Shown here: positions 1 through 64,000 of the stretch, piece by piece | Numbering within the stretch: position 1 is the first letter of the stretch | Layout: each line of letters begins with the position of its first letter | DNA from: Patescibacteria group bacterium | GTDB taxonomy: Bacteria; Patescibacteriota; UBA1384; XYA2-FULL-43-10; 1-14-0-10-43-13 | Assembly: GCA_041671645.1 (NCBI GenBank) | Contig: JBAZBD010000001.1 | Location: forward strand, 173,365 to 237,364 | Direction: 5' to 3' | DNA length: 64,000 nucleotides | Notes under the pieces: model-generated | Databases searched by the model: none | Told to the model about the DNA's origin: nothing | Seen by the model: only the letters and a program-made list of their open reading frames with translations | Made by a program: the position numbers and the translations under genes

Positions 1-859
1 GGAATTTACCGAGTTCAATATTGACGTTGCACTTCTCAGCGATTTCGAGCGTGTTGGTCATGACTTCGGGATGATCTGGAAAATTATTGAACATCTGCTC
101 ACGAGTCAGAAGGGAGTAGTCGTCGCCCGTCATCGTCATTCTATTTGTATCTGAAATCAAGCGACCGGTTTGGAGACAGAGAAGAGCGTCCTGAGCAATG
201 GCATCGTCGGTGTTCACATAATGGGGATCGTTGGTAGCAATGGTTTTGAGACTAAATTCTGCGGCCAATTTGAACATATTCTCATTGACGGTAACCTGAT
301 CTGGAACGGTGTTGGGGTGTGCTTGAACTTCGAGATAGAAATCTTCCTTTGGGAAAATCTCGAGGTATTCTTGAAGAACTTTTCTTCCCTCGTCTAGCGA
401 TTCGAGGGATTTACGAGGGATTTCTCCCTGGACACAGGCCGAGCAGGCGATCAGTCCTTCGGCGTGTGCCTTGAGTGTCTCTTTGTCAATGCGCGGTTTG
501 TAATAATAGCCGTCTAGATGAGCGATCGTGACCAATTTGAGCAGATTTCTGTATCCGATTTCGTTCTTGGCCAGCAAGATCAGATGGTAGGCCTTGGCGT
601 CAACTGAAGGCTGTTTGTCGGTCAATTTTCTCGGTGCGACATAGGCCTCAACGCCGAGGATTGGCTTGATTCCCTCCTTGAGGCAAGTTTCATAGAACTC
701 GATAATGCCATACATCACGCCGTGATCGGTCAAGGCGAGGGCTGTCTGGCCGTCAGATTTGGCTTTTTTGATCAGATCAGGAACTTTGCCCATGCCGTCA
801 AGCATAGAATAGTGCGAATGCACGTGGAGATGGACAAAGTTAGGAAACTGCGTTTCCAT
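1..859 (-). CDS. dnaE: DNA polymerase III alpha subunit, N-terminal PHP domain (partial; runs off the window start)
   Basis: Minus-strand translation from the ATG at 857-859 reads METQFPNFVHLHVHSHYSMLDG...LTDHGVMYG...LGVEAYV, the classic DnaE PHP-domain N-terminus. There is no in-window stop. Confidence 0.8.
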   Translation of the reverse strand, partial: METQFPNFVHLHVHSHYSMLDGMGKVPDLIKKAKSDGQTALALTDHGVMYGIIEFYETCLKEGIKPILGVEAYVAPRKLTDKQPSVDAKAYHLILLAKNEIGYRNLLKLVTIAHLDGYYYKPRIDKETLKAHAEGLIACSACVQGEIPRKSLESLDEGRKVLQEYLEIFPKEDFYLEVQAHPNTVPDQVTVNENMFKLAAEFSLKTIATNDPHYVNTDDAIAQDALLCLQTGRLISDTNRMTMTGDDYSLLTREQMFNNFPDHPEVMTNTLEIAEKCNVNIELGKF

Positions 860-950
860 AAATTTCTAATTCCTAAATACTAATTTCTAATCAATGTCTA
901 ATTAATAATTTATAATTAAAAATTGATTAACAATTAAGAAATAAAAATTG
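860..950. repeat. AT-rich ~90 bp intergenic element (ttctaatt family). It is an inverted near-identical copy of 26761-26843.
   Basis: Its reverse complement matches 26761-26843 apart from a 6-nt indel. It sits directly against the dnaE start codon and upstream of the divergent gene at 1006. Confidence 0.75.
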
Positions 951-1005
951 GTAATTTGCGTATTTTCTAGCTAAATGTCGTCAAATGTGTTAAAGTAAGC
1001 AAACA

Positions 1006-2244
1006 ATGCAACACAACAACCAAAAATACGCCTTTGTGCTTGGTCGTGAGCGCGATTTGTGCTTGACGGAACTCTATGCAGTTCTAGTTCGTTTTGGTTT
1101 TTGTTTTACAGTTCCCAGTGTATATGACAATGTCGCAATCATCAATATTGAAAATGCGAACGAAAGTGATGTGGCGAGCTTGATTGAGAGTCTGGGCGGC
1201 ACGATGAAGATTTTCCGCATGATCGTCCCAGTCGATAAGCAAGTCAAGGACAGAATAATTTCTTATATTACGAGCTCAGAGAGAAGCCAGAAGAAATTCA
1301 ACTATACTATTTCTTCTTACTCACGACTTTTCAATTACAAATCGATCTTTGATCTCGGTCTTTCGATCAAAAAGGAGCTGAAAAAGGAGCTATCCTTGCG
1401 ATTCGTTGAAATTAGAGAGGGCAAGGACGCTTCAAGTATTTTGTCCTTGAAAAATCATTTTGTGGATCAAGGTTTTGAGTTTGGCTTGTTCGAAGCAGAT
1501 CTAGGCATTTTAATCGCTCTCACGGATGCGGAAGAGTGGGGCGAGCGTGATTATGATAAGCCATCTGGCGACAAGAGAAGCGGAATGCTTCCGCCAAAAT
1601 TAGCCAGGATGATGATCAATCTTGCGCTAGGATCGAAGAAACAAGAGGGAAAATCTCTCGTGATTGATCCTTTCTGTGGATCGGGCAATATTCTGATCGA
1701 AGCATTGCTTCTTGGCGCTGACGCGATGGGCTCGGACGTGAGCGAAAAAGCGGTTAATGATTCGATGAACAATATCAAATGGCTTGTTGAAAACCCGAAA
1801 TATAGAGACAAAATTACTGCCAAAAATCCGAAGCCGAAGGTGCATATAGACCAAGCCGATGCTTCCAATGTAGATTTTGCAAAACTACTTTCGACTTTCG
1901 ACTTTCGACTTTCAGACTACAACAGCGTAGCTGTGGTGGCCGAGCCGTTTCTGGGCGAGCCCAAGAAATTTAAACCTAGCTTGAACGCAGTCAAGGGCGA
2001 ATATGCAAAGATTCAGGAATTATACATTGATTTCCTCAAGAATATTCGACAATCAGGGCTTCCAATTAATTCGTTGGTTTTGATTTTTCCACTGGTAGAA
2101 ACGCTCGAAGGCAAGCTCTACAGTCTCTTCGACGCAAGTGTTGACGAAATTGAAAAAATTGGCTATAGTGTACTCACTAAACCACTTGTTTATGGTAGAG
2201 AATACCAGGTTGTGAAGCGAGAGATCGTTTTACTACAGTTTTAA
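1006..2244 (+). CDS. SAM-dependent RNA/DNA methyltransferase (UPF0020/THUMP-type, N6-adenine/N2-guanine MTase-like)
   Basis: Motif I DPFCGSGNILIEA and motif IV-like AEPFLGEP are present. The ORF is intact at 412 aa. Confidence 0.6.
   Translation: MQHNNQKYAFVLGRERDLCLTELYAVLVRFGFCFTVPSVYDNVAIINIENANESDVASLIESLGGTMKIFRMIVPVDKQVKDRIISYITSSERSQKKFNYTISSYSRLFNYKSIFDLGLSIKKELKKELSLRFVEIREGKDASSILSLKNHFVDQGFEFGLFEADLGILIALTDAEEWGERDYDKPSGDKRSGMLPPKLARMMINLALGSKKQEGKSLVIDPFCGSGNILIEALLLGADAMGSDVSEKAVNDSMNNIKWLVENPKYRDKITAKNPKPKVHIDQADASNVDFAKLLSTFDFRLSDYNSVAVVAEPFLGEPKKFKPSLNAVKGEYAKIQELYIDFLKNIRQSGLPINSLVLIFPLVETLEGKLYSLFDASVDEIEKIGYSVLTKPLVYGREYQVVKREIVLLQF
1888..1918. repeat. Heptanucleotide tandem repeat (TCGACTT)x3-4 inside the methyltransferase CDS, in frame
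   Basis: The sequence is tcgactttcgactttcgactttcagact and encodes STFDFRLSDY. Confidence 0.8.
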
Positions 2245-2272
2245 TTTGTAAATTATCCCAAAGGGGTACGTC

Positions 2273-2563
2273 ATGGCTCATAAAAAAGCCGCAGGTAGTA
2301 CAAGATTAGGTCGCGATTCCGTCTCCAAACGACTTGGAGTCAAGGTTTTTGGTGATCAATTTGTTACCGCTGGCGGAATCATCATCAGACAGCACGGTAC
2401 CAAATTTTATCCAGGACTCAACGTCGGAATGGGCGATGATTATACGATCTACGCTTCTATCGATGGCTTGGTTAGATTCCAGGAAAAACAGGTTACAGCT
2501 TTCAATGGCAACAAAGACAAGCGAACTTTTGTACATGTAGACGAAATTGTGGAAGGTAAATAA
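2273..2563 (+). CDS. rpmA: 50S ribosomal protein L27
   Basis: [29 protein letters not shown]...GTKFYPG is canonical L27. Confidence 0.95.
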
Positions 2564-3075
2564 TGCTTAAAATTCTCGAAAAATATACCAAGAAAAACAT
2601 TCCTGAAATTCGATCAGGCGACACAGTCAAGGTTCATATCCTGGTCAAAGAAGGCGCCAAAGAGCGCGTTCAGATCTTCGAAGGTCTAGTCATCGCTGTT
2701 CAGCATGGCCAGTCACTCGACGGTACTTTCACTGTTCGCAAAGAGTCCTTCGGTATCGGTGTTGAGAGAACATTTCCTCTTCACAGCCCAAGAGTTGTCA
2801 AAGTTGAGAGAATCAAACAATCCAAAGTCCGCCGAGCCAAACTTTACTTCATGAGAGAATTGACTGGCAAACACGCACGTCTCAAGGATCTCAACCGTGA
2901 TCACAAGGTTTGGGAAGAGAAGGGCGCCGAAGAAGAGCTAGAGAAGATTGCAGCTGAAACTGCTGCTATCGCTGAAGCCGCTGCTGCTGAAAAAGCTGCA
3001 GAGGAAGCCGAAATCGCAGCCAAAGTTGAGGCAGTCGCAGGCGACCGTATCGTAGAGGATAAAAAAGAAGACTAA
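2563..3075 (+). CDS. rplS: 50S ribosomal protein L19 with an Ala/Glu-rich C-terminal extension
   Basis: SGDTVKVHILVKEGAKERVQIFEGLVIAVQ...VRKESFGIGVERTFPLHSP...RRAKLYFMRE matches L19. The start overlaps the rpmA stop. Confidence 0.9.
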   Translation: MLKILEKYTKKNIPEIRSGDTVKVHILVKEGAKERVQIFEGLVIAVQHGQSLDGTFTVRKESFGIGVERTFPLHSPRVVKVERIKQSKVRRAKLYFMRELTGKHARLKDLNRDHKVWEEKGAEEELEKIAAETAAIAEAAAAEKAAEEAEIAAKVEAVAGDRIVEDKKED

Positions 3076-3103
3076 CTACCAAGTTATATACAGTGCTCCA
3101 AAA

Positions 3104-3137
3104 AATACCCAATCGAAAGATAATGGGTATTTTTTTA
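3104..3137 (+). terminator. Rho-independent terminator after rplS
   Basis: The stem aataccca/tgggtatt has loop atcgaaagataa and is followed by a T7 run. Confidence 0.75.
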
Positions 3138-3142
3138 ATTAA

Positions 3143-3337
3143 ATGCTATCATTGAAAAAACAACTTGGAGGAAATATGAACTCAGAAGAAATTGTCAAAG
3201 CAGTAGAAGCGGCTGTTGATACATACAAACAAGATCTTGATCAGGTGGGCAAGAAGCAAAAGCAAGTTCTAAGCGATTTTATTGGTCGTTTGGAGCAAGA
3301 AAAGATGGATAAGATACGGAAGGAAATAGTACTATGA
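3143..3337 (+). CDS. Small hypothetical protein; the likely start is the ATG at 3176 after GGAGG
   Basis: The ORF has the RBS ggaggaaat-ATG at 3176, and its stop overlaps the next gene's ATG (ATGA). Confidence 0.4.
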   Translation: MLSLKKQLGGNMNSEEIVKAVEAAVDTYKQDLDQVGKKQKQVLSDFIGRLEQEKMDKIRKEIVL

Positions 3338-5424
3338 AAGGCGCCGAAAAGGTTGGGGAAAATACAGGAGAAGAAATAAAGGGGCAAGAGGCAACGCCTG
3401 CCGCGGAGCCTAGTAATAGTGAAGTATTGAACAATCGTGCCGAGCAGGTCGTCGGTCTGAAGGGTCTTTCAGAAAATATTAGTAGCAGAAACAGCCAGAC
3501 AGCCGAACAAGTCGGTGGAAATTTGGACGCAGACGCGACTGAAATCGCTGGAGTCAAGGCAGAGATAGATAGAATTGGTGTACAGGAAGGTGGCGTTGCT
3601 CAAGCTAGATTGGCAGAATCACTTGAGAAAATCAGGCAAGAAGCAGGCTCTGACGGCGAGAATCCTGAGGAGATTGCCGCATTGGATAACTTGATCAAAC
3701 GGGTGAAGCCTAGCGCGGAGGAGAATAGTGAAGTTCAGCCTGACGTAGATTGGGACGAAAATTCGGCCAATTTTGATGAAGGCGACAAGCATATCGCGTC
3801 TGAAGGTGAGGAAACTCAGGACGCAGGGCCAGAGCAGAGAGACGACGATGAGAAAACAAAGATCTACGAAGAGCCGAATTTAGATCCTGCCGTCCAGAAG
3901 ATATATGAAGAGATTACAGCTCGTGCGGCCAAATGGACGCAAGAGGCACAGAGCGGCAAGTCTGGCGCGATTGCACAGACCGAATCGCGGAAAGACCCTG
4001 CTCGATACTCGGGCCAGATGAACTTCTTGAGCTCCAGAGGAGTTTGGGAAAGATTTGCCAAAGATTATCCCGAAAAAGCGTTGGCTTACGCTGATAAGAA
4101 TGAGGACATTGCCGAGGGCTTGGCGGCTTCTGCCCCGCGTGCAGAAAAATCCGATGGAGCGCCGAAAATTATTCCCGGCGAAGCAGGGCCCGAAATGCCT
4201 GCAGAAGAAGATGAAACGCCAGGCGAGGAATCAGAATCGGAGACAGACAAAATGATTCAGGAGCTTGGTCTCGAAGATGCTTCGCCTGAGAATCCAGTCA
4301 AAATGCAGTGGGCCAACGAGGATGGCGATGTCGAGGTATCAGTCACTGGGGTCAATGAAGAGCCAGGTGCTGATGGCAGGACGTATGCTAGGGCTTTTGA
4401 CGAGGAAACTGGCGCAGAGTTTGAGGTGCCGCTAGACGAATTGCAGTCGATCGATCTAGCTGTCGGGGAGGAGGACGATGGATCCCCAGACGAAGAGGGC
4501 GAAGCTCAGAAGAAGGAAGCGCCAACCGAGAAAGAGGGCGAGGATGAGCCGACTCAGGCCGAAGCAGACGAGAAGAATAATGCTTATCGTGAGAAGATCT
4601 CTCAAGAGAGACAGCTGCGGATACGTGACCGCCTAGAGAGACGGGGCAAAGAGCAGGCAGAGAGAGACGAAGTGGCAGTACAATCAATTACGATGAGCCT
4701 AGAGAAGGCTAGTACTGCTCTTGCGGAGACGAAAGCCGATACGGGAGAAGAGAGCATATCGAAAATCGGTCCGGCTCTGAAGCTGTTAAATGAAAGTGGT
4801 GCTACCAAGAGAGAGCTTGCTATCCAACTTCTGCCTTCTGTCAGAGCTTTTGCTCGAAACATGGATAAATCATCTTCTGACCCAACTGCAGCGGAAACCA
4901 TTACAGCACAGAAAATACTCGGTAATCGAGAAGCTGGCGACCAGAGGTTGCAAGAAGCATTTGTCAAAATTAATTCATTGAATCAGGAGACAGACAAAGT
5001 CTCTGGCGGCGAATCCATGGCGTATTTGATGAAATATATCGTGAAAAACTCCGAGGGTAAACTTGGCAACCCTGCCCAGAAAGATGACATTGAAGCTCCC
5101 CAGGCACAAAATGATACGGTTGAAGAGGCTGAACCTTTGACTGCGGAGCGACCAATTGCTAATCAGGCAGAAGGAGCTGATTTAGGCGGTGATGAAGTTG
5201 GGGACGAAGGAAATGAACCAGGGTCCAGGAACGCCGACACAGTTGAAGAACCAAGCACGGCCCAAGATGGAGATCAAGAAGCGGCAAATCCATATAGCGA
5301 TCCGGAGGCTCAGCCAGATGTAAATTGGGATGACAATTCGGCCGAATTCGATGAGGCTGATAGGGAAATTGCCCAGTCAGATCAGACCGAGAAAACAGAA
5401 GCAAAAGCAGACAGCGGGGAATAA
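3334..5424 (+). CDS. Very acidic (D/E/A-rich) low-complexity hypothetical protein with an internally duplicated motif
   Basis: The 696-aa ORF carries the motif QPDV(D/N)WD(E/D)NSA(N/E)FDE(G/A)D(K/R)xIA near both the N- and C-termini. I see no signal peptide. Confidence 0.6.
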   Translation: MKGAEKVGENTGEEIKGQEATPAAEPSNSEVLNNRAEQVVGLKGLSENISSRNSQTAEQVGGNLDADATEIAGVKAEIDRIGVQEGGVAQARLAESLEKIRQEAGSDGENPEEIAALDNLIKRVKPSAEENSEVQPDVDWDENSANFDEGDKHIASEGEETQDAGPEQRDDDEKTKIYEEPNLDPAVQKIYEEITARAAKWTQEAQSGKSGAIAQTESRKDPARYSGQMNFLSSRGVWERFAKDYPEKALAYADKNEDIAEGLAASAPRAEKSDGAPKIIPGEAGPEMPAEEDETPGEESESETDKMIQELGLEDASPENPVKMQWANEDGDVEVSVTGVNEEPGADGRTYARAFDEETGAEFEVPLDELQSIDLAVGEEDDGSPDEEGEAQKKEAPTEKEGEDEPTQAEADEKNNAYREKISQERQLRIRDRLERRGKEQAERDEVAVQSITMSLEKASTALAETKADTGEESISKIGPALKLLNESGATKRELAIQLLPSVRAFARNMDKSSSDPTAAETITAQKILGNREAGDQRLQEAFVKINSLNQETDKVSGGESMAYLMKYIVKNSEGKLGNPAQKDDIEAPQAQNDTVEEAEPLTAERPIANQAEGADLGGDEVGDEGNEPGSRNADTVEEPSTAQDGDQEAANPYSDPEAQPDVNWDDNSAEFDEADREIAQSDQTEKTEAKADSGE

Positions 5425-5440
5425 GTGCTAGGATTATGAT

Positions 5441-7807
5441 ATGAAATTGTTTAAAAACAATATAAAAAGAGTTGGCTCATTCAAGCTAAAAGATTTTGAG
5501 TTGGTCAAAAACCATTACCTTGCTAGAGCATCAGAACTTAATCGACTCATAAATGGATCTAACAAAACCGAATCTCTGGCCGAGAATTCAAAGCGAGCTT
5601 ATTATCTGCATTGTTTTATCGACGATATGAGGGATTTGGGCTATCCGGAGATCGCGGATGGTCTTGAGGAGGCCTTAGCCAAAAGATATCACGATCCGAA
5701 AATATTGTTGAATATCGCTGAAGCAGGACTGTCCAGGATTCTTTCCAGTTTCGAAGGCAAAATCAGATTGGGGGAGAACGAATACCATATTCGTAATGGC
5801 AAAGCATATTACCAAAGTGTTTTTGACAAATGGTACGAGCTAAAAGGTGTTCAAGTCTTTCTCCTTACTCCTGATCTGGGCGAAGAAGTCGTCCCAATTG
5901 ATGCCGAGGGCGAAAAGGGCATCAATGAATATCAAACTTTTCTTCGAGCATGGCGAGAATCCGGTGGCAGAGACAATTTTGATTTTAGCTCGACAGACGG
6001 TGATACGACTCCAGAGAACTACTTCGAATCTTCTGTAAATGAAATTAGTAAAATTATTGAGACTCCAATAAGTTCAGAGGCGATCTTGGCAAAAATCGGT
6101 AGCGAGCAAAAATTTGAAAGAATCTTCAAAGTCGCTGCTAGGTTGATCAAATTTGTCAAAGAAATTCGAGATAGCGGCGTCTCGCCAGTCTACCTTTTGC
6201 GAGACGGCCTAATGTTCGCCGAGGCACAGAAAGCGCTTGATTTCGCTTCAGGGCAGGACACGCTGAGCGGACAATTGATGATCAACCGCAAGTTGCTGAG
6301 TAAGGAACCGGATGACCATTATTATTGGGCATTGGCGTCCGATGCGCTTTACGTCGCTCTGCCGAAGAACGGCCGTGATTTTGATCTTTTTTACAAGAAT
6401 TATTGCCAGGAGATGGCTAGACTCAAGATAAAAGAGCCCGGGTTTAAAGAACTGCTTAGTCGACTTGGTTTATACGTTTCCTCCCAGTTATCACATCTCA
6501 AGGGGTCGAAGAAAATATTGGTTGTAGACACTGGTCTCCAGGGGTCTATTAACATGCTCACCAAATACGTTATTGATTTCCACACTGATCTGGATGTGCC
6601 AGTAGACGTGGAAATGTTCGTGGTTGGAGATTGGCTGAAGCGAATCTATCAGAAAAGATACGCCAGCGATTATTACCCGATCCTGAAAGACATTGAGATA
6701 TTCAATCGAAGTGACCATTTGTACAATTACAGATCTGGAAGTTTCGAATCGGGGAAAGTAGAAGTAACCATGGGTAGCGAAGCTGAACAATTGATGGCTC
6801 ATGTCGAATTGATAATCATCACGATGTTGTGCAAATTGATGGATGAGCAGAAATCGGCGCCCAAAGTATCTCCAGCTGAGGCGGCTTCAGGCGGTATGGC
6901 AAACCAGTATTCTCTCGATGGATTTAAGCTGGCAAAAACTTTGGCTGACCCCTCAAAACCCCTAACGTCTCACACTGTAGAATTGTGGGAAAACCATCAG
7001 GGCGAACGTCTCGTGGTTAAGACCGTTTCGGATGGCCTTGAGCACAGTTTATCAGCAGATATTATCGGTCAACGTTGCTTCACTCTGCTGGGTTTGCCGT
7101 CGCCCCGGACGTCCCTGATAGAGCACGACGACAAATATCGTTTGGTGATGGAGTTTCTCGACGGGTACAAGACACCAGATGATCCCCTAGCTCTGCCCCT
7201 GGGCCAAGAAAATAATCGAGTGATCCAATCTGGCATTCTAGCTGATATCTGGCTCCATCATTATGATCGGCAGCCTTACAATTTCATGTTCAAGGGCGAT
7301 GAGCCTGTATTTATTGATTTCGGAGGGTGTTTGACCTCTTCGCCAAGCGGCAAAATTACTGGTTTTCCGGCCGAAATTACAGATCAGGAAATATTGAATT
7401 GCATCAAAGCTTTTCAGGGCGATTATCCGGTCAATCAAGCGTATGGAGAAGTCATTTCTTTTAACCCAAGCTCGAAAAAGATTGTTGTCAAAGATGCTGA
7501 ACTTCTGGCTCGACTGGCTGATCAACTCTCCAAGGTTTCCGATGAACAAATCGAGGCGATTGTCAGTCAGAACATTTTGTTTTTCCAAAAACATAATCCA
7601 GACAGAATCCAACATATCCTGGACAATTTGGAGGAAAACTTGAAGATACCAATTGAGAAACTTCACTATGCTCATTACCATAATAATTTCCTCGAGGCAC
7701 GCGATACTTTTGCCCGCGTTAGAGATGAATTTGATTCTGATGAATCAAACTATATTCAGTTTGCGCTGAAGCAACGACGTGATATGTTGGTGAAAAGATT
7801 TAAATAA
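5441..7807 (+). CDS. Hypothetical protein with a C-terminal atypical protein-kinase-like (PI3/4K-like) catalytic core
   Basis: The C-terminal region has RLVVKTV (Lys), a hinge at VMEFLDG, the catalytic loop WLHHYDRQPYNFMF (HxDxxxxN / DRxxxN) and FIDFGG (DFG). The N-terminal ~500 aa is unrecognised. Confidence 0.6.
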   Translation: MKLFKNNIKRVGSFKLKDFELVKNHYLARASELNRLINGSNKTESLAENSKRAYYLHCFIDDMRDLGYPEIADGLEEALAKRYHDPKILLNIAEAGLSRILSSFEGKIRLGENEYHIRNGKAYYQSVFDKWYELKGVQVFLLTPDLGEEVVPIDAEGEKGINEYQTFLRAWRESGGRDNFDFSSTDGDTTPENYFESSVNEISKIIETPISSEAILAKIGSEQKFERIFKVAARLIKFVKEIRDSGVSPVYLLRDGLMFAEAQKALDFASGQDTLSGQLMINRKLLSKEPDDHYYWALASDALYVALPKNGRDFDLFYKNYCQEMARLKIKEPGFKELLSRLGLYVSSQLSHLKGSKKILVVDTGLQGSINMLTKYVIDFHTDLDVPVDVEMFVVGDWLKRIYQKRYASDYYPILKDIEIFNRSDHLYNYRSGSFESGKVEVTMGSEAEQLMAHVELIIITMLCKLMDEQKSAPKVSPAEAASGGMANQYSLDGFKLAKTLADPSKPLTSHTVELWENHQGERLVVKTVSDGLEHSLSADIIGQRCFTLLGLPSPRTSLIEHDDKYRLVMEFLDGYKTPDDPLALPLGQENNRVIQSGILADIWLHHYDRQPYNFMFKGDEPVFIDFGGCLTSSPSGKITGFPAEITDQEILNCIKAFQGDYPVNQAYGEVISFNPSSKKIVVKDAELLARLADQLSKVSDEQIEAIVSQNILFFQKHNPDRIQHILDNLEENLKIPIEKLHYAHYHNNFLEARDTFARVRDEFDSDESNYIQFALKQRRDMLVKRFK

Positions 7808-7818
7808 CAGAGGCATTT

Positions 7819-9183
7819 ATGACCACCGAAATTAATAGAGGCAAAGAGATGGAAAAGGTTCAAAATACCCGAGATCTATTTTTCTATCCAGAAGGCGAAG
7901 GAGCAAATAATCCGATCAGAATAATTATGGTTGGATCTTCCGAAAGCTCAAAAGATGAGCAAAAAAAAGAAATGGGCCAGATCGTAGCCGAAGAGAGCGC
8001 TAAGGGGATGGCCAAAATTGTAGAGAAGGGCAAGAAGGTCCTCTGGAGCATGGCTACGGGCTCGACTTTTAATTGGCCAGAAAATTTGCCGGTGTCTCTC
8101 GAGCAGACTGGCGTCGACCCCAAAGATATTATCCCGATTGTCAAAGAAGACGCTTGGGATCAAGATCGTAACCATTTCCCATCAGGCAATGGCTATGATT
8201 TTCGTGGAAAAAGAATTAATTCTTTTCATAAACTTTTTGGTTTGGAGCCGAAGAATGTTTCTGTATCTGATGGGCAAATCGAGGGGAATATCGTCGCGCC
8301 TGATTATGACATGTCACCCGAACAAGCCGTAGACTATATGAATGAAACGTGGTCGGCGCTTACTAAGACTGGTCAGGTTGAAGGCTTTACCACAACTGGA
8401 GTAGGCGAAGATATGCATGTAGGCGAATTTCAAATAAACAAGATGGGTTTGGAAAATCAGATCAAGCAAATGGATTTCTTCCTTCAGCCTGTGAACGATT
8501 ATAGCGACGAGAGAGGTCTGTTTCGATGGCTCAAGAATCCTGAAGAGTTTGCAAAGGAAAGCAACGTATTTGTCGAACGGGGCAAAGAGGGATGGCAAGC
8601 GACTGGTCGCACAGCCAAACTTGGCGAAGATATTGTTGGCGGGACAGTCATGGGGATGGGTTGGAGAGCCATGCTGGAGACTCCAGGAGGCGCTGTGTTT
8701 GCATTTGATAGCGGGAGCAAAGCATTGGCGGCCCGGTCTGCAATCCAGGGCTCTCTGTCAGGTGTGATCAAGGATTCTGATGGCATAGAAGTGCTCAAAG
8801 TTGAGGCAGAAAGAGGCGAAGGCATCGGGATTTGGGATGATCTAGCGAAGATTGTCGGCCAATATGAAGAGGATGGCATACTCGAGCACGGTTATTTTGA
8901 CAAAATAATGGCATCGTCTGAGACCGAAAATTCGAAAATTGGATTGATCAACAACATTCTTGAAGACATATACAGCGCATATATCGAAAAAAATATTTCA
9001 CCTCAGAAACCAGAGCAGAATGAGAAATATTTCCAGCCTCTATGGCGCCTTGTGAACCGTTATCTCGGGTATCGATCCCCGGTCTCTCTGTGGGTTAGCC
9101 AGTTGCAGAGGAGAGGCACACCGGTTACGCTCGTGATTACGCGTCAAGCGGCAGCAGAATTGCCCTCTGAAATGCTGGTTTGA
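7819..9183 (+). CDS. Hypothetical protein (454 aa)
   Basis: The ORF is intact, on the same strand and tightly spaced after the kinase-like gene. I recognise no motif. Confidence 0.55.
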   Translation: MTTEINRGKEMEKVQNTRDLFFYPEGEGANNPIRIIMVGSSESSKDEQKKEMGQIVAEESAKGMAKIVEKGKKVLWSMATGSTFNWPENLPVSLEQTGVDPKDIIPIVKEDAWDQDRNHFPSGNGYDFRGKRINSFHKLFGLEPKNVSVSDGQIEGNIVAPDYDMSPEQAVDYMNETWSALTKTGQVEGFTTTGVGEDMHVGEFQINKMGLENQIKQMDFFLQPVNDYSDERGLFRWLKNPEEFAKESNVFVERGKEGWQATGRTAKLGEDIVGGTVMGMGWRAMLETPGGAVFAFDSGSKALAARSAIQGSLSGVIKDSDGIEVLKVEAERGEGIGIWDDLAKIVGQYEEDGILEHGYFDKIMASSETENSKIGLINNILEDIYSAYIEKNISPQKPEQNEKYFQPLWRLVNRYLGYRSPVSLWVSQLQRRGTPVTLVITRQAAAELPSEMLV

Positions 9184-9202
9184 CATAAAATAAGGTTAGA
9201 TA

Positions 9203-9238
9203 AAAAATGCTTGCACAACATTCAGCAGGCATTTTTTG
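9203..9238 (+). terminator. Rho-independent terminator
   Basis: The hairpin is aatgcttgc...gcaggcatt and is followed by TTTTTT. Confidence 0.7.
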
Positions 9239-9301
9239 ATGGACAAAGATATCAAATTATGGTAAAGATATTCCAAACGCTATATGCGGGAGGGTGAGAA
9301 A

Positions 9302-9976
9302 ATGGCAGATGAGAAAATTCCAGTTTATCGATGGGAATTGACAGAAGAGGAACTTGGAATCAGAGTGACAGTGCGACGATTGCTGATCTACGATATCAGC
9401 ACGACAAGAGCTGAGGGTACGATTCTTTGTCGGGATAACATCGAAGGCAGAAACTTTGAAGATCATTGGGCTGCGGATTCTCGAGACGGACAATGGGTGG
9501 TTAAGTGCGTCAGAGATAAATCCGGCCCCTTCGATGAAAAGCTCGGTGAGCCGTTGTTTACCGGAGCGATAAATATCAACGGCTGGATCAAAGTGTTCAT
9601 TGCGAAGCGGATTGTGCATCATCTCCAGACTGGGGAAACACAGAATGTGATTCCGCTTTATACTGGGAAGGTCGGGGTTTGCCCGGGAGACTGTCAGTGC
9701 CGTGAGGTTGGTGCCTTTGGTAGCACTTCGCCGCCGAGACTCTGGAGGGATTTAATGGATGGCTATGAGCATCCCGCCAATTGCTTTTCTTGCAGCTGCG
9801 GAAGACACTGGTTCTTCAGCGCAGAGGATGAGCGTTTCTACTTTGTGGCAGACGATGAAGCCTGGGAAGAGCTGACTACCCACGACGGACAGTCGCGTTA
9901 CTGGTTGGGCTTTCAATATGATGCCCTGTATTTGTCGCAGACTTTGCGAAAGAGAGGCTTAATCCCTCTCGGTTAA
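9302..9976 (+). CDS. Cys-rich hypothetical protein (putative zinc-binding C-terminal half); the ORF could extend to 9284
   Basis: It contains CPGDCQC...CFSCSCGRHW. The RBS gggagggtgag precedes the ATG at 9302. Confidence 0.55.
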   Translation: MADEKIPVYRWELTEEELGIRVTVRRLLIYDISTTRAEGTILCRDNIEGRNFEDHWAADSRDGQWVVKCVRDKSGPFDEKLGEPLFTGAININGWIKVFIAKRIVHHLQTGETQNVIPLYTGKVGVCPGDCQCREVGAFGSTSPPRLWRDLMDGYEHPANCFSCSCGRHWFFSAEDERFYFVADDEAWEELTTHDGQSRYWLGFQYDALYLSQTLRKRGLIPLG

Positions 9977-9981
9977 TTATC

Positions 9982-10015
9982 AGACGGTTGCTATATGCTG
10001 CCGTCTATTTTATTT
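9982..10015 (+). terminator. Rho-independent terminator
   Basis: The hairpin agacgg...ccgtct is followed by attttattt. Confidence 0.65.
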
Positions 10016-10045
10016 GCATCATAATATTTGCGGTATAATTGGACT

Positions 10046-10408
10046 ATGTTTGATAAGACCAAAAACAAAAGTACTGGGAACGCGGGAGAGGACGCGGCGA
10101 CAGAATTTCTAAGGCGAAAAGGCTACAAGATTATCGACCGGAATTTAAGATTGTTTTGCGGTGAAATAGATATCTTGGCTGAATATAAGAAAGTGATTGT
10201 TATTGTTGAGGTGAAAACAGTTCGTGGCGCGGGATTTGGGTTAGCCCAAGATCTAGTTCGCTTCGCCAAGCAGAACAAATTGAGATTGTTAGCGAGGGCG
10301 ATTGCGCAGAAATATCCGGGCAGAATGCTCAGAATTGATGTCATTGGCGTTGATTATTCGTCGGGCGAGCCCAAAATAGAACACTTAGAAAACGCAGTCG
10401 AGGGATAG
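10046..10408 (+). CDS. yraN: YraN-family (UPF0102) endonuclease-like protein
   Basis: GEDAATEFLRRKGYKIIDRNLRLFCGEIDILAEY...IVEVKT matches the UPF0102 pattern. A TATAAT box lies 7 nt upstream of the ATG, suggesting a leaderless transcript. Confidence 0.7.
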   Translation: MFDKTKNKSTGNAGEDAATEFLRRKGYKIIDRNLRLFCGEIDILAEYKKVIVIVEVKTVRGAGFGLAQDLVRFAKQNKLRLLARAIAQKYPGRMLRIDVIGVDYSSGEPKIEHLENAVEG

Positions 10409-10451
10409 AAGCAATATTCACTATTGCGAGATATTATGTTAGATTTGGATT

Positions 10452-11855
10452 ATGAATAACAAACCAATTATTACTCGTTTCGCCCCCAGCCCTACAGGGG
10501 AACTCCATATCGGCAGTGCTAGAACTGCTCTTTTCGCATATTTGGCGGCCAAAAGCACCGGAGGCAAATTTTATTTGCGTATTGAGGACACTGATCGTAC
10601 TCGTTATGTCGAAGATTCAGACAAGAGATTGATCGAAGCGCTAGATTGGCTCAAATTGATCCCAGACAACAGAGACAAAATCGTTTTCCAATCCAAAAGG
10701 CTCGAAATTTATCGCAAATACGCGCTGGAATTAGTTGAAAAAGGCAAAGCTTACATTTGCACCTGTTCGAAGGAAAAGATCGATGCTGATCGTGCAACAC
10801 AGGAAAAATCTGGCAAATTGCCAGGTTATCTTGGACATTGTCGTGAGGCCAAGATCAAGTTGGAAGATGTCAAAGAGGGTGAATATGTCATTCGGATGAG
10901 AATGCCCAAGACTGGTAAGGTTGTGGTTCATGACTTGGTTCGAGGAGATGTTGAATTTGATTTATCACTATTCGACGATCAGATATTGCTCAAATCAGAT
11001 GGTTTCCCGACTTACCACTTGGCCTCTGTGGTCGACGATCACGAGATGGGGATTAATTCGGTTCTCCGAGCCGAAGAGTGGCTCTCCTCTACGCCAAAAC
11101 ATATTTTGATTTATGAAGCATTTGGCTGGGATCTGCCGGATTTTGGTCATTTCTCGATGATTTTGGCGCCAGACAAGAGCAAATTGTCGAAGAGACATGG
11201 CGCTGTCTCGGTCGAGCAGTTTATGAACGAAGGGTATCTCAGAGAGGCAATTATCAATTTTGTCGCGTTACTTGGCTGGAATCCCAAAACCGATCAGGAA
11301 ATATTCTCGCTCGAAGAGCTCGAGAAAGAATTCAAAATTGAAAATTTGAACAAGGCGCCGGCCGTCTTCGACATTGTGAAATTGAATAGCATAAATTCAC
11401 AATATTTAGTTAAGCTTCCTTTTGATCGGATCAAGCAAGAATTAGAACGCTTCGGCTTGGAAAAACCGACTCCCGAAATGATTGAAATTGCTCAGCGAGG
11501 CGGATTCGCGACAACAAAGAGTGCAGCCGAATACGTCCTTTCGTTGTTTGAAGAGAAGAAGTTCCCTCCTGAAATGTTAATTTTCAAACGATCCGACAAG
11601 AAAAATACTTTGTTGGCGCTTAAGCAAGTAAGCGATAAGCTCGTAAGCTTGGAAGAGTGGAGTTCAGATAAATTCCAGCAAGCTCTCCAATACACAGTGA
11701 TTGAAAACGGACTAGGTAACGGAGACGTCTTCTGGCCGATCCGTGTCGCACTTTCTGGCGAAGAAAAGTCCCCATCTCCAGTCGAGCTAGCTTTGGCCCT
11801 CGGAAAAGACGAGAGCATCAAGAGAATCCAAACGGCAATCAGGAAATTGAGTTAG
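10452..11855 (+). CDS. gltX: Glutamyl-tRNA synthetase
   Basis: The HIGH region RFAPSPTGELHIGSARTALF and the KMSKS-like KLSKRHG are both present. Confidence 0.95.
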   Translation: MNNKPIITRFAPSPTGELHIGSARTALFAYLAAKSTGGKFYLRIEDTDRTRYVEDSDKRLIEALDWLKLIPDNRDKIVFQSKRLEIYRKYALELVEKGKAYICTCSKEKIDADRATQEKSGKLPGYLGHCREAKIKLEDVKEGEYVIRMRMPKTGKVVVHDLVRGDVEFDLSLFDDQILLKSDGFPTYHLASVVDDHEMGINSVLRAEEWLSSTPKHILIYEAFGWDLPDFGHFSMILAPDKSKLSKRHGAVSVEQFMNEGYLREAIINFVALLGWNPKTDQEIFSLEELEKEFKIENLNKAPAVFDIVKLNSINSQYLVKLPFDRIKQELERFGLEKPTPEMIEIAQRGGFATTKSAAEYVLSLFEEKKFPPEMLIFKRSDKKNTLLALKQVSDKLVSLEEWSSDKFQQALQYTVIENGLGNGDVFWPIRVALSGEEKSPSPVELALALGKDESIKRIQTAIRKLS

Positions 11856-12592
11856 TTTATTTTCAACTTCGTTAGTTCAAATAGTTTCAAATAGATCTTT
11901 TTGTTAGTGGCTAGGAAGGCCTCGCAATATTCTCCTGCGCCAAACATTTTGGCGCGATATGTATTCAATCCCAATATTGCTTCTAGGTACGGGCGGTCTT
12001 TGAGCTGGGAAGTATGGGCCAGAACGGCCTCTTTTTTTATTTCTATCACCGAGTCGATATTGATGAGGCGATTGGCGTATATCGGTTGCCAGACACAATA
12101 TTGCCAAATTTCACCCTTAAAATTGTTTCTCGAGAGGACTTTACCAAGCATGGCAGAGACATCGTAGTGCTCGGGATGCGGATCAGTCAGCCCCGGAGAG
12201 CAGATAATATCGGGGTCAAAGCGCGATACTAGCTCGTCGAGAAGGTCTGGGACTCTTCCATCTATTTCATCGTTGCCCATGCCCCAGAAGCGTGTTTCGG
12301 CTCCAAGCAGAGCGGCAGCTTTCTCCGCTTCCTTACGCCTGACATCATTTTTGCGCTCTCTCATATAGACGATTACGGTCTTCCCGCCGTTTTTCTGATT
12401 TAGCGCGATCACCCCGCCACAGCCTAGGACATCGTCGTCGGGATGGGGCGCCAGTATGAGCAGGCGCTTGCCAGAGAACTGGTCAATAATCTCCTGTTTC
12501 AAGCTGAAACCGAGCGCTTGGCCGATCAATTGAAAACCGAAAATCTTGCGAAGATTGTTTAGACTCAACAAATAATCCATCATTTTGTTCAT
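11852..12592 (-). CDS. PIG-L/LmbE-family N-acetylglucosaminyl deacetylase; the ORF could extend to 12661
   Basis: LLILAPHPDDDVLGCGG and PHPEHYDVS are PIG-L motifs. The chosen start is MNKMMDY, with a TATAAT box just upstream. The 3' end overlaps gltX convergently. Confidence 0.8.
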   Translation of the reverse strand: MNKMMDYLLSLNNLRKIFGFQLIGQALGFSLKQEIIDQFSGKRLLILAPHPDDDVLGCGGVIALNQKNGGKTVIVYMRERKNDVRRKEAEKAAALLGAETRFWGMGNDEIDGRVPDLLDELVSRFDPDIICSPGLTDPHPEHYDVSAMLGKVLSRNNFKGEIWQYCVWQPIYANRLINIDSVIEIKKEAVLAHTSQLKDRPYLEAILGLNTYRAKMFGAGEYCEAFLATNKKIYLKLFELTKLKIN

Positions 12593-12649
12593 AGTCTGAT
12601 TATAGTACAAAAGGGAACTTGTTCCAAATTTGGAATAAGTGATACAATT

Positions 12650-13783
12650 ATGGTAATGCAAAAAGGTCGCGCAAAGGTTGTAATTGTGACAGCTGATTCT
12701 AAGGTTGGCGGAGGGTCAAGCCATATTTTGGGTTTGATCAGAAATCTAGACCGCGACAAATTTGAACTCCATTTAGTCTGCCCCTCGGGGTACCTTTCCA
12801 AATTGGCCAAGCAGATAAACTCTGTCGATGTCTACAACATCCCGATGAGCTCAAAGTTTGATTTGGAGTCAATATTTGCGCTCCGGACACGTCTTCGACA
12901 GATTCAGTCTGCTGGCAATCCTTTCACTCCGTTCCTAATCCACACTCATGGCCCCCGTGCCGGATTTTTTGCTAGTCTAGTTGCTCCGAGAATGGCAAGG
13001 AAAGTTTATACCGAGCATATTTACGATCAGAATTATCGACTTCCGAGCACGATCAATGGTTGGATTCAGAAGATGATGTTACGCAAGGTTTGCCTTGAGC
13101 AAGATTTGGTTTTGGCAGTTTCGACATCAGTTAAGAAGTTCTTGGTTAGTAACAAGTTTGCGGACGCGAATCAGGTTAAGGTCGTGCCAAACGGTCTCGA
13201 TGTAGAGGCTTGGTCAGCGCAAAAACGCAAGATTGAGCTTTCGGCAAACGCACCGATTATCGGTACACTAGGCACTTTGAACGCCCAGAAGGGGCAAAAG
13301 TTTTTGATCTCGGCTTTTAAGGAAGTTCTCAAAAAATTTGAGCATGCAACGCTAGAAATCATTGGCGATGGCCCATTATTTGAAGCCCTAAAGTCGCAAA
13401 CTAGAAGCTTAAAGATTGAGGGAAGAGTCAAATTCTTGGGAGCAAAGGAAAATCCGATTGAGTATATGCGCGATTGGAGTCTTTTCGCCTTGCCATCGAT
13501 ATCAGAAACCTTTGGCATCGCCGCCCTCGAAGCGATGGCGCTCGGCATTCCGGTCGTTGCCTCCAAAGTTGGCGGCTTGCCAGACATTATAGACAATCAG
13601 AAAAACGGGATTTTGGTGCCAGCCAAGGATGCGGAAATTCTGGCCAAGGCAATGCTAGGCGTGCTAGAACATCCAGCAGTTGCGGCCAAGCTTCGTCGCG
13701 AAGGCGAGAAGAGGGCAGCAGATTTCGATATCAAAAAAGTTGTCAGAGAAATTGAGGAAGTATATTTAAAATTAGTGGGATAA
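12650..13783 (+). CDS. GT4 (group 1) glycosyltransferase
   Basis: FALPSISETFGIAALEAMALGIPVVASKVGGLPDII is an EX7E motif. Confidence 0.85.
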   Translation: MVMQKGRAKVVIVTADSKVGGGSSHILGLIRNLDRDKFELHLVCPSGYLSKLAKQINSVDVYNIPMSSKFDLESIFALRTRLRQIQSAGNPFTPFLIHTHGPRAGFFASLVAPRMARKVYTEHIYDQNYRLPSTINGWIQKMMLRKVCLEQDLVLAVSTSVKKFLVSNKFADANQVKVVPNGLDVEAWSAQKRKIELSANAPIIGTLGTLNAQKGQKFLISAFKEVLKKFEHATLEIIGDGPLFEALKSQTRSLKIEGRVKFLGAKENPIEYMRDWSLFALPSISETFGIAALEAMALGIPVVASKVGGLPDIIDNQKNGILVPAKDAEILAKAMLGVLEHPAVAAKLRREGEKRAADFDIKKVVREIEEVYLKLVG

Positions 13784-13786
13784 CGG

Positions 13787-14092
13787 ATGGAACGAATTCT
13801 TGTAAACATTGATTCTGGCGGAGTCTCTGTGGTGGGCGTACTGGGCGACGAAGAGAAGCTGATATTGGAGAGACAAATCGATTTTGTCGGCAATTTTCAT
13901 CCATCTCGCGGGCTTCATTTCAATGACGAGGAAGCCCTGATCAGATTGCTCGAGCGGATCAGCGCAAATTATTTTGACAAAAGAATTGAGGCAAAAGCCT
14001 CGGGGATATTTGAGAAATTGGACAGAAGATTCTTCGAAGAGCTCAAACGTGAAGCTTTCAAAAGATCAAAAATAGAGTTACAATTAGCGTAA
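13787..14092 (+). CDS. Hypothetical protein (101 aa)
   Basis: The ORF starts 4 nt after the GT4 stop. Confidence 0.5.
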   Translation: MERILVNIDSGGVSVVGVLGDEEKLILERQIDFVGNFHPSRGLHFNDEEALIRLLERISANYFDKRIEAKASGIFEKLDRRFFEELKREAFKRSKIELQLA

Positions 14093-14111
14093 GAATTAAT
14101 GGGGAGGGGTT

Positions 14112-14432
14112 ATGGCCGATCAAGATGTGAAGAAAAGTCTAGACGATATCAAAGATGATCTATTTTCTGCGTTAAATATTGCCGGAGTGTCTGACTCTGA
14201 CAAGAAAGTTTTGGCTGCCAAGATGTACAGGGCGGTTGAGGACAGAGCGATTGCACGTTTCATGACTGAGGCGACAGAAGAACAAAAAGCCAAGATTGAT
14301 GAGATTGCGAAGCAAAACGATCCAAAATTGTTTGACCAATATATCGAGGACAATTACGCTAGCATCGAGCAGATCTTCCAAGAGGAAGCGCTCAAACTAA
14401 GAAGTGATCTAATCGCCAAATTCGGCAAATAG
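14112..14432 (+). CDS. Hypothetical protein (106 aa)
   Basis: The ORF has a GGAGGGG RBS. Confidence 0.5.
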   Translation: MADQDVKKSLDDIKDDLFSALNIAGVSDSDKKVLAAKMYRAVEDRAIARFMTEATEEQKAKIDEIAKQNDPKLFDQYIEDNYASIEQIFQEEALKLRSDLIAKFGK

Positions 14433-14442
14433 GAGGGATATT

Positions 14443-17019
14443 ATGGGAGAGAGCAAAGGCGGATCTGAAAAATCATTTTGGGGCAATTTATTTGGTGGGA
14501 AAAAAGAGACTTCAGCCTTAGAGGATTCGAAAAGGTTAGCAGAGGAATTTAAAAATATTGGAACTGGGTCACCGAAAAATGAGGTTAAGCCGGTTGGTAG
14601 TTTTCTAGACATTAAATCAGATGCCACAGCTATGCCAATCGATGTTAAGCAAGAACGGAAAGAAGTTCTTGATGAGGCACTTTTGACTACTGGAGTCCCT
14701 TCAGATGTTGATGCTGAGCTGAATCAATCTGAGCGTTTCCTTTCGTCGGACGAGTTTCAGCGTTGGATTGATTCTGCCGCTTCCAGTGTCAATGGTGAGT
14801 CTGTTGGTGTCGGAGAAGAACAGATCCAGGATCAAAAAGTGAAAGAGATTACCAGCGACCCTCTCCTCGAGGTCCAGAAAAGTCCGACCGAGGCTCTGAT
14901 TAAGTTCAAGGAAGCTCTTCGGAAAAATGCCAAGAATATTGCCCGAGTGGTGTTGGCCTGTGTAATTGTGGGTCTTGGGTCTACTGTGGTGAACAAAAAT
15001 ACCGAGAATCGTCCGCCGACATCGCAGATACTGCCTCCTACATCATCCGTGATACAGCAGTCGCCTGATGATTCTGCTGGGCCTGGATTTGTGCCTGATG
15101 ATACGATTCCAAATTTCAATCAGCCTGCCGTCATGCCGGGGCTAGATGGAAAATCGCCAGCAGACGATTTCCTCTCGCAAACCAATCCACGAGATATATT
15201 CGAGCCTCAGGGTGATATGAAGGGCGCCGCCAATCCGCTTATCGGTGGTGGCGTTGATCTGGCTAAGCCTGCCGTCGGACCGGATTTAACTCAAAGAGCT
15301 CCTGGTCTAGCTGATGGTGCTAACAACGCAGATAAAACTTTAGGAGATACCGATATTGGCGCTACAACGATTACCCCACCTCCACCGGACAAAATTGAAA
15401 GAGGCGACCTGGCTCCCAAGACGTTGCTTAGTGACCCACACAATACAAATTTCAAAAATGAACATTTTCAAGATCTTGAGGCTGGCAAAGCCCATGATAT
15501 CGCGAAGGAAATTCTAGATGGCTATCTCAACAATCCTGCCAAAAACACCAAGGGCGTGACTCTCACTCCTGAGCAAAATGAGCAGGTTATTGATGCAGTG
15601 AACAAAGAGATCATTAAGCAGGGTTACGCAAACCTTGATGGTTCTATCGACAAAGACAAAGAGGCCAATGTCCGCATGTTCGACCCCATGAAAGTCGTAC
15701 CAGAAGCCATAGATACAGTTTTGGCAGGGCAGACCACGGTGTCACAATCGCCGGATATGATGAAAATACCTACCCTCAATGATATCCCGACTCCCATCGA
15801 TAATATAACTCGTAATGGATCGTTGACACCAATAGCGACGGGTGAGGTTTTCGGGCCAAAAGTCGAGCTGACAAGCGTCGATAATATCAAACCTATCGCT
15901 GATGCGGCAAATGCAGACTCGGAAATCGACAAAGGGAAAACCGAAGAAAGCACAAATCCGCTCAAAGATGTTCTGGCTAATCCCAATATTACAATCGACA
16001 AGATTGAACCCGCTCCGCCCTCTACGGCTCAGGTTATAGCCAAAATATCGGGCGAAAAGCCAGATTTGACCTCAAATGAACTTTCAAAATTGAGACCTGG
16101 GATGGACAATGCATTGCCTGCGCTAGAGGATGACTCTGCTGGCGCGGTAAGCGTAGCGCCAGCCCCTGTGACAAAATTGGAAGTGGGCGCTCCATTAATC
16201 GTCCCTGATAATTCAGAGCCTCTGGTTGACCCAAATATAGGTCGCAAGGCATTTACCGGATTATTTGGTCGTGGAGTAATGTCAGCAGAAGAAGCGGACA
16301 AGGCTGGCGCCGTCAAGTGGGTCCCAGGCCAGAAGGTCGCTCCGAAACCTCAGGGTTCGGGGATCAAATGGCCGAGTCGAAGCAGTAGCGAAGTTGTGAA
16401 ATCAGAAAATGTGGTCACTGCTGACTCTGGTGATTTTCCGGGAGATTACAAAACTTCGAAAGAATCATCCGATTTCTCTGAGCAGGCGACGAAGGAAGCC
16501 GCGCTCAAAAGTCCAGCCGAAAGAGAGAAGGCGGCCCGGACATTCTTGAGACAGTCTGAGAAACTCGTGGCCAAAAACCCTGATGCGAAAATAGCCGAAG
16601 CTCAGCTTGATGAAACAAAAATGAAGCTTCTAACTCTTACCAGCGGTACAAGCGCGGAAAATGCTCAGAAGTTTAACGCTATTTGGAATAGGATATTCGT
16701 TGTCTTGCAGGAGAAAGGTGCTGGTGCTGTTGCTGACCTTGCCAAGGATATCAAGGATCACCCAGATAGAGTGTCGCAACATTTCCCAGGACTTGTCCCA
16801 GATAGCGCAGACAAACCTGCGGTCGCGCCGACTGAAGTTGGTGCGAGTAGCCCAGACGGAGAGTGGGTGGGAGTCGAGATGACTAGAGGAAAGTTCAAAT
16901 GGGCCCCAGTCATTCTGGAATTTCTAAAGAACTGGGATTTTCGAGGCAAGTTATATATTGGGTTAAAGACGATTATTAACGCAACTGATAACTCTGCAGA
17001 AAACCTTCAAGGCAAGTAA
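14443..17019 (+). CDS. Large (858 aa) P/S/T/D-rich membrane-anchored surface protein, hypothetical
   Basis: It has a single TM segment, NIARVVLACVIVGLGSTVV, followed by low-complexity extracellular sequence. The RBS is aggaggga. Confidence 0.6.
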   Translation: MGESKGGSEKSFWGNLFGGKKETSALEDSKRLAEEFKNIGTGSPKNEVKPVGSFLDIKSDATAMPIDVKQERKEVLDEALLTTGVPSDVDAELNQSERFLSSDEFQRWIDSAASSVNGESVGVGEEQIQDQKVKEITSDPLLEVQKSPTEALIKFKEALRKNAKNIARVVLACVIVGLGSTVVNKNTENRPPTSQILPPTSSVIQQSPDDSAGPGFVPDDTIPNFNQPAVMPGLDGKSPADDFLSQTNPRDIFEPQGDMKGAANPLIGGGVDLAKPAVGPDLTQRAPGLADGANNADKTLGDTDIGATTITPPPPDKIERGDLAPKTLLSDPHNTNFKNEHFQDLEAGKAHDIAKEILDGYLNNPAKNTKGVTLTPEQNEQVIDAVNKEIIKQGYANLDGSIDKDKEANVRMFDPMKVVPEAIDTVLAGQTTVSQSPDMMKIPTLNDIPTPIDNITRNGSLTPIATGEVFGPKVELTSVDNIKPIADAANADSEIDKGKTEESTNPLKDVLANPNITIDKIEPAPPSTAQVIAKISGEKPDLTSNELSKLRPGMDNALPALEDDSAGAVSVAPAPVTKLEVGAPLIVPDNSEPLVDPNIGRKAFTGLFGRGVMSAEEADKAGAVKWVPGQKVAPKPQGSGIKWPSRSSSEVVKSENVVTADSGDFPGDYKTSKESSDFSEQATKEAALKSPAEREKAARTFLRQSEKLVAKNPDAKIAEAQLDETKMKLLTLTSGTSAENAQKFNAIWNRIFVVLQEKGAGAVADLAKDIKDHPDRVSQHFPGLVPDSADKPAVAPTEVGASSPDGEWVGVEMTRGKFKWAPVILEFLKNWDFRGKLYIGLKTIINATDNSAENLQGK

Positions 17020-17041
17020 AAACGCTAATTGATTATATGGG

Positions 17042-17068
17042 AAAACGGCCTCCAAGGGGTCGTTTTTT
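17042..17068 (+). terminator. Rho-independent terminator
   Basis: The stem aaaacggcc/ggtcgtttt includes one G-U pair and is followed by a T-run. Confidence 0.7.
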
Positions 17069-17132
17069 CTATTTGGAGCTTGAGAAAAAGGGCAAAACAT
17101 GATAGTCTAACTTAGAATTATTCCGATAATAA

Positions 17133-17206
17133 TCCGAGATCGTCTAGTGGCAGGACAGCAGATTCTGGATCTGCTTACCTAGGTTCGAATCCTAGTCTCG
17201 GAACCA
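17133..17206 (+). tRNA. tRNA-Gln (anticodon CUG)
   Basis: A cloverleaf folds by eye: acceptor TCCGAGA/TCTCGGA, anticodon stem GCAGA/TCTGC with loop ttCTGga, T-arm CTAGG-TTCGAAT-CCTAG, and an encoded CCA. Confidence 0.85.
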
Positions 17207-17300
17207 AGATAAGAACGCCAAGAAATTGGTGTTTTTATTATGGCCTTGATATATTGTTTGCAAATGACTGATCTAATTAAAACTCTTTCGGGGAGGAAAA

Positions 17301-18107
17301 ATGGCAGGTGATGAGATAAAAGGCGGCGATCCCAAGGTCCAGATAGAGGCAGCTAAGTTTGCGATTCAGCAGTTTGTGAAAGATGTCGCCGAAAAAACCG
17401 GTGTTGACCCTGACAAACTAATCAGCGAAGTGAATGAATCGGGAGATTTCCAATTTCGTCAAATCGATCAAGAATTGTACGAAAAGCTGACTGATTTACA
17501 GAAAATCCTTGTCTCACTCTCGTATGGTCTCGAGGAATCGATCAGGGGCGAGGAATATCTAGCCAAGTATCCCGATCCTAGAGTACCTGAGTTTTGGCGC
17601 AGTTCAAGATTTGTCGAACATGTAGAGCCAAAGGAACCACCTAAGTATTGGGAAAAGAGCTATCCTGACGTTGAGTTCGGTAGCTATATATCGAAAGGCA
17701 CTTCGGGCATAGATTCTAGTATGGTAGCTAAATCGGGGCTGAAAATTAAGCTGGACGATAAATTAGTACTAACCAAAGAAGAACTTCAATTCGTCAAGGG
17801 TCTGGTCGGATTTGACCCCGAAATTAACGATAGAGAAAATCACGCTGTTGGCGGCAAGTCCAGAATGTATGCCAGCATGTGCCCCTACCATAAGACAAAG
17901 ATCCCTAATTTATTTGTCGAGCAAGAAAGGCTAGGGGGTACAGCATATAATAATGCCGAAGCGATCAATTTTATTGTCCATCAATACGACATTGGCGGTT
18001 ATGAAGATGGAAGTCCGATGAGCGGCACCCAAGGAGGTCCACTAAAAAAGACCGCTGACCCAAGGAGTCTATATGAAAAACCCGATTCCGATACGCCAGC
18101 GAGCTAG
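17301..18107 (+). CDS. Hypothetical protein (268 aa)
   Basis: The ORF has the RBS gggagg. Confidence 0.55.
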   Translation: MAGDEIKGGDPKVQIEAAKFAIQQFVKDVAEKTGVDPDKLISEVNESGDFQFRQIDQELYEKLTDLQKILVSLSYGLEESIRGEEYLAKYPDPRVPEFWRSSRFVEHVEPKEPPKYWEKSYPDVEFGSYISKGTSGIDSSMVAKSGLKIKLDDKLVLTKEELQFVKGLVGFDPEINDRENHAVGGKSRMYASMCPYHKTKIPNLFVEQERLGGTAYNNAEAINFIVHQYDIGGYEDGSPMSGTQGGPLKKTADPRSLYEKPDSDTPAS

Positions 18108-18199
18108 AATATCTTTATTTTAAGAACCAATATCCTGGCGCATATAGCCGTACCTAGTTAATAGTATTCTCAAGACGTCAAGCGAGGGTGATTTTTTCG

Positions 18200-18228
18200 T
18201 TGACAGATATGTCATTTTGTGTTAGTAT
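18200..18228 (+). promoter_or_regulatory. Sigma70-like promoter for the GGDEF gene
   Basis: TTGACA, a 17-nt spacer, TAGTAT. Confidence 0.55.
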
Positions 18229-18266
18229 TGTGTACATGTTTGGGCTCGCGGATACTTGATCTCTCG

Positions 18267-18298
18267 ACAGTTGTCTATAGAAAATTACAGACAATTGT
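18267..18298 (+). promoter_or_regulatory. Operator-like inverted repeat between the promoter and the RBS
   Basis: ACAGTTGTCT, a 12-nt spacer, AGACAATTGT: 10-bp arms with 1 mismatch. Confidence 0.4.
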
Positions 18299-18312
18299 TC
18301 GGGAGGAGTAGT

Positions 18313-18891
18313 ATGAATCGAAAAAACGACAGCGTAATTTGCTTGTCCGCCATCGCTTTAATTGGGATTGCGGCCACGGCAATTCTGACGGTTGAGAACA
18401 GGAGATTGGCTTCGCTTCTTGAGGAAGCGGCGACCGATCATCTGACCGGTATACCCACCAGAAGACACCTGATGAGAAGTCTCAAAAGGTTGGAAATGGG
18501 CGGCGTTCGTTCTCTGCCGCTGGCAGTTCTGGTCATCGATGCCAACGGTCTCAAGGAGACCAACGATTTGCATGGTCACAAAGCGGGAGATAGACTCCTG
18601 CAGGTGATAGCAGAGATAATTATTGAAAATGTCCGCCCCAATGACATTTTCGGCCGATTGGGCGGCGATGAATTTATCATCGTTCTGCCAAATACTGATT
18701 TGGATGGTGCTGAGCTTGTAGCCAAGAGGTTGCAAACAGCTTGCGCGTCTTCCTATTTCAAGTATCCCGTATCGGTTTCGATTGGGATTGCGGTTAGGGA
18801 AGATTTATCCAAACCGATTGATAAAATCATTCATGAGGCCGACCAAGAAATGTACAAGGCGAAAGCCGCGTACAAGAAGGCTCATGTTTGA
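18313..18891 (+). CDS. GGDEF-domain diguanylate cyclase with an N-terminal TM helix; the ORF could extend to 18256
   Basis: RLGGDEFIIVL gives the GGDEF motif, DANGLKETNDLHGHKAGD is typical, and the TM segment is ICLSAIALIGIAATAIL. Confidence 0.8.
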   Translation: MNRKNDSVICLSAIALIGIAATAILTVENRRLASLLEEAATDHLTGIPTRRHLMRSLKRLEMGGVRSLPLAVLVIDANGLKETNDLHGHKAGDRLLQVIAEIIIENVRPNDIFGRLGGDEFIIVLPNTDLDGAELVAKRLQTACASSYFKYPVSVSIGIAVREDLSKPIDKIIHEADQEMYKAKAAYKKAHV

Positions 18892-18912
18892 ACTAAATTT
18901 ACTGGTGGCACC

Positions 18913-18955
18913 TCGATATATATCGGAGTGCCACATTTTATTTGTAGAAACATTT
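18913..18955 (+). terminator. Rho-independent terminator
   Basis: The stem GTGGCAC...GTGCCAC has an inner CTCGATATATATCGGAG and is followed by attttattt. Confidence 0.7.
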
Positions 18956-18976
18956 TTTTCTTATTATACTTGACTC

Positions 18977-20257
18977 ATGTGTCTCACAATTCCAGGAAAA
19001 ATTGAATCGATAGATGACGTGGGTATCGCCACCGTATTATCATCCCGCGAAAAGGCTCAGATTGACCTCTCGCTTGTTTCTGACGTTTACCCCGGTGATT
19101 GGATACTTTATGCATCAAACAGGGCTGTCAAGGCAATCTCGGAGGAAGATGCCAAGGAGATCATAGCCTTGCTCGAAGACAATTATAGCCAGGTCGACGT
19201 TAGCCGTTTGCCCCTGCAGTTCAAGAAAATTATATACAAAGTTCGCTCGGGCAATTCTGATTTGACCAAGGACGAGATAGTTTATCTTTTGAACCTCAAA
19301 GGCAAGAATAACCTCGAAACTTTGTATGCCGAAGCCAATACTCTACGCAAAGACAGGATCAAGGATTTCGTTTGCATCCATGGCATTATTGAGTTCTCAA
19401 ATTATTGCAAAAATCTCTGCCTCTATTGTGGCATCCGAAAAGGTAATAAGGTCGAGCGATATCGGATGAAACGAGAAGAGATTGTTAAAGCTGCGAGGCA
19501 GGCAGTTGACGAGGAGGGCTACAAGCTCCTGGTCCTGCAAAGTGGGGAAGACGATGAGTATTCTGATGACGATTTGATCAAAATTGTAGCGGAAATCAAG
19601 AAAGAACTGCGAGTCTTTGTCTTTCTTTCTGTCGGCGAGAGAAGTATTAATTTTTACAAAAAAGCTTATGAAGCTGGGGCGTCTGGGGCTCTGATTCGAT
19701 TCGAAACCTCGGACCCCGAATTTTATTCAGAATTACGCCCGGGCCACAAATTGGACGACCGATTAAAATTAATCAAACAGATGACGGAGCTCGGCTACTA
19801 CATGGCGACAGGCAATATCGTCGGCTTGCCAGGGCAAAGTCTTGAAAGTCTGGCAGACGATTTGCTTTTGATCAAAAAGTTAAATGCGCCAATGATCAGC
19901 TCTGGCCCGTGGCTCCCAGCCAAAGGAACGCCGCTGGTGCAAGTCGAAAGTCGAAAGTCGAAAGTCGAAAGTTTGGAAATTATGCTGAAGTATATTGCAG
20001 TTGCTAGGTTCTTGATGCCGGAGGCGAAGATTCCGGTCACGACAGCGCTTGAGACGCTTGACCCAGAGAACGGACGACACAAGGGACTTTTGGCGGGTGC
20101 CAGCGCTCTAATGTTTAGCCTGACCCCAGAGAAATATGCGGGCGATTATTCTATCTATGACAACAAATATCGCGAGCGTGAGAAGGTCTGGCAGAAATAT
20201 GGCTTGTTTAAGGGTGAAGAGAGCTACGAAATGTTGGCTGATAGGCTTAAGGTTTGA
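18977..20257 (+). CDS. Fusion protein: N-terminal HypC/HupF-like domain plus a HydE/PylB/BioB-family radical SAM domain
   Basis: The N-terminus MCLTIPGKIESIDD...IDLSLV...GDWILY matches the HypC signature MC(L/I)x(I/V)PG. After that comes IIEFSNYCKNLCLYCGIRKGNKVERYRM (CxxxCxxC) with HydE-like motifs VLQSGED and GNIVGLPGQS. Confidence 0.75.
   Translation: MCLTIPGKIESIDDVGIATVLSSREKAQIDLSLVSDVYPGDWILYASNRAVKAISEEDAKEIIALLEDNYSQVDVSRLPLQFKKIIYKVRSGNSDLTKDEIVYLLNLKGKNNLETLYAEANTLRKDRIKDFVCIHGIIEFSNYCKNLCLYCGIRKGNKVERYRMKREEIVKAARQAVDEEGYKLLVLQSGEDDEYSDDDLIKIVAEIKKELRVFVFLSVGERSINFYKKAYEAGASGALIRFETSDPEFYSELRPGHKLDDRLKLIKQMTELGYYMATGNIVGLPGQSLESLADDLLLIKKLNAPMISSGPWLPAKGTPLVQVESRKSKVESLEIMLKYIAVARFLMPEAKIPVTTALETLDPENGRHKGLLAGASALMFSLTPEKYAGDYSIYDNKYREREKVWQKYGLFKGEESYEMLADRLKV
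19943..19972. repeat. Heptanucleotide tandem repeat (GTCGAAA)x4, in frame in the radical SAM CDS
   Basis: gtcgaaagtcgaaagtcgaaagtcgaaagt encodes VESRKSKVES. It is the reverse-complement unit of the repeat at 1888-1918. Confidence 0.8.
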
Positions 20258-20304
20258 TTTTATTATTGCCAGATGGGACTTTTTGTGCTAATATTTCTCT
20301 GTTT

Positions 20305-20379
20305 GGCGTCATCGTATAACGGTTAGTACGCCGCCCTCTCACGGCGGTAATTGGGGTTCGATTCCCCATGACGCTACCA
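20305..20379 (+). tRNA. tRNA-Glu (anticodon CUC)
   Basis: A cloverleaf folds by eye: acceptor GGCGTCA/TGACGCT with a G-U at 1:72, anticodon stem CCGCC/GGCGG with loop ctCTCac, T-arm TGGGG-TTCGATT-CCCCA, and an encoded CCA. Confidence 0.85.
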
Positions 20380-20383
20380 AAAA

Positions 20384-20410
20384 ACCATCAGCACAGCTGG
20401 TGTTTTTTTG
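20384..20410 (+). terminator. Terminator after tRNA-Glu
   Basis: The stem CATCAGC-aca-GCTGGTG is followed by TTTTTTT. Confidence 0.6.
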
Positions 20411-20473
20411 TTTTTGCAATCGAATATATGCAGAGCCACGATTATTTTGTCGTCCCACTTCTTCTGAAACAGT

Positions 20474-21733
20474 CTAGGGCTGATGCATATTTTTGGCTCG
20501 ATTTACGACATTCGGCCAGTTCCAGATAGAATCAATATAAAGCATGTTCACAATTTCGGATTTAAGGTAATGTTTTTCTTCCAAAACGCCAATGCACTTG
20601 ATCCATTTGTCTAGCTGAATATTATACAAATTTTCAATATCCTGCATAAGTGTTTGATCGTCTGGGCTGCTCAAAGTGCGGCCTTCTACATTGTCATCAT
20701 TTATTCTAGAAACAGTATCACTGAAAGAATAAATAACGTCCCTGATTCCTTTTTTATCACTTTGAATGTCCATATAATCGTATAACTTTGAGTGCATTGT
20801 CTCTTTGATTTCAACCGAATTAGACATACCTTTAACGTAAGCTAATAGTTCATCCTTAATTCTGTTATCGATTCCGGACGAAATTAAATATTGATTCAAG
20901 ATCGATTTTTCTACCAGAAAAATCTGACTGTCCGCATCGAGATTTTCTATGACTTTATCGTTTTGATATAGCTTGTCTGTATTATAGACAGTAAACAGTT
21001 GATGAAATTTATGTTGTTCCTCATGATCTTCTGTCGGCTTGTAGTCATATCTTGACACCGTCACCACACCTCTAAGTCCGTATGACTCTTTATACGAGAA
21101 CCCTCCAGACATTGAGGCGTCTTCTTCGTCGCCATATAATTTATTAAAATCATTACTGTTGCTACAAATAATGTTGAAATTTGCAGGAAGAGTTTTGACC
21201 TTGATTTCTCCTTCTGGCATATGGCCAGATAATGCCTCAAACAATTCTTGATCGGTATATTTTTGTCTCTGCTCCTGAACCAATCGATGTTTATCGAGAT
21301 AGTTTCTGATACCTTGTTCAAAACTACTTTTTTGATAGTAATTTAGCCCAATCGCTTTACCTTGAGTATCAACAATTTGAGATAGTTCCTGAACCGATAT
21401 ATCAGGATTACTCTTTATGGTATCGAAAAGTGTGTTAACAATTTTGTTGATACCTTCCCTTTGAGCTCTGAGTTTGGCCTTATAATCTAAAAATTTATCA
21501 AAAAAAGCGACTTTAGCTTTTTCGTCAGAATAATCTACCGCATCTTTTTCTTCCTTCAACTTGAAGAGCTCCTTTCCAGGATCAAACTGGCCGTCAAAAA
21601 CAATAGCGTCAGCTGCCTGATTTAGGCCATTTTCAAGATCCTCTTTTGACTCTTCGCTAGCGGCTCGCCAATCTTCGGCGTTTTCCATGCCCCAGGCGTT
21701 AAATTCATCTTGTTGCATACCTCTCTCGTTCAT
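20474..21733 (-). CDS. Hypothetical protein (419 aa)
   Basis: This is an isolated, intact minus-strand ORF. I recognise no motif. Confidence 0.6.
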   Translation of the reverse strand: MNERGMQQDEFNAWGMENAEDWRAASEESKEDLENGLNQAADAIVFDGQFDPGKELFKLKEEKDAVDYSDEKAKVAFFDKFLDYKAKLRAQREGINKIVNTLFDTIKSNPDISVQELSQIVDTQGKAIGLNYYQKSSFEQGIRNYLDKHRLVQEQRQKYTDQELFEALSGHMPEGEIKVKTLPANFNIICSNSNDFNKLYGDEEDASMSGGFSYKESYGLRGVVTVSRYDYKPTEDHEEQHKFHQLFTVYNTDKLYQNDKVIENLDADSQIFLVEKSILNQYLISSGIDNRIKDELLAYVKGMSNSVEIKETMHSKLYDYMDIQSDKKGIRDVIYSFSDTVSRINDDNVEGRTLSSPDDQTLMQDIENLYNIQLDKWIKCIGVLEEKHYLKSEIVNMLYIDSIWNWPNVVNRAKNMHQP

Positions 21734-21884
21734 ATAGACCTCAAATATTTAGTTTCTATACTAAAAATACAGCGGTTGGAGCCGAAACTCAAGCGTCGCT
21801 TCAGCTTCTCTCTGTCGATGACGCCTCGAATTTTACAACCGAATATGTTTAGAGTTATAATTAATTTAAGTTAACGGAGGGCGA

Positions 21885-23300
21885 GTGAAAAAACAGGGCT
21901 CCGCGATTTTAATTGCAGTTTTATTGGTTACGGCGATCGGTTCGCTGGCTTTTTCGTTTGGCAGAATATTGCTTGCTGATATTACCGGTGCCAACATTTA
22001 TGAAAATGGGGCCGGTGCGTATTATTCGGCCGAGTCCGGCGTAGAGGAGGGAATGTTGCGTTATCGTTTTGCTCCCACGGCCACTGTGCCGGCAAGCAAC
22101 TGGAATCTTGGCGCCTCGGATTGGGTATATCGCTCAGATTTGGCTGCAAAGACGGCCGAGACTGGCCTAGATGTTGGGATCGATAGAAATACAGCGATCA
22201 CGGCAAACGCCAATCAAACTTATGATCTAAGACTTGGCTACATAGGCAGTGGCGCTACTCAGCCGTTTTGGGGCGAAGATTTAGATGCGAATGGGCTTGA
22301 TATTAGTGACTTAGCCAGCGACAAATATGGAGCGACCATTCCATCACTGAGAGTGCCGAAGGACGAGGTGCTGAAGATATCGCTTCCAGCGAAGTTCAAT
22401 CTTTCTGGCCCAAACGGAGCTTTGAATTTGCTTGTGGTGTTTGAAAATCCGACAGATCCAGCAGGAACAGTTGATAAGGATAAAGCTGTAATTGAAGTCA
22501 AGGCTATCGCAAAACGGCCGACTAATCTAAACAGAACTTATGAATACAAAAAAATGGTTGCTTTCTCCAGTCCTGATGCTATCTCAAATATTGGAGGGAG
22601 CGATGATGATTACATTCCTCGGAATACTCCCTGGGACAGTGTAAACGGAAAAAAGGGCTTGGCAATAAATAATCTTTTGGGGGGTCTTGGGGTTGCTTAT
22701 GACCCGCCAGTATCTGGAACCGGCGGCACCGAGATCGAGTTATCATTCCGTCCACTTTTTAATAATATTAGAATCGGCCTCTCCACCCAGGGTTGCCAAA
22801 ACTATATTGGGACTCCGCTTGCTGCTTGCGACGGTACAACCGCGACTGTCATGCCCGGACCGGTCGCTCGGATTATCTCTTCTGGCCATTATGCGGACGT
22901 GATCAAGACGCTCGAGGTCAACGTTGACCGCCAGTCCGGCACGTTATATGATCTCTATGATAACGTAGTTTACTCGGCGAACAATGGGACTACTTATAGT
23001 TTAACTTTTCAAAATAGCGGTGATTGTGTCGCCAAGATTACGATTGGTGCAAAGGATTACCTGATTCCTGCAAGCACCGGGTCAGGACCAGGCAGCGTGG
23101 CAGTCAGTTATGGCAAAAACTCTAATTTGAATATATCGTTGACAGGAGTCAACACGCCTACAAGTGTATGTCTCGCCGATTCGACAATCCATCCGATGCA
23201 AGATATTACAGATGGCTGGTCGAGCCCTACTCTGGTCGGCGGCACCTACTTGCTTGATAGAAATAGAACCATTAGCGCAAGTACTTACATTCCAAAATAA
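21885..23300 (+). CDS. Hypothetical secreted/pilus-associated protein with a pilin-like N-terminal hydrophobic segment (GTG start)
   Basis: It begins MKKQGSAILIAVLLVTAIGSLAF, which resembles a class III (prepilin-like) signal but has no Glu at +5. The RBS is aacggaggg. A PilB-like ATPase and a receiver gene are adjacent. Confidence 0.5.
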   Translation: MKKQGSAILIAVLLVTAIGSLAFSFGRILLADITGANIYENGAGAYYSAESGVEEGMLRYRFAPTATVPASNWNLGASDWVYRSDLAAKTAETGLDVGIDRNTAITANANQTYDLRLGYIGSGATQPFWGEDLDANGLDISDLASDKYGATIPSLRVPKDEVLKISLPAKFNLSGPNGALNLLVVFENPTDPAGTVDKDKAVIEVKAIAKRPTNLNRTYEYKKMVAFSSPDAISNIGGSDDDYIPRNTPWDSVNGKKGLAINNLLGGLGVAYDPPVSGTGGTEIELSFRPLFNNIRIGLSTQGCQNYIGTPLAACDGTTATVMPGPVARIISSGHYADVIKTLEVNVDRQSGTLYDLYDNVVYSANNGTTYSLTFQNSGDCVAKITIGAKDYLIPASTGSGPGSVAVSYGKNSNLNISLTGVNTPTSVCLADSTIHPMQDITDGWSSPTLVGGTYLLDRNRTISASTYIPK

Positions 23301-23343
23301 ATTCAATGATCGCATAAAATTTTAATAATAAAGAGAGGAAAAT

Positions 23344-23739
23344 ATGGCAGAGTTAACAAAAGTTTTATTGGCCGATGATGACGCAATCTTGCACGAAATG
23401 TACGCTGAGAGGCTTCGGGCTGAGGGTTTCAACATTATTTCCGCCTACGACGGCGAGGAAGCGCTCGAGAAATTCAATGCCGAGAAGCCGGCTCTTCTCG
23501 TTCTCGATATTATGATGCCAAAAATGAATGGCATTGATGTCATGAAGAAAATCAGGGAGGGAGACATCAATCCAAACACCCCAATCATCCTTCTGACCGC
23601 GCTGGTCCAAGAGATCAACAAAATCAAAAAGATGATGAAAGAGGGCGATCAATATCTCATCAAAAGCGAGATCGTCCCAGCTAATCTGATCGAAGCAATC
23701 AAATCTACTCTCAAGAAAAGTTCAGCTAGCGCCGCCTAA
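23344..23739 (+). CDS. Single-domain CheY-like response regulator receiver
   Basis: KVLLADDDAILHEMY...LLVLDIMMPKMNG...IILLTAL. The conserved Asp residues and the T/K positions are present. Confidence 0.8.
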   Translation: MAELTKVLLADDDAILHEMYAERLRAEGFNIISAYDGEEALEKFNAEKPALLVLDIMMPKMNGIDVMKKIREGDINPNTPIILLTALVQEINKIKKMMKEGDQYLIKSEIVPANLIEAIKSTLKKSSASAA

Positions 23740-25789
23740 GAGTCTTGTATAGTTCTTCCAGAGTTGTCTGGCCTCGAAGTACCTTGTCGAGGCCATCTTC
23801 TCGTATTGTCGAGAGCTCATTGTATCTGAGTACCTCGTCATAATCGTCTGGCTCACCAGAGAGAGTTTGTTTGACGATATTGTGATTGATTTTAACCACT
23901 TCATGTAGGGGGATCTGACCTTTAAATCCGGATTCTGCACAAGCGCTGCAACCGATAGGTAGCCAGATTTTCTGAGCAGTTTTACCTAGGGTTAATTCTT
24001 TTTCAATATAATTTTTGAGCTTGTCTTCTAATGGACGATCCATCTCTTTTTTGCATTTATCACAAATACGGCGGGAGAGTTTCTCAAAAATAACGAGTTT
24101 TAGCAATTCGGAAATCTTGGTCTCGCTGATGCCCCAATCGTAGAGTCTCTTGATCGTCTCTGCGACGGAGGAGCCGGCCATCGAGATGATCAGGAAATGG
24201 CCGCTGGCTGCCAACTCAAAGGCTTTCTGGACCGTTTCGCGGCTATCAGCCCCGGTGATACCGATAACATCAGGATCGAGTTTCTCGACCTGGCTCATGG
24301 CAGTTTCTCTGTCGGCTGGATTCGAAATGCTGGTTTGATTGATTCCCGGAAGGCGGAATTTGACCGGATTCTCAAGTGTCACAATGTTGATTCCTTCCGA
24401 ATAGACCTGATCGATCAGGGCGTAGAAAAGTGTGCTCTTGCCAGACTCGCTAGGTCCAGTGATCATAATAATACCGCTTCTATCGATGCATGCCTCTGTG
24501 ACCAGTTTGAAATTTTTGTCTGAAAATTCTAATTCCCCCAGGTTCTTGAGGGCGGTCAATTTGTTGGTCAGTTTCATTGTAATCTTGAGGCCATCGAGGA
24601 CAGGAAAAGTAGCGAGACTATATTCGTAGGTCTCGTTTTCGATGTTTATCTTGAGTTTGCCAGTTTGTGGCTTGGTCTGGTCATCGTCGAGGGAGGAAAT
24701 CAGAGAAAAAGCACGAACCAGGAGATTGCCCATCGCTTTGGGCAGGGAGGTCCGCTTCTGCAGAAGGCCGTCGATCCTGAATCGCATTGTAATCTCCTCT
24801 TTTGACGGATCAAAATGAATGTCGGTGGCATTGTCTCTGACCGATTTTTTGATCAGATTCAGTACTGTCCTGACGACTGGGGCAACCTTGCCTTCGTTGC
24901 TAAGAGAGCTAATAAATTCAGGAGTTGGCTCGACGGCAACGATCAGGTTGCCCTCTCTCAGCCTGGCATATTGAGCCAAGACATGTGCCATACCGGTTTC
25001 GTCGGCCAATTTGATCTCGACTGTGCGCCCAGTAACCTTCTCAAGCAAATGGATCACTTCGTCGTCACCAGCGTCCAACATCGCCACGACCAAGACATTG
25101 TCTTCGTCTTCAATAGCTACGACGCGGTGGTTTTTGGCAAATGACTCAGGGATGATAGCCAGGATGGAGGAAGGAATTGTGAAGTGGCTGAGGTCGACGA
25201 AAGGAATTTTGTTTTTCTTGTCCTTGTGGGAAATGGGTGCGACAAAATCAGCGTCATCTTTCTCCACTGGCTCAATTGTTTTGATCTTGATAACTTCGGC
25301 TTTCTCTCTTGGCGCTTCCTCGACTTTGACCTCTACTTCGGGCGCTTCAACCTTCTCGCCAATTATCTTGATCGGGATATCGACTTCTTCATCTTCGTTG
25401 GTCTTGATCTTTTCTGGGGGGATATCGATCTCTTCTCCCTTGGATTCAGATTTGTCGCCATGCATTTTCTTGAACGAGCCGTATGAAGTGCAATTTTCGA
25501 GATTCAAGCCTCTATTGACCGCTTCTTTGATGTTATCCGCTGGCATCCATTTGACCACGTCGGTAGGAAGCATAATCATCTTTTTGGCTGCGCCAAGCTT
25601 GGGGTGGAGGATAGTTTTGGAGGGGTAATGGACAGTGTAGAAACTTCCGAAATTGGAATAGATGACCTTCTCGCCTTTTTCCAATGTCTCAGAAACGGTG
25701 TCAGCAAAAGCAATCGCTAATTTCAGCGCCTTCTTGATGTTGAGGTTTGTTTTTTTGGCGATCTCTCTCGCCAAATCTTCCCGTGTCAT
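23726..25789 (-). CDS. PilB/GspE-family type IV pilus / T2SS ATPase with an N-terminal HU/IHF-like (DNABII) domain; the ORF could extend to 25879
   Basis: The Walker A is ITGPSESGKSTLFYAL. There is a GspE_N-like region (IPSSILAIIPESFAKNHRVVAI...LVVAM) and a C-terminal CxxC...CxxC. The N-terminal ~90 aa (MTREDLAREIAKKTNLNIKKALKLAIAFADTVSETLEKGEKVIYSNFGSFYTVHY...) fits the HU fold pattern. A TATAAT box and the RBS aaggatggg precede the ATG at 25789. Confidence 0.85.
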   Translation of the reverse strand: MTREDLAREIAKKTNLNIKKALKLAIAFADTVSETLEKGEKVIYSNFGSFYTVHYPSKTILHPKLGAAKKMIMLPTDVVKWMPADNIKEAVNRGLNLENCTSYGSFKKMHGDKSESKGEEIDIPPEKIKTNEDEEVDIPIKIIGEKVEAPEVEVKVEEAPREKAEVIKIKTIEPVEKDDADFVAPISHKDKKNKIPFVDLSHFTIPSSILAIIPESFAKNHRVVAIEDEDNVLVVAMLDAGDDEVIHLLEKVTGRTVEIKLADETGMAHVLAQYARLREGNLIVAVEPTPEFISSLSNEGKVAPVVRTVLNLIKKSVRDNATDIHFDPSKEEITMRFRIDGLLQKRTSLPKAMGNLLVRAFSLISSLDDDQTKPQTGKLKINIENETYEYSLATFPVLDGLKITMKLTNKLTALKNLGELEFSDKNFKLVTEACIDRSGIIMITGPSESGKSTLFYALIDQVYSEGINIVTLENPVKFRLPGINQTSISNPADRETAMSQVEKLDPDVIGITGADSRETVQKAFELAASGHFLIISMAGSSVAETIKRLYDWGISETKISELLKLVIFEKLSRRICDKCKKEMDRPLEDKLKNYIEKELTLGKTAQKIWLPIGCSACAESGFKGQIPLHEVVKINHNIVKQTLSGEPDDYDEVLRYNELSTIREDGLDKVLRGQTTLEELYKTLRRR

Positions 25790-25950
25790 GTCTGCCCATC
25801 CTTTGAAAACATTATATCTTTTTCTGCCAGAAAAAGGCAAATAGATAGGGAAAAAAGGGGGAATTTGAGCGAGCGTCAAGCTTGATTACATTGCCTCAGA
25901 TTGACGTTGGCTCGCAAAAGCTGTACTTATTATTGCAGGGGGTTCCAGCT

Positions 25951-26535
25951 ATGCTCGAACAGATCTTAAGGTTTTCGACCATCACTACGATGGTGGCAGC
26001 TGGGATTGTCCAGCTTTGCTTTCTCTACTTTTATCATCGAGATAGCGTCCAAAGCGCTATAACTCTCAGGATAAATTTACGTGGTGCTCTTTGCGCCTCT
26101 CTCCTTCTGGTTACTGGATGGATTGTCTGGCCAGAAAATGTGCTTATAGATAAATCTGTGCTATGGCTTGGCTGTTTGACGATTATCGCCGGCATGAGTC
26201 TACGCCTTTGGGCGCAATTTACACTCAAGTCAATGTGGTCAGTAGGGACGAGAATACTGTCTGGCCATGTATTGACCGACCAAGGGCCATATCGATTTCT
26301 CCGTCATCCGATGTATGTCGGATACGGACTAGTAGGGATTGGGACGATCTTGCTCACGCAGAATATTTTGATACTCTGTGGTTGGTCTTTCTTCTTCATT
26401 TTGCTCTTCCAGAGAGCGCTTGAGGAAAGTACAGCCCTTTACCAGAAATTCGGCGAAAGTTTTCTGGGTTGGACTGGAGGGCGAATGATGCTCGGACCGC
26501 CAATCTGGCTGACTCTGTGGAAAATTAATCAGTAG
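25951..26535 (+). CDS. Isoprenylcysteine carboxyl methyltransferase (ICMT/PEMT) family membrane methyltransferase; the ORF could extend to 25882
   Basis: GPYRFLRHPMYVGY is the family signature. The protein has multiple TM helices. Confidence 0.75.
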   Translation: MLEQILRFSTITTMVAAGIVQLCFLYFYHRDSVQSAITLRINLRGALCASLLLVTGWIVWPENVLIDKSVLWLGCLTIIAGMSLRLWAQFTLKSMWSVGTRILSGHVLTDQGPYRFLRHPMYVGYGLVGIGTILLTQNILILCGWSFFFILLFQRALEESTALYQKFGESFLGWTGGRMMLGPPIWLTLWKINQ

Positions 26536-26552
26536 CTTACTTAAAATTTATC

Positions 26553-26590
26553 AGGACGGCGCTCAAAAAGAGCCCGTCTATTTTATTTCT
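26553..26590 (+). terminator. Rho-independent terminator
   Basis: The stem gacggcgctc...gagcccgtc is followed by tattttattt. Confidence 0.65.
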
Positions 26591-26637
26591 TAAAACAAAA
26601 AGTGTTTACAACTCTGTGGACTGCTTGGGGACAATTA

Positions 26638-26667
26638 AGTTGAAAGTTGAAAGTTAGAAGTTGAAAG
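26638..26667. repeat. Heptanucleotide tandem repeat (AGTTGAA)x4, intergenic
   Basis: The sequence is agttgaaagttgaaagttagaagttgaaag. Confidence 0.75.
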
Positions 26668-26760
26668 ACAAGGGTGGGAGGGAATAATTATGCAATAGTT
26701 CACGATGCAGTGGCATAAGGCTTATAATAAGACAGCTGACAAACTAGAAGTTCATTTTTT

Positions 26761-26843
26761 AATTTTTATTTCTTAATTGTTAATCAATTTTTAATTATAA
26801 ATTATTAATTAGACATTGATTAGAAATTAGTATTTAGAAATTC
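26761..26843. repeat. AT-rich ~85 bp element; inverted copy of 860-950, immediately upstream of dnaX
   Basis: It is near-identical to the reverse complement of 860-950, with one 6-nt indel. Confidence 0.75.
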
Positions 26844-26856
26844 CCCGAAGGGGTCT

Positions 26857-28413
26857 ATGGCTTTTTACCAAAAATATCGGGCAAAGAAATTCGGCGAGAT
26901 GGTCGGCCAAGAACATGTTGTTGGCACTATTTTGGCGAGCATTGCGGGCGATCGCATGGTTCACGCCTATCTTTTGGCGGGGCCAAGAGGGATCGGTAAG
27001 ACTTCAGTTGCCCGTCTTTTGGCCAAGGCAGTTAACTGTGAGAAAGTGGCCAAAGATCGCAAAGAGGGCAAGACTGATGGCGAGCCATGTGGCAAATGTA
27101 GTGCTTGTATTGAGATCGGAAACGGCCAAGCGATTGATGTGATAGAGATCGACGCCGCCTCGCATACCGGTGTTGACGAAATACGCGATGTGATCGAGAA
27201 AGCTCGTCTTTCACCCGTCAGATTGGCCAAAAAGGTTTATATAATCGATGAAGTCCATATGCTCTCCAAGAGCGCCTTTAACGCACTTTTGAAAACTCTG
27301 GAAGAGCCACCAAGCCATGCCATATTTATCTTGGCTACTACTGAAATTCACAAAATACCGGCAACTATAATTTCTCGAGTTCAGAGATATGATTTTCGTC
27401 GTGCGACCAAGGAAGATTTGGTAAAAAATTTGAAGCGCGTTGCAGCTGCTGAAAAAATGGACGTTTCTGATGAAGCGATTGAGCTTATAGCTATCCTGTC
27501 TGCAGGCGGGCATCGTGATGCACTCGGCCTTCTCGAACAGCTTTCTTCGGCCAAAGGCAAGATCATTTTGGAGTCGGCAAGAGAAATCTTGGGAGTATCA
27601 AGTCAAAAGGAAATTTTTGATTTTCTGGGGGCGATTTTTAATAACAACCCGGAGGAGGGATTAAAAATCGCCCATACTGTTTATGATCAGGGGCTTGATC
27701 TGCTTGAGTTCAATCGTGGTGTGATCGACCGTCTGCGCAAGATTATGGTTTTGTCCGTCTCTGATTCAAGCCTCTCTGATGAGACTCAGGATAGTGCCGA
27801 ACAGCTCAAAGAAATTGCGAAGGGTCAGAAGATTGAAAGACTTCTGTCGCTGATTAACATTTTTGTCGAGGCAGGGATGATGCTCAAAGATGTCTCGTAT
27901 CCTCTCTTGCCAATCGAAATGGCGGTTGTCAAATCAGTTGAAAGTATAAAGTTGAAAGTTGAAAGTGCGAATAAAGAAGAAAAATTGATCATTAGTATTC
28001 CCGAACCAAAGAAACCTGAACCAAAAATACCAGACCAAGAGCAGACCAAACCAGAATTGTCTGTTCCCCCTGACTCCGTGCCTGTGCCCGTGCTAGAAAT
28101 GACCAAGGATCTCTGGATTCGGATTATAGATGAGACCAAGAAGGAGAATTCTACACTGGCCGCTCTGCTTCGAGATGCTCATCCAACAGAAGTTACCGCC
28201 GAGAAATTGATCTTGGGGGTCAAGTTCAAATTTCACAAGGACAAGATTTCTGAGACCAAAAACATGGCGGCTCTCGAGAAGATCGTCTGCGCCGTGACTG
28301 GCTCTCCATATAATGTTTCGTGTAGACTGGTAAGCGACAAGCCCAAGGCCACATCTACCGATCCGAACGAGATCGAAAAAGCAGTAGGCGAGATCTTCGA
28401 TCTCAGTTCATAA
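26857..28413 (+). CDS. dnaX: DNA polymerase III gamma/tau subunit
   Basis: The Walker A is GPRGIGKTSVARLLAKAVNCE. The Zn motif CGKCSACIEIGNGQAIDVIEIDAAS is present. Confidence 0.9.
   Translation: MAFYQKYRAKKFGEMVGQEHVVGTILASIAGDRMVHAYLLAGPRGIGKTSVARLLAKAVNCEKVAKDRKEGKTDGEPCGKCSACIEIGNGQAIDVIEIDAASHTGVDEIRDVIEKARLSPVRLAKKVYIIDEVHMLSKSAFNALLKTLEEPPSHAIFILATTEIHKIPATIISRVQRYDFRRATKEDLVKNLKRVAAAEKMDVSDEAIELIAILSAGGHRDALGLLEQLSSAKGKIILESAREILGVSSQKEIFDFLGAIFNNNPEEGLKIAHTVYDQGLDLLEFNRGVIDRLRKIMVLSVSDSSLSDETQDSAEQLKEIAKGQKIERLLSLINIFVEAGMMLKDVSYPLLPIEMAVVKSVESIKLKVESANKEEKLIISIPEPKKPEPKIPDQEQTKPELSVPPDSVPVPVLEMTKDLWIRIIDETKKENSTLAALLRDAHPTEVTAEKLILGVKFKFHKDKISETKNMAALEKIVCAVTGSPYNVSCRLVSDKPKATSTDPNEIEKAVGEIFDLSS
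27936..27966. repeat. Heptanucleotide tandem repeat (AGTTGAA/AGTATAA) inside dnaX, in frame
   Basis: agttgaaagtataaagttgaaagttgaaagtg encodes VESIKLKVES. Confidence 0.8.
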
Positions 28414-28501
28414 TTTCTAATTCTTAATTTTTATTCAAATATTAATTAATAATTAAAAATTGATTAAAAATTAGAAACTACCAATTAACAATTACTCGAA
28501 T
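28414..28501. repeat. AT-rich ttctaatt-family intergenic element upstream of dnaB
   Basis: It shares ctaattaataattNNaattaaaaattgattaaNaatta with the element at 860-950. Confidence 0.65.
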
Positions 28502-29914
28502 ATGGCTCGCGAGCAAAACAATTCACAATCTAAAGACAAGACGTCTGGCAAGTCCGCATATTCTGGCATACGTGTGCCGCCCCAAAATATTGAGGCAGAG
28601 CGTAGCATTCTGGGGGCCGTCCTTTTGGACAAAGATGCGATTATCAAGGTGGCTGATTCTGTCTGGCCAGAAGACTTTTATGATTCTCGCAACGGTATAA
28701 TTTTTGAAGCGATGCTTAGGCTTTTCGAAAGTCGTATGCCGATTGATATCGTGACCCTCTCTGAAATGCTTGAAAAAGCGAGCCAGATCGAGACTGTCGG
28801 CGGATCGAGCTATCTAGCTGATATTGTCAACTCTACTCCGTCAGCCGCCAATGTGGTCCATTACAGCAAGATTGTGAAGGAAAAGGCGATATTGCGCCGC
28901 CTGGTCTCTGCTGGTACCGATATCACCGAGCTTGGTTTTGATGAAGAGGGAAACATTTCTGAGACACTTGATAAAGCCGAACAGAAACTCTTCTCTGTCT
29001 CTCAAAATTCTCTCAAAAACAAATTTATGCCGATCAAGGATGTCCTGACCGAGGCCTTCGACAGAATCGACAAAATTCACAAGGACAAGGATAAGGGAGC
29101 GCTTCGTGGAGTTTCTTCGGGTTTTCGTGATCTAGATGGTGTTACTGCTGGATTCAACAAATCTGATTTGATCATCCTAGCCGCTCGACCTGCTATGGGT
29201 AAAACTTCCTTTGCTCTGAATTTGGCCGAGAATGCGGCGATTGATGACAAGATACCGGTTGCAATATTTTCGCTCGAGATGAGCAAAGATCAGCTCGTGG
29301 ATCGTCTCCTCTCCTCTCAGGCTGGCGTAGACTCCTGGAAGCTCCGAACTGGTAATCTTTCCGACGACGATTTTCCAAAGATTGGCTATGCCATGGGCGT
29401 GCTTTCTGAGGCGCCGATATTCATAGACGATACTCCTAGCGCCAACGTGATGGAGATACGAGCCAAGGCTAGACGCCTTCAGATGGAGCACGGCTTGGGA
29501 CTGATCATCATCGACTATTTGCAGTTGATGCAGGGCCACTCCAGGAATTCTGATGGCAATCGTGTCCAGGAAATTTCAGAAATTTCCAGAGGTTTGAAGG
29601 GCTTGGCCCGTGAACTCGATATTCCAATCATCGCTCTCTCTCAGCTTTCTCGTGCGGTCGAACATCGTGATGACAAGAGACCACAGCTTTCTGACCTTCG
29701 TGAATCTGGCTCGATCGAGCAAGATGCTGATATCGTGATGTTTCTTTATCGTGAAGAGTATTATAATCAGGATACTGAGAAGAAAGGTATCACCGAAATA
29801 CTTATTCGCAAACATAGAAATGGTCCGACTGGTAATATCGAGCTTTTCTTCAACCCTTCACAAATGCGCTTCAATGATTTGGAGAGAAAACGAGTCTCGC
29901 AGGCGGAAGAATGA
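28502..29914 (+). CDS. dnaB: Replicative DNA helicase
   Basis: NIEAERSILGAVLLD matches the DnaB N-terminus. The Walker A is ILAARPAMGKTSFALN. Confidence 0.95.
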   Translation: MAREQNNSQSKDKTSGKSAYSGIRVPPQNIEAERSILGAVLLDKDAIIKVADSVWPEDFYDSRNGIIFEAMLRLFESRMPIDIVTLSEMLEKASQIETVGGSSYLADIVNSTPSAANVVHYSKIVKEKAILRRLVSAGTDITELGFDEEGNISETLDKAEQKLFSVSQNSLKNKFMPIKDVLTEAFDRIDKIHKDKDKGALRGVSSGFRDLDGVTAGFNKSDLIILAARPAMGKTSFALNLAENAAIDDKIPVAIFSLEMSKDQLVDRLLSSQAGVDSWKLRTGNLSDDDFPKIGYAMGVLSEAPIFIDDTPSANVMEIRAKARRLQMEHGLGLIIIDYLQLMQGHSRNSDGNRVQEISEISRGLKGLARELDIPIIALSQLSRAVEHRDDKRPQLSDLRESGSIEQDADIVMFLYREEYYNQDTEKKGITEILIRKHRNGPTGNIELFFNPSQMRFNDLERKRVSQAEE

Positions 29915-29947
29915 CAAATTGCTACCGAATAAATCAAAAGGAGCCTT

Positions 29948-30841
29948 GTGGAAAATGAATTTCAATCCGACCCGATTACCAATTCTGATATCTCTGCAGA
30001 CGAACCGGTCAAGTCGGCTGTAAATTTTGGTTATAATATCGATAGTGTTATAAAGGCAAATCTTTATTATCTAACGCCTGGGACAGCTGCGGCAGACGAG
30101 AAAATCTCTGGTTTGAGGGAGGCATATTCGAAAAACCCTACAGAAGCTCGGAGGATTTTGAGTCAGGAATATGTGAACTGTCTGAATCGTGGCGCTTTAG
30201 GAACCGCGGTTCTAATTAGAGATGATATACTCGACGGCGTTCTCGAGGTAGAGCCACAGATTCTATCTGAAGCGGCGTTCAATTGCCTCAGGGATCTGCT
30301 CAATGACAGACATTTGGACGCTGAAGGCGTCAGAACAATTTTGACTGAGTTCTTAAATGGTGAAGAAAAAATCATTGCCGAAGGAATGATCAAGGAAGCA
30401 ATAATTAAAAAAATAAAAAATTGTAATTGGCTTCACGCGAAAAGTTACATTGAAAATTTTTTTCCTGAGTTTAAGTCTGATCCGAACTGCATACTGGCTG
30501 CCCAAGAAAATTTTGAGGCATTCTTAAAGTCATCCTACAGGCAAGAGGCAGAAAAATTTATAGATTATTTTAAGTTGCCGATTGAAACTTCAGTTATTGA
30601 TGATGAGTTAAAACGAGCAGTAATTACAGATCTTGATAAAGTGAAGGACTTTAAGATTAACCCTAACTATACCAATACCCATCCAGCTGTAGGAATCGTT
30701 CGGAAGATGGATCAAGGTCTACCCCATAGTCTGGAGGGCTACGTTCTGACAGACGGGTTGAATTCAATCGTCGACAAACATCAGCTGTCGACCTTAGATG
30801 AATTAGCGGCAAAGATTGCTGAGATCAATAAGCCAGAGTAA
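29948..30841 (+). CDS. Hypothetical protein (297 aa; probable GTG start)
   Basis: The ORF is intact. The RBS aaaggag is 4 nt upstream of the GTG. Confidence 0.5.
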   Translation: MENEFQSDPITNSDISADEPVKSAVNFGYNIDSVIKANLYYLTPGTAAADEKISGLREAYSKNPTEARRILSQEYVNCLNRGALGTAVLIRDDILDGVLEVEPQILSEAAFNCLRDLLNDRHLDAEGVRTILTEFLNGEEKIIAEGMIKEAIIKKIKNCNWLHAKSYIENFFPEFKSDPNCILAAQENFEAFLKSSYRQEAEKFIDYFKLPIETSVIDDELKRAVITDLDKVKDFKINPNYTNTHPAVGIVRKMDQGLPHSLEGYVLTDGLNSIVDKHQLSTLDELAAKIAEINKPE

Positions 30842-30855
30842 TTAGAATCTAGAAT

Positions 30856-31872
30856 ATGGAAGTCAGAATGCAGAATGATCTATACAAATACTTAGAGAAT
30901 TTAACACCGCTTCGACAAAAGCAATTGCGGCACGCTGTTTTTGTCAATTTAATTGACAACGCTGAGGGCTTAACTACATTTTCCAAAATCGAGCGAGAGA
31001 AAATCAAAGAAGAATTCGTTTTCACTCCTTTTGAAGTTCTAGAGGAACAAACTTCTCGCGATGGCTCGACCAAGTGGGCGTTCAAACTAGCGGACGGTAA
31101 AGTGATCGAAACAGTGCTGATGGAATTTCATGACGGTCGCAACACCGTCTGCGTCTCTTCTCAGGTTGGCTGTCCGTCTGGTTGTCTCTTCTGCGCTACT
31201 GGTCAGCTTGGGTTTATCCGAAATTTGTCTAGTTGGGAAATACTGAGTCAAGCTCTATACGCCGGTAGGAAATTGAAAGCTCAGGACAAGAAGATTACCA
31301 ATATCGTATTTATGGGTATGGGCGAGCCACTTCTGAATTGGGACAACGTCTTGCCTGCGATCAAAGAATTGAATGACCCAGATTATTTCAATCTTGGCAG
31401 ACGTCACATGACTCTCTCGACCTGCGGACCCATCGCGGGGTTGGAGAAATTTATCGAAGCCGAGACCGGCGTGACTTTGGCTATCAGTTTGCATGCACCA
31501 AACCAAATTTTGAGGGAAAAGCTGATGCCGATCGCCAGAAGCAATAAGCTTCCAGATCTCGTAAATATACTTGACAAGTATGTCCGCTCGACACACAAGC
31601 GAGTGAGCTATGAATATCTCTTGCTGGACGGCGTGAATGACACTGATCAGTCTGCGATTGAATTGGCAAATTTGCTCAAAGGCAAGCTAGCTTTTGTAAA
31701 TCTGATAGTCTTCAACCCGATTGAAAAGTCCGCCTTTTCTCCCAGCAAACGCGACCGGGTGGATCGATTTCGAGAGATACTGGAGCGGAATCATATCGAA
31801 GTGACAGTGCGAGTCAGCCTAGGCGATGAAATATCAGCTGCCTGCGGCCAACTGGCCGGCGAGAAAAGTTAA
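30856..31872 (+). CDS. rlmN: 23S rRNA/tRNA m2A methyltransferase (radical SAM), RlmN/Cfr family
   Basis: CVSSQVGCPSGCLFCATGQLGF is the RlmN CxxxCxxC motif. Confidence 0.9.
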   Translation: MEVRMQNDLYKYLENLTPLRQKQLRHAVFVNLIDNAEGLTTFSKIEREKIKEEFVFTPFEVLEEQTSRDGSTKWAFKLADGKVIETVLMEFHDGRNTVCVSSQVGCPSGCLFCATGQLGFIRNLSSWEILSQALYAGRKLKAQDKKITNIVFMGMGEPLLNWDNVLPAIKELNDPDYFNLGRRHMTLSTCGPIAGLEKFIEAETGVTLAISLHAPNQILREKLMPIARSNKLPDLVNILDKYVRSTHKRVSYEYLLLDGVNDTDQSAIELANLLKGKLAFVNLIVFNPIEKSAFSPSKRDRVDRFREILERNHIEVTVRVSLGDEISAACGQLAGEKS

Positions 31873-31929
31873 AAGTTTGTAAAGTCTCGGGAACTCTTTT
31901 ATAATGTTGTCAACTAAGGGAAGGTATAT

Positions 31930-32436
31930 ATGCTAGAAGAGAATAAGAAAATTCTTGATAAATTGATGGGTCAGTACAGTGACAATGTTTCTGAACTAAA
32001 GGATCGCAAAGAAGCAGACAAACAGGAGCAGGAGACTTTCGCCAAAACTTTCAACGATTTGAAACACAATGTTATCTGGCCGGTGGTGATCGATATTGGC
32101 AATCAGCTCAATCAATATGGCCAGGATTATAGCATCTCGGAGGACACCGATTTTCTCGACGCGACGGCCAAGTATCATCCTTCCAATATTACAATTTTCA
32201 TCTATCCGAAAGTTGCAGAGAAGGCGATGTATACACCAGAGACGACCCCTTATGTTGCCTTTGTAGCCGACAAATACGCACGAAAAGTTGGAATTTTGGT
32301 CTCGACCATGATGCCTGACGGTTCGGGTGTGACTGGCAGCTATGGCACTTTTGAGCTGAATGTTATCACCAAGGAATTTGTCGAAAAAGAAGTTGTAAAT
32401 GTGCTCAAAGACACGCTGATTTTTCATCAAGAATAG
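31930..32436 (+). CDS. Hypothetical protein (168 aa)
   Basis: The ORF has the RBS aagggaagg. Confidence 0.5.
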   Translation: MLEENKKILDKLMGQYSDNVSELKDRKEADKQEQETFAKTFNDLKHNVIWPVVIDIGNQLNQYGQDYSISEDTDFLDATAKYHPSNITIFIYPKVAEKAMYTPETTPYVAFVADKYARKVGILVSTMMPDGSGVTGSYGTFELNVITKEFVEKEVVNVLKDTLIFHQE

Positions 32437-32511
32437 AAGTATTGCAAAATTGTCCCGCTGTTTGGAAAATAAAATAACGAGATAATTTTACAATTTTGAT
32501 TTGGAGGAATT

Positions 32512-32904
32512 ATGGAGCTAGACACAATTCGCAAGAGGATAGAGCAATTGGCCAAACTAAAAGAAGAGATCAAGATACAGAAAGAGTTGCTCAAGGGCGA
32601 ACTCGAAAATGAAGAGGAATATTTGAAGGTAGCCGAAGAAGCGAAGGCGGCCAATCAGAAGAAGAAGATAATCAGAGATGAGATCCTAGGCCGTGGGCCA
32701 AATCAGGAAACTTTAGCCAAGATCAAAGATGACAACGAGGAAATCTCAACTCTCAAGGAGATTCTTTCGGCCGAGCTAGTTCAAATTTTCCATGAGAATA
32801 ATACTGATGAGATCGCTGGTCAGAAGATCAAGGTCATCGGCACCCTTGTGCCAAACGCAAAGCAGTATGACAAGAAAAATTTCTCGGGATCATACGGTGA
32901 GTAA
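32512..32904 (+). CDS. Hypothetical coiled-coil protein (130 aa)
   Basis: The ORF has the RBS tggagg. It is Lys/Glu-rich with heptad-like periodicity. Confidence 0.5.
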   Translation: MELDTIRKRIEQLAKLKEEIKIQKELLKGELENEEEYLKVAEEAKAANQKKKIIRDEILGRGPNQETLAKIKDDNEEISTLKEILSAELVQIFHENNTDEIAGQKIKVIGTLVPNAKQYDKKNFSGSYGE

Positions 32905-32947
32905 AGTCTCGGATTAAGCTCGGATAATATTTGAAAATAATGCAGTC

Positions 32948-32990
32948 TGGGACTAAATAATATCATACTATACCATATTATTTAGTCCCA
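32948..32990. promoter_or_regulatory. Perfect 16-bp-arm inverted repeat (hairpin/operator) abutting a promoter -35 box
   Basis: tgggactaaataatat, an 11-nt loop, atattatttagtccca. No T-run follows. Confidence 0.6.
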
Positions 32991-32995
32991 TATGC

Positions 32996-33024
32996 TTGAC
33001 AAGTTGTGATCTGGTTGATATAAT
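32996..33024 (+). promoter_or_regulatory. Consensus sigma70 promoter
   Basis: TTGACA, a 17-nt spacer, TATAAT. Confidence 0.65.
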
Positions 33025-33030
33025 TGCTTA

Positions 33031-33547
33031 ATTTAGTACATTAAAAACTTGAGTTAGAGGGAACGAGATGGGGAGCGGAATTATATTTACCCCGATATAA
33101 TTTCAAAGAGAAATAATTTTTAAAATATATGGTTATTTCCCCCAGCTCGTTCCAACTAAAACAAAAATAACAAGCTATAAGGAATAGCAAGAAAACAAAA
33201 AGCCCATCCTTCGCATAAAGCTACGGAGGGCAAGAAGGAACAAAAACAAAATGCATTTAGACCAGGCTTAAATTAAATAATCATAACGCCTGACAAGATC
33301 TAATACGCAACCAATCAAAAAATTCTCCTATACATTGATAAAATATCAAGGAGGGGAGAAATCAGCATTAGAGACCTAGACCCACTCTCTTAAGGGATGC
33401 AAATCTCTTGGGGGAATCCAAAGTCGAAGCCTCTAAAAACGGGCATAAATGATGAAGCCGCAACATTATTAAAATATTGATTTGCGATCAGTCTTCAAAT
33501 CATTTCTGCCCAAACTAATAAGCCCAGTCGAAAGATTGGGTTTTTTA
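33031..33547 (+). ncRNA. Candidate ~520-nt non-coding RNA of unassigned class. It lies between a consensus promoter and an intrinsic terminator and has no ORF of 60 aa or more on either strand.
   Basis: A long-range stem GGAACGAG (33058-33065) / CTCGTTCC (33140-33147) encloses an inner GGGG...CCCC. There are A-rich spacers and several GGA motifs. The terminator is at 33522-33547. Confidence 0.35.
33522..33547 (+). terminator. Rho-independent terminator
   Basis: The stem cccagtc-gaaag-attggg is followed by TTTTTT and then TTGCCAaaaat, which is shared with 35146. Confidence 0.65.
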
Positions 33548-33667
33548 GTTGCCAAAAATATGGATTAAGCTTGCATAAATCATATTTTTGTGTCATATTG
33601 CGGGCAGAAGTTAGGCCACAATAGTGTGAGTCTAATTTAGTTTTCGCGCACCATAAAGGAGGACGCG

Positions 33668-35074
33668 ATGTCATTGTATAAGTTTGATTTCCCCAAAGGG
33701 GGAAAAGTCATCGAGGGTAAGACGAAGGCTCTTTACGAAGTGCTGGATTATCCCGGATTATTGATCGCTGAGTATAAGTCAGACATTACTGCGTTTGACG
33801 ATCCACGTTTTACAACGGTGTTTGGCACCAAAGCTCGCGATTCCAATGCAGTGACCTGCAGGATCTTCGAACTTTTGCAACAAGCCGGCTTGCCGGTTGC
33901 CTATCTTGGAAAGTTGTCAGAGACAGAATTTGTTGCTCCGCGTGTCCAGATGGCGCCGGTGGAACTCATCACCCGTCGCTTTGTTCACCCCAAGGGCAGC
34001 ATTCGGAAACGTCGACCCGAGTTGCCACCGCATTATCGCTTTGGCGAGCTGACATTCGAAGTTTGTCTGAAGACGCATAATGGTGGCAAGTATACCAACA
34101 TTTTTGGCGCAGAGGTCGATCTGGCCCTGCCGCGTGTCGATGACAAACCTACTGATGATCCGATGGTGTTAAACCCACTTGCTGACGAGTGGAAACTGAT
34201 TGGCAAGAGCCCGCTCTATGATCCAGAGGTCATAGCTACTGTCAAACGCGACGAAGTTTTGCACGGCGTCGACGAGATTACAGAATACCGCCGTTTACTC
34301 CATGCTGCCTTCCTGATCATCGAAGCATTCTTCAAATTGATCGGATGGACGACTTATGACCTTAAGGTCGAGTGCGGAAGACTGAAAGAAGACTTTCAGC
34401 CGGAGGTCGGTCCGCTCCTAAAAGCGGGGACGATCGTCATCGCTGATGTAATCGACCATGACTCCTGGAGAGTATTGGACGAATCTGGCCGTGAAATGTC
34501 TAAGCAAGTTTTTCGTGACATGATCTTGGCTGGCAAACTGGATCAGGATGAGATCGCCCAGATCTACTCTTCCGTCGTCAGAGCCGTCGAGAACTTTCGG
34601 GTTCAAGAACAGGCGCTCGTGCTCTGGCGCGGCTCGGAGGATGATAATTTTCCGGATCTTCAACTCAATGGATCGATGGGCCGGCTCGATCTGAACAATT
34701 TGCCTGGTATCAAGGTAGAACGCATCACCGGCTCCGGTCACAAGCAGACTATAGCTTGTCTGGATCGTCTAAACGCGTTACAGGCACGCTACAAGTATGG
34801 TGCGATTATTGTCGAGGTCGGTCGTAGCAACGGTCTCGGCCCGACACTGGCTGCTCACACAATCTGGCCTGTCATTTCCCGGCCCGCTTCACTTGAGAAG
34901 TGCCCCGGAGATATCTGGAGCAACCTGCGTTGTCCAAGCAACGATCCGATGGCGACAATCATCGACAAGGGGAATGCGGTTCTTTTCGCCCTCCGGCAGC
35001 TGGCACCGTTGAATCCCTACGTCGCCGCCTGGCTCCAATACGGCGTAGAGCAACTCGAAGCGACGCCAGTATAA
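33668..35074 (+). CDS. purC: Bifunctional SAICAR synthetase (PurC) plus AIR carboxylase/mutase-like (PurE-like) fusion, PAICS-like
   Basis: The N-terminus (GKTKALYEV...LLIAEYKSDITAFD...GTKARDSN and VECGRLKEDF...IVIADVIDHDSWR) matches PurC. The C-terminus (LVLWRGSEDD...SGHKQT...GRSNGLGPTLAAHTIWPVISRP...NAVLFALRQLA) follows the PurE pattern. The RBS is aaaggagg. Confidence 0.75.
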   Translation: MSLYKFDFPKGGKVIEGKTKALYEVLDYPGLLIAEYKSDITAFDDPRFTTVFGTKARDSNAVTCRIFELLQQAGLPVAYLGKLSETEFVAPRVQMAPVELITRRFVHPKGSIRKRRPELPPHYRFGELTFEVCLKTHNGGKYTNIFGAEVDLALPRVDDKPTDDPMVLNPLADEWKLIGKSPLYDPEVIATVKRDEVLHGVDEITEYRRLLHAAFLIIEAFFKLIGWTTYDLKVECGRLKEDFQPEVGPLLKAGTIVIADVIDHDSWRVLDESGREMSKQVFRDMILAGKLDQDEIAQIYSSVVRAVENFRVQEQALVLWRGSEDDNFPDLQLNGSMGRLDLNNLPGIKVERITGSGHKQTIACLDRLNALQARYKYGAIIVEVGRSNGLGPTLAAHTIWPVISRPASLEKCPGDIWSNLRCPSNDPMATIIDKGNAVLFALRQLAPLNPYVAAWLQYGVEQLEATPV

Positions 35075-35094
35075 GACATAATCAACCAAGATCC

Positions 35095-35145
35095 GAGAGC
35101 GGATCGCAATGAGTAATTATTACTCAAGCGGTTCGCTCTTTTTAG
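35095..35145 (+). terminator. Conserved terminator module, copy A (also at 37120-37170)
   Basis: The stem gagagcggatcgc...gcggttcgctc has an inner AGTA/TACT hairpin and is followed by TTTTT. Confidence 0.7.
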
Positions 35146-35173
35146 TTGCCAAAAATAATAGTTGTGGTACGAT
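35146..35173 (+). promoter_or_regulatory. Putative promoter
   Basis: TTGCCA, a 16-nt spacer, TACGAT. The same TTGCCAaaaat sequence follows the terminator at 33547. Confidence 0.4.
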
Positions 35174-35222
35174 ATCTGGCAATAGCAGATCTCATGCTAA
35201 ATCTTGCAAAGGAGGTAAGTCC

Positions 35223-35450
35223 GTGCTTATCTCAATAACCGATCGCATCGGCTCCGCTGTAGTTCGGGGCATGATCTCCGATCATAATCCTCCGCCAAAG
35301 CCAGAGGCTACCTCTGGCGCAAAGTTTCAGGTCGGGAACGACCCCATTACCGCAGAAGTTCTGCGCAGTATGAAGCAGAATCAAAACCGAGTCCGTCACG
35401 TTGAGGACCCAGATGATGGAAGACATTCCTCGTTACTGATGTGCAAGTAG
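35223..35450 (+). CDS. Possible small ORF (76 aa, GTG start). The same region could instead be a structured RNA.
   Basis: A strong RBS AAAGGAGG lies 7 nt upstream of the GTG. The sequence GGAGGUAAGUCCGUGCU also resembles the RNase P P4 5' strand GGAGGAAAGUCCGGGCU. Confidence 0.25.
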   Translation: MLISITDRIGSAVVRGMISDHNPPPKPEATSGAKFQVGNDPITAEVLRSMKQNQNRVRHVEDPDDGRHSSLLMCK

Positions 35451-35460
35451 TGCTAAGCCC

Positions 35461-35497
35461 ACCGGTGTTGTCTGATACGATAGCGCCGGTTTTTATT
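35461..35497 (+). terminator. Rho-independent terminator
   Basis: The stem accgg...ccggt is followed by tttttattt. Confidence 0.55.
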
Positions 35498-35595
35498 TGC
35501 ATTTTTTGTGCGTAATCGTTATAACGGTCTCATTGCAGGCGCTCGCAAGCAAAATACCAGAGCGCAAAATTTTCTGTACAAAAGGGGAACATATT

Positions 35596-37104
35596 ATGCA
35601 AGAACGGTATGCAGACACCAGAATCGAGCGAATCTGGAGTAACGAAGAGCTACTGCTTGGTTGGCAGACTGTCGAAAAAGCGTTAATCCAAGCTCGTTTC
35701 AATCTAAAACTGATGCCCGAGGTTGATTTTCGGGCGATCATGGAAGCTTTAGACTCAACACCGCCTAATGTTGATTGTTGGAAAGATTGGGACAATAGAC
35801 TGCATCATGACTTAAATGCTGCTCTCAAGGAGCGGATGCGTTTCATTCCTGGCGATCTTCAGCGTTGGTACCATAGTGGTATCACAAGTTATGATACTGA
35901 AGAGGCGGCGATGTTGCGCAAGATCATTATGGCGATCGAAATTTATGAAGCAGAGGTTGTTGAACTTTTAGGAGTAATCAAATCTCAAGCTTTAAAATAT
36001 CGATACACACCCATGATGGGTGTGACGCATGGACAGTGGGCTGACCCTCAATCATTCGGAAAGAGATTAGCTTGTTGGCATCAAGAGCTACAGATGGGGC
36101 TTACTTTACTTCGAGAGTTGAAGTTAAAACTCATCTATTCGAAAATGTCTGGTTTTGTCGGAAACTACACCGAAATAACACCTGAGATTGAAAAAGAGGC
36201 TCTGAGAATCCTCGGATTCAAACCCTATTATGGTGCAACTCAGATCGTACCTCGAACATTGTATGTTCCGGTGGCTTCAACGATTGGCATGATGTCGAAA
36301 ACAATCGCTAATATTGCGATGACCATCAGACTCGGAGCGAGAAGCGCTTCCGTTCTATATCATGAGCCGTTTGGCAAGCAACAAACCGGTTCGACAGCTG
36401 GTCCGCACAAGCGGAATACGATCAACGATGAAAAAGCTGGTGGCATGGATATCATGATCACCAAATACATCGAGATGATCATAGCGTGTTGTGGGACCTG
36501 GGAGGAGCGGGATATCGCTCACTCGTCTGTCGAAAGAAACGCGTGGCCGGACTTATTTCACGCCAGCATCCATCAGGCGAAAGTCATGACCAAAATGATT
36601 GGAGGCTTGGTTGTCTATCCCAAGAACATGATGCTCGAAATTGTGAAGACCAACGGTTGTTACGCGGCGAACGTCGCCAAAGAGCAATTAAAGGAGTGGG
36701 GCGAATCGTATGGCTTGAGCGCTGCTGATTGCTACAAAATCTTTCAACTGGCAGCTTTTAATCTCAGCTGTCCGATACAAGATGAAGATATCGGCAACGA
36801 TCCTGGTTTGATGGATGCGACATTGCGAAGCATCGAGCAGGAAGACTGTTCGGGCCATGCCCGGCGTAATATCCAATATCATATCTCTCTGGGCGAGCTT
36901 GAGCCAAGCGGCGTGCTTGATATTACGGATGAGACAATCAAAGTTTGGAATACCAAGCTTCGGGCGATCTTTGACAGCGTCGAGGTCAACGAGCGTTGGG
37001 ACGAGGTCTTCTCGCTCAAATATCTACTACGCAATGAAGCCAAGATCTTCGAGGAGGTATTTCCGGAACCTGAAGCCCATGAGGAATATGTACCTGGAGC
37101 GTAA
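35596..37104 (+). CDS. purB: Adenylosuccinate lyase (fumarate-lyase family); the ORF could extend to 35497
   Basis: The family signature is GSTAGPHKRN (GSSxMPxKxN). The N-terminus IERIWSNEELLLGWQTVEKAL matches PurB. The RBS aaagggga precedes the ATG at 35596. Confidence 0.8.
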   Translation: MQERYADTRIERIWSNEELLLGWQTVEKALIQARFNLKLMPEVDFRAIMEALDSTPPNVDCWKDWDNRLHHDLNAALKERMRFIPGDLQRWYHSGITSYDTEEAAMLRKIIMAIEIYEAEVVELLGVIKSQALKYRYTPMMGVTHGQWADPQSFGKRLACWHQELQMGLTLLRELKLKLIYSKMSGFVGNYTEITPEIEKEALRILGFKPYYGATQIVPRTLYVPVASTIGMMSKTIANIAMTIRLGARSASVLYHEPFGKQQTGSTAGPHKRNTINDEKAGGMDIMITKYIEMIIACCGTWEERDIAHSSVERNAWPDLFHASIHQAKVMTKMIGGLVVYPKNMMLEIVKTNGCYAANVAKEQLKEWGESYGLSAADCYKIFQLAAFNLSCPIQDEDIGNDPGLMDATLRSIEQEDCSGHARRNIQYHISLGELEPSGVLDITDETIKVWNTKLRAIFDSVEVNERWDEVFSLKYLLRNEAKIFEEVFPEPEAHEEYVPGA

Positions 37105-37119
37105 TTCTAAACAAGATCC

Positions 37120-37170
37120 GAGGGCGGATCGCAGAGAGTATACATACTCAAGCGGTTCGCTCTTTTTAGT
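37120..37170 (+). terminator. Conserved terminator module, copy B
   Basis: gagggcggatcgc...gcggttcgctc followed by TTTTT, ~85% identical to copy A. It sits between the convergent genes purB and 37166. Confidence 0.7.
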
Positions 37171-37906
37171 TCAAATGTAGAATATTTTCGATATATTTCT
37201 TCATTTTTATTTGGTCTTCGATGCTGTTGCCGACTTCGATTGCGGCATACGGAGCGAAATATTTCGGATAATATCGTTTGAGATAATCCATTTGTTTCAA
37301 ATCATCCATATAGTGACGGTCGTTGGTCCAAAAATCGTATTCAGGAATGAACATCTTAGCATCGGCTATAGCGCTCATATGGATGGCGCCAATTTTGTAT
37401 TTCTCGGCAATACCGATATTTATCTCATAACCAGGTAGATTTTGTAATCTGACACTCTCTAAGTGAGAAAGATCGAGACAGACGCCGGCAAAACCCTCGA
37501 GATCTTCGGCGGTCAAACCCTGTACGAAGGCACGGCCAGCATTTTCGATGTAAATCATATTTTTGTATTTGTCCAAGTCGTGGATTATCGGCCAGTCGAT
37601 GGTCGGATGCAGATTGACGGCCTTGGTACCAAAATTTCTGATCATAAAATCTAATTCGTTGGGATGCATATCAGAGCGGATATGAGCAAATGGGATCGAA
37701 ACTGGGCCGAGTTCCTTCACTATTGTTTTGAATAATTCTTCTCGTTCTTCTTGGCTATTGATACAGTTTGGGAAAAGAGCGAATTCCTTGATCTCAAATT
37801 TTTTCAGATCGCCAACATTTTTTCGCCAGTCAGGATTATTTAACGTTGTGAGTGAGACTAATATTTTCGTTTTCATAATAAGTATTAAAGCAAAAAGACG
37901 AGCCAT
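37166..37906 (-). CDS. Hypothetical protein (246 aa), possibly a TIM-barrel-like fold
   Basis: The ATG at 37906 follows the RBS ggaagg. I see no confident motif. Confidence 0.55.
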   Translation of the reverse strand: MARLFALILIMKTKILVSLTTLNNPDWRKNVGDLKKFEIKEFALFPNCINSQEEREELFKTIVKELGPVSIPFAHIRSDMHPNELDFMIRNFGTKAVNLHPTIDWPIIHDLDKYKNMIYIENAGRAFVQGLTAEDLEGFAGVCLDLSHLESVRLQNLPGYEINIGIAEKYKIGAIHMSAIADAKMFIPEYDFWTNDRHYMDDLKQMDYLKRYYPKYFAPYAAIEVGNSIEDQIKMKKYIENILHLN

Positions 37907-37950
37907 CAGCAACCTTCCAAAATCGTTTTTTAGCTGTTAGAATTCCTAAG

Positions 37951-39945
37951 ATGACTAACTTATTGGAAAACCTAAACAAACCGCAGCAAGAGGCTGTTTT
38001 GGCGACGGAGGGGCCTGTCTTGGTCTTGGCTGGAGCGGGATCTGGCAAGACGAAGGCGCTGACTCACCGGATCGCATATTTGATTCGCGAGAAGCATGTC
38101 TCGCCCTATTCTGTCTTGGCTGTCACCTTCACGAATAAGGCAGCAGCCGAGATGCAATCTCGTGTTTCGAGTTTGCTCTCTGGGAATAAGGAATTAGGAA
38201 TTATGAATAAGGGAAGTGAAAACCCTAATTCCTACTCCGATATTCCTAATTCGGCGGATGCATTCCGTCTACCTTGGATGGGGACTTTTCACTCCATTTG
38301 TGTTCGGATTTTGCGGCGCGAAGCTGATTTTGTCGGGTATTCTAGAAGCTTCACCATTTACGATTCACAGGATTCGCTTTCGGTGATCAAGAAGATTATG
38401 AAGGAGCAAAATGTCGATCCGAAACATTTCAATCCCAATTCCGTCCAGTATTTCATTTCCGGTGCCAAGAACGAGCTGATCGATTCGGCCGGTTACAAAA
38501 AGTATATCAACTCTCCGTTCGAGGCGGTCACCAGCAAAGTTTACGAGCGCTACGAGAAGTACTTGCGCGAAGCAAATGCGATGGATTTTGACGATCTGAT
38601 CATGCAATGTGTCTTCTTGTTTCAAAAAAATCCGGCTATTTTGGAAAAATATCAAAATTTATTTCGCTATATTCTAGTTGACGAGTACCAGGACACCAAC
38701 CAAGCACAGTATTTGTGGGCAAAGTTGTTGGCCGAGAAGCACAAGAATATTATGGTGGTGGGTGACGATTATCAATCTATTTACAGTTGGCGCGGTGCGA
38801 ATTTCAAGAATATTTTGAATTTTGAGCGTGATTACAAAAACGCGGTCGTGGTCAAATTGGAGCAAAATTATCGCTCGACCAAGACGATCCTGGATGCGGC
38901 CAACGAGGTGATCAAATACAACGAGAACAAGACCGACAAGAAACTCTGGACCGAGAAGGAAGAAGGCGCCGCAATCACGGTTTACGAGGCACTAAACGAA
39001 AAAGATGAGGCAGAATTCTTGGCCATGGAGATTAGATCGATGCGTAATCGCGGTATGGATTACAACGACTTTGCAGTTCTGTACCGGACGAATGCTCAAT
39101 CTCGTGCGGTCGAGGAAGTTTTCTTGCGTTTCAAAATGCCATATCGAGTTGTCGGCGGTCTTCGCTTTTACGAACGCAAAGAGATCAAGGATATGATTTC
39201 ATATTTGAGATTGATGTCCAATCCTGCTGACCACGAAGCCTTGAGCAGAATCGTCTCGTCTCCGCCGAGAGGAATTGGCGACAAAACACTCGAGCAAATT
39301 CGCGGATTTCGCTATGACGATCCGGAAGAGAAATTGATGAGCTTGCCCAAGAAAGTCCAGGATTTCTATAAAGTGTTGAAGGATTTGTCGCTTGCTTCGT
39401 TGACTGCTTCGCTCGATCAATTAATTATCAAAATTGCAGAGAGAACTGGTTTCAAAGAATATTTGCTCGACGGCACCCCGGAGGGAGAAGCGAGATGGGA
39501 AAACGTCGAAGAGCTCTCCACCGTAGCGGAGCAAGCCGAGGCCAATCATGAAATTAAAAAAGATCTTCAAGACGAAAACGACGACGTTGATCGTACAGTT
39601 CTGGAAGAGTTTCTAGAACAAGTTGCGTTGGTCCAAGATACCGATCAAATGAACGAGGGCGACGGTGTCGTCACTCTAATGACTTTGCACTCTGCCAAAG
39701 GACTAGAATTCAGCGTCGTATTTATCGTCGGCGCCGAAGAAGGAATATTTCCACATTCTCGCTCCCTCATGGACGCGTCCGAGATGGAGGAAGAGCGTCG
39801 CTTGGCTTATGTTGGCATCACTCGCGCCAAGGAGCGGCTCTATATGATCCATGCAGGAGAGCGCAACATTTATGGCCGTTTCCAATCAAATCCAAGATCT
39901 CGTTTCATCGATAATATTCCGGAACATTTACTGGATCAGATTTAA
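37951..39945 (+). CDS. uvrD: ATP-dependent DNA helicase UvrD/PcrA
   Basis: The Walker A is GAGSGKTKALTHRIAYLI. TFTNKAAAEM, ILVDEYQDTN and VGDDYQSIYSWRGA are present. There is an in-frame ~25-aa insertion at 38186-38252. Confidence 0.9.
   Translation: MTNLLENLNKPQQEAVLATEGPVLVLAGAGSGKTKALTHRIAYLIREKHVSPYSVLAVTFTNKAAAEMQSRVSSLLSGNKELGIMNKGSENPNSYSDIPNSADAFRLPWMGTFHSICVRILRREADFVGYSRSFTIYDSQDSLSVIKKIMKEQNVDPKHFNPNSVQYFISGAKNELIDSAGYKKYINSPFEAVTSKVYERYEKYLREANAMDFDDLIMQCVFLFQKNPAILEKYQNLFRYILVDEYQDTNQAQYLWAKLLAEKHKNIMVVGDDYQSIYSWRGANFKNILNFERDYKNAVVVKLEQNYRSTKTILDAANEVIKYNENKTDKKLWTEKEEGAAITVYEALNEKDEAEFLAMEIRSMRNRGMDYNDFAVLYRTNAQSRAVEEVFLRFKMPYRVVGGLRFYERKEIKDMISYLRLMSNPADHEALSRIVSSPPRGIGDKTLEQIRGFRYDDPEEKLMSLPKKVQDFYKVLKDLSLASLTASLDQLIIKIAERTGFKEYLLDGTPEGEARWENVEELSTVAEQAEANHEIKKDLQDENDDVDRTVLEEFLEQVALVQDTDQMNEGDGVVTLMTLHSAKGLEFSVVFIVGAEEGIFPHSRSLMDASEMEEERRLAYVGITRAKERLYMIHAGERNIYGRFQSNPRSRFIDNIPEHLLDQI
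38186..38252. repeat. AT-rich inverted-repeat insertion (aggaattaggaatta ... ctaattcctactccgatattcctaattc), in frame inside uvrD
   Basis: It is related to the intergenic taattcctaa/ttctaatt repeat family. It interrupts the conserved LLSG-(insert)-GTFHS region. Confidence 0.65.
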
Positions 39946-40539
39946 GCATTCATTTACATGCAAATTATTTAGTTCTATAATTATACCAATAGCATCTGGG
40001 GAGGGTTGCCTTTCCTTACGATGGTGTACTTAAAGTAATCCAGACGATTGAAACGGCTGAAACGATCTCCAATCTTCACTCACATCCATTAATGGAGGGG
40101 GGAGACTGATCAGACAGATATTCTCACCGCTTTAGCGAAACGAAGCAATTTCGAACCTATTTGGTTCTGCCTATGCTTTCGTATTATTTTAATGAACTGT
40201 CAGAAGGTAAGCTTCTAGTTTTAAAGAAGCTTGAAAAAGGAAGGTTTCCTATTTTGTGTTTTGCGACTATTCTATAATCATTTTTTGTACTTAATTTTGT
40301 ATTAAATTATCAGTCTCTATATTTGCCATAGCATTATGTTGTTGGTAAAATATTGGCATAGATTTCGGGGAGGGTTGTCGAACGTTTTCGGCTGTATATA
40401 GCTAAATGCGCTCCACATTCCTATTTTGCATTTGTTAATAATTGTTGTTCCTCTTTCTCCCGCCCCACCCGTCCTCCCCTCGGGCAGGGGAGGAGCCGTT
40501 TGACTAGTTTTGGCATTGTAGTAGAATGGTAAGTAATAT

Positions 40540-41538
40540 ATGAAAACCATTAAGCTTTTGCTAGCAGGGTTGGTGTTGCCGGCAGGTTTTGTTTCGGCCC
40601 TCACATTTGGTTCGCTCAGTCAATCTAACGCTACACCCTCAAGGGTGGAGAGGCCTTTCGTTGTGGAAATCTACTCGGCCGATGGAAATGTTGAAAAAAC
40701 GATAAGTGGTGTGAGTTATGAAACAGACTCGTATCTTATTGCCGAAAAGTTGGGGGCTTCACCTGTCAGGGCCGATAAGTTCACTGCTTTTCCTGAGATC
40801 AGGATGAATATCGGTAGCAAGATCACATTGTATAGGTCGCCCATGATATTATTGATCGACGGGAAGAACAAAACTGAGATTCGAAGCTGGTCCAAAACTG
40901 TTGGGGAATTACTTCTCGAGCAAAACATTGATTTAGCGAGCGAGGATAAGATAGCGCCTCCACTGGATACTGAAATTGCTGACGGCTCACAAATCAAGAT
41001 TACGAGAGTAGCGATTGCTCATATCGACAAATTAACTGATATCGAGTTCAAGACTATCAACAAGAATGATAACACTCTCGACAAGGGCAAGACTCGCGTC
41101 GAGCAAAAGGGCTTGAAGGGCCAGAAGAAGCTGACTTATGAGATTCGTCGCGAAGATGGTGTCGAAGTCGCAAGAAGATTGATCAACACAGAAATTGTGA
41201 CCAAGGCGATAGACCAGATTACGATTATTGGCACGAAGCCGGTGATTACTGGCTGGTGTAAATATAATGATCTGGTTCTAGACGCTTCGATCAAAAATGG
41301 TATCGATCCTGATAGAGTTTGCGCTCTGATGCGCAAGGAGAGCAACGGAAACGCTGATTCTGTTTCTGGCGGAGGCCATCTTGGCCTTTTCCAATACACT
41401 GAAGGATTTTGGGCTGACGCATCTGCCAAGGCTGGATACAGCGGAGCGTCATGGGACAACGCAAAGGCTCAGATCTATACCACGGCCTGGGCCTTGACTC
41501 ATGGCTACGCTGGTCGGTGGGCGGGAACATTTAAATAG
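40540..41538 (+). CDS. Secreted RpfB/YabE-like cell-wall hydrolase (G5 domain plus Rpf/transglycosylase-like C-terminal domain)
   Basis: It has a signal peptide MKTIKLLLAGLVLPAGFVSA and a G5-like segment (KGKTRVEQKGLKGQKKLTYEIRREDGVEV). The C-terminus is MRKESNGNADSVSGGGHLGLFQYTEGFWA. Confidence 0.7.
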   Translation: MKTIKLLLAGLVLPAGFVSALTFGSLSQSNATPSRVERPFVVEIYSADGNVEKTISGVSYETDSYLIAEKLGASPVRADKFTAFPEIRMNIGSKITLYRSPMILLIDGKNKTEIRSWSKTVGELLLEQNIDLASEDKIAPPLDTEIADGSQIKITRVAIAHIDKLTDIEFKTINKNDNTLDKGKTRVEQKGLKGQKKLTYEIRREDGVEVARRLINTEIVTKAIDQITIIGTKPVITGWCKYNDLVLDASIKNGIDPDRVCALMRKESNGNADSVSGGGHLGLFQYTEGFWADASAKAGYSGASWDNAKAQIYTTAWALTHGYAGRWAGTFK

Positions 41539-41552
41539 CTGAAAGCAGATGA

Positions 41553-42461
41553 ATGTCGATTGATTTAACTGATAAAGAACAACTTACAAAATATTTGAAG
41601 TCTAAGGGGTTATTGGCCAAGCAAAGTTTGGGCCAGAATTTTCTAGTTGATCGAGAGGTACTGGAAAAAATCGTAGAAGCGGCTGAGATAAAAACTAGCG
41701 ACACTGTAATCGAAGTCGGCCCAGGTCTTGGCACGTTGACGGAGGAATTAATTTTGCGGGCAGGCAAAGTCATCGCAATTGAGAAAGACGATAAGTTGGC
41801 AAAATTGTTGAGTTCACAATTTTGTCATCCTGAACTTGATTCAGGATCCAGTATTGTTAACCTAGATTCCGGATCTCAAGCCGCAGTCCGGAATGACAAT
41901 CTGGTTGTGCTAAACTCCGATATTCTAGCGGTCAATGTTCCGGAGCTGACGGGCGGAAAACCTTACAAAGTGGTGGCAAATATCCCTTATTACATTACGG
42001 CCAAAATCATCAAGTTGTTTCTGACCTCAGAGAATAAGCCTGAGTCAATCGTTTTGTTAGTGCAAAAAGAGGTGGCTGAGCGTATTTGCGCTAAGCCAGG
42101 ACAATTATCAATTCTCGCGCTATCTGTCCAAGCATTTGGCGAACCGGAAATTGTAAGCGTCGTGAAGCGGGATTCTTTTTTCCCAGCTCCTGCAGTTGAT
42201 TCGGCGATACTTCGTATCAGAATTCAGAATTCAGAATTCAGAATTCAACCGGAAGACGAGAGAGAACTTTTCCGTCTGATCCATATTGGCTTTGCCAGCA
42301 AGCGCAAAACTCTCATAAACAATTTATCGGCAGGACTTCGAATTGATAAAAAAGCAATAGCGGATATAATTAAATCAATCGGACTTGGCGAAAACGCCAG
42401 AGCACAAGAGCTGAGTCTGGAAGAGTGGAAGAAGCTATCATTAATATTGAAACTGAAATGA
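41553..42461 (+). CDS. rsmA: 16S rRNA (adenine1518/1519-N6)-dimethyltransferase
   Basis: GQNFLVD, the motif I EVGPGLGTLT and NIPYYIT are present. Confidence 0.9.
   Translation: MSIDLTDKEQLTKYLKSKGLLAKQSLGQNFLVDREVLEKIVEAAEIKTSDTVIEVGPGLGTLTEELILRAGKVIAIEKDDKLAKLLSSQFCHPELDSGSSIVNLDSGSQAAVRNDNLVVLNSDILAVNVPELTGGKPYKVVANIPYYITAKIIKLFLTSENKPESIVLLVQKEVAERICAKPGQLSILALSVQAFGEPEIVSVVKRDSFFPAPAVDSAILRIRIQNSEFRIQPEDERELFRLIHIGFASKRKTLINNLSAGLRIDKKAIADIIKSIGLGENARAQELSLEEWKKLSLILKLK
42217..42247. repeat. Heptanucleotide tandem repeat (CAGAATT)x4, in frame in rsmA/ksgA
   Basis: tcagaattcagaattcagaattcagaattcaacc encodes IRIQNSEFRIQ. Confidence 0.8.
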
Positions 42462-43960
42462 TGAAGTTAATCGGCGAGCCGACTCCTGATCAAAATCAAT
42501 CAGTCTCGAACGAAGGAGTTGAAGGTGATGATGGTCATTTTTCAGCCATTAATTATAATTCGGACGATCTGGTCGAGCCGACGTTCCCAGAATTTGACCT
42601 GCGCGACACTCGAGAATTCCAAGAGGTTTACGAGGAGACTCTGGACTTAGCCGAGAAGGTATCTGGTCATATTGCTACTATGCTCAAGTTCCAGGACAGT
42701 TCTCTGGAGGTTGAACTGATTGAGAAATCTATTCTGAGGGAAATTGCTGAGCGATTCCAGAATTTTAACGAGGGCAAGGTTGACCTGGCGGTTCGCGGCT
42801 TGGCATTAATTAACGCTGAATTGCAAGGCTTGCTTTCCTATCCTGCCACACCTCAGGGCTTTATGGATGCACAGTTCATTATCGATGATTTTCTAAAGGA
42901 GCAGCCGAAGTCAGATAAAGAAAAACTTGAAGGAGGCCTTTTCTCTCAAGAGATAATTGCTCGACGCTTACAACGTTTGTATGATAAATCTGACTTTAAC
43001 CTGCGCGATTACGAAGGTTTGACAACGAACACAACGGTGAGTCTCGAGCATCTCTTGAAGGAATTAATGCTTCACACTTTAACCACAGGGGCAAAGAATC
43101 CCGAAGAGCTTACAATTCTGGATCTGGGAGCCGGAGAAGGAAGACTCGCTATTCCTCTAGCCACTCTAGGTTATCATGTGAATGGCATCGATATCTCAAA
43201 GGGAATGGTCGAGAAAGTAGACGATCGGACAGAGCTGTTTTGGGATGGTTTTACAGGCAAGACCTCAGATAAACTTGCAGAATCGGCAAACACTGTCTTT
43301 GACGCTCTAAAAGTTTCTCCAAAGGTAGAAAACTTAGACGATCTGAAAAAAAACATCCAAATCCAGCAGGGCAATTTCTTCGATATTGACAGCGAAGATT
43401 ATGATAGGAGATTTGGCCCCGATAAGGCCGACGCTGCTATCGTTATGTGGCACACCTTTGGATTTGCGGGTGATCATGAAGGCCAAATGAAGGTATTAAA
43501 AAATATTTATGATAATGTGCGACCTGGCGGCATAGTCGCTATCGAGATGCCTGATCGTGAGTTTGGCGGTTATGGAAGGGCGGTTCGAGAATATCAGCGG
43601 TTGCATGGCCAGGATAACGATGCACAGAAGCCGATTCCGTTTGGGGCTCTAGTCGACGCACCCTCAAAGAGCGCCGGAAATCCGACAGAACAGAACGAAG
43701 AGCTTGAAACGCCAAGATATTTCCCAAGCAAAAATGAGATGATTGGTATATTAGAAGACGCTGATTTCAATCTCGCTGAGTGCTACGACTATTTTGTCCC
43801 GATTGATGGTCCTGACGGAAAACAACTGGCAGTCCTGGAACATCTGTTTGTCGCTGTAAGGCCTAGAGGCAAGAGTCAGAAGAATCTACGTGCCAAAACC
43901 GAAATAGCGCAAGAAGATTCATCACGTCTAGAGGAAGTAAGGAAGAGAATAGCTGCCTAA
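42425..43960 (+). CDS. Hypothetical protein with a class I SAM-dependent methyltransferase domain; the start could be at ~42458
   Basis: ILDLGAGEGRLAIPLATLGYHVNGIDIS is motif I, and VRPGGIVAIE is present. Confidence 0.65.
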   Translation: MEEAIINIETEMMKLIGEPTPDQNQSVSNEGVEGDDGHFSAINYNSDDLVEPTFPEFDLRDTREFQEVYEETLDLAEKVSGHIATMLKFQDSSLEVELIEKSILREIAERFQNFNEGKVDLAVRGLALINAELQGLLSYPATPQGFMDAQFIIDDFLKEQPKSDKEKLEGGLFSQEIIARRLQRLYDKSDFNLRDYEGLTTNTTVSLEHLLKELMLHTLTTGAKNPEELTILDLGAGEGRLAIPLATLGYHVNGIDISKGMVEKVDDRTELFWDGFTGKTSDKLAESANTVFDALKVSPKVENLDDLKKNIQIQQGNFFDIDSEDYDRRFGPDKADAAIVMWHTFGFAGDHEGQMKVLKNIYDNVRPGGIVAIEMPDREFGGYGRAVREYQRLHGQDNDAQKPIPFGALVDAPSKSAGNPTEQNEELETPRYFPSKNEMIGILEDADFNLAECYDYFVPIDGPDGKQLAVLEHLFVAVRPRGKSQKNLRAKTEIAQEDSSRLEEVRKRIAA

Positions 43961-44727
43961 TCTTGCTTCTCGGCGCCTTTCCACGCTAGTTCAAATAGAC
44001 CTCTCATACTCTCAGCGATGCTTTTGTTGTCGATAATTACGGCCAGCGGAACATCGCCTTTGTTATAGTTAGCGAAGGAAACTTTGTTTCCATATACCTG
44101 AATCTCTAGTTTACAGGGGAATAGGCTCTTTTTGACTATCCTTGTTTCCCGCAGCTCCTCAGCGTCGTGTGAAATATACTCTGCAGTATTCTTGTCCTCT
44201 GCGGCCGATACTATAACGCGAGCAGTAATTTCGGCTTTTACACGTTGCTTTACGTAAACGTCGCGAAGCCATTTCCATATCTCCATATTTGATTCATTGG
44301 CTTCAAGAAATGAATAGATCGGCTTGTTCTCTTGGATTGTGTCCTCGTAGAGCTTCTTGATTCCTTCTATCCCTTCCATGACCTGTACTCCTGGCTTGTG
44401 GTAGGTCAGATTGAATGCGGAGATGAGAGAGGGGAGAACGGCGTTGATCTCGCGCTCGGCCAGCGAAGCGGCGTGAATCTGGGCGTCGGTGTATTCCCTG
44501 ATCTTCTCAGGGTGAGCCAGGCGAAAATGCTTCTTCTTCTGCTTGCTGAACTCCTCGATGAAGCCAAGCCCCTTGAGAGCGTAGATCTTGTTGTAGCAAT
44601 CTCCCTTCTTGAGGCCGGTCCTCTTGATAATTTCGTGCGCAGGGAGCTCACCACCCTCGAGGAGGGCGCTGTAGATGTTGATTTCCTGGTCGGTCAAGCC
44701 GACCTTTTTGAGTATGTCTAGCTGCAT
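43957..44727 (-). CDS. TrmB-family (winged-HTH) transcriptional regulator
   Basis: The N-terminus LTDQEINIYSALLEGGELPAHEIIKRTGLKKGDCYNKIYALKGLGFIEE is a TrmB-like HTH. Confidence 0.6.
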   Translation of the reverse strand: MQLDILKKVGLTDQEINIYSALLEGGELPAHEIIKRTGLKKGDCYNKIYALKGLGFIEEFSKQKKKHFRLAHPEKIREYTDAQIHAASLAEREINAVLPSLISAFNLTYHKPGVQVMEGIEGIKKLYEDTIQENKPIYSFLEANESNMEIWKWLRDVYVKQRVKAEITARVIVSAAEDKNTAEYISHDAEELRETRIVKKSLFPCKLEIQVYGNKVSFANYNKGDVPLAVIIDNKSIAESMRGLFELAWKGAEKQD

Positions 44728-44877
44728 AATAGTATTATATACTGCTCCAAAGTAGTAGTCAAGACTTCGTGACAGGTATAGTCAAAATCTCGATTCTAAT
44801 AACAAAAAAGTGAGTCACGGAGCCAACAATCGGTAAATAAGACAGTCACGATATAGTGACAAATTGGTCATAAACCC

Positions 44878-44906
44878 TTGACAATCCCAAATAGGCATGC
44901 TATAAT
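44878..44906 (+). promoter_or_regulatory. Consensus sigma70 promoter
   Basis: TTGACA, a 17-nt spacer, TATAAT. Confidence 0.65.
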
Positions 44907-44912
44907 ATACCC

Positions 44913-45364
44913 ATCACGATGAGAAAGGCGAACAACCCACAGGAGGATTAGGCCGCTGCCCAGACTGATAGAACATTTACAACCAAATAGGTACATAGGT
45001 AGAAAAAGATCAAGCCCTATCAATAGATAAGGCGATCCCGATCACAAATGGCACAATCCGGCTCGTATCTCAGGAGATAAGAGCGCAAATTCACGCCACT
45101 TGAGATCATCCCCAGCACACTCAATTGAGTCGCAAGGGGAATTACCCGAATCCCGATCAAATTCCCGCCCCTTAGGCGGAAATATGGAAGATATTATCAA
45201 TATCCGGTTTGGCCGCACAGGTTCAAGCATTTACAAGATAATACATCATATATATAGGATCAGATTCAACCGACTTATGAGTAGTACATTTATCCATGAC
45301 ACAGGAGTTTAGCGATAAGTATAAAACTCACCCCCCATCCTTCGCAAGAAGGGTGATGGGGGGC
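44913..45364 (+). ncRNA. Candidate ~450-nt non-coding transcript of unassigned class, ending in a strong GC hairpin
   Basis: The region has no ORF with an RBS. Internal hairpins include GGGGAATT...AATTCCC and CCGCC-CCTTA-GGCGG. The terminal hairpin CACCCCCCATCC-ttcgcaagaa-GGGTGATGGGGGG is at 45329-45364, with no T-run after it. Confidence 0.3.
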
Positions 45365-45460
45365 TTCCTCAGGAGGGGCAATATTCGTAAGTGTCAACGG
45401 CGCGAATAACGGCGTTTGAGCTCATATCGAGCATATACGCCAGAATTAACGCCAGACCGG

Positions 45461-45585
45461 AATTACTAATTAATAGTTACTAATTACCTAATTAAATCTC
45501 AAGATCCGAGTGTCCAATTGGACATTAAATAATTGGGACTTATTTAGAAATTAGAGCAATTAGATCAATTAGAAATTCTATATAT
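45461..45585. repeat. AT-rich ttctaatt/aattag-family repeat cluster; it contains the 14-bp perfect palindrome TGTCCAATTGGACA (45511-45524)
   Basis: ttactaattaatagttactaattacctaatt ... ttagaaattagagcaattagatcaattagaaatt. Confidence 0.6.
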
Positions 45586-45699
45586 CTTTCTACCATCATT
45601 TCTGATCACTCGGCCGAAACGCCCTGAGAGAAATAGTTTGCTGTGTCCAAAATTTATGTGGCACACACTATCCTACTCTTTTCGCTTTGACGGTGATCG

Positions 45700-45830
45700 G
45701 AGCAGTTCTTCTGGCCTATTCGGCTGTGCTTGCCATCTATTATATAGGTGACCAGCCAGCTGAATTAGGCATCCCGGTAGAAGCACTGAAACCCGTAAGG
45801 GGGAGGTTAAGCTTCGGGAGGAGAATTATA
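45700..45830 (+). promoter_or_regulatory. Conserved ~110-130 nt 5' leader module, copy 1 (duplicated at 46676-46792)
   Basis: ccagctgaattaggcatcccggtagaagcactgaaacccgtaagggggaggttaagcttcgggaggag is ~90% identical to copy 2. The RBS GGGAGGAG can pair with the upstream CCCG. Confidence 0.55.
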
Positions 45831-46184
45831 ATGATACTGAACAATAAGCCAGAGGCCGTGGAGCTTCTGATGTCTCTCGGCTATCGCGAAGCCGACGGAA
45901 AATTTTCGAAAGACAATAATGAGGGCCACACAGTCGTGGTCGAATTCGTTGAAACTACAACCAATGACGGTACAACCGTGCCAATTATGGTGGTAGCGGA
46001 CCCATATTTCACCCCGGGTGGGGTGTTCCGTACCTCGAGTGAGGTATTCCATTATCCTATCGATGCGGGATCCCTGCACGAGGGGATCGGATATTTCCTC
46101 CATCAGGAGGATATAGAAGTCTGGGTGGACGAAGAGGGGGAGGAGCAATCCTCCAGCAGCAACAAAAACTACTGCTGGATATAA
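45831..46184 (+). CDS. Small hypothetical protein P1 (117 aa); the ORF frame extends upstream to 45687
   Basis: The start MILNNKPEAV is 7 nt after GGGAGGAG. It is followed by a conserved 3' hairpin and a terminator. Confidence 0.5.
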   Translation: MILNNKPEAVELLMSLGYREADGKFSKDNNEGHTVVVEFVETTTNDGTTVPIMVVADPYFTPGGVFRTSSEVFHYPIDAGSLHEGIGYFLHQEDIEVWVDEEGEEQSSSSNKNYCWI

Positions 46185-46526
46185 GCAGTAGCCATTAAAC
46201 TATTGGTTTTGCTTGTTGAGCCATTGTATCAACAAGCCGGGTGCCAGACTGAATTCTGGCAGTTCAAAGGAGGTTTTTATGACTTTGAACGTTTAGGTTT
46301 GCTGGTTGTCCGTTAACAATCAGATATGGTCGTAACACACTTGCACGACCAATCTCACCCTGAGGAGAGCAAGGGGTAAGTCAGCCCATTTCTGCCTAAA
46401 AAGCAAGCAGAAATAAAGAGACAAGGCCGATTCTCGATCGGCGTTGAGGTGATAACTTCAGGAGTTTCACCAATCGAGAAACAGGCTTCTATTGCCTGGG
46501 ACGAAAGTCCGAAAATAGCAATTTCA

Positions 46527-46549
46527 TCTCTCGCCACGAAGGTGAGAGA
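46527..46549 (+). repeat. Conserved 3' hairpin element H1 (copy also at 47187-47209)
   Basis: tctctcgcc-acgaa-ggtgagaga inside the shared aattcatctctcRccacgaaggtgagagaaaat. Confidence 0.6.
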
Positions 46550-46558
46550 AAATATCCC

Positions 46559-46610
46559 GAAGCGCACCGCAAAGTGAATTATTCACTTGGTGCGCTTCAA
46601 ACCTTTTGAT
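46559..46610 (+). terminator. Rho-independent terminator T1
   Basis: A 10-bp stem GAAGCGCACC...GGTGCGCTTC is followed by aaaccttttg. Confidence 0.7.
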
Positions 46611-46675
46611 TCTGAATGTATTAAATAAACTATTTATTTAGCCATGCCGAATTAAAACGACAAAATCCTTTAAGT

Positions 46676-46792
46676 ATTTCCTACTCGGCTGCGCCCTGCA
46701 CCTTTTCGAAGATGAATGGCCAGCTGAATAGGCATCCCGATAAAAGCACTGAAACCCGAAAGGGGGAGGTTAAGCTTCGGGAGGAGAAAAAG
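46676..46792 (+). promoter_or_regulatory. Conserved 5' leader module, copy 2
   Basis: cctactcggctgcgc...ccagctgaataggcatcccgataaaagcactgaaacccgaaagggggaggttaagcttcgggaggag. Confidence 0.55.
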
Positions 46793-47056
46793 ATGATCAC
46801 AAAAGGCACAATCCGCAAAGCGCGGGTTGAAAATATTGCGAACGGAAAGATCTCCGTTCGCACCGGAAATTATGCCGGAACTTCGGCACATGATGTTGCC
46901 GAGTTCGAAATCTCCGGCAATTTGCCGGAGATTGGGAGATTCATCTCCCTCAGCGTCCAGCATGAGCGCTGGACTGAAACGTGCCAGGATGGCGATGATC
47001 AGCTGCAATCATATTGCAGCCGGCATAGTGTCAGTAAATGGCACTATGTCGAGTAG
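46793..47056 (+). CDS. Small hypothetical protein P2 (87 aa)
   Basis: The start MITKGTIRKAR is 6 nt after GGGAGGAG. It is followed by hairpin H2 and terminator T2. Confidence 0.45.
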   Translation: MITKGTIRKARVENIANGKISVRTGNYAGTSAHDVAEFEISGNLPEIGRFISLSVQHERWTETCQDGDDQLQSYCSRHSVSKWHYVE

Positions 47057-47186
47057 AATGGTCAGCTGTTTAGAGATATCAGTGCAAAAAATAATCTTAT
47101 CGAATCATCTGCGGAAAGATGGATAAAGTTGCAGGACTGTATGTCTGCCGTCACTTGTCGAGGACGAATCAGAGACAACGAATTCA

Positions 47187-47209
47187 TCTCTCACCACGAA
47201 GGTGAGAGA
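47187..47209 (+). repeat. Conserved 3' hairpin element H2
   Basis: tctctcacc-acgaa-ggtgagaga, a perfect 9-bp stem. Confidence 0.6.
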
Positions 47210-47218
47210 AAATTACCG

Positions 47219-47264
47219 GAGAGACATTGCCATAACGGCGGTGTCTCTCAACCTTTTTCTTTTG
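47219..47264 (+). terminator. Rho-independent terminator T2
   Basis: The stem GAGAGACA...TGTCTCTC is followed by aacctttttctttt. Confidence 0.7.
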
Positions 47265-47289
47265 AGAAATAGACAAATCAACCATTTGA

Positions 47290-47580
47290 TTTATTTTTCC
47301 TCGAAAGAGGATTGATTTTTTTGACCTGCGGGTGCAAATGTGGCGGCTTGAGCCGCCTTAAGAGCACAAGTTCTTGAGAGCTAACGCTTTCAGGGCAAGC
47401 ATTTGAGAGCGGCAACCTATTAACCATAATTTATGGAGAGGAGGAACAAGTTGCCAACTCCTGCATTTCGCTCGCAGATCCAAATTATTTATTAAGAAAA
47501 CCGTCAATAGAAATATCGGCGGTTTTTTGTTATTCATTTTCTTTCGTCAATACTTTATACTAAATACAAACCACTAATTT
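47290..47580 (+). promoter_or_regulatory. Structured ~290-nt leader upstream of mntH with a terminator/attenuator hairpin (47497-47528); candidate riboswitch or attenuator
   Basis: Hairpins include GGCGGC-ttga-GCCGCC (47342-47357) and GGCAAC...GTTGCC. The attenuator hairpin AAAACCG...CGGTTTTTT sits just before the RBS gtgagggg. Confidence 0.4.
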
Positions 47581-47591
47581 GTGAGGGGAAT

Positions 47592-49058
47592 ATGTCGGAA
47601 GAAAAATACGTTGCAGAAGTAGCGGCTCAGTCGGACGGACACAAACATTTCACGATCTCGGAATTTCGCCATGAACTAGGCATTCCGCTCATTTTGGCTC
47701 GCAAGCTTATTGTTTGGGGTATCGTCGAAGTTGAGAGAACGGCCGATGGCACATTCCGTATCACCGAAGCAGAGCTCAATGAAGCGCGGGAAATTCTAAA
47801 GCATCCCTTCACCAAGGCGAAGCTTTTCTTTCGTGCTCTCGGGCCTGGAATCATTACAGGCGCGGCGGATGACGACCCTTCTGGTATAGGCACTTACTCT
47901 TCGGTCGGCGCACAGTATGGCTTTGGCTTGATATGGTTGGCGCCATGGCTCTTGCCACTTATGACAGCGGTGCAGGAAGCCTGCGCTCGTATCGGCATTG
48001 TCACCAACAGAGGGCTGGCTGGAGTGCTGATGAAACATTATCGCAAGTGGTTTGTTGCGATTATTATTTTGCTTTTGATCGTAGCCAACGTCGCCAACAT
48101 CGGAGCGGATATTTCCGCCATGTCTGCGACTGTCAATATGCTTGTCCCAGTAAACTATTATGTAGTGGCGGTCGCCCTGACCGTATTGATCATATTGATT
48201 GAGATAATGATACCGTATCGGGTCTACTCCAAAATATTAAAGTGGCTCACTTTGTCGCTCTTCGCCTATCTAATCACGGGATTCATCATCCATCCTGATT
48301 GGCTCATGATCTTCAAAGAGGCACTCACGCCCAATGTTATTTTCGACAAGGCATATATATTCGCAATAGTGGCAGTCTTTGGAACTACGATCAGCCCCTA
48401 CCTATTCTTCTGGCAAACTTCTGAGGAAGTGGAGGAGAAAAAGGTTGAGAGGCGTGAAGGGACATTACAGAAGCTGACCGGCCGAATTGCCCATATGAGA
48501 ACAGATGTGAGGACAGGGATGGTTTTTGCCAATCTAACATTCTTCTTCATCGTTCTAACAACTGCCAAGGTGCTCAATGCAAACGGAATTTTTAGCATTG
48601 ATTCGCCTCAGCAGGCAGCTGAAGCGCTTCGACCCTTTGCTGGTGACCAAGCATTTCTGCTATTCGCTCTAGGAATTCTGGGCACTGGTCTCTTGGCCAT
48701 ACCTGTCCTGGCCGGCTCGGGCGCTTACGCTCTTGCGGAGCTGATGAACTGGCGTGAGGGACTGGACGAGAAGTTCTCAAGGGCCAAGGCCTTTTATCTA
48801 GTTATTTCCTTCTCCGTGATCGTCGGCCTGCTCCTCAATTTCATCGGCATTAATCCGATGAAAGCACTCTACTACTCTGCATATCTCAACGGTATTATTT
48901 CGATTCCTCTTCTCTTCGTGATCATGATCGTGGGGAACGACAAGAGAATTATGGGCCGCGAGACTCATCCGGCTTGGGTCAAAATATTTGGCTGGGCCGC
49001 CTTTGCCTTCGCCTCGGCTGGACTAGTCCTGACCATTATATTGAGCTTGGTCAAATAA
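47592..49058 (+). CDS. mntH: NRAMP-family divalent metal (Mn2+/Fe2+) transporter with a ~70-aa N-terminal extension
   Basis: LGPGIITGAADDDPSGIGTYSSVGAQYGFGLIW matches the NRAMP DPGN region. There are ~11 TM helices. Confidence 0.8.
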   Translation: MSEEKYVAEVAAQSDGHKHFTISEFRHELGIPLILARKLIVWGIVEVERTADGTFRITEAELNEAREILKHPFTKAKLFFRALGPGIITGAADDDPSGIGTYSSVGAQYGFGLIWLAPWLLPLMTAVQEACARIGIVTNRGLAGVLMKHYRKWFVAIIILLLIVANVANIGADISAMSATVNMLVPVNYYVVAVALTVLIILIEIMIPYRVYSKILKWLTLSLFAYLITGFIIHPDWLMIFKEALTPNVIFDKAYIFAIVAVFGTTISPYLFFWQTSEEVEEKKVERREGTLQKLTGRIAHMRTDVRTGMVFANLTFFFIVLTTAKVLNANGIFSIDSPQQAAEALRPFAGDQAFLLFALGILGTGLLAIPVLAGSGAYALAELMNWREGLDEKFSRAKAFYLVISFSVIVGLLLNFIGINPMKALYYSAYLNGIISIPLLFVIMIVGNDKRIMGRETHPAWVKIFGWAAFAFASAGLVLTIILSLVK

Positions 49059-49066
49059 AATCCCCG

Positions 49067-49345
49067 CTATGCCTTAGGCAGCGGGGTGATTGCGTAGTTC
49101 TCCCTGAAAACGTACCCACTTATGTGGAGATGGAAATTTTCTCCATCCTTTGTTAGTACAAGTACTTTACCGACCATGATGTCGTTTAGTGTTATCAGAC
49201 GGTATCCAGACAGCTCCTCTGGAAGATTTTCAACCTCAAAAGTTTGGGTTGTCGGGTGAAAGTAGGCAGGCACCATGATGGGGCCTTGTTTAAGCTCTGG
49301 GCTTACACATATCATGTAAACCGGCGGTTTTGTTTCTCCTGACAT
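49067..49345 (-). CDS. Hypothetical protein (92 aa)
   Basis: The RBS aggagg is upstream of the ATG. The gene is convergent with mntH and has no overlap. Confidence 0.45.
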   Translation of the reverse strand: MSGETKPPVYMICVSPELKQGPIMVPAYFHPTTQTFEVENLPEELSGYRLITLNDIMVGKVLVLTKDGENFHLHISGYVFRENYAITPLPKA

Positions 49346-49436
49346 TACACATTCAACCTCCTACTAGATTTTGTTATAATATAGCACATATAAAGAAAAT
49401 ATGGTATAGTGAGGCGTAAAATTATCTAGGAATATC

Positions 49437-50132
49437 ATGGATAACGAGAAAAAAGGAACTTTATATATTGTCGCAACGCCGATCGGTAACCTCTCCGACA
49501 TGACTTTGCGTGGGCTCGAAATATTGAAAAGTGTTGATCTGATCGCTTGCGAAGACACCAGGAATACTGGGGTACTACTCAAACATTTTGAGATCAGCAA
49601 ACCTTTGGTTTCTTATTTTCAACATTCAAAAATTGGCAAAATAGAGCAATTAATCCAGGAATTGAAAAGCGGCAAAGACATTGCTTTGGTTTCTGACGCC
49701 GGAACTCCAGGCATTTCAGACCCTGGCGAATATTTAATTTCTCAAATACGAGATCAATTCCCTGAGATCAATGTTATTCCTATTCCGGGCGTGAGCGCAG
49801 TGGTTGCGGCCGCGAGTGTTTCCGGGCTAATTGATAAAGAATATTATTTTGCTGGGTTTTTGCCGAAGAAAAAGGGCCGACAGACCAAATTCAAATCTTT
49901 CTCAACTTTGGATTGCCCTATTGTTATCTACGAAAATGCATTGAGACTAGAGCGAACGCTCAAGGACGTGCAGACATATCTAGGCGAGGATACAGAAGTG
50001 TTCATCGCTCGTGAAATCACCAAAATGTTTGAAGAATATTGGGGCGGTAGTGTCTCAATTGTGCTTGAAAATCTCAAAAAGCATACTCTAAAAGGGGAAA
50101 TCGTACTAATTGTGAAGAGGCTGGTCAAATAA
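49437..50132 (+). CDS. rsmI: 16S rRNA (cytidine1402-2'-O)-methyltransferase
   Basis: LYIVATPIGNLSDMTLRGLEILKSVDLIACEDTR matches RsmI. Confidence 0.9.
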   Translation: MDNEKKGTLYIVATPIGNLSDMTLRGLEILKSVDLIACEDTRNTGVLLKHFEISKPLVSYFQHSKIGKIEQLIQELKSGKDIALVSDAGTPGISDPGEYLISQIRDQFPEINVIPIPGVSAVVAAASVSGLIDKEYYFAGFLPKKKGRQTKFKSFSTLDCPIVIYENALRLERTLKDVQTYLGEDTEVFIAREITKMFEEYWGGSVSIVLENLKKHTLKGEIVLIVKRLVK

Positions 50133-50198
50133 GGGTTGCCGATTGATCTCAAAACGGCTATACTAGCGGTGGAAAACGGCGTTGAGAGGAGGGGTACT

Positions 50199-50633
50199 AT
50201 GTATTGGACTATTCCGATTTTCCTGTTAGCAGTTTTTGTTTGCTTACGAAAAAAGCGAAAGCTGCAAGCGCAACTCAAGGAACTATATGACGTTCTGTGT
50301 GCAACCTACTATACAGAACAGGAACGACAGATAGCAGTGGGGCGAGCATGCGAAATTGCCGTCTTACTGTTTGGCCGGCTTGTTGAGAATTCTCTCGCAA
50401 AGCCTATCGTCTTCAAAGGTGAGAAGGTTCTCGCCGTCAAACTGGCAGTGCCCAAGGATTCTCCTTGTACCGTTTTTTTGACGCGCAAAGGCGAGTTTGC
50501 TATCAGCCCGACGGACGATAAGTTCGGCACCAAACAGCGCTGTCTCGCGCTGTTGAGCCATGAATACAAAATGGAGGCGCTCAAAATCGCCTTCAAGGAG
50601 ATGTTCGAAGAACACCTCAAAATCACGGCCTAA
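50199..50633 (+). CDS. Membrane-anchored hypothetical protein (144 aa); the ORF could extend to 50136
   Basis: The RBS aggagggg precedes the ATG at 50199. The TM segment is WTIPIFLLAVFVCL. Confidence 0.5.
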   Translation: MYWTIPIFLLAVFVCLRKKRKLQAQLKELYDVLCATYYTEQERQIAVGRACEIAVLLFGRLVENSLAKPIVFKGEKVLAVKLAVPKDSPCTVFLTRKGEFAISPTDDKFGTKQRCLALLSHEYKMEALKIAFKEMFEEHLKITA

Positions 50634-50705
50634 CGCCCCGATACTGAATCGGGGCATTTTTATTTGGCCATTGAGAGAAGTGATCGCTTTTGTTATCATC
50701 TATTT

Positions 50706-52130
50706 ATGAGCAAATATTATATTACGACCCCGATCTATTATATCAACGACGTTCCACATATTGGCCACGCGTACACTACGATCGCGGTGGACGTATTGGC
50801 GCGTTATCATCGCGCCAAAGGCGACGATGTTTTTTTCCTGACTGGTACTGACGAACATGGCGCCAAGATAGCTGAGGCGGCTGAAAAATTGGGCAAGACG
50901 CCTCGAGAATTTGCGGATGAACTGGTTCCGAAATTTGCTGACGTCTGGAAGAAGTTGAACATTTCATATGACCAATTTTTTCGCACGACCAACCCAAAGC
51001 ATGAGGAGTATGTTCAGGATTTTGTCGAGGATTTGCAAGAAAATGGCTATATCGAAAAGCGTGAATACGAAGGGCTATACTGTGTCGGATGCGAGAAATT
51101 CTTGAAAGAATCAGACCTAGTGGAGGGCTGTTGTCCAGATCACAAGAAGCCACCGGTCAAGCAAAAAGAGGAGAATTATTTCTTCAAGCTGTCAGAACTC
51201 CAGGACAAATTGCTTGAGCGGATAGAAAATGGGGAGCTGAAAATTGCCCCCGAATCACGAAAGAACGAGATTGTTGGCAAGATCAAGCAAGGTTTGGAGG
51301 ATGTCTCGATTTCTCGTGCGGCGGTAGAGTGGGGCGTCTCATACCCAGGCGATTCCAAGCAGACAATTTATGTTTGGATTGATGCCTTGCTCAATTATTA
51401 CACTGCTTGCGAGATATACGAGAAGGAGAAATTCTGGCCTGCCAGTCTGCATCTGATGGCGAAGGATATCGTCTGGTTTCATGCCGTGATCTGGCCAGCG
51501 ATGCTGATCGCTCTTGATCTGCCATTGCCCCGCAAGGTCTTTGCCCACGGTTTCTTTACCGTGAATGGCCAGAAAATGAGCAAGACGATTGGCAATGTGA
51601 TTGATCCAAATGTAATTATCGAGAAATATGGTGCCGATGCAGTCAGATTCTATCTACTCTCCGCCTTCCCTTTTGGCGAAGACGGCGATGTCTCGCTCGA
51701 AAAGCTGGCCCTCTCTTACAACAAGCTGGCCAATGATATTGGTAACTTGCTGCAGAGAACAATCTCGATGATGGTCAAGTATAACGTATCAGGTATAACG
51801 TATAAGGGAGAAGAAGATTCTGTAATACGTGATACGAAATACGAAATACGAATCGACAAAGAATTAGACAGTCTTGATTTCGCTGGGGCGTTGAAGAAAA
51901 TCACCGATGTAGCACAGGCAGAGAATAAATATATTGCTGACAGAGAGCCCTGGACTTTGGCAAAAGAGGGCAAGACGGAGGAGCTGACACAAACTTTACA
52001 GCATTCATACGATTGCTTGACCTCATTGGCTCAAGTGTTGCAGCCTTTCATGCCAGAAACGGCAGAGAAAATGGCTAGTCAATTAAAATCTCTAGAACCG
52101 ATGCCACTTTTCCCTCGAATTGAATCATAA
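50706..52130 (+). CDS. metG: Methionyl-tRNA synthetase (short form); the ORF could extend to 50664
   Basis: The HIGH region is YYITTPIYYINDVPHIGHAYTT, the Zn knuckle is CVGCEKF...CPDH, and KMSKT is present. Confidence 0.9.
   Translation: MSKYYITTPIYYINDVPHIGHAYTTIAVDVLARYHRAKGDDVFFLTGTDEHGAKIAEAAEKLGKTPREFADELVPKFADVWKKLNISYDQFFRTTNPKHEEYVQDFVEDLQENGYIEKREYEGLYCVGCEKFLKESDLVEGCCPDHKKPPVKQKEENYFFKLSELQDKLLERIENGELKIAPESRKNEIVGKIKQGLEDVSISRAAVEWGVSYPGDSKQTIYVWIDALLNYYTACEIYEKEKFWPASLHLMAKDIVWFHAVIWPAMLIALDLPLPRKVFAHGFFTVNGQKMSKTIGNVIDPNVIIEKYGADAVRFYLLSAFPFGEDGDVSLEKLALSYNKLANDIGNLLQRTISMMVKYNVSGITYKGEEDSVIRDTKYEIRIDKELDSLDFAGALKKITDVAQAENKYIADREPWTLAKEGKTEELTQTLQHSYDCLTSLAQVLQPFMPETAEKMASQLKSLEPMPLFPRIES
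51779..51855. repeat. Direct repeats inside metG, in frame: (gtataacgtat)x2 then (ATACGAA)x3
   Basis: agtataacgtatcaggtataacgtataag ... gatacgaaatacgaaatacgaatcg. Confidence 0.7.
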
Positions 52131-52989
52131 TTTTTGGAGGAAGATCATGCTTTTTGCATTCCTGGCGTCTCTTTTGAGCGCCGGTGAAGATATTATCAAC
52201 AAAATAATTTTGGGAAAGATGAAGCTGGCTGTGCAGGAGTATTTGCCGATCGCTTTTGCTTTCATCACCGTGATTTCGCTTTTCCTGGCTCCAATAGATT
52301 TTCGTTTTGATTCGACCGTCTTGAGCTTGCCACATTTGCTGATTTTTGTACTGCTGCTCGCTTCTTCTACAATTTGGAATATTCTTCTCGCCAAAAGTAT
52401 GAAAACAGAGCCGCTTCACGAGTACGAAGCTATTATCCTGACTGTGCCGCTGGCCACCGTGATCATGGCGATGATATTTCTCCCCGGCGAGAGGAACACG
52501 AGTGCGATTATCGCTGGTATTGTTTCGACTTTGGCACTGCTAATTTTCAAATTCAAGAAACATCACCTTAATTTTTCCAAAACAGCCTCCCGAACCGCTT
52601 TGGCGGTCGTGTTTATCGCCGTTGAAGCCATTTGTATCAAGACTCTGCTCGTTGACCTCTCTCCGGCTCTTCTTTATTTTTTCAGAGTATTCTTCCTCAC
52701 GATTATCTTCCACATCATCTTCAAACCGAATTATGACATTCTCAAAATTAAGCCAGTCAGGATGGGCTTGCTTGCGGCATCCCTGATCGGCGCTACGCTC
52801 ATGGTGTTAAAATACTCAGCCTTTGCAGAAATCGGCGTTGTTCACTCCACGATTATCCTCCTCCTGGCGCCACTTCTGACATATCTGGGCTCATATTTCT
52901 ACTTCAAGGAGCGCCGGAATTTTGTGCCAGACTTAGCTTGCGCTGGAGTTACAATCGCGTGCATAATATATGCAACACTAGCAAGGTAA
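52120..52989 (+). CDS. Polytopic membrane protein, DMT/EamA-like (tentative)
   Basis: It has ~9-10 hydrophobic helices, begins 8 bp before the metG stop, and its stop is immediately before tatD. Confidence 0.5.
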   Translation: MNHNFWRKIMLFAFLASLLSAGEDIINKIILGKMKLAVQEYLPIAFAFITVISLFLAPIDFRFDSTVLSLPHLLIFVLLLASSTIWNILLAKSMKTEPLHEYEAIILTVPLATVIMAMIFLPGERNTSAIIAGIVSTLALLIFKFKKHHLNFSKTASRTALAVVFIAVEAICIKTLLVDLSPALLYFFRVFFLTIIFHIIFKPNYDILKIKPVRMGLLAASLIGATLMVLKYSAFAEIGVVHSTIILLLAPLLTYLGSYFYFKERRNFVPDLACAGVTIACIIYATLAR

Positions 52990-53003
52990 TTATTAATTAG
53001 AAA

Positions 53004-53801
53004 TTGGAACACAACGTGTTCATCGATACTCACTGCCATTTGGATTTTCCAGAGTTCAAGACCGAAGTGCCGGGTGTGCTTGGTCGTGCCAAGGAAGCGC
53101 ACGTCGAGAGACTTGTCAACGTCGGCGTCGATTGCGACACTTCGAAGCATTCAGTTGACCTGGCTCGGAAATATCCCGAAGTATATGCTTCTGTCGGCAT
53201 CCATCCGCATAGCGCCAAAGAGCTGGACATCGAGTCCAGAGGTTGGTTGATGGCTCTCTCAAATCACGAGAAAGTGGTAGCGATCGGTGAGATAGGGCTC
53301 GACTATTATTATCTCAAGCGTTCGAGCAAATATGCACATTATCCTACCCGCGAAGAGCAAATGTTCTGTTTTGAGCAAATGCTTGATCTGGCCATGGAGA
53401 CAAATCTGCCAGCCATAATTCATGCTCGTGAGGCTGATGCCGATCTTCTCGGGATTTTGAAGTCTTACCACGGCCAACTTCGAGCGGTGATGCACTGCTT
53501 CTCGAGCAATTGGGAAGTGGCGGAAAAGTTGATCGATATGGGTTTTGCTCTCTCGTTCACTGGCAATATTACGTATAAAAATCCAGATATTGCGGAGGTG
53601 ATACGGAAGACTCCGCTAGCCAATATTATGATTGAAACAGATTCTCCTTATTTGGCGCCTGAGCTATACCGTGGCAAGAGAAACGAGCCCGCTTTTGTCG
53701 TTGAAGTAGCCAAGAAGATCGCCTTGATCAAGGGGATTTCTTTGGCTGAAGTTGAGATGGAAACGACCAAAAAAGCGATGAAGTTTTTCGGAATTAGATA
53801 A
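53004..53801 (+). CDS. tatD: TatD-family metal-dependent DNase/hydrolase (non-ATG start; the exact start is uncertain)
   Basis: IDTHCHLDFPEF, EIGLDYYY, HAREADADLL and IETDSPYL are present. Confidence 0.85.
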   Translation: MEHNVFIDTHCHLDFPEFKTEVPGVLGRAKEAHVERLVNVGVDCDTSKHSVDLARKYPEVYASVGIHPHSAKELDIESRGWLMALSNHEKVVAIGEIGLDYYYLKRSSKYAHYPTREEQMFCFEQMLDLAMETNLPAIIHAREADADLLGILKSYHGQLRAVMHCFSSNWEVAEKLIDMGFALSFTGNITYKNPDIAEVIRKTPLANIMIETDSPYLAPELYRGKRNEPAFVVEVAKKIALIKGISLAEVEMETTKKAMKFFGIR

Positions 53802-54041
53802 TCAATAACGGATTACCCCGAGACAAAGTCTTCCCTTCGGGAAAGGGGACCCTTAGGGTCGAATTGTTCAAATTACAAATGTCCAACAGAACAAGTCGCT
53901 CGAAAGAGCGGTTTCTGTGTTTAAACACATTGACAAATTGAGCTCAAAGTGATATAATGTATTGGTGATTAGTCAATCACCAACGGCTCTGCCGTAGGCT
54001 GATCAACGCAGCTATACAACAAATTCGAGCTGCCCATTTGC

Positions 54042-55163
54042 ATGTTGGGTCGGCTCTCAAGGGAGGAAATCATGCACAAATTTCTGTTATTGGCTGTACA
54101 GGTGACCCTCCGGATTATTCTAGGGATCATCCTGGGGATCTGGATAGTACTGTCCTCCATTGTCATGGGCGTGTACTACGCTCTGGAATACGCCTGGCGA
54201 AAGCTCAGCGAAGTTCAAGGGCAATGGAACAAGGCGGTTTCGCTCGGCGCCTACCTGGCTCCGATTTTGATCGTCTTGGCACTCGTTCTGTGGTGGCCTC
54301 AAAAAAAGGTCCACCGCGTCACCCCGTCTCCACGCTCTGCCCCGACTGCCAAAGCGCCGATCCAGGCGCCAACTCCTGATCAGGTAATCATCCCTGACGT
54401 TCCGCAGCCCAATATGCCGATCAAGTCAACGGGAAGCGGAAGCCTTTCAAACGTTCTGGTTATCCTTGACCCGGGTCACGGTGGCAACACCCCCTGGGAT
54501 GGGGTAGACCCGGGCTGCTACTGGCAGTTCAACGGCCAGGAGTATTATGAGGCGGCGTACACATATCGCATGGCCAAGGAGCTTGGCGATATGGTCCGTG
54601 CCGAAGGCGGCGATGTTGCTTACACGGCTTGGTCTCCGACCATGGAGGTGTCGACCTCGCCGCGCGTGGCGATGCCTTTGCCTGTTACTCCGCTTCTCCC
54701 GAACGGTGTGAAACTGACCAACAACGGGACAGGCCTCACGGCTCGTGCTGACGCGGCGAACGCTCTGTACCAGGCTCACAAGGCCAAGTACAGGGGCGTC
54801 TTCTTCCTCTCGCTGCATATCGACAGTATGGGCGAAGGTTGGGACGGGTTGCATGTCTGCTACGATCGACATGCGTCCGAGATGCCGCGCTTGGCTGAGC
54901 TGATCTCGCAAGGGATCAACGAGGGCCGGTATGGCCGACGCTATAAGGGTGTCGCCAAAGAGATAGTCGAAGCTCGTGGCCTCGCAGTGCTGAATCGGAA
55001 TCATAATCCGTTGAAGCACCGAGTGTTGATCGAGCTTGGGATCCCCGGTGATCCCAATGATTCGTGGCGCCTCAGAAATGAGGGCAACCGCCGGAAAATG
55101 CTGGAAAAAGTGGCTCTGCGGCCGCTACTCCAGCTTGCCGAGGAGGTGAAAAAAAGAAAGTGA
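54042..55163 (+). CDS. N-acetylmuramoyl-L-alanine amidase (Amidase_3 family) with an N-terminal TM anchor
   Basis: LVILDPGHGGNTPWDGVDPG and LSLHIDS match Amidase_3. The TM segment is LGIILGIWIVLSSIVMGVYYAL. Confidence 0.75.
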   Translation: MLGRLSREEIMHKFLLLAVQVTLRIILGIILGIWIVLSSIVMGVYYALEYAWRKLSEVQGQWNKAVSLGAYLAPILIVLALVLWWPQKKVHRVTPSPRSAPTAKAPIQAPTPDQVIIPDVPQPNMPIKSTGSGSLSNVLVILDPGHGGNTPWDGVDPGCYWQFNGQEYYEAAYTYRMAKELGDMVRAEGGDVAYTAWSPTMEVSTSPRVAMPLPVTPLLPNGVKLTNNGTGLTARADAANALYQAHKAKYRGVFFLSLHIDSMGEGWDGLHVCYDRHASEMPRLAELISQGINEGRYGRRYKGVAKEIVEARGLAVLNRNHNPLKHRVLIELGIPGDPNDSWRLRNEGNRRKMLEKVALRPLLQLAEEVKKRK

Positions 55164-55273
55164 GGGGGAACTGGCTAGTACCAATTGGTGCTAGCCTTTT
55201 CTCGTTTATGGGGGGATGTTGACATAAATTTGGCATCTGATAAGATTTACTGACACCGAAGGGGGGTGCAAAA

Positions 55274-55582
55274 ATGCAAGCAATCAGCGCACACTGGCTG
55301 ATCTGGCTGATCGGTTTTATCGTTTTTTCGGTACTTTGGCTTTTATGCTATTGCATGAAACTAGTACCGCTGTCGACCAAAGAGCAGATGATGTATGGAA
55401 TTAGTTCGGCCGGGGACTACTGTTTGATCGTAATCCTTCGGACCGTATCTCTACTCCTTGGCATCACCTGCCTCGTACTTCTGATTCTGGCTTTGATACA
55501 TGGAGCCAATTGGCTCGGAGCTGGATGTCTCGCACTTCATATCCTGGCCTTAGTATATGGCGCCAAGAGGTTCCTATACTAA
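55274..55582 (+). CDS. Small membrane protein (102 aa)
   Basis: The RBS is aagggggg. It has 3 TM helices. Confidence 0.5.
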   Translation: MQAISAHWLIWLIGFIVFSVLWLLCYCMKLVPLSTKEQMMYGISSAGDYCLIVILRTVSLLLGITCLVLLILALIHGANWLGAGCLALHILALVYGAKRFLY

Positions 55583-55635
55583 AAGAACAGGTGCTTGCCC
55601 AGATCGGGCGGGCACTCTGCGGGCAAAAAATGATC

Positions 55636-55665
55636 GCCCCCACTTGTTGAGGGCTTTTTTGTTGC
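55636..55665 (+). terminator. Rho-independent terminator
   Basis: The stem gccccca-cttgt-tgagggc is followed by TTTTTT. Confidence 0.55.
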
Positions 55666-55741
55666 CAAATTTCAGGCATTATTGACAGGTATTTCGAGAA
55701 ATGTTACATTACTTGTTACAGTAAACTAGCGAGACAATATT

Positions 55742-55954
55742 ATGAAAACTATTTCTACAAATGAACTTCAGGATCAGATTTCCAAGGTGATTAAGGAAGT
55801 CGAAGGCGGGGAAGTCTATCAAATCAGCCGATACTCCAAGTCGGTCGCTTATTTGGTGTCCAAACCAGAGTTTGAAAAATTAATTACTGGTAGCGAATGC
55901 AAAGAGTGTATGAAGGACATGCGGAAGATAGCAAAGAAAATTTCTAATTCTTAA
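55742..55954 (+). CDS. Phd/YefM-family type II antitoxin-like protein (orphan)
   Basis: MKTISTNELQDQISKVIKEVEGGEVYQISRYSKSVAYLVS matches the Phd/YefM N-terminus. No toxin ORF follows. Confidence 0.55.
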   Translation: MKTISTNELQDQISKVIKEVEGGEVYQISRYSKSVAYLVSKPEFEKLITGSECKECMKDMRKIAKKISNS

Positions 55955-56034
55955 TTAATAATTTCTAATCAATTACTAATTTTAAATTTCTAATTAATAA
56001 TTGAATAAAAATTAAGAACTAAAAACTAATAATT
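55938..56034. repeat. AT-rich ttctaatt-family intergenic element upstream of iscS
   Basis: aaaatttctaattcttaattaataatttctaatcaattactaattttaaatttctaattaataatt. Confidence 0.65.
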
Positions 56035-57264
56035 ATGGAAAATATTTACTTAGACAATGCGGCGACCACCAAACCTGATCAGAAGGTGATTGAGGCGATG
56101 AGTCGAGTCTCGGAGGAGGCATGGGGCAATCCATCTTCGATTCACTCTGTCGGCCAGGAGGCGGCCCTTGAGGTTGATAACGGTCGAGAGACCGTAGCTA
56201 AGTTTTTGGGTTGCGACGCTACCGAGGTGATATTTACCTCTGGCGGATCGGAAAGCGATAACCTCGCTTTGCGAGGGTTAGTCGGAAGTCTGAGGGCAGA
56301 AGCTGGAAGCATTTCCTCAAACCTCAAACCTCAAGCCACTAACACATTACCTCATATCATCACTGGTGCAGGTGAGCATCACGCCGTCCTCCACACTGTA
56401 CAAGAGCTCGAGAAGGAGGGTTTGATCGAGGCGACCTACCTCAATCCTGATGCGAATGGTTTAATTACTCCAGAACACGTCATCGAGGCGATCAGAGACA
56501 ATACGATTTTGGTCAGTTTGATGTACGTAAACAATGAGACAGGCGTCGTCACGCCGATTGCCGAGATCGGCAAAAGACTTTTAACTTTCAACTTTGAACT
56601 TTCAACTCGAAATAAATCCGCGAAGCGAATTTATTTCCACACTGACGCAGTTCAAGCGGCCGAATGGCTAGATATGAATGTCCAAGATTTGGGCGTTGAT
56701 TTACTCACTTTTACATCTCACAAGATCCATGGTCCAAAGGGCATTGGAGTATTGTACGCGAAAAAGGGTACGCCGATTAAACATCAAATTAGCGGTGGAG
56801 ACCAAGAGTTTCGGCTGAGAGCTGGAACGGAAAATGTCGCTTCAATCGCTGGGATCGCACAGGCGATCACAAATATCGAGCGAGGAGCGGCCGATAGAGT
56901 TCAAACGTTGCGCGATAGACTAATCGACGGAGTTGTGAAGAATATTTCTGATGCGATCGTGAACGGTGGCAAGGCACCACGATCTCCTCATATCGCCAAT
57001 ATCTCTTTCTTGAACGCCGAAGGCGAAGCAATTATATTGAATCTCGATTTCTTGGGTATCCAAGTCTCTTCAGGCAGTGCTTGCACATCGAGATCGCTCA
57101 ACCCAAGTCACGTGTTGTCCTCGATGGGAGTCCCGCCCGAGAAGGCACATGGCTCGATTCGCTTCTCCTTAAGTCGTGAGACTACCGCAGAAGAGATTGA
57201 TAAGGTGATTGAAGTATTACCAGGAATTATTCTTAAACTGCGACAAATGTCGCCATTTAAGTAA
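56035..57264 (+). CDS. iscS: Cysteine desulfurase (IscS/NifS)
   Basis: The PLP lysine motif SHKIHGPKGIGVLY and the active-site SSGSACTS are present. Confidence 0.9.
   Translation: MENIYLDNAATTKPDQKVIEAMSRVSEEAWGNPSSIHSVGQEAALEVDNGRETVAKFLGCDATEVIFTSGGSESDNLALRGLVGSLRAEAGSISSNLKPQATNTLPHIITGAGEHHAVLHTVQELEKEGLIEATYLNPDANGLITPEHVIEAIRDNTILVSLMYVNNETGVVTPIAEIGKRLLTFNFELSTRNKSAKRIYFHTDAVQAAEWLDMNVQDLGVDLLTFTSHKIHGPKGIGVLYAKKGTPIKHQISGGDQEFRLRAGTENVASIAGIAQAITNIERGAADRVQTLRDRLIDGVVKNISDAIVNGGKAPRSPHIANISFLNAEGEAIILNLDFLGIQVSSGSACTSRSLNPSHVLSSMGVPPEKAHGSIRFSLSRETTAEEIDKVIEVLPGIILKLRQMSPFK
56578..56608. repeat. Heptanucleotide tandem repeat (ACTTTCA/ACTTTGA)x4, in frame in iscS
   Basis: cttttaactttcaactttgaactttcaactcg encodes LLTFNFELSTR. 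It is the reverse-complement unit of the repeat at 27936-27966. Confidence 0.8.
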
Positions 57265-57372
57265 TTTTACGATTGATCATTACCCATTTTCCATTAATTT
57301 CCCATTGATCAATTCGAAAATGAACAATTAATGAGTAATGAAAAATGATAAATATTTTACGGAGTAAATCTT

Positions 57373-57759
57373 ATGCAGCAATATAGCAAACAAGTTATGG
57401 ATCATTTCAATAATCCGAGAAATGTCGGCGAGATCAAGGACGCCGATGGTATCGGCGAAGTTGGCAATATGAAGTGTGGCGACGTCATGTATATCTACAT
57501 CAAAGTCGGTAAACATGACGGCAAGGAGTATGTCGACGATATCAAGTTCAAAACGCTTGGTTGTGCTGCCGCGATTGCTTCTTCGAGCATGATGACTGAA
57601 TTGGTCAAGGGCAAGTCACTCGATGAGGCGGCCAAGATCTCTCGCGATGATATCAATGAAGCGCTTGGCATATTGCCACAACAAAAATATCATTGTTCGA
57701 TATTGTCCGCCGATGGAATTCACAGGGCAGTAGAAAATTATAAAAGTAAAAATAAATAG
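57373..57759 (+). CDS. iscU: Fe-S cluster assembly scaffold IscU/NifU-like
   Basis: NPRNVGEIKDADGIGEVGNMKCGDVMYIYIKV...KTLGCAAAIASSSMMTELVKGKSLDEA. Confidence 0.9.
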   Translation: MQQYSKQVMDHFNNPRNVGEIKDADGIGEVGNMKCGDVMYIYIKVGKHDGKEYVDDIKFKTLGCAAAIASSSMMTELVKGKSLDEAAKISRDDINEALGILPQQKYHCSILSADGIHRAVENYKSKNK

Positions 57760-58554
57760 GTGAAAGATATGTTTGACGGCAAACAAATTAGAGAAGAGAT
57801 ATTGAAAGAGCTAGCAGACAAGATTGTGCTCATGGACCCCAAGCCTATATTGGCTGAGATTGTTGTTGGCGAAGATCCAGTGGTTCTCAAGTACGCAGAG
57901 CTCAAGAAAAATTTGGCCGAAAAAGTTGGTATTACTTTCAATATTTATCAATTCGAATCAGATGCTCCAGAGGAAGAAATCCTAGAGTGTATCGAATTTC
58001 TAAATGATGACTTTGAAACAAATGGAATTATGATTCAAATTCCAATGCCAAAGTCCTTTGATCGTGCCAAACTTATCACGGCGATCAGCCCAGCCAAAGA
58101 TGTCGATGGCTTGCGCTATTGCCAGGGATTGGATTCGGATTTCCGACCGCCTGTTGCGGAAGCGATTCTAGAAGCTCTGAAGCGATCAGAGAAGGATTTG
58201 AAGACGAGTCAGATCGCTCTGATCGGTCATGGATTTCTCGTTGGCAAACCCCTAGAGAAGGCGTTAAAAGATTTAGATATTCAGGTCAGCGTTTTCGAAA
58301 GTGGCTCATCAATCGCAAAACTGGACAAATTTGATATTGTTATCTCCGCTACTGGCAAGGCCGGCATCATCAAGCCAGAGATGGTGTCAGATGACGTCGT
58401 CCTGATTGATGCTGGAACGGCTGAAGAAAACGGCGAACTCAAGGGCGATATCGATCCTGAAACATACAAAAAGGCCTTGTACTATACACCTGTCCCGGGC
58501 GGCATCGGCCCAGTCACAGTGGCGATGCTATTTCGCAATTTAGTTTCAAAATAA
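57760..58554 (+). CDS. folD: Bifunctional methylenetetrahydrofolate dehydrogenase/cyclohydrolase
   Basis: LIGHGFLVGKPL, ISATGKAGIIKPEMV and YYTPVPGGIGPVTVAMLFRN match FolD. Confidence 0.85.
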   Translation: MKDMFDGKQIREEILKELADKIVLMDPKPILAEIVVGEDPVVLKYAELKKNLAEKVGITFNIYQFESDAPEEEILECIEFLNDDFETNGIMIQIPMPKSFDRAKLITAISPAKDVDGLRYCQGLDSDFRPPVAEAILEALKRSEKDLKTSQIALIGHGFLVGKPLEKALKDLDIQVSVFESGSSIAKLDKFDIVISATGKAGIIKPEMVSDDVVLIDAGTAEENGELKGDIDPETYKKALYYTPVPGGIGPVTVAMLFRNLVSK

Positions 58555-58560
58555 TGTACT

Positions 58561-58592
58561 AAAAAAGGCTTAGCGAGTGCTAAGCCTTAGCT
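58561..58592. terminator. Bidirectional terminator between folD (+) and the small-protein operon (-)
   Basis: The stem aaggcttagc-gagt-gctaagcctt is flanked by an A-run and a T-run. Confidence 0.7.
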
Positions 58593-58596
58593 TATT

Positions 58597-58746
58597 CTAC
58601 CAGTCTTCGTGACCAGGTGGGTCTTTAACGAACCCATAGTTCACGCATCCAGTCGGTAGCTTTTCTTTTGCGGCGGGTTTATCCGCCTTCTTTTGTTTGG
58701 CTTGGGCAGAGTTTGTGCCGGTAGCCCCGGCATTTTTGGCTTTGCG
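58597..58746 (-). CDS. Small basic Lys/Ala-rich protein (50 aa); the ORF frame extends to 58797
   Basis: The RBS aaggagggg is 4 nt before the ATG at 58746. Confidence 0.4.
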   Translation of the reverse strand, partial: RKAKNAGATGTNSAQAKQKKADKPAAKEKLPTGCVNYGFVKDPPGHEDW

Positions 58747-58765
58747 CATTTCCCCTCCTTTACGG

Positions 58766-59008
58766 CTAATAGCCGTTGCGGGCGGCATAGCATCCAAGGA
58801 TCAGGAAGACGGCTGCTGTAGCAACCCACATCTTCATGAGTAGGTATGGGTCCAGTTTATCAAGCCAGCTTGGCTTGGGCGTAGGCCATCGTGGGTCATT
58901 CTTGGCCAGCGAGATTATCTCGTTTCTCCTGCAGACGATGCCAAGTGTGACCGTCAGAATCCCTACGAGCATCAGTGCAACCCATGTTGCGGTTACAATC
59001 AGAATCAT
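58766..59008 (-). CDS. Small membrane protein (80 aa, 2 TM)
   Basis: The RBS aggagg precedes the ATG. Confidence 0.5.
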   Translation of the reverse strand: MILIVTATWVALMLVGILTVTLGIVCRRNEIISLAKNDPRWPTPKPSWLDKLDPYLLMKMWVATAAVFLILGCYAARNGY

Positions 59009-59017
59009 TTTTTCCTC

Positions 59018-59386
59018 CTATCCCCGTGGGAACATTTCTTTTCCTGCAAAAACCATGCAGAAGAAGAGGGCCGCCGTGGCGATTATCCCGCCCCAGAAGA
59101 TTAAACTCTTGGGCATTTTTTGGCTTCGAGTATCTTTTTGAGATAGATAGCCGCCAAGGAAAATGGCCACGACTGACGTAATTGCGAGTTCGGTAATTGG
59201 CATACCTCTCTCGCAGATCCAGATAAAAGCCTGGATCGTAACTCCCGAAATGACTGCGCAGTATGACCACCAGAAGACGGCTTTGGCACCGTAACTGCCT
59301 TTCTGGCAAAATAACTTGCCGGAAATCATAATGCACAAGCCCGCAACAGCAATTGCTGCCGGGACGTAGAAAATTAATGCTCTCAT
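59018..59386 (-). CDS. Small membrane protein (122 aa, 4 TM)
   Basis: The RBS gggaggg precedes the ATG. Confidence 0.5.
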   Translation of the reverse strand: MRALIFYVPAAIAVAGLCIMISGKLFCQKGSYGAKAVFWWSYCAVISGVTIQAFIWICERGMPITELAITSVVAIFLGGYLSQKDTRSQKMPKSLIFWGGIIATAALFFCMVFAGKEMFPRG

Positions 59387-59421
59387 CAGTGCCCTCCCGT
59401 GTATGAGATACTTAGTTTTCT

Positions 59422-59625
59422 TCAGAAGTGAATGTCGCCACCCGCTCCGCCATGGTTACTCGGACTGTGCATCTGTTCATGTGCCAGCTCGCCAACAAGT
59501 AATATCCACCCGATAAAAGCGAGGTAAAAGCCCAGTTCACCAATTTTTGACTTTTTCCCTCGGGTGCAGAACGCAATGATTATTCCGATGGCCAGCATCG
59601 GAAGGCTGATGTACCATATAGGCAT
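59422..59625 (-). CDS. Small membrane protein (67 aa, 2 TM); the ORF frame extends to 59826
   Basis: The RBS aaggggg precedes the ATG at 59625. Confidence 0.45.
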   Translation of the reverse strand: MPIWYISLPMLAIGIIIAFCTRGKKSKIGELGFYLAFIGWILLVGELAHEQMHSPSNHGGAGGDIHF

Positions 59626-59635
59626 AAGAACCCCC

Positions 59636-59833
59636 TTATTCTTCCACGCTGTCCGGAATATGCCGGAATCCGCCACAAATGTGGCATAAGATTGTCTGCC
59701 GTTTGCAACGGCTGCAGAAATTGCCGACTTCGCTTGGCACGACTGCTTCACAATCAGACATGTACTTTGCCTGTGTCGCGGCAATGTCGGGACACGTACA
59801 TGCGAAAGGTTTCTTTTCGGGCTCATCTTTCAT
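59636..59833 (-). CDS. Cys-rich zinc-ribbon-like small protein (65 aa); the ORF frame extends to 59860
   Basis: MKDEPEKKPFACTCPD...CSRCKRQTILCHICGG. The RBS GGAGG is 8 nt before the ATG at 59833. Confidence 0.5.
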   Translation of the reverse strand: MKDEPEKKPFACTCPDIAATQAKYMSDCEAVVPSEVGNFCSRCKRQTILCHICGGFRHIPDSVEE

Positions 59834-59856
59834 ATCACAAGCCTCCCTTGACCGAA

Positions 59857-59885
59857 ACAATAAAATAAACTATGATGTTTGTCAA
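59857..59885 (-). promoter_or_regulatory. Sigma70-like promoter for the minus-strand small-protein operon
   Basis: Read on the minus strand: TTGACA, a 17-nt spacer, TATTGT. Confidence 0.5.
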
Positions 59886-59902
59886 TAGTAAACCAAGCAA
59901 AA

Positions 59903-61000
59903 ATGGCAAAAGAAAACGAAAAAAAGAAAATTAAGGTAGCAATTGGAATGTCCGGTGGAGTTGACTCTTCCGTCGCGGCCATGCTTCTCAAAGAGCAGGG
60001 CTTCGAAGTGGTCGGCCTTTTTTTGAAGCTCTGGAGCGATGAGAGCTGCGCTATATCTCGCGAAAATGCCTGTTGCGATGAGAAAGCCTTGGCTGACGCG
60101 CGCAAGGTGGCGGCGGAGCTCGAAATACCATTTTACGTTGTTGACGCCAGGGAAAAATTCAAGAAAGATATTGTTGATTATTATCTGGATGAATATCGGG
60201 CTCTGCGTACTCCAAATCCCTGCGTTCTTTGCAATAAGAAGATCAAGTTTGGCTGGATGCTCGAATTTGCAGAGCAGATCGGTTGCGAAAAAGTTGCGAC
60301 TGGACATTATTCGAGAATCGAAAAGACAGACCATTACAGATTATTCCGAGGCAAAGATAAGAACAAAGACCAAAGTTACTTTCTCTGGCAATTGGGCCAG
60401 GAGCAATTGTCTAAAATCATTTTTCCGCTCGGTGAAATGACCAAAGATCGGGTTCGTGCCTTGGCCAAGGAGAAAAATTTGCCAGTCTACGAAAAGGTCG
60501 AGAGCCAGGAGATATGTTTCGTGGCAGACGATTATCGAGAATTTCTGAAGCGTCATTTACCTCCAGAATATTTTGAATCTGGACGGATTGTCGACCAAAA
60601 GGGATATACAGTTGGTCAGCATGAGGGCTTGGTCAATTATACGATTGGACAACGAAAGGGCATTAGCCAATCAGCAAGTCAGCTAGCCAGCGAGTCAGTA
60701 AATAGACAACCGCTTTATGTTGTTGGGTTTAACTTGGAGAAGAATGAATTGATCGTGGGCGAAAATGCAGACACTTCACGAAGTGAAATGATTGTGGCTG
60801 ATGCATACATCAACAAGTTTGAAGACGTTAAGGTCAAGATTCGATATAGGGCCGAAGCTGTGACCTGCACTGTAAAATCCCTTATTCCTAATTCCTCATT
60901 CCTTATTCAATTTGAAACTCCTCAGCGCGCTGTGACACCTGGGCAATCGGCCGTGTTCTACTGCGGCGACGAAGTCGTTGGCGGGGGAATCATTCGATAA
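59903..61000 (+). CDS. mnmA: tRNA-specific 2-thiouridylase; the ORF could extend to 59879
   Basis: The PP-loop is KVAIGMSGGVDSSVAAMLL, and the catalytic Cys region is CNKKIKFGWMLE. Confidence 0.9.
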   Translation: MAKENEKKKIKVAIGMSGGVDSSVAAMLLKEQGFEVVGLFLKLWSDESCAISRENACCDEKALADARKVAAELEIPFYVVDAREKFKKDIVDYYLDEYRALRTPNPCVLCNKKIKFGWMLEFAEQIGCEKVATGHYSRIEKTDHYRLFRGKDKNKDQSYFLWQLGQEQLSKIIFPLGEMTKDRVRALAKEKNLPVYEKVESQEICFVADDYREFLKRHLPPEYFESGRIVDQKGYTVGQHEGLVNYTIGQRKGISQSASQLASESVNRQPLYVVGFNLEKNELIVGENADTSRSEMIVADAYINKFEDVKVKIRYRAEAVTCTVKSLIPNSSFLIQFETPQRAVTPGQSAVFYCGDEVVGGGIIR

Positions 61001-61001
61001 A

Positions 61002-61049
61002 CCCCTTCTAACTTCCCCTTCTAACTTCCCCTTCTAAAGGGGAAGAACC
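61002..61049. repeat. 13-mer tandem repeat (ccccttctaactt)x2.5 ending in the hairpin CTTCCCC-ttctaaa-GGGGAAG
   Basis: ccccttctaacttccccttctaacttccccttctaaaggggaag. Confidence 0.7.
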
Positions 61050-61068
61050 ATGGCTATAATAGCAACAG

Positions 61069-63114
61069 ATGGAAAAACTCGATTTTCAAACAAAGATTAT
61101 ATATTTGCCCTCAGTTGGGATCAAAGGCGCCAAGAAATTTGAGCGGCTTGGACTTTTCTCGATCTCAGATTTAATTTACTATTTTCCACGACGTTATGAG
61201 GATTACACTAGAATCTCCAAGATCTCAAATATTGCGGCAGAGCTAGCCGATGATTGGCAAAATAACAACAATTTTACGGTCAAAGGTCAGATATTAGCAA
61301 TTGCCAACAAAAAGACGCGGAGGCGCGGTTTTACGGTCACGGAGGCGGTGGTAGATGACGAGTCGGCTAGTCTAAAAGTGGTTTGGTTCAATCAACCTTA
61401 CTTGGCCAAAATGTTGCACAACGGTAGCTTCGTCATATTGAACGGCAAGGTTAATTTTGATCGTTTTTCTGGCGGATACGCCATGGAGTCGCCGGTCAGG
61501 GTAGACCGACCGAGAATCGCTCCAATTTACAGCGTCACTTCGGGTGTGACTAGTTTCTATATCGCCAAGTTGATCAACACAATTTTGCCCATTGCTGATG
61601 AAATCGAAGAGTATTTGCCGGCCGAAATTATTCAAAAATACGATTTGTTGCCGATCGGCGAGACTATTTCGAATATTCACAATCCAAAAGATAATATTTC
61701 TCTTGCCAAGGCCCAGGCGCGTCTGGCTTTTGATGAACTTTTCTTCATCTCTCTCCAATCTGCGATTGCCAAAGCGGAAAGAAGCGGCGAGAAGTCCTAT
61801 AAAATTGAAACTGACTTGGACGAATTGAAATCTGAGATTGCCAAATTGCCATTTGAATTAACTGGAGATCAGAAGAAGGCACTCTGGGAGATTGTCAAAG
61901 ATCTGGGTAACCCTCACCCGATGAGCCGACTGCTCAACGGAGATGTTGGGAGTGGCAAGACGATAGTAGCGGCTCTGGCGGCTTGGTCCGTCAAGCAAGC
62001 GGGCATGAAGTCGCTTCTGATGGTACCGACAGAGATTTTGGCAAATCAACATTTTGAGACACTCACGAAGCTATTTGGCGATGGCGTTGGGATTTTCACC
62101 TCATCGAAGAAAATGGCCAAAGATACAGATTGGATTATTGTCGGAACCCAGGCTTTGATCCAAAAGGGTGTTAGTTTTTCAGATATTGGACTGGTAATCG
62201 TTGACGAACAACATCGCTTCGGGGTTGATCAGAGAGCTGCTTTGCAGGGTAAATTAGAGGCAAAGAAGGAAGCAATGACGCCTCACTTCCTGAGTATGAC
62301 AGCCACGCCGATACCACGGACTTTGCACTTGGCACTCTTTGGCGATTTGGACTTGAGTATAATTCGTGAGAAACCAGCCAATCGTAAGGAGATCAAAACA
62401 CGTTTCGTCGAGCCGTTCAATCGAGATAAGGCCTATGAATTTATCAGAGCTCAGATTCGGGCTGGCCGCCAGGCCTTTGTTATCTGTCCGTTGATTGAGG
62501 AGAAGGAACGAGAAATCAAAGAGAATTTGTTTGAGGAGGATAGGAAGTCGGTAATTTCTGAGTTTGAGAAGCTAAAAACTATTTTTTCTGAGCTAGAAAT
62601 AGCAATGTTACACGGCAAGCTGAAAGCCAAAGAGAAGGATCAGATTATGTCCGAATTTGCTTCTGGCAAGACACAATTACTCGTCTCTACCTCGGTGATC
62701 GAGGTAGGAGTTGACGTGCCCAACGCGACCGTAATGATGATTGAGGACGCCGAAAGATTTGGTCTGGCTCAGATTCACCAATTTCGAGGACGAGTCGGTC
62801 GGGCAGAGCACCAATCTTTTTGCTTTCTATTTTCAAATTCTACGAGCGACAAAGCATTGACTCGATTAAAGGCACTTGAATCGACAACGGACGGCTTCAA
62901 GCTGGCCGAGATAGATTTGGAGACGAGGGGAGCGGGATCGATCTTCGGCACCAGCCAATCTGGCTTGATAGATCTCAGGATGGCTTCATATTCGGACTAC
63001 CATCTGATCCAGATGGCGAGTGAGGCGGCCAAGGAAACGGTCAACAAAATCAAAACTCTTCCAAAACTTGCCAAAAAGTTGGATAATTTTATCTATAACA
63101 AACATTTAGAGTAA
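61069..63114 (+). CDS. recG: ATP-dependent DNA helicase RecG
   Basis: LLNGDVGSGKTIVAALA, VIVDEQHRFG, SMTATPIPRTL and GRVGRAEHQSFC are present. Confidence 0.9.
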   Translation: MEKLDFQTKIIYLPSVGIKGAKKFERLGLFSISDLIYYFPRRYEDYTRISKISNIAAELADDWQNNNNFTVKGQILAIANKKTRRRGFTVTEAVVDDESASLKVVWFNQPYLAKMLHNGSFVILNGKVNFDRFSGGYAMESPVRVDRPRIAPIYSVTSGVTSFYIAKLINTILPIADEIEEYLPAEIIQKYDLLPIGETISNIHNPKDNISLAKAQARLAFDELFFISLQSAIAKAERSGEKSYKIETDLDELKSEIAKLPFELTGDQKKALWEIVKDLGNPHPMSRLLNGDVGSGKTIVAALAAWSVKQAGMKSLLMVPTEILANQHFETLTKLFGDGVGIFTSSKKMAKDTDWIIVGTQALIQKGVSFSDIGLVIVDEQHRFGVDQRAALQGKLEAKKEAMTPHFLSMTATPIPRTLHLALFGDLDLSIIREKPANRKEIKTRFVEPFNRDKAYEFIRAQIRAGRQAFVICPLIEEKEREIKENLFEEDRKSVISEFEKLKTIFSELEIAMLHGKLKAKEKDQIMSEFASGKTQLLVSTSVIEVGVDVPNATVMMIEDAERFGLAQIHQFRGRVGRAEHQSFCFLFSNSTSDKALTRLKALESTTDGFKLAEIDLETRGAGSIFGTSQSGLIDLRMASYSDYHLIQMASEAAKETVNKIKTLPKLAKKLDNFIYNKHLE

Positions 63115-63131
63115 ATTTCTCTGGGAAATCT

Positions 63132-63653
63132 ATGGGGGATTTCATTGAACGAAACAAAATAGCGATCGGGGTGCTCTTGCTTATTTTGACTTTGGCCAGC
63201 GGCGGGTATTTGCTCTGGCGAGAGAATTATTTGAAGCCCGACACGAGCAAAAGATTGGAAGATGCAGAGAAGCAGATAGCGGAGCTCAAAAATGCCAGTC
63301 AGAAGGCTCCTTCTGTCCAAGAGGTCAAGCCGGAGGAAATAATCCAGGCTGCAGAGGGCAAGAGCGTAGAAACGGCTCCTGCCGCACCTGTGGTAAAGCC
63401 AACCGTCAAAGCTACCGTCCCAGCGCCAGTTGTGACAGCACCGGTTGTTGCGCCAGTCGCTGGGAAAATTAATATCAATACTGCTGATGCAACCGAGCTA
63501 GACAAATTGAAGGGGATAGGCCCAGTATTGGCACAGAGAATTTTGGATTATAGAACGAAAAATGGTTCGTTTAAATCGACTGATGAACTCAAAAACGTCT
63601 CCGGCATAGGAGATAAAATATTTGAGAAGTTTAAGAACGATATAACGATCTAA
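63132..63653 (+). CDS. comEA: ComEA-like competence protein (N-terminal TM plus C-terminal tandem helix-hairpin-helix)
   Basis: The C-terminus INTADATELDKLKGIGPVLAQRILDYRTKNGSFKSTDELKNVSGIGDKIFEK matches ComEA. Confidence 0.8.
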   Translation: MGDFIERNKIAIGVLLLILTLASGGYLLWRENYLKPDTSKRLEDAEKQIAELKNASQKAPSVQEVKPEEIIQAAEGKSVETAPAAPVVKPTVKATVPAPVVTAPVVAPVAGKININTADATELDKLKGIGPVLAQRILDYRTKNGSFKSTDELKNVSGIGDKIFEKFKNDITI

Positions 63654-63654
63654 T

Positions 63655-64000
63655 TTATACGGATAGGACTTCTTGGACTTCTTTGGCCAGAGACCTCTCG
63701 TCATCACGAACCTTGGTAATTTTGGCCAGCATAGCGTCAGCTTTGGTCAATTTGTCTTGCAATTCTTTGATTGAGTCTTCGAGGTCGCCCTTGGCTAGTT
63801 TGATCTTGCTCTCCAAATCGGCCAGATTGTCGCCATCATCGTCATCTGCGGCGGCAACGGAGGAGGTTGGTTTGGCATCATTTTCGTGCATCTTGATCAG
63901 GTCAGCGGCAGCGACAATGCTGTTGTCATCTGATTTTTCGCTGATAGGAGCTGAAACTGGAGCGTCGGCTAAGCCGTCCGAGCCAGCACCAAACTCAAAA
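63655..64000 (-). CDS. Hypothetical acidic coiled-coil protein, C-terminal part (partial; its 5' end lies beyond the window)
   Basis: The minus-strand ORF is open to the window edge: ...AAADDDDGDNLADLESKIKLAKGDLEDSIKELQDKL... Confidence 0.45.
   Translation of the reverse strand, partial: FEFGAGSDGLADAPVSAPISEKSDDNSIVAAADLIKMHENDAKPTSSVAAADDDDGDNLADLESKIKLAKGDLEDSIKELQDKLTKADAMLAKITKVRDDERSLAKEVQEVLSV

Follow-up and report, generated by a model that had tools for sequence, protein, structure and literature searches.

A conserved HypC-HydE fusion protein suggests a link between the [FeFe]- and [NiFe]-hydrogenase maturation systems

The [FeFe]-hydrogenases are matured by HydE, HydF, and HydG, a set of proteins unrelated to the one that matures [NiFe]-hydrogenases. 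On the [NiFe] side, HypC docks on HypD to form a scaffold, and residue His51 has been implicated in HypC function. A HydE protein joined to a second maturation factor is found in Chlamydomonas and other green algae, where the HydEF fusion links HydE to HydF, the scaffold for the [2Fe] unit of [FeFe]-hydrogenase, and this provides a precedent for the joining of HydE to the carrier or scaffold that acts after it. HydE-like enzymes are also used outside of [FeFe] maturation, as in the case of HmdB (TIGR03957), which is linked to cofactor biosynthesis for [Fe]-hydrogenase. Here we describe a protein encoded in a 64-kb stretch of Patescibacteria DNA (the window), in which the partner of HydE is not HydF but HypC, which carries the Fe(CN)2CO unit in the [NiFe] system, with HydG joining the two in some genomes. 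It is notable that a single conserved protein physically joins parts of both hydrogenase maturation systems.

The fusion is encoded by a complete open reading frame on the + strand (18977..20257; 426 amino acids plus the stop) that starts with an ATG and opens with MCLTIPGKI, and no start codon is found in frame upstream of MCLTIP. An identical protein is present in GenBank (MFA6963269.1); its automatic annotation reads 'HydE' at NCBI and 'biotin synthase' at JGI. The preliminary description of this DNA regarded the architecture as unfamiliar. This holds for the literature, in that no paper on a HypC-HydE fusion, or on HydG or HydE in [NiFe] gene clusters, was found in a search whose coverage extended to little of the subscription-only literature, but not for the databases, which already contain the protein. 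The AlphaFold2 (AF2) model is confident over both domains (pLDDT 89, pTM 0.89), and these are separated by a linker (residues 67-92; 19175..19252, + strand), delimited by the alignment and the model, that is helical in part (residues 80-90) and conserved among the aligned fusion proteins. In relatives, low-complexity insertions reaching ~70 amino acids occur at a hypervariable site that follows the linker. A strong stem-loop (18905..18934, + strand; -19 kcal/mol, z = -3.7), followed by AUUUUAUUU, likely terminates transcription of the GGDEF gene upstream (18256-18891), so that the fusion gene appears to be transcribed as a unit of its own.

The HypC/HupF domain occupies residues 1-66 (18977..19174, + strand) and is recognized by Pfam, NCBIfam, a PDB match, and the AF2 model. 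The preliminary description had proposed that the N-terminal part is HypC-like and carries Cys2, and this is borne out by the score of 53.7 bits against Pfam HupF_HypC (PF01455, residues 1-66; gathering threshold 28.5), by TIGR00074 (HypC/HupF, residues 1-68), which is passed by a narrow margin (49.0 against a cut-off of 48.0), and by a PDB sequence search that retrieved Thermococcus kodakarensis HypC (2z1c, E = 4e-6, residues 1-64). In common with HypC, HybG, and HupF proteins (E. coli HypC; T. kodakarensis HypC, PDB 2Z1C), the domain carries the M-C-x-x-x-P motif with Cys2, in the form M-C-L-T-I-P, and of 74 complete fusion N-termini, 73 have Cys2 and 73 have Pro6. It also shares with them an OB-like five-strand barrel plus helix of ~66 residues (strands 5-12, 17-21, 26-30, 42-46, and 49-54 and helix 56-66 in the model, with block pLDDT values of 73-92). 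The fusions differ from HypC at the equivalent of E. coli His51, which is Ala46 in the window protein, so that the His typical of the HypC family is missing. Across the fusions, this position is mainly Ala, Thr, Ile, or Met, and His is absent from the four commonest residues. A separate, standalone HypC gene is often found just upstream of the fusion (directly upstream in ~12 loci), and two of these adjacent HypC sequences keep the His at the equivalent position.

Residues 93-399 (19253..20173, + strand) form a HydE-type radical-SAM TIM-barrel domain, as indicated by TIGR03956 (260.3 bits against a cut-off of 254.6, a narrow margin), a PDB sequence match to Thermotoga maritima HydE (TmHydE; 7e-63, residues 95-402), and a Foldseek search with the AF2 model (E ~1e-31, TM-score 0.85-0.88 normalized to the target), for which the best PDB matches are TmHydE structures, complex-B-bound forms included. 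Within this domain, Pfam detects Radical_SAM at residues 138-297 (68.6 bits) and BATS at residues 314-381 (22.3 against 22.2). An initial assignment to the HydE, PylB, and BioB clade of radical-SAM enzymes can thus be narrowed to HydE, as the scores for PylB (159.5 bits, cut-off 348.2) and BioB (91.1 bits, cut-off 225) are far below their cut-offs. HmdB (TIGR03957; 68.6 bits, cut-off 320.9) and ThiH were likewise rejected on curated cut-offs. The fusion shares with TmHydE (PDB 3CIW, 3IIZ, 7O1O, 8QMK) its fold, its pocket residues, a genomic partnership with HydG in relatives, and the CX3CX2C [4Fe-4S] motif (C144, C148, and C151; 19406..19429, + strand), which is invariant in all aligned relatives. 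In TmHydE, M224, M291, and K309 have been implicated in the handling of the Fe synthon (PMC11826987). These residues, along with R159 and E161, correspond to M306, M379, K397, R241, and E243 of the fusion, each kept in 71-76 of ~76 fusion proteins, and L157, Q107, and T269 correspond to L239, Q188, and T356; all eight of these mapped synthon-handling residues are invariant or nearly so. They include the two methionines proposed to act in dimerization to the [2Fe] product. The fusion departs from TmHydE in the added N-terminal HypC domain and linker, in hypervariable loop insertions, and in its C-terminus, where the Cys-containing auxiliary-cluster tail of TmHydE is replaced by a tail without Cys (residues 400-426, EKVWQKYGLFKGEESYEML...; 20174..20254, + strand) that is conserved in the family. 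A subset of HydE proteins without the auxiliary C-terminal cluster is already known (PMC10114646). The HydE domain is 37-47% identical to canonical HydE representatives, and in the tree, all fusions fall into one clade relative to canonical HydE; the fusion has a single origin.

The HypC and HydE domains occur together in more than 110 protein clusters (50-82% identity), and the full-length fusion is present in at least 77 species-representative genomes. Carriers are found among the Patescibacteria, anammox Planctomycetota, Methylomirabilis, and Thermodesulfobacteriota, and the match begins at residue 1-2 in 77 of the best 80 GTDB loci. One shorter fusion (P0062, 405 amino acids) appeared truncated, but this is a matter of start-codon calling, and the HypC segment can be read in frame without interruption (ICLTIPGK...). 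That two separate genes had been joined by a frameshift, a misassembly, or a wrongly called start was a concern from the outset, and the heptamer tandem repeat AAGTCGA/GTCGAAA within the gene (19941..19972, + strand; period 7, 4.6 copies, 100% matches), which had been described as an in-frame (GTCGAAA)x4 repeat and is confirmed here, could in principle favor slippage. The repeat is read through in frame, encoding VESRKSKVES, and this segment is a surface loop, a 5-residue insertion relative to TmHydE, at a position that is a hypervariable insertion site across the family. The recurrence of the same continuous reading frame across many phyla and independent assemblies, together with the confident model of both domains and the conserved linker, rules out such an origin, and we give it essentially no credence. 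In some relatives, the architecture is extended further, to HypC-HydE-HydG triple fusions of 881 and 906 amino acids (P0361 and P0368), and triple-fusion relatives score 348-371 against TIGR03956.

The gene neighborhoods of the more distant relatives (63 loci, with at most 52% identity to the window fusion) point to [NiFe]-hydrogenase. HydG is encoded immediately 3' of the fusion in at least 42 of these loci (~45 when three further cases visible in a gene map are counted). In 42 of the 63, the 10 kb around the fusion include [NiFe] subunit genes, often with HypA or HypB; for all loci counted, [NiFe] subunit genes are that close in 47 of 82. The typical gene order is beta-gamma-[HypC-HydE]-[HydG]-small-large-HypA, and anammox loci are arranged as [HypC-HydE]-[HydG]-HypA-HypB-small-large, which mirrors the order of a hyp operon with HypDEF replaced. 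The fusion and HydG genes are interleaved between those for [NiFe] subunits, which is more than mere proximity. The HydG partner is bona fide (506-551 bits against a TIGR03955 cut-off of 312), with the C-terminal CX2CX22C motif in all four of the sequences examined. The identities of HypA, HypB, and the endopeptidase were also confirmed, and both RxCGxCxxxH and DPCxxCxxH are present in the neighboring large subunits. In adjoining [NiFe] structural genes and HypA/HypB, the relatives of the fusion resemble HypC, HybG, and HupF; they differ in that HypD, HypE, and HypF are not nearby and the HypC domain is tethered to a radical-SAM enzyme. tblastn searches with E. coli HypD, HypE, and HypF matched none of 86 fusion loci (~1.3 Mb, within 10 kb of the fusion), and in the same loci, HypA matched 10, HypB 8, and the protease 4. 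No HypD GPGCPVC motif was found in ~1.3 Mb around the fusions, and a HypE-like 'PRIC*' motif at one locus (L084) is a chance match outside any open reading frame. The placement of HypC-HydE beside HydG in [NiFe] operons, with HypD, HypE, and HypF not nearby, suggests an undescribed route to the Fe-CO/CN center.

An alternative is that the protein is a canonical HydE whose partners are HydG and HydF and whose target is an [FeFe]-hydrogenase encoded at some other locus, for which the three would assemble the [2Fe] subcluster; HypC would then be an accessory domain, and [NiFe] genes would lie close by owing to co-regulation of hydrogen metabolism. The TIGR03956 equivalog cut-off is passed and the NCBI name agrees, the HydE domain has the identity to canonical HydE given above, and every residue of HydE chemistry is kept, down to the [2Fe]-dimer methionines. 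In addition, on other metagenome contigs, some HydG proteins with equal similarity (~72%) to the HydG of the window's own clade occur in pairs with a HydE of canonical length that has no HypC domain. Against this, the relatives of the fusion, unlike TmHydE, are embedded in [NiFe] operons with HydF and HydA not nearby, as no HydA H-cluster motif (~1.3 Mb) or recurring HydF-like gene cluster (~1.3-1.4 Mb) was found around the fusion genes; the genes are interleaved among those for [NiFe] subunits; and the fusions form a separate clade carrying PF01455, a family that is not known to have been described as anything other than a [NiFe]-hydrogenase maturation factor. We therefore regard a canonical HydE function as quite unlikely.

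On balance, we lean toward the protein being a hybrid maturase, in which an Fe-carbonyl-cyanide unit made by HydG and HydE would be passed to the tethered HypC for [NiFe]-hydrogenase assembly. The basis for this reading throughout is homology and genomic context, that is, the identities of the two domains, the conservation of their residues, the single origin of the fusion, and the presence of HydG, [NiFe], and HypA/HypB genes in the same operons with HypD, HypE, and HypF not nearby. HydG would make the [Fe(Cys)(CO)2(CN)] synthon from tyrosine, and the C-terminal HydE domain, judging from its conserved residues, would bind and process it. Cys2 of the HypC domain may then take up the Fe-carbonyl-cyanide unit from the HydE pocket and hand it to the apo large subunit of the [NiFe]-hydrogenase, after which nickel would be inserted by HypA/HypB. 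HydG and HypC-HydE would in this way replace HypD, HypE, and HypF. The triple fusions lend Rosetta-stone support to a hybrid maturase. Several observations count against it. The HydG synthon has two CO and one CN, as opposed to the one CO and two CN of the [NiFe] site, and an exchange of CO for CN would be required to reach Fe(CO)(CN)2. His51 of HypC is not kept in the fusions; the dimerization methionines are kept, despite not being obviously needed for a mononuclear product; HydG proteins of the kind found with the fusion can be paired with a HydE that lacks HypC; and in the window's own clade, no HydG, hydrogenase, or Hyp gene is near the fusion. The preliminary description had raised the possibility of a different metallocofactor or thiolation pathway, which is not favored by the residence of relatives in [NiFe] operons with HydG and HypA/HypB, or by the joining of the fusion to HydG itself in some of them.

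A more modest role would be that of an add-on, in which HydG and HypC-HydE give one ligand, most plausibly CO, or an iron unit to a standard HypC/D/E/F system encoded elsewhere, analogous to HypX in aerobes rather than as a replacement. The source of CO in anaerobic [NiFe] maturation is still unsettled (PMC12134894), and the standalone HypC genes upstream of the fusion would fit such an arrangement, as would the larger genomes of hosts such as the Thermodesulfobacteriota and anammox bacteria, which probably carry hyp genes elsewhere. Indeed, hosts outside of the Patescibacteria may well encode HypD, HypE, and HypF, HydF, or HydA at other loci. Such an arrangement is harder to reconcile with the absence of HypD, HypE, and HypF within 10 kb in every fusion-seeded locus even though HypA/HypB cluster there, and with the fact that HydG yields CN- as well as CO; moreover, a duplicate cyanide pathway would be unexpected in the very small genomes of Patescibacteria. 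We consider an add-on role unlikely. In its strongest form, the hybrid-maturase reading amounts to a third pathway, by which Patescibacteria, anammox bacteria, and several other anaerobes would make Fe(CO)(CN)2 by radical-SAM chemistry without HypD, HypE, or HypF: tyrosine would be the source of CO and CN- through HydG, and the tethered HypC would receive the Fe unit released by the HydE domain. We put this forward only tentatively.

The data suggest that tyrosine, via HydG, is the source of the CO and CN ligands in some [NiFe] enzymes. If so, such a pathway would naturally connect the [FeFe] and [NiFe] maturation systems, with a bearing on the evolution of both, and would offer a compact system of two or three genes, or a single triple fusion, with a defined and testable route to CO. 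Such a system could make heterologous production of [NiFe]-hydrogenases simpler. The use of maturation genes as markers would also change, as the fusions are now automatically annotated as '[FeFe] maturase' or 'biotin synthase'.

The window's own clade, defined as the window and its 12 closest relatives (13 loci, 64-82% identity), differs from the distant loci in its surroundings. None of the 13 loci has HydG, a hydrogenase gene, or a Hyp gene at a distance of 10 kb or less from the fusion, and all share a distinct conserved synteny (GluRS-GT4 ... fusion-(DJ-1)-c7-response regulator-PilB-DnaX-DnaB). For the window itself, and in agreement with the preliminary description, tblastn over the full 64 kb found no HydG, [NiFe] large, small, gamma, or beta subunit, HypA, or HypB beyond the fusion, and a Pfam scan of open reading frames of at least 120 amino acids up to ~55 kb, short of six between 56 and 64 kb, returned only housekeeping genes. 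The window gene is an intact, solitary, and apparently monocistronic copy, and any partners that it has must be encoded beyond the 64 kb. Within the clade, one member, a sister genome, encodes both the fusion and HydG on a single 798,787-bp contig (MFA4995941.1 and MFA4996103.1), and this HydG (P0279) is also solitary. No HydG from the window's 867,751-bp contig was among the best 120 matches, and the contig was not among the listed metagenome matches seeded with the sister HydG using exact peptide patterns. Similarly, no [NiFe] large subunit from the 867,751-bp or 798,787-bp contig, both of near-genome size, was among the best 120 relatives of a Patescibacteria large subunit.

The surroundings of the 13 loci, the large-subunit result, and the solitary sister HydG would fit a lineage that had become uncoupled from hydrogenases, with the fusion either directed to another target, such as a non-hydrogenase acceptor of an Fe-CO/CN unit or sulfur/thiolation chemistry, or reduced to a decaying remnant, and a non-hydrogenase role is conceivable for this clade alone, where linkage has been lost. 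We nevertheless judge such uncoupling to be improbable. The protein is intact, with every catalytic residue kept, in 13 of 13 loci and is therefore not decaying; HydG is kept in at least one clade member, and the HydG-HydE partnership therefore persists; and clade B, which is linked to hydrogenases, falls inside the window's clade or next to it in the tree. The other radical-SAM gene in the window (30856-31872) is RlmN.

The ORF at 18977..20257 (+) has an ATG start and encodes 426 aa with the N-terminus MCLTIPGKI, and its position and combination of HypC and HydE domains, as proposed in the preliminary description, are confirmed by Pfam, NCBIfam, a PDB sequence search, and an AlphaFold2 model. 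In Pfam, HupF_HypC covers residues 1-66 (53.7 bits vs a gathering threshold of 28.5) and Radical_SAM residues 138-297, with a marginal BATS domain, and NCBIfam places residues 1-68 in TIGR00074, HypC/HupF (49.0 vs a cut-off of 48.0), and residues 93-399 in the HydE equivalog TIGR03956 (260.3 bits vs 254.6). PylB, BioB, ThiH, HmdB, and HydG were rejected as identities, their NCBIfam scores all being far under the cut-offs. The PDB search aligned residues 1-64 with Thermococcus kodakarensis HypC (4e-6) and residues 95-402 with Thermotoga maritima HydE (TmHydE; 7e-63). The AlphaFold2 model, for which 30 relatives were the input, is confident (pLDDT 89, pTM 0.89) and consists of a five-strand barrel and a helix followed by a TIM barrel, and its top structural matches are TmHydE entries (TM-score 0.85-0.88).

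C144, C148, and C151, the radical-SAM cysteines, do not vary within the fusion family. TmHydE M224 and M291 are known to hold Fe(I) intermediates, and K309 to act in a radical relay (PMC11826987); transferred via the PDB-search alignment, these correspond to M306, M379, and K397 of the fusion, and R159, E161, L157, Q107, and T269 to R241, E243, L239, Q188, and T356. Among about 76 fusion proteins, each of the eight is retained by 71-78, and from this conservation the radical-SAM domain looks like a working HydE that uses HydE's substrate. The auxiliary-cluster cysteines of TmHydE are absent, as they are from a known subset of HydE (PMC10114646), their place being taken by a conserved tail (residues 400-426) specific to the family. 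Of 74 complete N-termini of the HypC domain, 73 have Cys2 and 73 have Pro6, and the equivalent of E. coli HypC His51 is Ala46, a position mostly occupied by A, T, I, or M in other members. The family alignment also has hypervariable low-complexity insertion sites after window residue ~95 (up to ~70 aa) and in the loop at ~320-335 (up to ~90 aa), as exemplified by the 558-aa P0059. The in-frame 7-nt repeat described previously is real (4.6 perfect copies at 19941-19972), and the VESRKSKVES peptide that it encodes is found at the same loop in a relative with 72% identity (P0021). (GTCGAAA)x3 recurs in the window at 1889-1909 (-), within an unrelated methyltransferase-like ORF (1006..2244), where zero matches would be expected by chance.

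The fusion is also found in relatives and is not a frameshift or assembly artefact. Among 5.8 billion proteins searched, the identical protein is GenBank MFA6963269.1 ('Patescibacteria group bacterium', 867,751-bp contig), and both Pfam domains are present in >110 clusters at 50-82% identity. In GTDB species representatives, tblastn confirmed 306 relatives, and 77 of the best 80 align from residue 1 or 2 to ~424. The hosts include numerous lineages of Patescibacteria (Berkel-, Moran-, Jorgensen-, Falkow-, Buchanan-, and Peregrinibacteria), anammox Planctomycetota (Kuenenia, Brocadiaceae, and Wunengus), Methylomirabilis, Thermodesulfobacteriota, and Syntrophales. At 50% clustering, ~20 representatives are full-length fusions, followed by canonical HydE (~340-370 aa) at 37-47% identity, and a neighbour-joining tree of the HydE domain, built without bootstrap, places all fusions in a single clade relative to canonical HydE representatives. 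P0361 (881 aa) and P0368 (906 aa) are HypC-HydE-HydG triple fusions that both exceed the NCBIfam HydE and HydG cut-offs, with TIGR00074 scores above (50.7) and slightly below (45.8 vs 48) the cut-off, respectively. An 881-aa ORF from Falkowbacteria (L072) was grouped with these by size and clustering alone. In a sister genome (L007, 10001-10003), the fusion apparently starts at a non-ATG/GTG/TTG codon (translation ICLTIPGK), so gene callers shorten it to 405 aa and the HypC domain is missed.

The genomic context of the relatives alters how the fusion is to be read. The absence of hydrogenase or other maturation genes had led to the suggestion of a role outside hydrogenases, and indeed neither HydG nor any hydrogenase or Hyp gene besides the fusion was found across the 64-kb window, but the fusions of relatives adjoin HydG and [NiFe] genes, so that the initial observation stands and its interpretation only in part. 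When ORFs were called and clustered in 80 GTDB loci (±10 kb) and four earlier loci, the commonest neighbours were the [NiFe]-hydrogenase large (44 loci) and small (40 loci) subunits, with the gamma and beta subunits of a sulfhydrogenase-like (group-3b-like) enzyme in 28 loci each. The linked large subunits (L003-L084) carry the RxCGxCxxxH and DPCxxCxxH motifs, and 34/44 stop exactly at the His of the latter without a C-terminal extension, implying that C-terminal processing is not needed; this fits the absence of an endopeptidase gene from most Patescibacteria loci. At ≤52% identity, the fusion is followed in most loci, after 0-180 bp, by another radical-SAM gene (455-470 aa), which is a bona fide HydG (TIGR03955, 506-551 bits vs a cut-off of 312); the four partner sequences read all have the C-terminal CX2CX22C motif that the dangler-iron cluster requires. 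Of the 63 distant loci, 42 or more have HydG (some 45 once three missed matches are corrected), and 42 have [NiFe] subunit genes. In Patescibacteria, the genes typically run beta-gamma-[HypC-HydE]-[HydG]-small-large-HypA, and in anammox bacteria [HypC-HydE]-[HydG]-HypA-HypB-small-large, with a small subunit of a different type, indicating that the link to hydrogenases is not limited to group 3b. In a clade of six loci at 59-63% identity, a standalone HypC lies directly upstream of the fusion (6/6) and a convergent hydrogenase operon is present in 5/6, with no HydG adjoining the fusion. Genes of ~175 aa resembling protein-lysine N-methyltransferase (64.7 bits, below the cut-off) flank the fusion and hydrogenase genes in L047, L049, L061, L062, L066, L070, L071, and L074, Buchananbacteria included, in some loci as two copies.

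When 86 loci (~1.3 Mb) were searched by tblastn, E. coli HypD, HypE, and HypF had no match at E ≤ 1e-3; the search did detect HypA (10 loci), HypB (8 loci), and the endopeptidase (4 loci). A motif scan of the fusion neighbourhoods found neither the HypD GPGCPVC motif nor HydA H-cluster motifs, and no recurrent HydF-like cluster was present among the clustered ORFs. The radical-SAM domain qualifies as HydE by sequence, fold, pocket residues, and HydG partnership, but lacks the HydF/HydA context within the neighbourhoods examined, and the N-terminal domain qualifies as HypC by profile, Cys2, and fold, but lacks His51 and a HypD partner nearby. We rate the fusion as a hybrid of the two known hydrogenase maturation systems.

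We consider it somewhat probable that the HypC-tethered HydE acts with HydG in assembling the Fe ligands of [NiFe]-hydrogenase, the partners being unseen for the window genome. HydG would produce [Fe(Cys)(CO)2(CN)], from which the 5'-deoxyadenosyl radical of the HydE domain would strip cysteine to yield a reactive Fe-carbonyl-cyanide species; the tethered HypC domain, replacing HydF, would capture this species on Cys2 and pass the Fe unit to the apo [NiFe] large subunit, with nickel added afterwards by HypA/B. After Met removal, the N-terminal cysteine would be able to chelate through S and N just as free cysteine does in the HydG synthon, and this would make the hand-over to HypC chemically plausible. 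Problems remain for this mechanism: the ligand counts differ (2 CO and 1 CN in the HydG synthon vs 1 CO and 2 CN in [NiFe]), the fusion retains the methionines that have been linked to formation of a [2Fe] dimer, and His51 is absent from the HypC domain. Neither HydG nor radical-SAM enzymes are mentioned in a 2025 review of [NiFe] cofactor biosynthesis (PMC12134894), for which the key open question is where the CO comes from in anaerobic maturation, and the full-text literature searched, which leaves most subscription-only papers outside, contains no description of HypC fused to HydE or of [NiFe] clusters with HydG/HydE.

A synteny unlike that of other relatives, GluRS-GT4 ... fusion-(DJ-1)-c7-response regulator-PilB-DnaX-DnaB, is common to the window and the 12 loci closest to it (64-82% identity), with no HydG, hydrogenase, or Hyp genes within 10 kb of the fusion. 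In the window, the fusion gene looks monocistronic, as the upstream GGDEF gene ends in a strong hairpin and tRNA-Glu lies downstream. One member of this clade encodes the fusion (MFA4995941.1) and HydG (MFA4996103.1) apart on the same 798,787-bp contig, HydG also being solitary. Every one of the 13 loci has an intact fusion that keeps its key residues, all of them, so the protein is under selection. The PilB-type type IV pilus ATPase (23726..25879, -) has an N-terminal HU-like Bac_DNA_binding domain, and this HU + MshEN + T2SSE architecture is conserved in relatives, including L001 (14825-16981). The ORF at 33668..35074 (+) joins SAICAR synthetase (PurC) and AIR carboxylase (PurE) domains.

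Other arrangements of maturation genes were also encountered. In two other Patescibacteria group-3b hydrogenase loci (L088, 5792-6640; L089, 12197-13028), with no HypC-HydE fusion nearby, a small standalone HypC is followed by a conserved ~205-aa protein without a Pfam or NCBIfam match. HydG proteins 68-69% identical to that of the Patescibacteria operon (P0262, P0271, and P0324) are annotated as coming from Altiarchaeota and Aenigmarchaeota MAGs. On metagenome contig LDZU01009629.1 (L164), canonical-length HydE and HydG stand just before an ORF that, among the references, best matches E. coli HypE, and this order may be another hybrid arrangement.

Follow-up and report, generated by a model that had tools for sequence, protein, structure and literature searches.

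We found that a gap between protein-coding genes in a Patescibacteria genome holds what appears, from its sequence, to be an independent, separately transcribed non-coding RNA gene with its own promoter and terminator (33031–33546, plus strand). Since it has no match in Rfam 15, the predicted RNA is assigned to a family that is itself new but of a familiar type, the orphan large structured bacterial RNAs, and it is very probable indeed that this is a real structured non-coding RNA gene of an uncatalogued family. On the sequences at hand, that family is so far restricted to one narrow Patescibacteria (CPR) lineage, with eight distinct sequences. The DNA analysed (64,000 nt, hereafter the window) comes from a Patescibacteria MAG and is only 7% of an 868-kb contig. 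The initial annotation of this region had proposed a structured RNA of about 520 nt belonging to none of the usual families, a proposal now supported by homologues, covariation and negative Rfam searches.

The gap lies where it had been placed (32905–33667, 763 nt), with an upstream ORF of 130 aa stopping at 32904 and the next gene running from 33668, and the ORF listing indeed contains no frame of at least 60 aa in it on either strand. The additional statement that only tiny ORFs of about 13 aa or fewer occur there was wrong, however, as around ten mechanical ORFs of 20–59 aa lie in or overlap the gap (for example, 33041–33190, minus strand, 49 aa; 33397–33480, plus strand, 27 aa; and 33495–33674, minus strand, 59 aa), none of which was found to be conserved in the relatives. 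On the upstream side are the radical-SAM protein RlmN, correctly named at the outset (TIGR00048, 348 bits; cut-off 290), and hypothetical proteins of 168 and 130 aa. Downstream are a PurC–PurE fusion, rather than the plain purC of the earlier assignment, and PurB; the fusion gene does have its own ribosome-binding site (AAAGGAGG, 5 nt before the ATG at 33668). The 130- and 168-aa neighbours belong to no Pfam, NCBIfam or PHROG family, and although their predicted models are confident (pLDDT 85 and 82), a significant PDB fold match was found for neither. One member of this lineage-specific pair (~170 and ~130 aa) is modelled as a three-helix coiled coil with no PDB match, and the other as a helix plus beta-sheet domain, again with no significant match. 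Both were considered as RNA-binding partners and rejected, having no family and no RNA-binding fold recognisable in the models.

The features identified in and around the RNA are as follows.

32948–32990, no strand assigned: inverted repeat with 16-bp arms, just upstream of the −35 box and outside the conserved RNA.
32996–33024, plus strand: sigma-70 consensus promoter, with TTGACA, a 17-nt spacer ending in TGA (extended −10) and TATAAT.
33031–33546, plus strand: RNA gene of ~515 nt, with its start placed ~7 nt past the −10 box and its 3′ end at the U run.
33054–33159, plus strand: 5′ domain, whose closing stem (33054–33073/33140–33159) leads to a three-way junction.
33077–33104, plus strand: hairpin A1 of the 5′ domain, its stem free to vary.
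33110–33139, plus strand: hairpin A2 of the 5′ domain, with conserved loop UUAAAAUAUAU (33119–33130) and helices 3 and 4.
33174–33231, plus strand: variable hairpins M1 (33174–33188) and M2 (33202–33231) within A-rich linkers.
33257–33303, plus strand: conserved middle hairpin M3, with inner stem CAGGC/GCCUG (33263–33267/33288–33292).
33324–33359, plus strand: hairpin M4 (UCUCCU...AGGAGGGGAGA), found in the window, L355 and L357 but in no other member.
33368–33436, plus strand: 3′ domain, part 1, with nested stems T1 and T2 around a 13-bp hairpin capped by a GYAA tetraloop.
33441–33511, plus strand: 3′ domain, part 2, a long hairpin running from GGGCAUAA to UUCUGCCC (helices 4 and 5).
33520–33551, plus strand: intrinsic terminator, a GAAA-capped stem followed by U6 and an AGUUG tail.

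The promoter recognized initially matches the consensus at 12 of 12 positions and has a TG ahead of the −10 box; three perfect TTGACA-17-TATAAT sites occur in the 64-kb window, against 0.03 expected. The terminator was likewise correctly identified as a stem-loop (33520–33543) followed by a T run, and an upstream AACUAA could pair with UUAGUU in this region. Both elements are conserved in all eight loci, as expected of an independent structured RNA gene. A perfect TTGACA, a spacer of 17–18 nt and a TAnnnT box occur throughout, with TGn in seven of the eight, and a T6 + RGT terminator tail is found in every locus. The terminator stem-loop is longer in L001, L004, L359, L360 and L362, and in L357 it carries a compensatory change from C-G to U-A.

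Homologues were sought by walking from the neighbouring proteins into metagenome contigs. Relatives of PurCE led to L001/L002 and L004, those of the 168-aa protein to L355 and L357, and those of the 130-aa protein to L359, L360 and L362. This yielded seven further distinct homologues from uncultured Patescibacteria, confirmed by blastn, and the eight predicted RNAs measure 488–664 nt. The samples in which they turned up are ERZ27294316, ERZ27297473, ERZ27245399, ERZ18626762, SRR29758289 and JGI 3300014205 and 3300045131. Covariance models for the 5′ domain (R1) and the 3′ domain (R2), trained on no more than the three closest sequences, picked up the five distant members with E-values of 1e-6 to 1e-12 and 1e-18 to 1e-22 respectively, and gave no other match elsewhere in the window or across ~1.3 Mb of unrelated loci. 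Besides the promoter, GAGATGGG, CCCAGCTC, GATGYAAAT and the T6-RGT tail are kept in all eight loci. A 16-mer taken from the GYAA hairpin, scanned against metagenome, genome and viral contigs, gave chance matches only, and the loci fetched by 16-mer scans contained no homologue by blastn or model R2; these scans failed because the pattern is too short. A 20-mer scan of viral contigs gave only two chance matches, blastn against phage genomes found none, and a PurCE protein search of genome contigs returned no match. At one further locus, L361, the 132-aa neighbour is identical to that in L360, yet the RNA is absent, which suggests that the RNA may be dispensable or mobile.

Conservation and covariation in relatives, on which the early proposal depended, are both present, with compensatory changes in the 5′ domain, the 3′ domain and M3. 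The structure was derived from three close sequences, and the distant ones were then fitted to it via compensatory changes. In model-guided alignments of the eight sequences, whose fitting to the structure favours that structure, changes on both sides were counted in 22 of 38 pairs of the 5′ domain and 18 of 51 pairs of the 3′ domain; 95.4% and 94.8% of cells were paired, compared with 41–53% and 35–53% when partners were slid. The observed covariation score was reached by none of 500 shuffles in either domain. In a manual helix table, M3 has eight pairs with no non-pair in the eight sequences, and A-U, G-C and G-U are exchanged at five positions. Moreover, minimum free energy (MFE) z-scores range from −7.7 to −14.5 among the eight members, and the window region scores −8.6 on the plus strand versus −4.0 on the minus strand. 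Covariance-model scores are 50–123 bits forward versus 24–34 bits in reverse, which, together with abundant G-U pairs, sets the RNA on the plus strand.

The RNA is laid out as a short conserved leader, the 5′ domain, variable hairpins in A-rich linkers that are gained or lost between relatives, M3, the two-part 3′ domain and the terminator. It is 40% A in the window (36–43% across members), and ~57% of it is paired in the MFE fold. The long-range stem that had been read by eye as closing a domain of ~80 nt was borne out, with 33049–33073 pairing with 33140–33164 and containing GGAACGAG/CTCGTTCC. Within the 5′ domain, the invariant segments GAGAUGGG (33065–33072) and CCCAGCUC (33141–33148) base-pair on either side of an A/G mismatch that is likewise conserved. 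In A1, each of the 11 pairs covaries with double changes, and the C-rich loop UACCCC (33088–33093) is conserved. Helices 3 and 4 of A2 are 100% paired, with double changes in seven of nine pairs, and an extra hairpin is inserted at A2 in L001 and L359. Further along, the M1 loop is AAGGA or UAGGA in three members, and M2 is missing in L355, with other hairpins in its place elsewhere. A conserved tract, AAAACAAAA, sits 5′ of M3, which also comprises an outer tier, a 4-nt bulge and an A/U-rich loop starting UUAAAUUAAA. The tetraloop of the 3′ domain is GCAA in the window (33399–33402), and the stem of the 13-bp hairpin beneath it (AAGGGAUG/AUCUCUU) is almost invariant, with G-C to G-U interchanges only. 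The long 3′ hairpin has double changes in 13 of 28 pairs, a conserved internal bulge, (A)UAGUC, and the loop AUUAUUAAAA. Three conserved loops have sequences of the UUAAA(A/U)U type in common.

Two other candidate elements were rejected. A pseudoknot in which the 5′ leader (UUAAUUUAGU) would pair with the loop of M3 (UAAAUUAAA) could form 6–9 A-U pairs in six of the eight members, with wobble changes only and energies of −1.3 to −4.5 kcal/mol; it is unsupported, and roughly half of it precedes the likely start site. A hammerhead-like UGAUGA is not conserved.

The palindrome that abuts the promoter is a perfect inverted repeat with 16-nt arms, as first noted (32948–32963/32975–32990), and if folded as RNA it has −22.6 kcal/mol (z = −6.7). 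The complete repeat exists in only two of the eight loci, the window and L357, where the arms are 10 bp. The left arm, GGACTAAATAAT, is also conserved in L355, L357 and L359, where it belongs to an upstream element, TCTGGACTAAATAAT..ATATTATA, found at about −85 to −55 in seven of the eight loci; the right arm occurs in the window and L357 only. In L355, where the right arm has decayed, the inserted gene supplies its own canonical terminator, and in L360 a different hairpin and U run overlap the −35 box. Thus, the palindrome is neither part of the RNA transcript nor a conserved feature. Both roles suggested for it initially, operator or terminator of the upstream gene, are retained as readings, but a conserved operator is ruled out; the palindrome probably forms a hairpin serving as terminator or insulator of the operon on the upstream, rlmN side, or else is an operator on the conserved upstream promoter element.

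Comparison with known families yielded no assignment. At gathering thresholds, Rfam 15 recognized only two tRNAs in the 64-kb window; cmscan over 32850–33720 at E ≤ 10 gave only spurious microRNA-type hairpin matches, and the homologous loci L002, L357, L004 and L355 gave nothing at E ≤ 1. In those same searches (E ≤ 10 for the window gap, E ≤ 1 for the four loci), there was no match to the OLE, ROOL, GOLLD, raiA or HEARO models, and none to the purine, ZTP or PRPP riboswitch models in the gap or the four homologous loci. Literature searches returned no description of such an RNA in Patescibacteria.

Gene order upstream of the RNA is constant (dnaX, dnaB, rlmN, the ~170-aa protein, the ~130-aa protein, then the RNA), except that L355 has one extra gene and L004 is without the 130-aa gene. 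The downstream neighbours are purCE–purB in the window, L001 and L004, unfused purE and purC in L359, a canonical but convergent purC in L355 (Pfam, 218 bits), an unannotated protein in L357, and minus-strand genes in L360 and L362. Hence purC or purE adjoins the RNA 3′ end in five of the eight loci and in three gene forms (a purCE fusion, separate purE and purC, and canonical purC), a recurrence that may be inherited synteny. Between the terminator and the pur genes lies a conserved promoter of their own, TTGNNN-17-CATATT with TGn (33571–33599 in the window), and they also have their own 5′ UTR hairpin. In L359 the terminator tail forms the −35 box of the pur promoter, and in L001 ~270 extra nt separate the two. 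More distant purCE homologues (44% identity) are arranged as purB–purCE with no such gap. The separate pur promoter and 5′ UTR hairpin, together with the varying downstream side, indicate that the RNA is a separate transcription unit rather than a purC leader, and its link to purC appears to be one of adjacency, not of a shared transcription unit.

Taken as a whole, the best explanation is a stand-alone RNA gene of a new family whose product would act in trans as a ribonucleoprotein core, although we put this at somewhat short of an even chance; that the RNA is abundant and trans-acting and scaffolds or binds proteins is, taken by itself, a tentative reading too. The RNA would be made in large amounts, and one or more proteins would recognize its sequence-invariant elements. 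Candidate recognition sites would be the helix GAG-A-UGGG/CCCA-G-CUC, whose mismatch is conserved, the C-rich loop of A1, the almost invariant hairpin under the GYAA tetraloop, the UAGUC bulge and the loops rich in A and U, while the freely covarying stems would serve as scaffolding only. Apart from G-C to G-U interchanges, sequence is fixed in the T3 stem and in the GAGAUGGG/CCCAGCUC helix, while adjoining stems covary freely; such fixed helices and loops beside freely covarying stems argue for specific recognition rather than pairing alone. The sequence-invariant helices could equally be explained as tertiary contacts or as a catalytic core.

Among the alternatives, a titration regulator (as 6S/Ms1 is of RNA polymerase, or CsrB of CsrA) or an RNA that base-pairs with mRNAs would use the repeated A/U-rich loops or the A-rich linkers as binding sites, and fits an architecture of successive hairpins with A-rich single strands between them, the shared UUAAA(A/U)U-type loop sequence, the very strong predicted promoter and the AAGGA/UAGGA loop of M1. 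We nonetheless consider it unlikely. GGA motifs are only mildly enriched (6–13 per RNA versus 6–9 expected), with 0–2 unpaired in the MFE fold; no GGA loop is conserved across the family, and that of M1 is absent in the five distant members, so CsrB-like GGA loops, neither numerous nor conserved, were rejected. The fold also shows no 6S-like rod with a central bubble, and there is no Rfam 6S or CsrB match. Slightly less probable is a ribozyme or a self-assembling, RNA-only particle like the ROOL, GOLLD and OLE RNAs. A length of 488–664 nt, a conserved multi-domain fold with a GNRA-type tetraloop and invariant internal-loop helices, and A-rich strands that could form minor-groove contacts would suit it, as would the homo-oligomers that PMC12286853 describes from cryo-EM of other orphan large bacterial RNAs. 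Against it, the structure is mostly one of local hairpins apart from one three-way junction, with no long-range helix or pseudoknot supported; homology to the ROOL, GOLLD and OLE families is lacking, and no copy was found on viral contigs or phage genomes. Comparably improbable is the broader notion of a new class of large RNA in ultra-small CPR bacteria whose core would perform catalysis, purine-linked ligand sensing or RNA-only assembly. A slim chance is left to a very long cis leader or sensor that would control the adjacent purine genes via regulated read-through of its terminator. The pur genes next to the RNA 3′ end in five loci and three forms, and the overlap of terminator tail and pur −35 box in L359, speak for such a leader. 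A leader would, however, always lie directly upstream of the same unit, which is not so in L355, where purC is convergent, or in L357, L360 and L362, with neighbours that are unrelated or on the other strand; the promoter and 5′ UTR hairpin of the pur genes themselves, the ~270-nt separation in L001, the distant purCE homologues without such a gap and the negative riboswitch searches also weigh against it.

Two last alternatives we regard as scarcely credible. CPR RNAs can be atypical, and RNase P RNA, tmRNA, SRP RNA and 6S RNA were not found elsewhere in the 64-kb window, so a highly divergent form of one of these, missed by the standard models, might be proposed; given that the window is 7% of the contig, these universal RNAs can lie elsewhere. 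None of their models matched, whether on the region (E ≤ 10) or on four homologous loci (E ≤ 1), and ARAGORN found two tRNAs and no tmRNA in the window. Direct reading of the alignments revealed no P4/CR-I element (GGAAAGUCC) of RNase P RNA, the nearest string, CCAAAGUCGAAGCC, not being conserved (ACAAAAUCAAAACC in L001), and no T arm, CCA end or conserved tag frame of a tmRNA, the GCA-AAU frame at 33399 reading GUA or UAA in four members. The SRP domain IV motif is likewise absent, and the consensus fold is a multi-domain chain unlike the 6S rod with its central bubble. A second gap, at 44.9–45.3 kb, had by eye resembled RNase P RNA (GAUAAGAGCGCA, CAAAUAGG), a likeness unsupported by cmscan. 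As for a small-protein gene or a dual-function RNA, the candidate frames are a 27-codon ORF from the ATG at 33398 and a 10-codon ORF from that at 33068. Both start codons lie inside conserved helices and are without a properly spaced Shine–Dalgarno sequence; the former is directly followed by TAA in four members, and L359 reads ATG-GGA-TAG at the latter. Owing to indels, the frames do not stay in register between members; the longest ORFs occupy different places and strands, and peptide-level similarity to distant members, in all frames of both strands, occurs only where nucleotides are conserved. No conserved reading frame was found among the members, and the 27-aa ORF was rejected as a small-protein gene.

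To our knowledge, large structured bacterial RNAs of more than 400 nt other than rRNA are few (RNase P RNA, tmRNA, group I and II introns, OLE, ROOL, GOLLD and HEARO). Each of these has revealed unusual biochemistry. Patescibacteria have genomes below 1 Mb with very little spare DNA, and as far as we know almost nothing has been learned of their RNA biology. That 0.5–0.66 kb and a perfect promoter are spent on an RNA with more than 40 covarying pairs suggests that its use is probably important. The value of the family is limited by its narrow distribution so far and the lack of a functional clue; with eight members, two working covariance models and a synteny anchor made up of dnaX–dnaB–rlmN and the two small-protein genes, it can now be searched for, probed and expressed in vitro.

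Several known systems invite comparison with the proposed ribonucleoprotein core. 6S and Ms1 RNAs are abundant, stable and trans-acting, have strong promoters and bind a core cellular machine, the 6S fold being a single long rod whose central bubble mimics an open promoter. The Patescibacteria RNA instead strings separate domains together, is two to three times as long and has no Rfam 6S match. It resembles the CsrB/RsmZ sponges in its several hairpins, its single-stranded linkers and the one A(A/U)GGA loop in three members, but its GGA loops are few and not conserved, and CsrA was not seen within the 64 kb. Like purine-operon riboswitches and leaders, it lies directly upstream of purC or purE in several loci and ends in an intrinsic terminator. 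Unlike the purine, ZTP and PRPP riboswitches, it has a promoter of its own, with a second one serving the pur genes, and is roughly fivefold larger; three loci have no pur gene adjacent, purC is on the other strand in L355, and none of the models matches.

OLE RNA (RF01071) is described, in PMC9723947 and PMC12265935, as a ~600-nt, highly structured and highly expressed RNA of one bacterial group that forms a ribonucleoprotein with partner proteins encoded nearby, its biochemical function being unknown. The Patescibacteria RNA differs in showing no sequence or structure match and in its host phylum and less intricate fold, and there is no OapA-like membrane protein nearby, the upstream proteins having no recognisable RNA-binding fold; like OLE, it is large (488–664 nt), has a consensus promoter and has two lineage-specific small proteins encoded just upstream. 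ROOL and GOLLD, two large bacterial orphans, have many covarying helices and loops of the GNRA type, and their transcription does not depend on that of neighbouring genes. The Patescibacteria RNA matches neither in Rfam, and no association with phage or tRNA genes was seen. ROOL and GOLLD form multimeric cages, as PMC12286853 describes. Like them, the Patescibacteria RNA is a large orphan with many covarying helices and a GNRA-type loop, and it appears to be independent of its neighbours.

Upstream of the promoter of the ~515-nt RNA, an element of the form TCTGGACTAAATAAT-N-ATATTATA, located ~55-85 nt before the RNA start (~32944-32975 in the window), is conserved in seven of the eight loci that carry the RNA; it may act as an UP element or bind a transcription factor. 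In L360, one of the eight loci, short tandem repeats of the GTAAGC/AAGTAAGC type occupy positions 4960-5055, between the RNA promoter and the gene for a 132-aa protein related to the 130-aa protein encoded just upstream of the RNA in the window.

Another metagenome locus, L361, has a gene whose 132-aa product is identical to the L360 protein, and lacks the RNA; 137 nt beyond this gene come genes for DHFR and ThyA on the opposite strand. The L361 arrangement suggests that the RNA locus has been gained, lost or rearranged at the level of strains.

On its 3' side, the RNA terminator shares a T-run followed by an AGTT(G) tail with a ~55-nt module that reads AAGATCCGAGRGCGGATCGCA...ACTCAAGCGGTTCGCTCTTTTTAGTT, with 19 nt identical to 33542-33560, and that occurs in two copies:

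35088-35150, module copy 3' of purCE
37108-37165, module copy 3' of purB

The same tail is present in a terminator at L355, a metagenome locus with an RNA homologue, and looks like a terminator signature across the lineage. The 113-aa ORF at 35109-35450, between purCE and purB, passes through the purCE terminator and is probably spurious; a more promising small-gene candidate there is a 75-codon ORF with a GTG start at 35224, preceded by the ribosome-binding site AAAGGAGG.

The segment comprising the purCE −10 box, 5' UTR and start codon (33585-33670) is 100% identical over ~86 nt to positions 2861-2946 of L004, another locus with the RNA; its flanks are 55-80% identical and the PurCE proteins 59% identical. 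It could be a regulatory element, or a short stretch may have been exchanged recently. The 5' UTR contains two hairpins, one at 33619-33640 that shows covariation in L001 and L003 and another that covers the SD; no Rfam match was found in this region at E <= 10.

The RNA's perfect TTGACA-17-TATAAT promoter (32996-33024) has two counterparts in the window. One, at 44878-44906, lies within a further gap:

44728-45686, second ORF-poor gap, 959 nt

The ~460 nt 3' of this promoter are moderately structured (z = −4.0) and end, at ~45330-45365, in a strong GC hairpin whose loop is GCAA. An Rfam search of the gap at E <= 10 matched nothing, and the gap is possibly another unannotated RNA gene. The third perfect promoter, at 53930-53958, is ~80 nt upstream of a 373-aa ORF at 54042.

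The gene 3' of the RNA (33668-35074), labelled 'purC', is a PurC-PurE fusion with SAICAR_synt and AIRC domains. More than 500 fusions of similar type occur in Patescibacteria; purC and purE are unfused in the relative L359, and L355 has a canonical purC.

Follow-up and report, generated by a model that had tools for sequence, protein, structure and literature searches.

Background

To our knowledge, Rickettsia is the only textbook case of essential genes that carry palindromic insertions in frame; there the Rickettsia palindromic elements (RPE) were reportedly described by Ogata et al. in 2000 and by Claverie and Ogata in 2003. MITEs and REP/REPIN sequences are small palindromic repeats of noncoding DNA that are sometimes patchily distributed among relatives. 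Tandem heptameric repeats (STRR) with small dispersed palindromic repeats nested inside them are said to have been found in Nostoc by Mazel in 1990 and by Elhai et al. in 2008. As summarised in PMC10969869, RPE are palindromic repeats that lie in frame in many unrelated Rickettsia housekeeping genes. Heptamers of the GGGAATC type occupy 70-75 sites per Xanthomonas genome as convergent inverted pairs capable of forming a stem-loop, and their arrays shift fast in length and sequence among closely related genomes but stay at the same locus (Rehm et al. 2015, PMC4692102). Direct TAACTGA heptamer repeats, in 2-6 copies, occur in Beggiatoaceae, Cyanobacteria and Bacteroidetes; their horizontal spread is suspected, and copies within open reading frames (ORFs) are limited by stop codons that depend on frame and orientation (MacGregor 2015, PMC4679880). 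The mechanism by which heptamer repeats spread has been termed unexplained (PMC4679880, PMC4692102).

Here we analyse an insert in the uvrD gene carried by a 64-kb stretch of DNA (the window, meaning the whole stretch that was analysed). The host organism is an ultra-small CPR/Patescibacteria bacterium. RPE are the closest analogue of the insert: both are palindromic repeats lying in frame in a conserved housekeeping ORF of a reduced-genome bacterium, at a structurally permissive, fold-compatible position, where they are translated (presumably so in uvrD) as an extra peptide. RPE, however, are multi-copy elements of ~100-150 bp that form Rickettsia-specific sequence families, whereas the uvrD insert measures 69 nt, has arms of tandem 7-nt units, and is present as a single full copy in the window and in none of the other loci searched, with similar hairpins occurring across many phyla. 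The Xanthomonas arrays resemble it in their tandem 7-nt units, their inverted pairing and a common GGAAT core, but they lie mostly between genes, are G-rich and reach up to 14 units, whereas the uvrD hairpin is coding and AT-rich, with about four units per arm. With TAACTGA it shares the occurrence of short heptamer arrays in distant phyla, a suspected horizontal spread and the constraint that stop codons place on copies in ORFs; TAACTGA repeats, by contrast, are mostly direct and sit just upstream of start codons, with their ORF copies at protein termini, whereas the arrays described here are internal to conserved enzymes and paired as a hairpin.

Host gene and insert

The features of the gene and its insert are as follows.

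37951..39945, plus strand: uvrD/pcrA host gene, 664 aa (ORF list, PDB matches, Pfam of homologues)
38172..38257, plus strand: 86-nt tract that recurs almost unchanged in the uvrD loop of another lineage (DNA comparison)
38183..38213, plus strand: left arm, GGAATAA GGAATTA GGAATTA TGAATAA, then GGG (TRF, heptamer-run detection)
38185..38253, plus strand: in-frame insert NKELGIMNKGSENPNSYSDIPNS, 23 codons, 69 nt (comparison with short-loop relatives)
38214..38222, plus strand: hairpin-loop spacer AAGTGAAAA, 9 nt (sequence, inverted repeats, fold)
38223..38252, plus strand: right arm, CCC followed by inverted heptamers TAATTCC TACTCCG ATATTCC TAATTC (inverted-repeat pairs I1-I5, fold)

The host ORF encodes a superfamily-1 helicase with full-length similarity to solved PcrA (PDB 1pjr, E = 5e-188) and UvrD (2is1, E = 3e-146), motif I (GAGSGKT), motif Ia (TFTNKAA) and the motifs after them included, and its homologues carry the Pfam domains UvrD-helicase and UvrD_C. 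Columns G28-T34 and T59-A64 are invariant in 43 homologues. The original prediction had placed an extra in-frame segment between TFTNKAA and GTFHS, and comparison with short-loop relatives confirms it, with coordinates and content correct to within one base. The segment is free of stop codons and keeps the frame, and it extends the loop to 45 aa, compared with 20-24 aa in short-loop CPR relatives. It follows the helix at residues 62-77 (itself downstream of motif Ia) and precedes the strand at 110-112 (GTFHS), a position that in PcrA structures is reported to be the linker joining domains 1A and 1B. The alignment to 1pjr is interrupted between PcrA residues 84 and 87, leaving query residues 81-107 unpaired. 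AlphaFold2 models residues 80-102 entirely as coil with pLDDT below 50 (~40), and thus predicts a disordered loop on the UvrD surface.

The DNA of the insert is an imperfect inverted repeat, as had been proposed, and both of its arms are heptamer arrays. TRF calls the left arm as a tandem repeat of period 7 (38183-38212, 4.3 copies, 82% matches), while in the near-identical copy at locus L001 the right arm, too, is called with period 7 (4104-4132, 4.1 copies). Pairing is perfect over 11 of 11 nt between 38191-38201 and 38242-38252 and over 10 of 10 nt between 38189-38198 and 38224-38233, and the 30-nt arms as a whole are 73% complementary. The predicted RNA fold has -22.5 kcal/mol (z = -3.2; 2 of 200 shuffles equally good) and the DNA fold a z of -3.5 (0 of 200). 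The arms are thus convergent arrays of one unit type that can form a stem-loop, as in the Xanthomonas pairs. A chance or low-complexity artefact is ruled out by the fold z-scores, the TRF call and the lag-7 statistics given below. A known RNA family was likewise rejected, as Rfam gave no match in 37000-40500 at E up to 1, nor any in the loops, rich in GC, that other hairpins carry; neither a promoter nor a terminator signature was found at the insert, and an internal signal of either kind was rejected.

Other repeats in the window

Two further kinds of repeat in the window bear on the insert.

60876..60908, minus strand: related single-arm heptamer array in mnmA (29/31 nt to left arm, TRF, Pfam tRNA_Me_trans)
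861-950, 26756-26845 (reverse complement), 28411-28500 and 55940-56030: separate AT-rich intergenic repeat, ~85 nt

The insert had been assigned to the same taattcctaa family as repeats in the intergenic regions. This stands insofar as TAATTCCTAA is enriched in the window (16 occurrences at up to 1 mismatch, against 5.4 expected), but what occupies the intergenic sites is a separate ~85-nt repeat that has just one or two TAATTYC heptamers in common with the insert, and the insert is accordingly rejected as a copy of it. Within the window, the insert DNA has one significant second match, the single arm at 60878-60908 (29 of 31 nt, E = 6.5e-8), which on the opposite strand translates within mnmA as SLIPNSSFLIQ. 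At least 8 more in-frame heptamer arrays are found in the window (their host genes include dnaX, ksgA, metG, mnmA and one for a cysteine desulfurase), 2 of which are clear net insertions relative to a solved cysteine desulfurase, and the window therefore holds at least 9 with uvrD included. The uvrD insert is one case of a wider CPR habit, in which inserts of 7-base repeats occur in many housekeeping genes.

The loop in other UvrD proteins

Among 120 CPR UvrD homologues the loop can be as short as 20 aa or as long as 102 aa, and many of these proteins have no insert; non-CPR UvrD loops are 18-21 aa long and lack the 7-base periodicity. Loop DNA from 79 loci shows that the heptamer unit varies by lineage. 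Self-identity at lag 7 is 0.444 in 30 long loops compared with 0.236 in controls, and no other lag scores higher in 22 of the 30 long loops, whereas lag 7 comes first in none of the 30 controls. The original prediction had been set against the possibility that relatives carry an equivalent loop of unrelated, non-repetitive sequence, which is borne out in its first half only: the loops are unrelated in sequence, but most of the long ones are repetitive, with other heptamer units. Every UvrD carrier has its insert in frame and free of stops. At L135, L140 and L158 the heptamer hairpins have GC-rich palindromes nested inside them, as do hairpins of L033, L041, L060, L091 and L092. They recall the small palindromes nested in the heptamer arrays of Nostoc, where the arrays reportedly serve as a genomic substrate; the Nostoc repeats differ in being cyanobacterial and reported for noncoding DNA.

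Distribution of the hairpin and the 86-nt tract

The insert is extra, palindromic DNA derived from repeats that keeps the frame and leaves the rest of uvrD intact, as the original prediction had it. The GGAATTA hairpin is absent from the eight nearest relatives of the window's UvrD (80-95% identity). It is nevertheless nearly identical in a different lineage, P0004 (loci L001, L002 and L126), with which the window shares 84 of 86 nt (97.7%) over the tract at 38172..38257, the longest high-identity stretch between the window and L001, compared with a gene-wide identity of 71% in DNA and 78% in protein. Nor is the hairpin present in P0004's own eight nearest relatives (80-87.5%). Its distribution on the UvrD tree is patchy and polyphyletic, the tree being a neighbor-joining one without bootstrap support and the identity values robust. 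Because a tract of 97.7% identity stands on a 71% background, and because the nearest relatives on both sides lack this hairpin, we infer lateral spread rather than vertical descent. The 86-nt element is only a candidate mobile element, since a second full-length copy is found neither in the 64-kb window nor in the ~1.9 Mb of loci searched. The window and L003 were also compared for a recombination tract extending beyond the loop, which was rejected; the drop in identity to 52-60% at codons 50-90 reflects a generally variable helix plus the loop, and no breakpoint is claimed. The near-identity over 86 nt could alternatively mark a nucleotide-level function.

Heptamer hairpins and arrays beyond uvrD

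A scan of genome contigs for the pattern GAATTAGGAAT-N15-45-ATTCCTAATTC returned at least 120 loci, where about 1 is expected by chance under uniform base composition. All of the matches listed have heptamer arms; they come from many phyla and are mostly intergenic, and 102 of the 122 listed have stops in all six frames. Of those listed, 4 lie inside long ORFs, all of them in the E-L-G-I-R-N / I-P-N-S frame; these ORFs include a histidine kinase and two GT1 glycosyltransferases, the latter with the hairpin at an identical inter-domain spot. CPR loci contain 30.5 period-7 arrays per 100 kb and non-CPR loci 8.95, and arrays of periods 6, 8 and 9 in CPR loci number 3.2, 11.5 and 11.1 per 100 kb. 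Over 694 kb of related loci, 120 of 212 period-7 arrays are inside long ORFs. A phage-borne element was rejected, as viral contigs give just 2 hairpin matches and 0 for the specific left arm. So was a phase-variable contingency locus, unit numbers being constant between near-identical loci.

Discussion

We lean towards the view that the insert is a translated heptamer-repeat hairpin, neutral and laterally acquired, that survives through a selection filter. Built from about four tandem GGAATTA-type 7-nt units, a 9-nt spacer and about four complementary units, it would belong to a large class of heptamer arrays and hairpins with no sharp limits, one that is very dense in this CPR clade and extends to many other phyla. 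Its lateral acquisition may have come about by the spread of a small mobile or dispersed element into uvrD, or by gene conversion confined to the element. Once in place it would be retained and read through, giving an additional disordered surface loop of 23 residues for which no function of its own is necessary. In an essential gene the copies that pass the filter would be those in a permissive loop, with a length that is a multiple of three and with unit variants that lack in-frame stops; because selection filters the surviving copies in this way, the uvrD loop would come to resemble a hot spot. One observation that speaks against this explanation is the recurrent occupation of the exact codon position in many lineages, which exceeds the easy reach of a pure filter.

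A bolder possibility, which we put forward tentatively and with the chances against it, is that heptamer hairpins constitute an unrecognised pan-bacterial class of mobile DNA, ~60-90 nt long and moved by a trans-acting activity, which in CPR behaves in an RPE-like manner. If true, such hairpins would have entered dozens of CPR/Patescibacteria housekeeping genes in frame, reaching the conserved uvrD site across lineages by homing-like movement or by element-limited gene conversion, and protein surface loops would be continually remodelled in the largest uncultured bacterial radiation. No candidate enzyme for mobility was found.

In-situ growth would instead have the 7-nt unit expanded by replication slippage, duplicated as an inverted copy through template switching, and then inherited vertically with turnover of units. 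Locus pairs that are 95-100% identical show zero 7-nt indels in their arrays; array length tops out at ~29-33 nt in coding and noncoding DNA alike, where open-ended slippage predicts otherwise; and the units CGAAAGT and GGAATTA reappear at unrelated loci and in unrelated lineages. Together with the tract common to two diverged uvrDs whose nearest relatives lack this hairpin, these results make in-situ growth unlikely, although heptamer arrays are abundant in the coding and noncoding DNA of this clade, units at the one uvrD site vary by lineage, transposon hallmarks were not found, and polymerase slippage has been suggested for the over-representation of heptamers in bacteria (PMC4692102).

A classical MITE or its remnant, as the original prediction had suggested, would mean that uvrD was hit by a non-autonomous transposon moved by an IS transposase. 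The comparison of filled sites (window, L001 and L004) with empty or short ones (L206, L128, L131 and L182, the empty-site DNA for the P0021 clade being that of P0036 at L206) reveals no target-site duplication, and the sole terminal inverted repeats are the arms of tandem heptamers instead of the unique ones of a MITE. Moreover, 69 nt is at or below the usual size range, the window's intergenic repeat is a different sequence, and no other full copy is found in the window or in the related loci searched. Neither a linked transposase nor a RAYT, as would go with MITEs and REP/REPIN sequences, was seen here; no transposase is found among the 8 of 56 long window ORFs scanned against Pfam. The insert is small, AT-rich and palindromic, is missing in close relatives and patchy on the tree, and in-frame MITE insertions are known (PMC10969869), but these features are outweighed and a MITE origin now seems very doubtful.

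It is just as doubtful that the insert is a selected functional module, either a CPR-specific UvrD interaction peptide or an mRNA/DNA hairpin (RNase III, pause or protein-binding site). Such a module would account for the extraordinary conservation of synonymous sites between two lineages, for the recurrence of the peptide NKELxIxN...NPNSxFxIPxS in several UvrD clades, and for the fact that the two differences between the L138 and L149 inserts are both synonymous. The loops, however, vary in length (20 to 102 aa), are unrelated in sequence and are dispensed with in many CPR UvrDs, AlphaFold2 models this one as disordered, and promoter, terminator and Rfam signals are all absent at the insert. 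In the clade of P0021, P0055 and P0040 the arms diverge and their complementarity decays without compensation; because the arms do not co-vary, no selection for pairing is seen.

An intervening sequence excised after transcription or translation (a mini-intron or mini-intein), the other possibility raised originally, can be set aside as extremely improbable: inteins (PF14890) do occur in the CPR UvrD homologues P0018, P0064, P0080 and P0099, and introns are reported to be frequently observed in Patescibacteria (PMC13011429), but no intein is nearly as small as 23 codons, neither a group I/II intron nor another family is matched in Rfam, and the insert is in frame and stop-free in all carriers, which would be needless for an excised element and gives no sign of removal.

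With a translated, laterally acquired hairpin as the preferred reading, a CPR bacterium would reach an RPE-like outcome at high density, using tandem heptamers as its own kind of building block. The 86-nt tract between diverged lineages provides a concrete handle on the spread of heptamer repeats, and the inserts map, in nature, which loops of conserved enzymes are permissive. They may also explain some of the odd low-complexity segments, the uvrD loop among them, that are seen in proteins of CPR bacteria, and the peptides that heptamers encode, together with their lag-7 periodicity, can be expected to confuse annotation, alignment and homology searches. The predicted translation of the uvrD insert includes the tryptic peptides ELGIMNK and GSENPNSYSDIPNSADAFR.

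The uvrD insert and its host gene

The window ORF 37951-39945 (+) encodes a UvrD/PcrA helicase of 664 aa; among proteins of solved structure, PcrA of Geobacillus is its best match (1pjr, E = 5e-188). HMMER aligns the two proteins in two pieces (residues 3-80 of the window UvrD with PcrA 7-84, and residues 108-662 with PcrA 87-647), so that ~25 residues have no PcrA counterpart. The additional peptide, NKELGIMNKGSENPNSYSDIPNS, is encoded by 69 nt (38185-38253) between TFTNKAA (motif Ia) and GTFHS, in frame and free of stops, and the ORF continues through it; the original prediction of a ~25-aa insert at 38186-38252 that leaves the frame unbroken was right, its coordinates to one base. Its observation is confirmed, and its interpretation is supported in part.

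The imperfect inverted repeat that had been claimed is also real, with perfect arm pairs of 11 nt and 10 nt and 73% complementarity over 30-nt arms. The insert folds better than dinucleotide shuffles both as RNA (-22.5 kcal/mol, z = -3.2) and as DNA (z = -3.5), and its arms are tandem heptamers with no unique sequence:

38183-38213, left arm: GGAATAA GGAATTA GGAATTA TGAATAA GGG (TRF period 7, 4.3 copies)
Spacer between the arms: AAGTGAAAA
38223-38252, right arm: CCC TAATTCC TACTCCG ATATTCC TAATTC

Because 7 and 3 have no common factor, three perfect GGAATTA units in a row produce TAG in all reading frames; the coding copy in uvrD stays open solely through the units that deviate (GGAATAA, TGAATAA) and the register in which they are read.

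AlphaFold2, run on the window UvrD with a 43-sequence alignment (mean pLDDT 78.9), predicts coil at residues 78-109, flanked by helix 62-77 and strand 110-112; pLDDT falls below 50 at residues 80-102. The insert site corresponds to the domain 1A to 1B crossover in PcrA, and the insert is thus predicted to form a surface loop, disordered and placed where two domains meet. Sites of this kind also tolerate Rickettsia palindromic elements (RPEs) (PMC10969869). The insert overlaps no site resembling a promoter or terminator, and an Rfam search there returned no match.

Relation to other repeats of the window

The insert had been assigned to the taattcctaa family of the intergenic regions. The motif TAATTCCTAA is indeed enriched in the window (16 matches vs 5.4 expected), but the intergenic sites belong to a separate dispersed AT-rich repeat of ~85 nt, rich in TAATTNN, which has only TAATTYC units in common with the insert:

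861-950 and 26756-26845 (reverse complement): near-identical pair
28411-28500 and 55940-56030: more diverged copies

All four copies lie directly upstream of genes, with both orientations represented. As for further coding copies, a sensitive whole-insert search of the window gave a single further significant match (60878-60908, 29/31 nt), a single-arm array in mnmA that reads SLIPNSSFLIQ on the opposite strand. Immediately 3' of the mnmA stop codon is a perfect 13-nt tandem repeat (CCCCTTCTAACTT, x 2.8, 61002-61037), followed by AAAGGGGAAG, which is able to pair with it.

Heptamer loops across CPR uvrD genes

The nearest UvrD homologues are Patescibacteria (CPR), several of them named Berkelbacteria, and in 120 of these homologues the TFTNKAA-GTFHS segment ranges from 20 to 102 aa, with sequences unrelated between clades. 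Loop DNA was retrieved for 79 loci of other genomes (L handles). Most long loops of CPR-type genes are tandem heptamers, frequently hairpins, and the unit varies with lineage; further units exist, a few of them of 8-nt period.

Loop units in CPR uvrD genes
GGAATTA-like: window, L001, L004, L138, L149, L191
GGAGTCA / GGGAGCA: L003, L139
CGAAAGT: L155, L162, L166, L168, L170
AATGACG and its complement: L152, L165
AAATCCT / GGATTTA: L141
CAAGATA: L144
CCAAGGC hairpin: L163
TCAGTAA and CGACAAC: L160

In 30 distinct long loops, self-identity was 0.444 at lag 7 and 0.379 at lag 14, and mostly 0.22-0.28 at the remaining lags (~0.32-0.33 at lags 1 and 8); control stretches from the same genes gave 0.236 at lag 7. 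Lag 7 was the top lag in 22 of the 30 loops vs none of 30 controls. UvrDs of at most 46% identity have loops of 18-21 aa and no lag-7 periodicity. Set against the refuting condition for the inserted repeat (close relatives with an equivalent loop of unrelated, non-repetitive sequence), the comparison gives a mixed outcome: loop sequences are unrelated between clades, but most long loops are themselves repetitive, with different heptamer units.

GC-rich mini-palindromes occur in or beside the loop arrays of L135 (10196-10351), L140 (8075-8206), L158 (552-761), L137 and L148, nested in the loop hairpin in the first three; examples are CCTGCCGGCAGGCAGG, read as 'CLPAGRN', 'PASPAGG' or 'VPADRQ', and ATTCCCG..CGGGAAT, read as 'VIPVKTGIQ'. 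Several repeat families therefore accumulate at one permissive uvrD site. Some CPR UvrD homologues of 1027-1096 aa (P0018, P0064, P0080 and P0099) contain the intein domain PF14890; elsewhere in the CPR, uvrD is therefore also home to genuine intervening sequences.

Vertical or lateral origin

By UvrD identities computed on 592 well-aligned columns, the GGAATTA hairpin is absent in the eight nearest relatives of the window protein (80-95% identical), the nearest of which (P0002, locus L003) has a small GGAGTCA array in its place. It is present in P0004, the protein of locus L001 (78% identity), whose own eight nearest relatives (80-87.5%) likewise lack it. The insert DNA of window and L001 is identical at 84 of 86 positions (whole genes, 71%), and its flanks drop to background inside ~10 codons; the tract is the longest high-identity stretch between these syntenic loci, and the chance of so good a match, calculated for 71% background identity, is ~2e-10. 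One of 28 codon third positions differs, and protein-level selection is therefore not the cause of the identity. Diverged versions of the hairpin exist in a third clade (P0021, P0055-57, P0040, P0049) and in the isolated P0060 and P0042; in that clade the arms change without compensation, which argues against stem selection and against general nucleotide-level constraint. We conclude from these comparisons that the insert common to window and L001 probably either spread laterally in the recent past or was transferred by gene conversion confined to the element.

Around the helix that precedes the loop (uvrD codons 50-90; window 38095-38220, L003 3694-3800), DNA identity to L003 is just 52-60%, compared with 99% at the gene start and ~85-93% past codon 130. 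This stretch, a generally variable helix together with the loop, may have a mosaic or recombinant origin.

Hairpins of the same build in other genomes

A scan for GAATTAGGAAT-N15-45-ATTCCTAATTC in a database of one genome per species (596 Gb) returned at least 120 loci, where ~1 match is expected by chance (calculated for uniform base composition). Hosts among the matches listed include Bacteroidota, Chloroflexota, Acidobacteriota, Latescibacterota, Selenomonadales, Gammaproteobacteria, several Patescibacteria and a Woesearchaeote; two hairpins, no more, are on viral contigs. All matches listed are hairpins with arms of NGAATNA-type heptamer runs; 102 of the 122 listed have stops in all six frames and are therefore non-coding, and four lie in long ORFs, three of these being clear in-frame inserts in real enzymes:

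GT1 glycosyltransferases of a Peribacteria MAG and of Hymenobacter: identical inter-domain position in both
Histidine kinase: ATPase domain

The reading frame, E-L-G-I-R-N ... I-P-N-S, is the same in all of these and matches that of uvrD.

Some GGAATTA hairpins surround a common GC-rich core of ~40 nt, GCCGCCCACCCATCCG...GGGAGG.CGGGTGGAA, which had no match in Rfam and could represent either a structured RNA or a nested element of small size:

L033 2366-2429 and 2773-2836; L041 5276-5340: Thermoanaerobaculales MAG (both loci)
L060 616-679: Deltaproteobacteria MAG
L091 6401-6465; L092 7200-7263

Comparison with known systems

Like RPEs, the insert is palindromic DNA that derives from repeats and has become fixed, in frame, within a housekeeping gene; it differs from them in size and, in the DNA compared, in not being multi-copy. 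Its paired heptamer arrays resemble those formed by the Xanthomonas GGGAATC repeats (PMC4692102), and it recalls the cross-phylum TAACTGA repeats, themselves unexplained (PMC4679880); unlike both, it is internal to a conserved enzyme. A target-site duplication was looked for at the insert, and a second full copy in the compared DNA (~1.9 Mb); neither was found, and without these hallmarks the proposed remnant of a MITE (a small non-autonomous transposon) is unlikely. The proposed intervening sequence found no support for excision. As a palindromic insertion that keeps the frame and is probably selfish or neutral, the uvrD insert belongs to a type already known.

Of greater interest than the lone insert is the broader pattern: a high density of in-frame heptamer arrays in the housekeeping genes of CPR bacteria, a uvrD hot spot occupied repeatedly and by units that differ between lineages, and an element apparently shared laterally by diverged lineages. 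No description of this pattern was found in the literature searched.

Heptamer arrays in CPR genes

Within 694 kb surrounding CPR uvrD genes, the density of period-7 tandem repeats is 30.5 per 100 kb, compared with 3.2, 11.5 and 11.1 for periods 6, 8 and 9; at non-CPR loci period 7 stands at 8.95 per 100 kb. More than half of the period-7 arrays (120/212) are inside long ORFs. In 46 non-redundant CPR loci (540 kb) the arrays rarely exceed ~33 nt (~4.4-4.7 units), whether coding or non-coding; lengths peak at 29-32 nt and top out at ~29-33 nt, a cap that is not predicted by open-ended slippage. In-frame arrays of the window include:

1887-1918: methyltransferase-like ORF
19941-19972: radical-SAM/HypC ORF
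27936-27966: dnaX
42217-42247: ksgA
51779-51852: metG (hairpin of GTATNNN units)
56315-56334 and 56577-56607: cysteine desulfurase gene
60876-60908: mnmA

Compared with a homologue of solved structure (PDB 9wep), the two cysteine desulfurase arrays add a net 15 and 9 residues. The host segments in ksgA and metG are of normal length, with no net gain, and that in mnmA is presumably so too, from by-eye comparison with the E. coli sequence; an array is therefore not a net insertion in every case.

Two of the window arrays, at 1887 and 19941, have CGAAAGT units and match the uvrD loop of L162 at 100% over 25-29 nt. The ksgA gene (ORF 41553-42461) carries another type of insert at 41821-41900, with 24 additional in-frame codons (CHPELDSGSSIVNLDSGSQAAVRND) that form two small hairpins (ATCCTGAA..TTCAGGAT and ATTCCGGA..TCCGGAAT) and that the L003 orthologue lacks. 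Over its first 30 nt this insert matches L130 4655-4684 at 100% and sites in L182 and L152 at 97-100%, and it is therefore a member of a family of palindromes scattered through CPR genomes.
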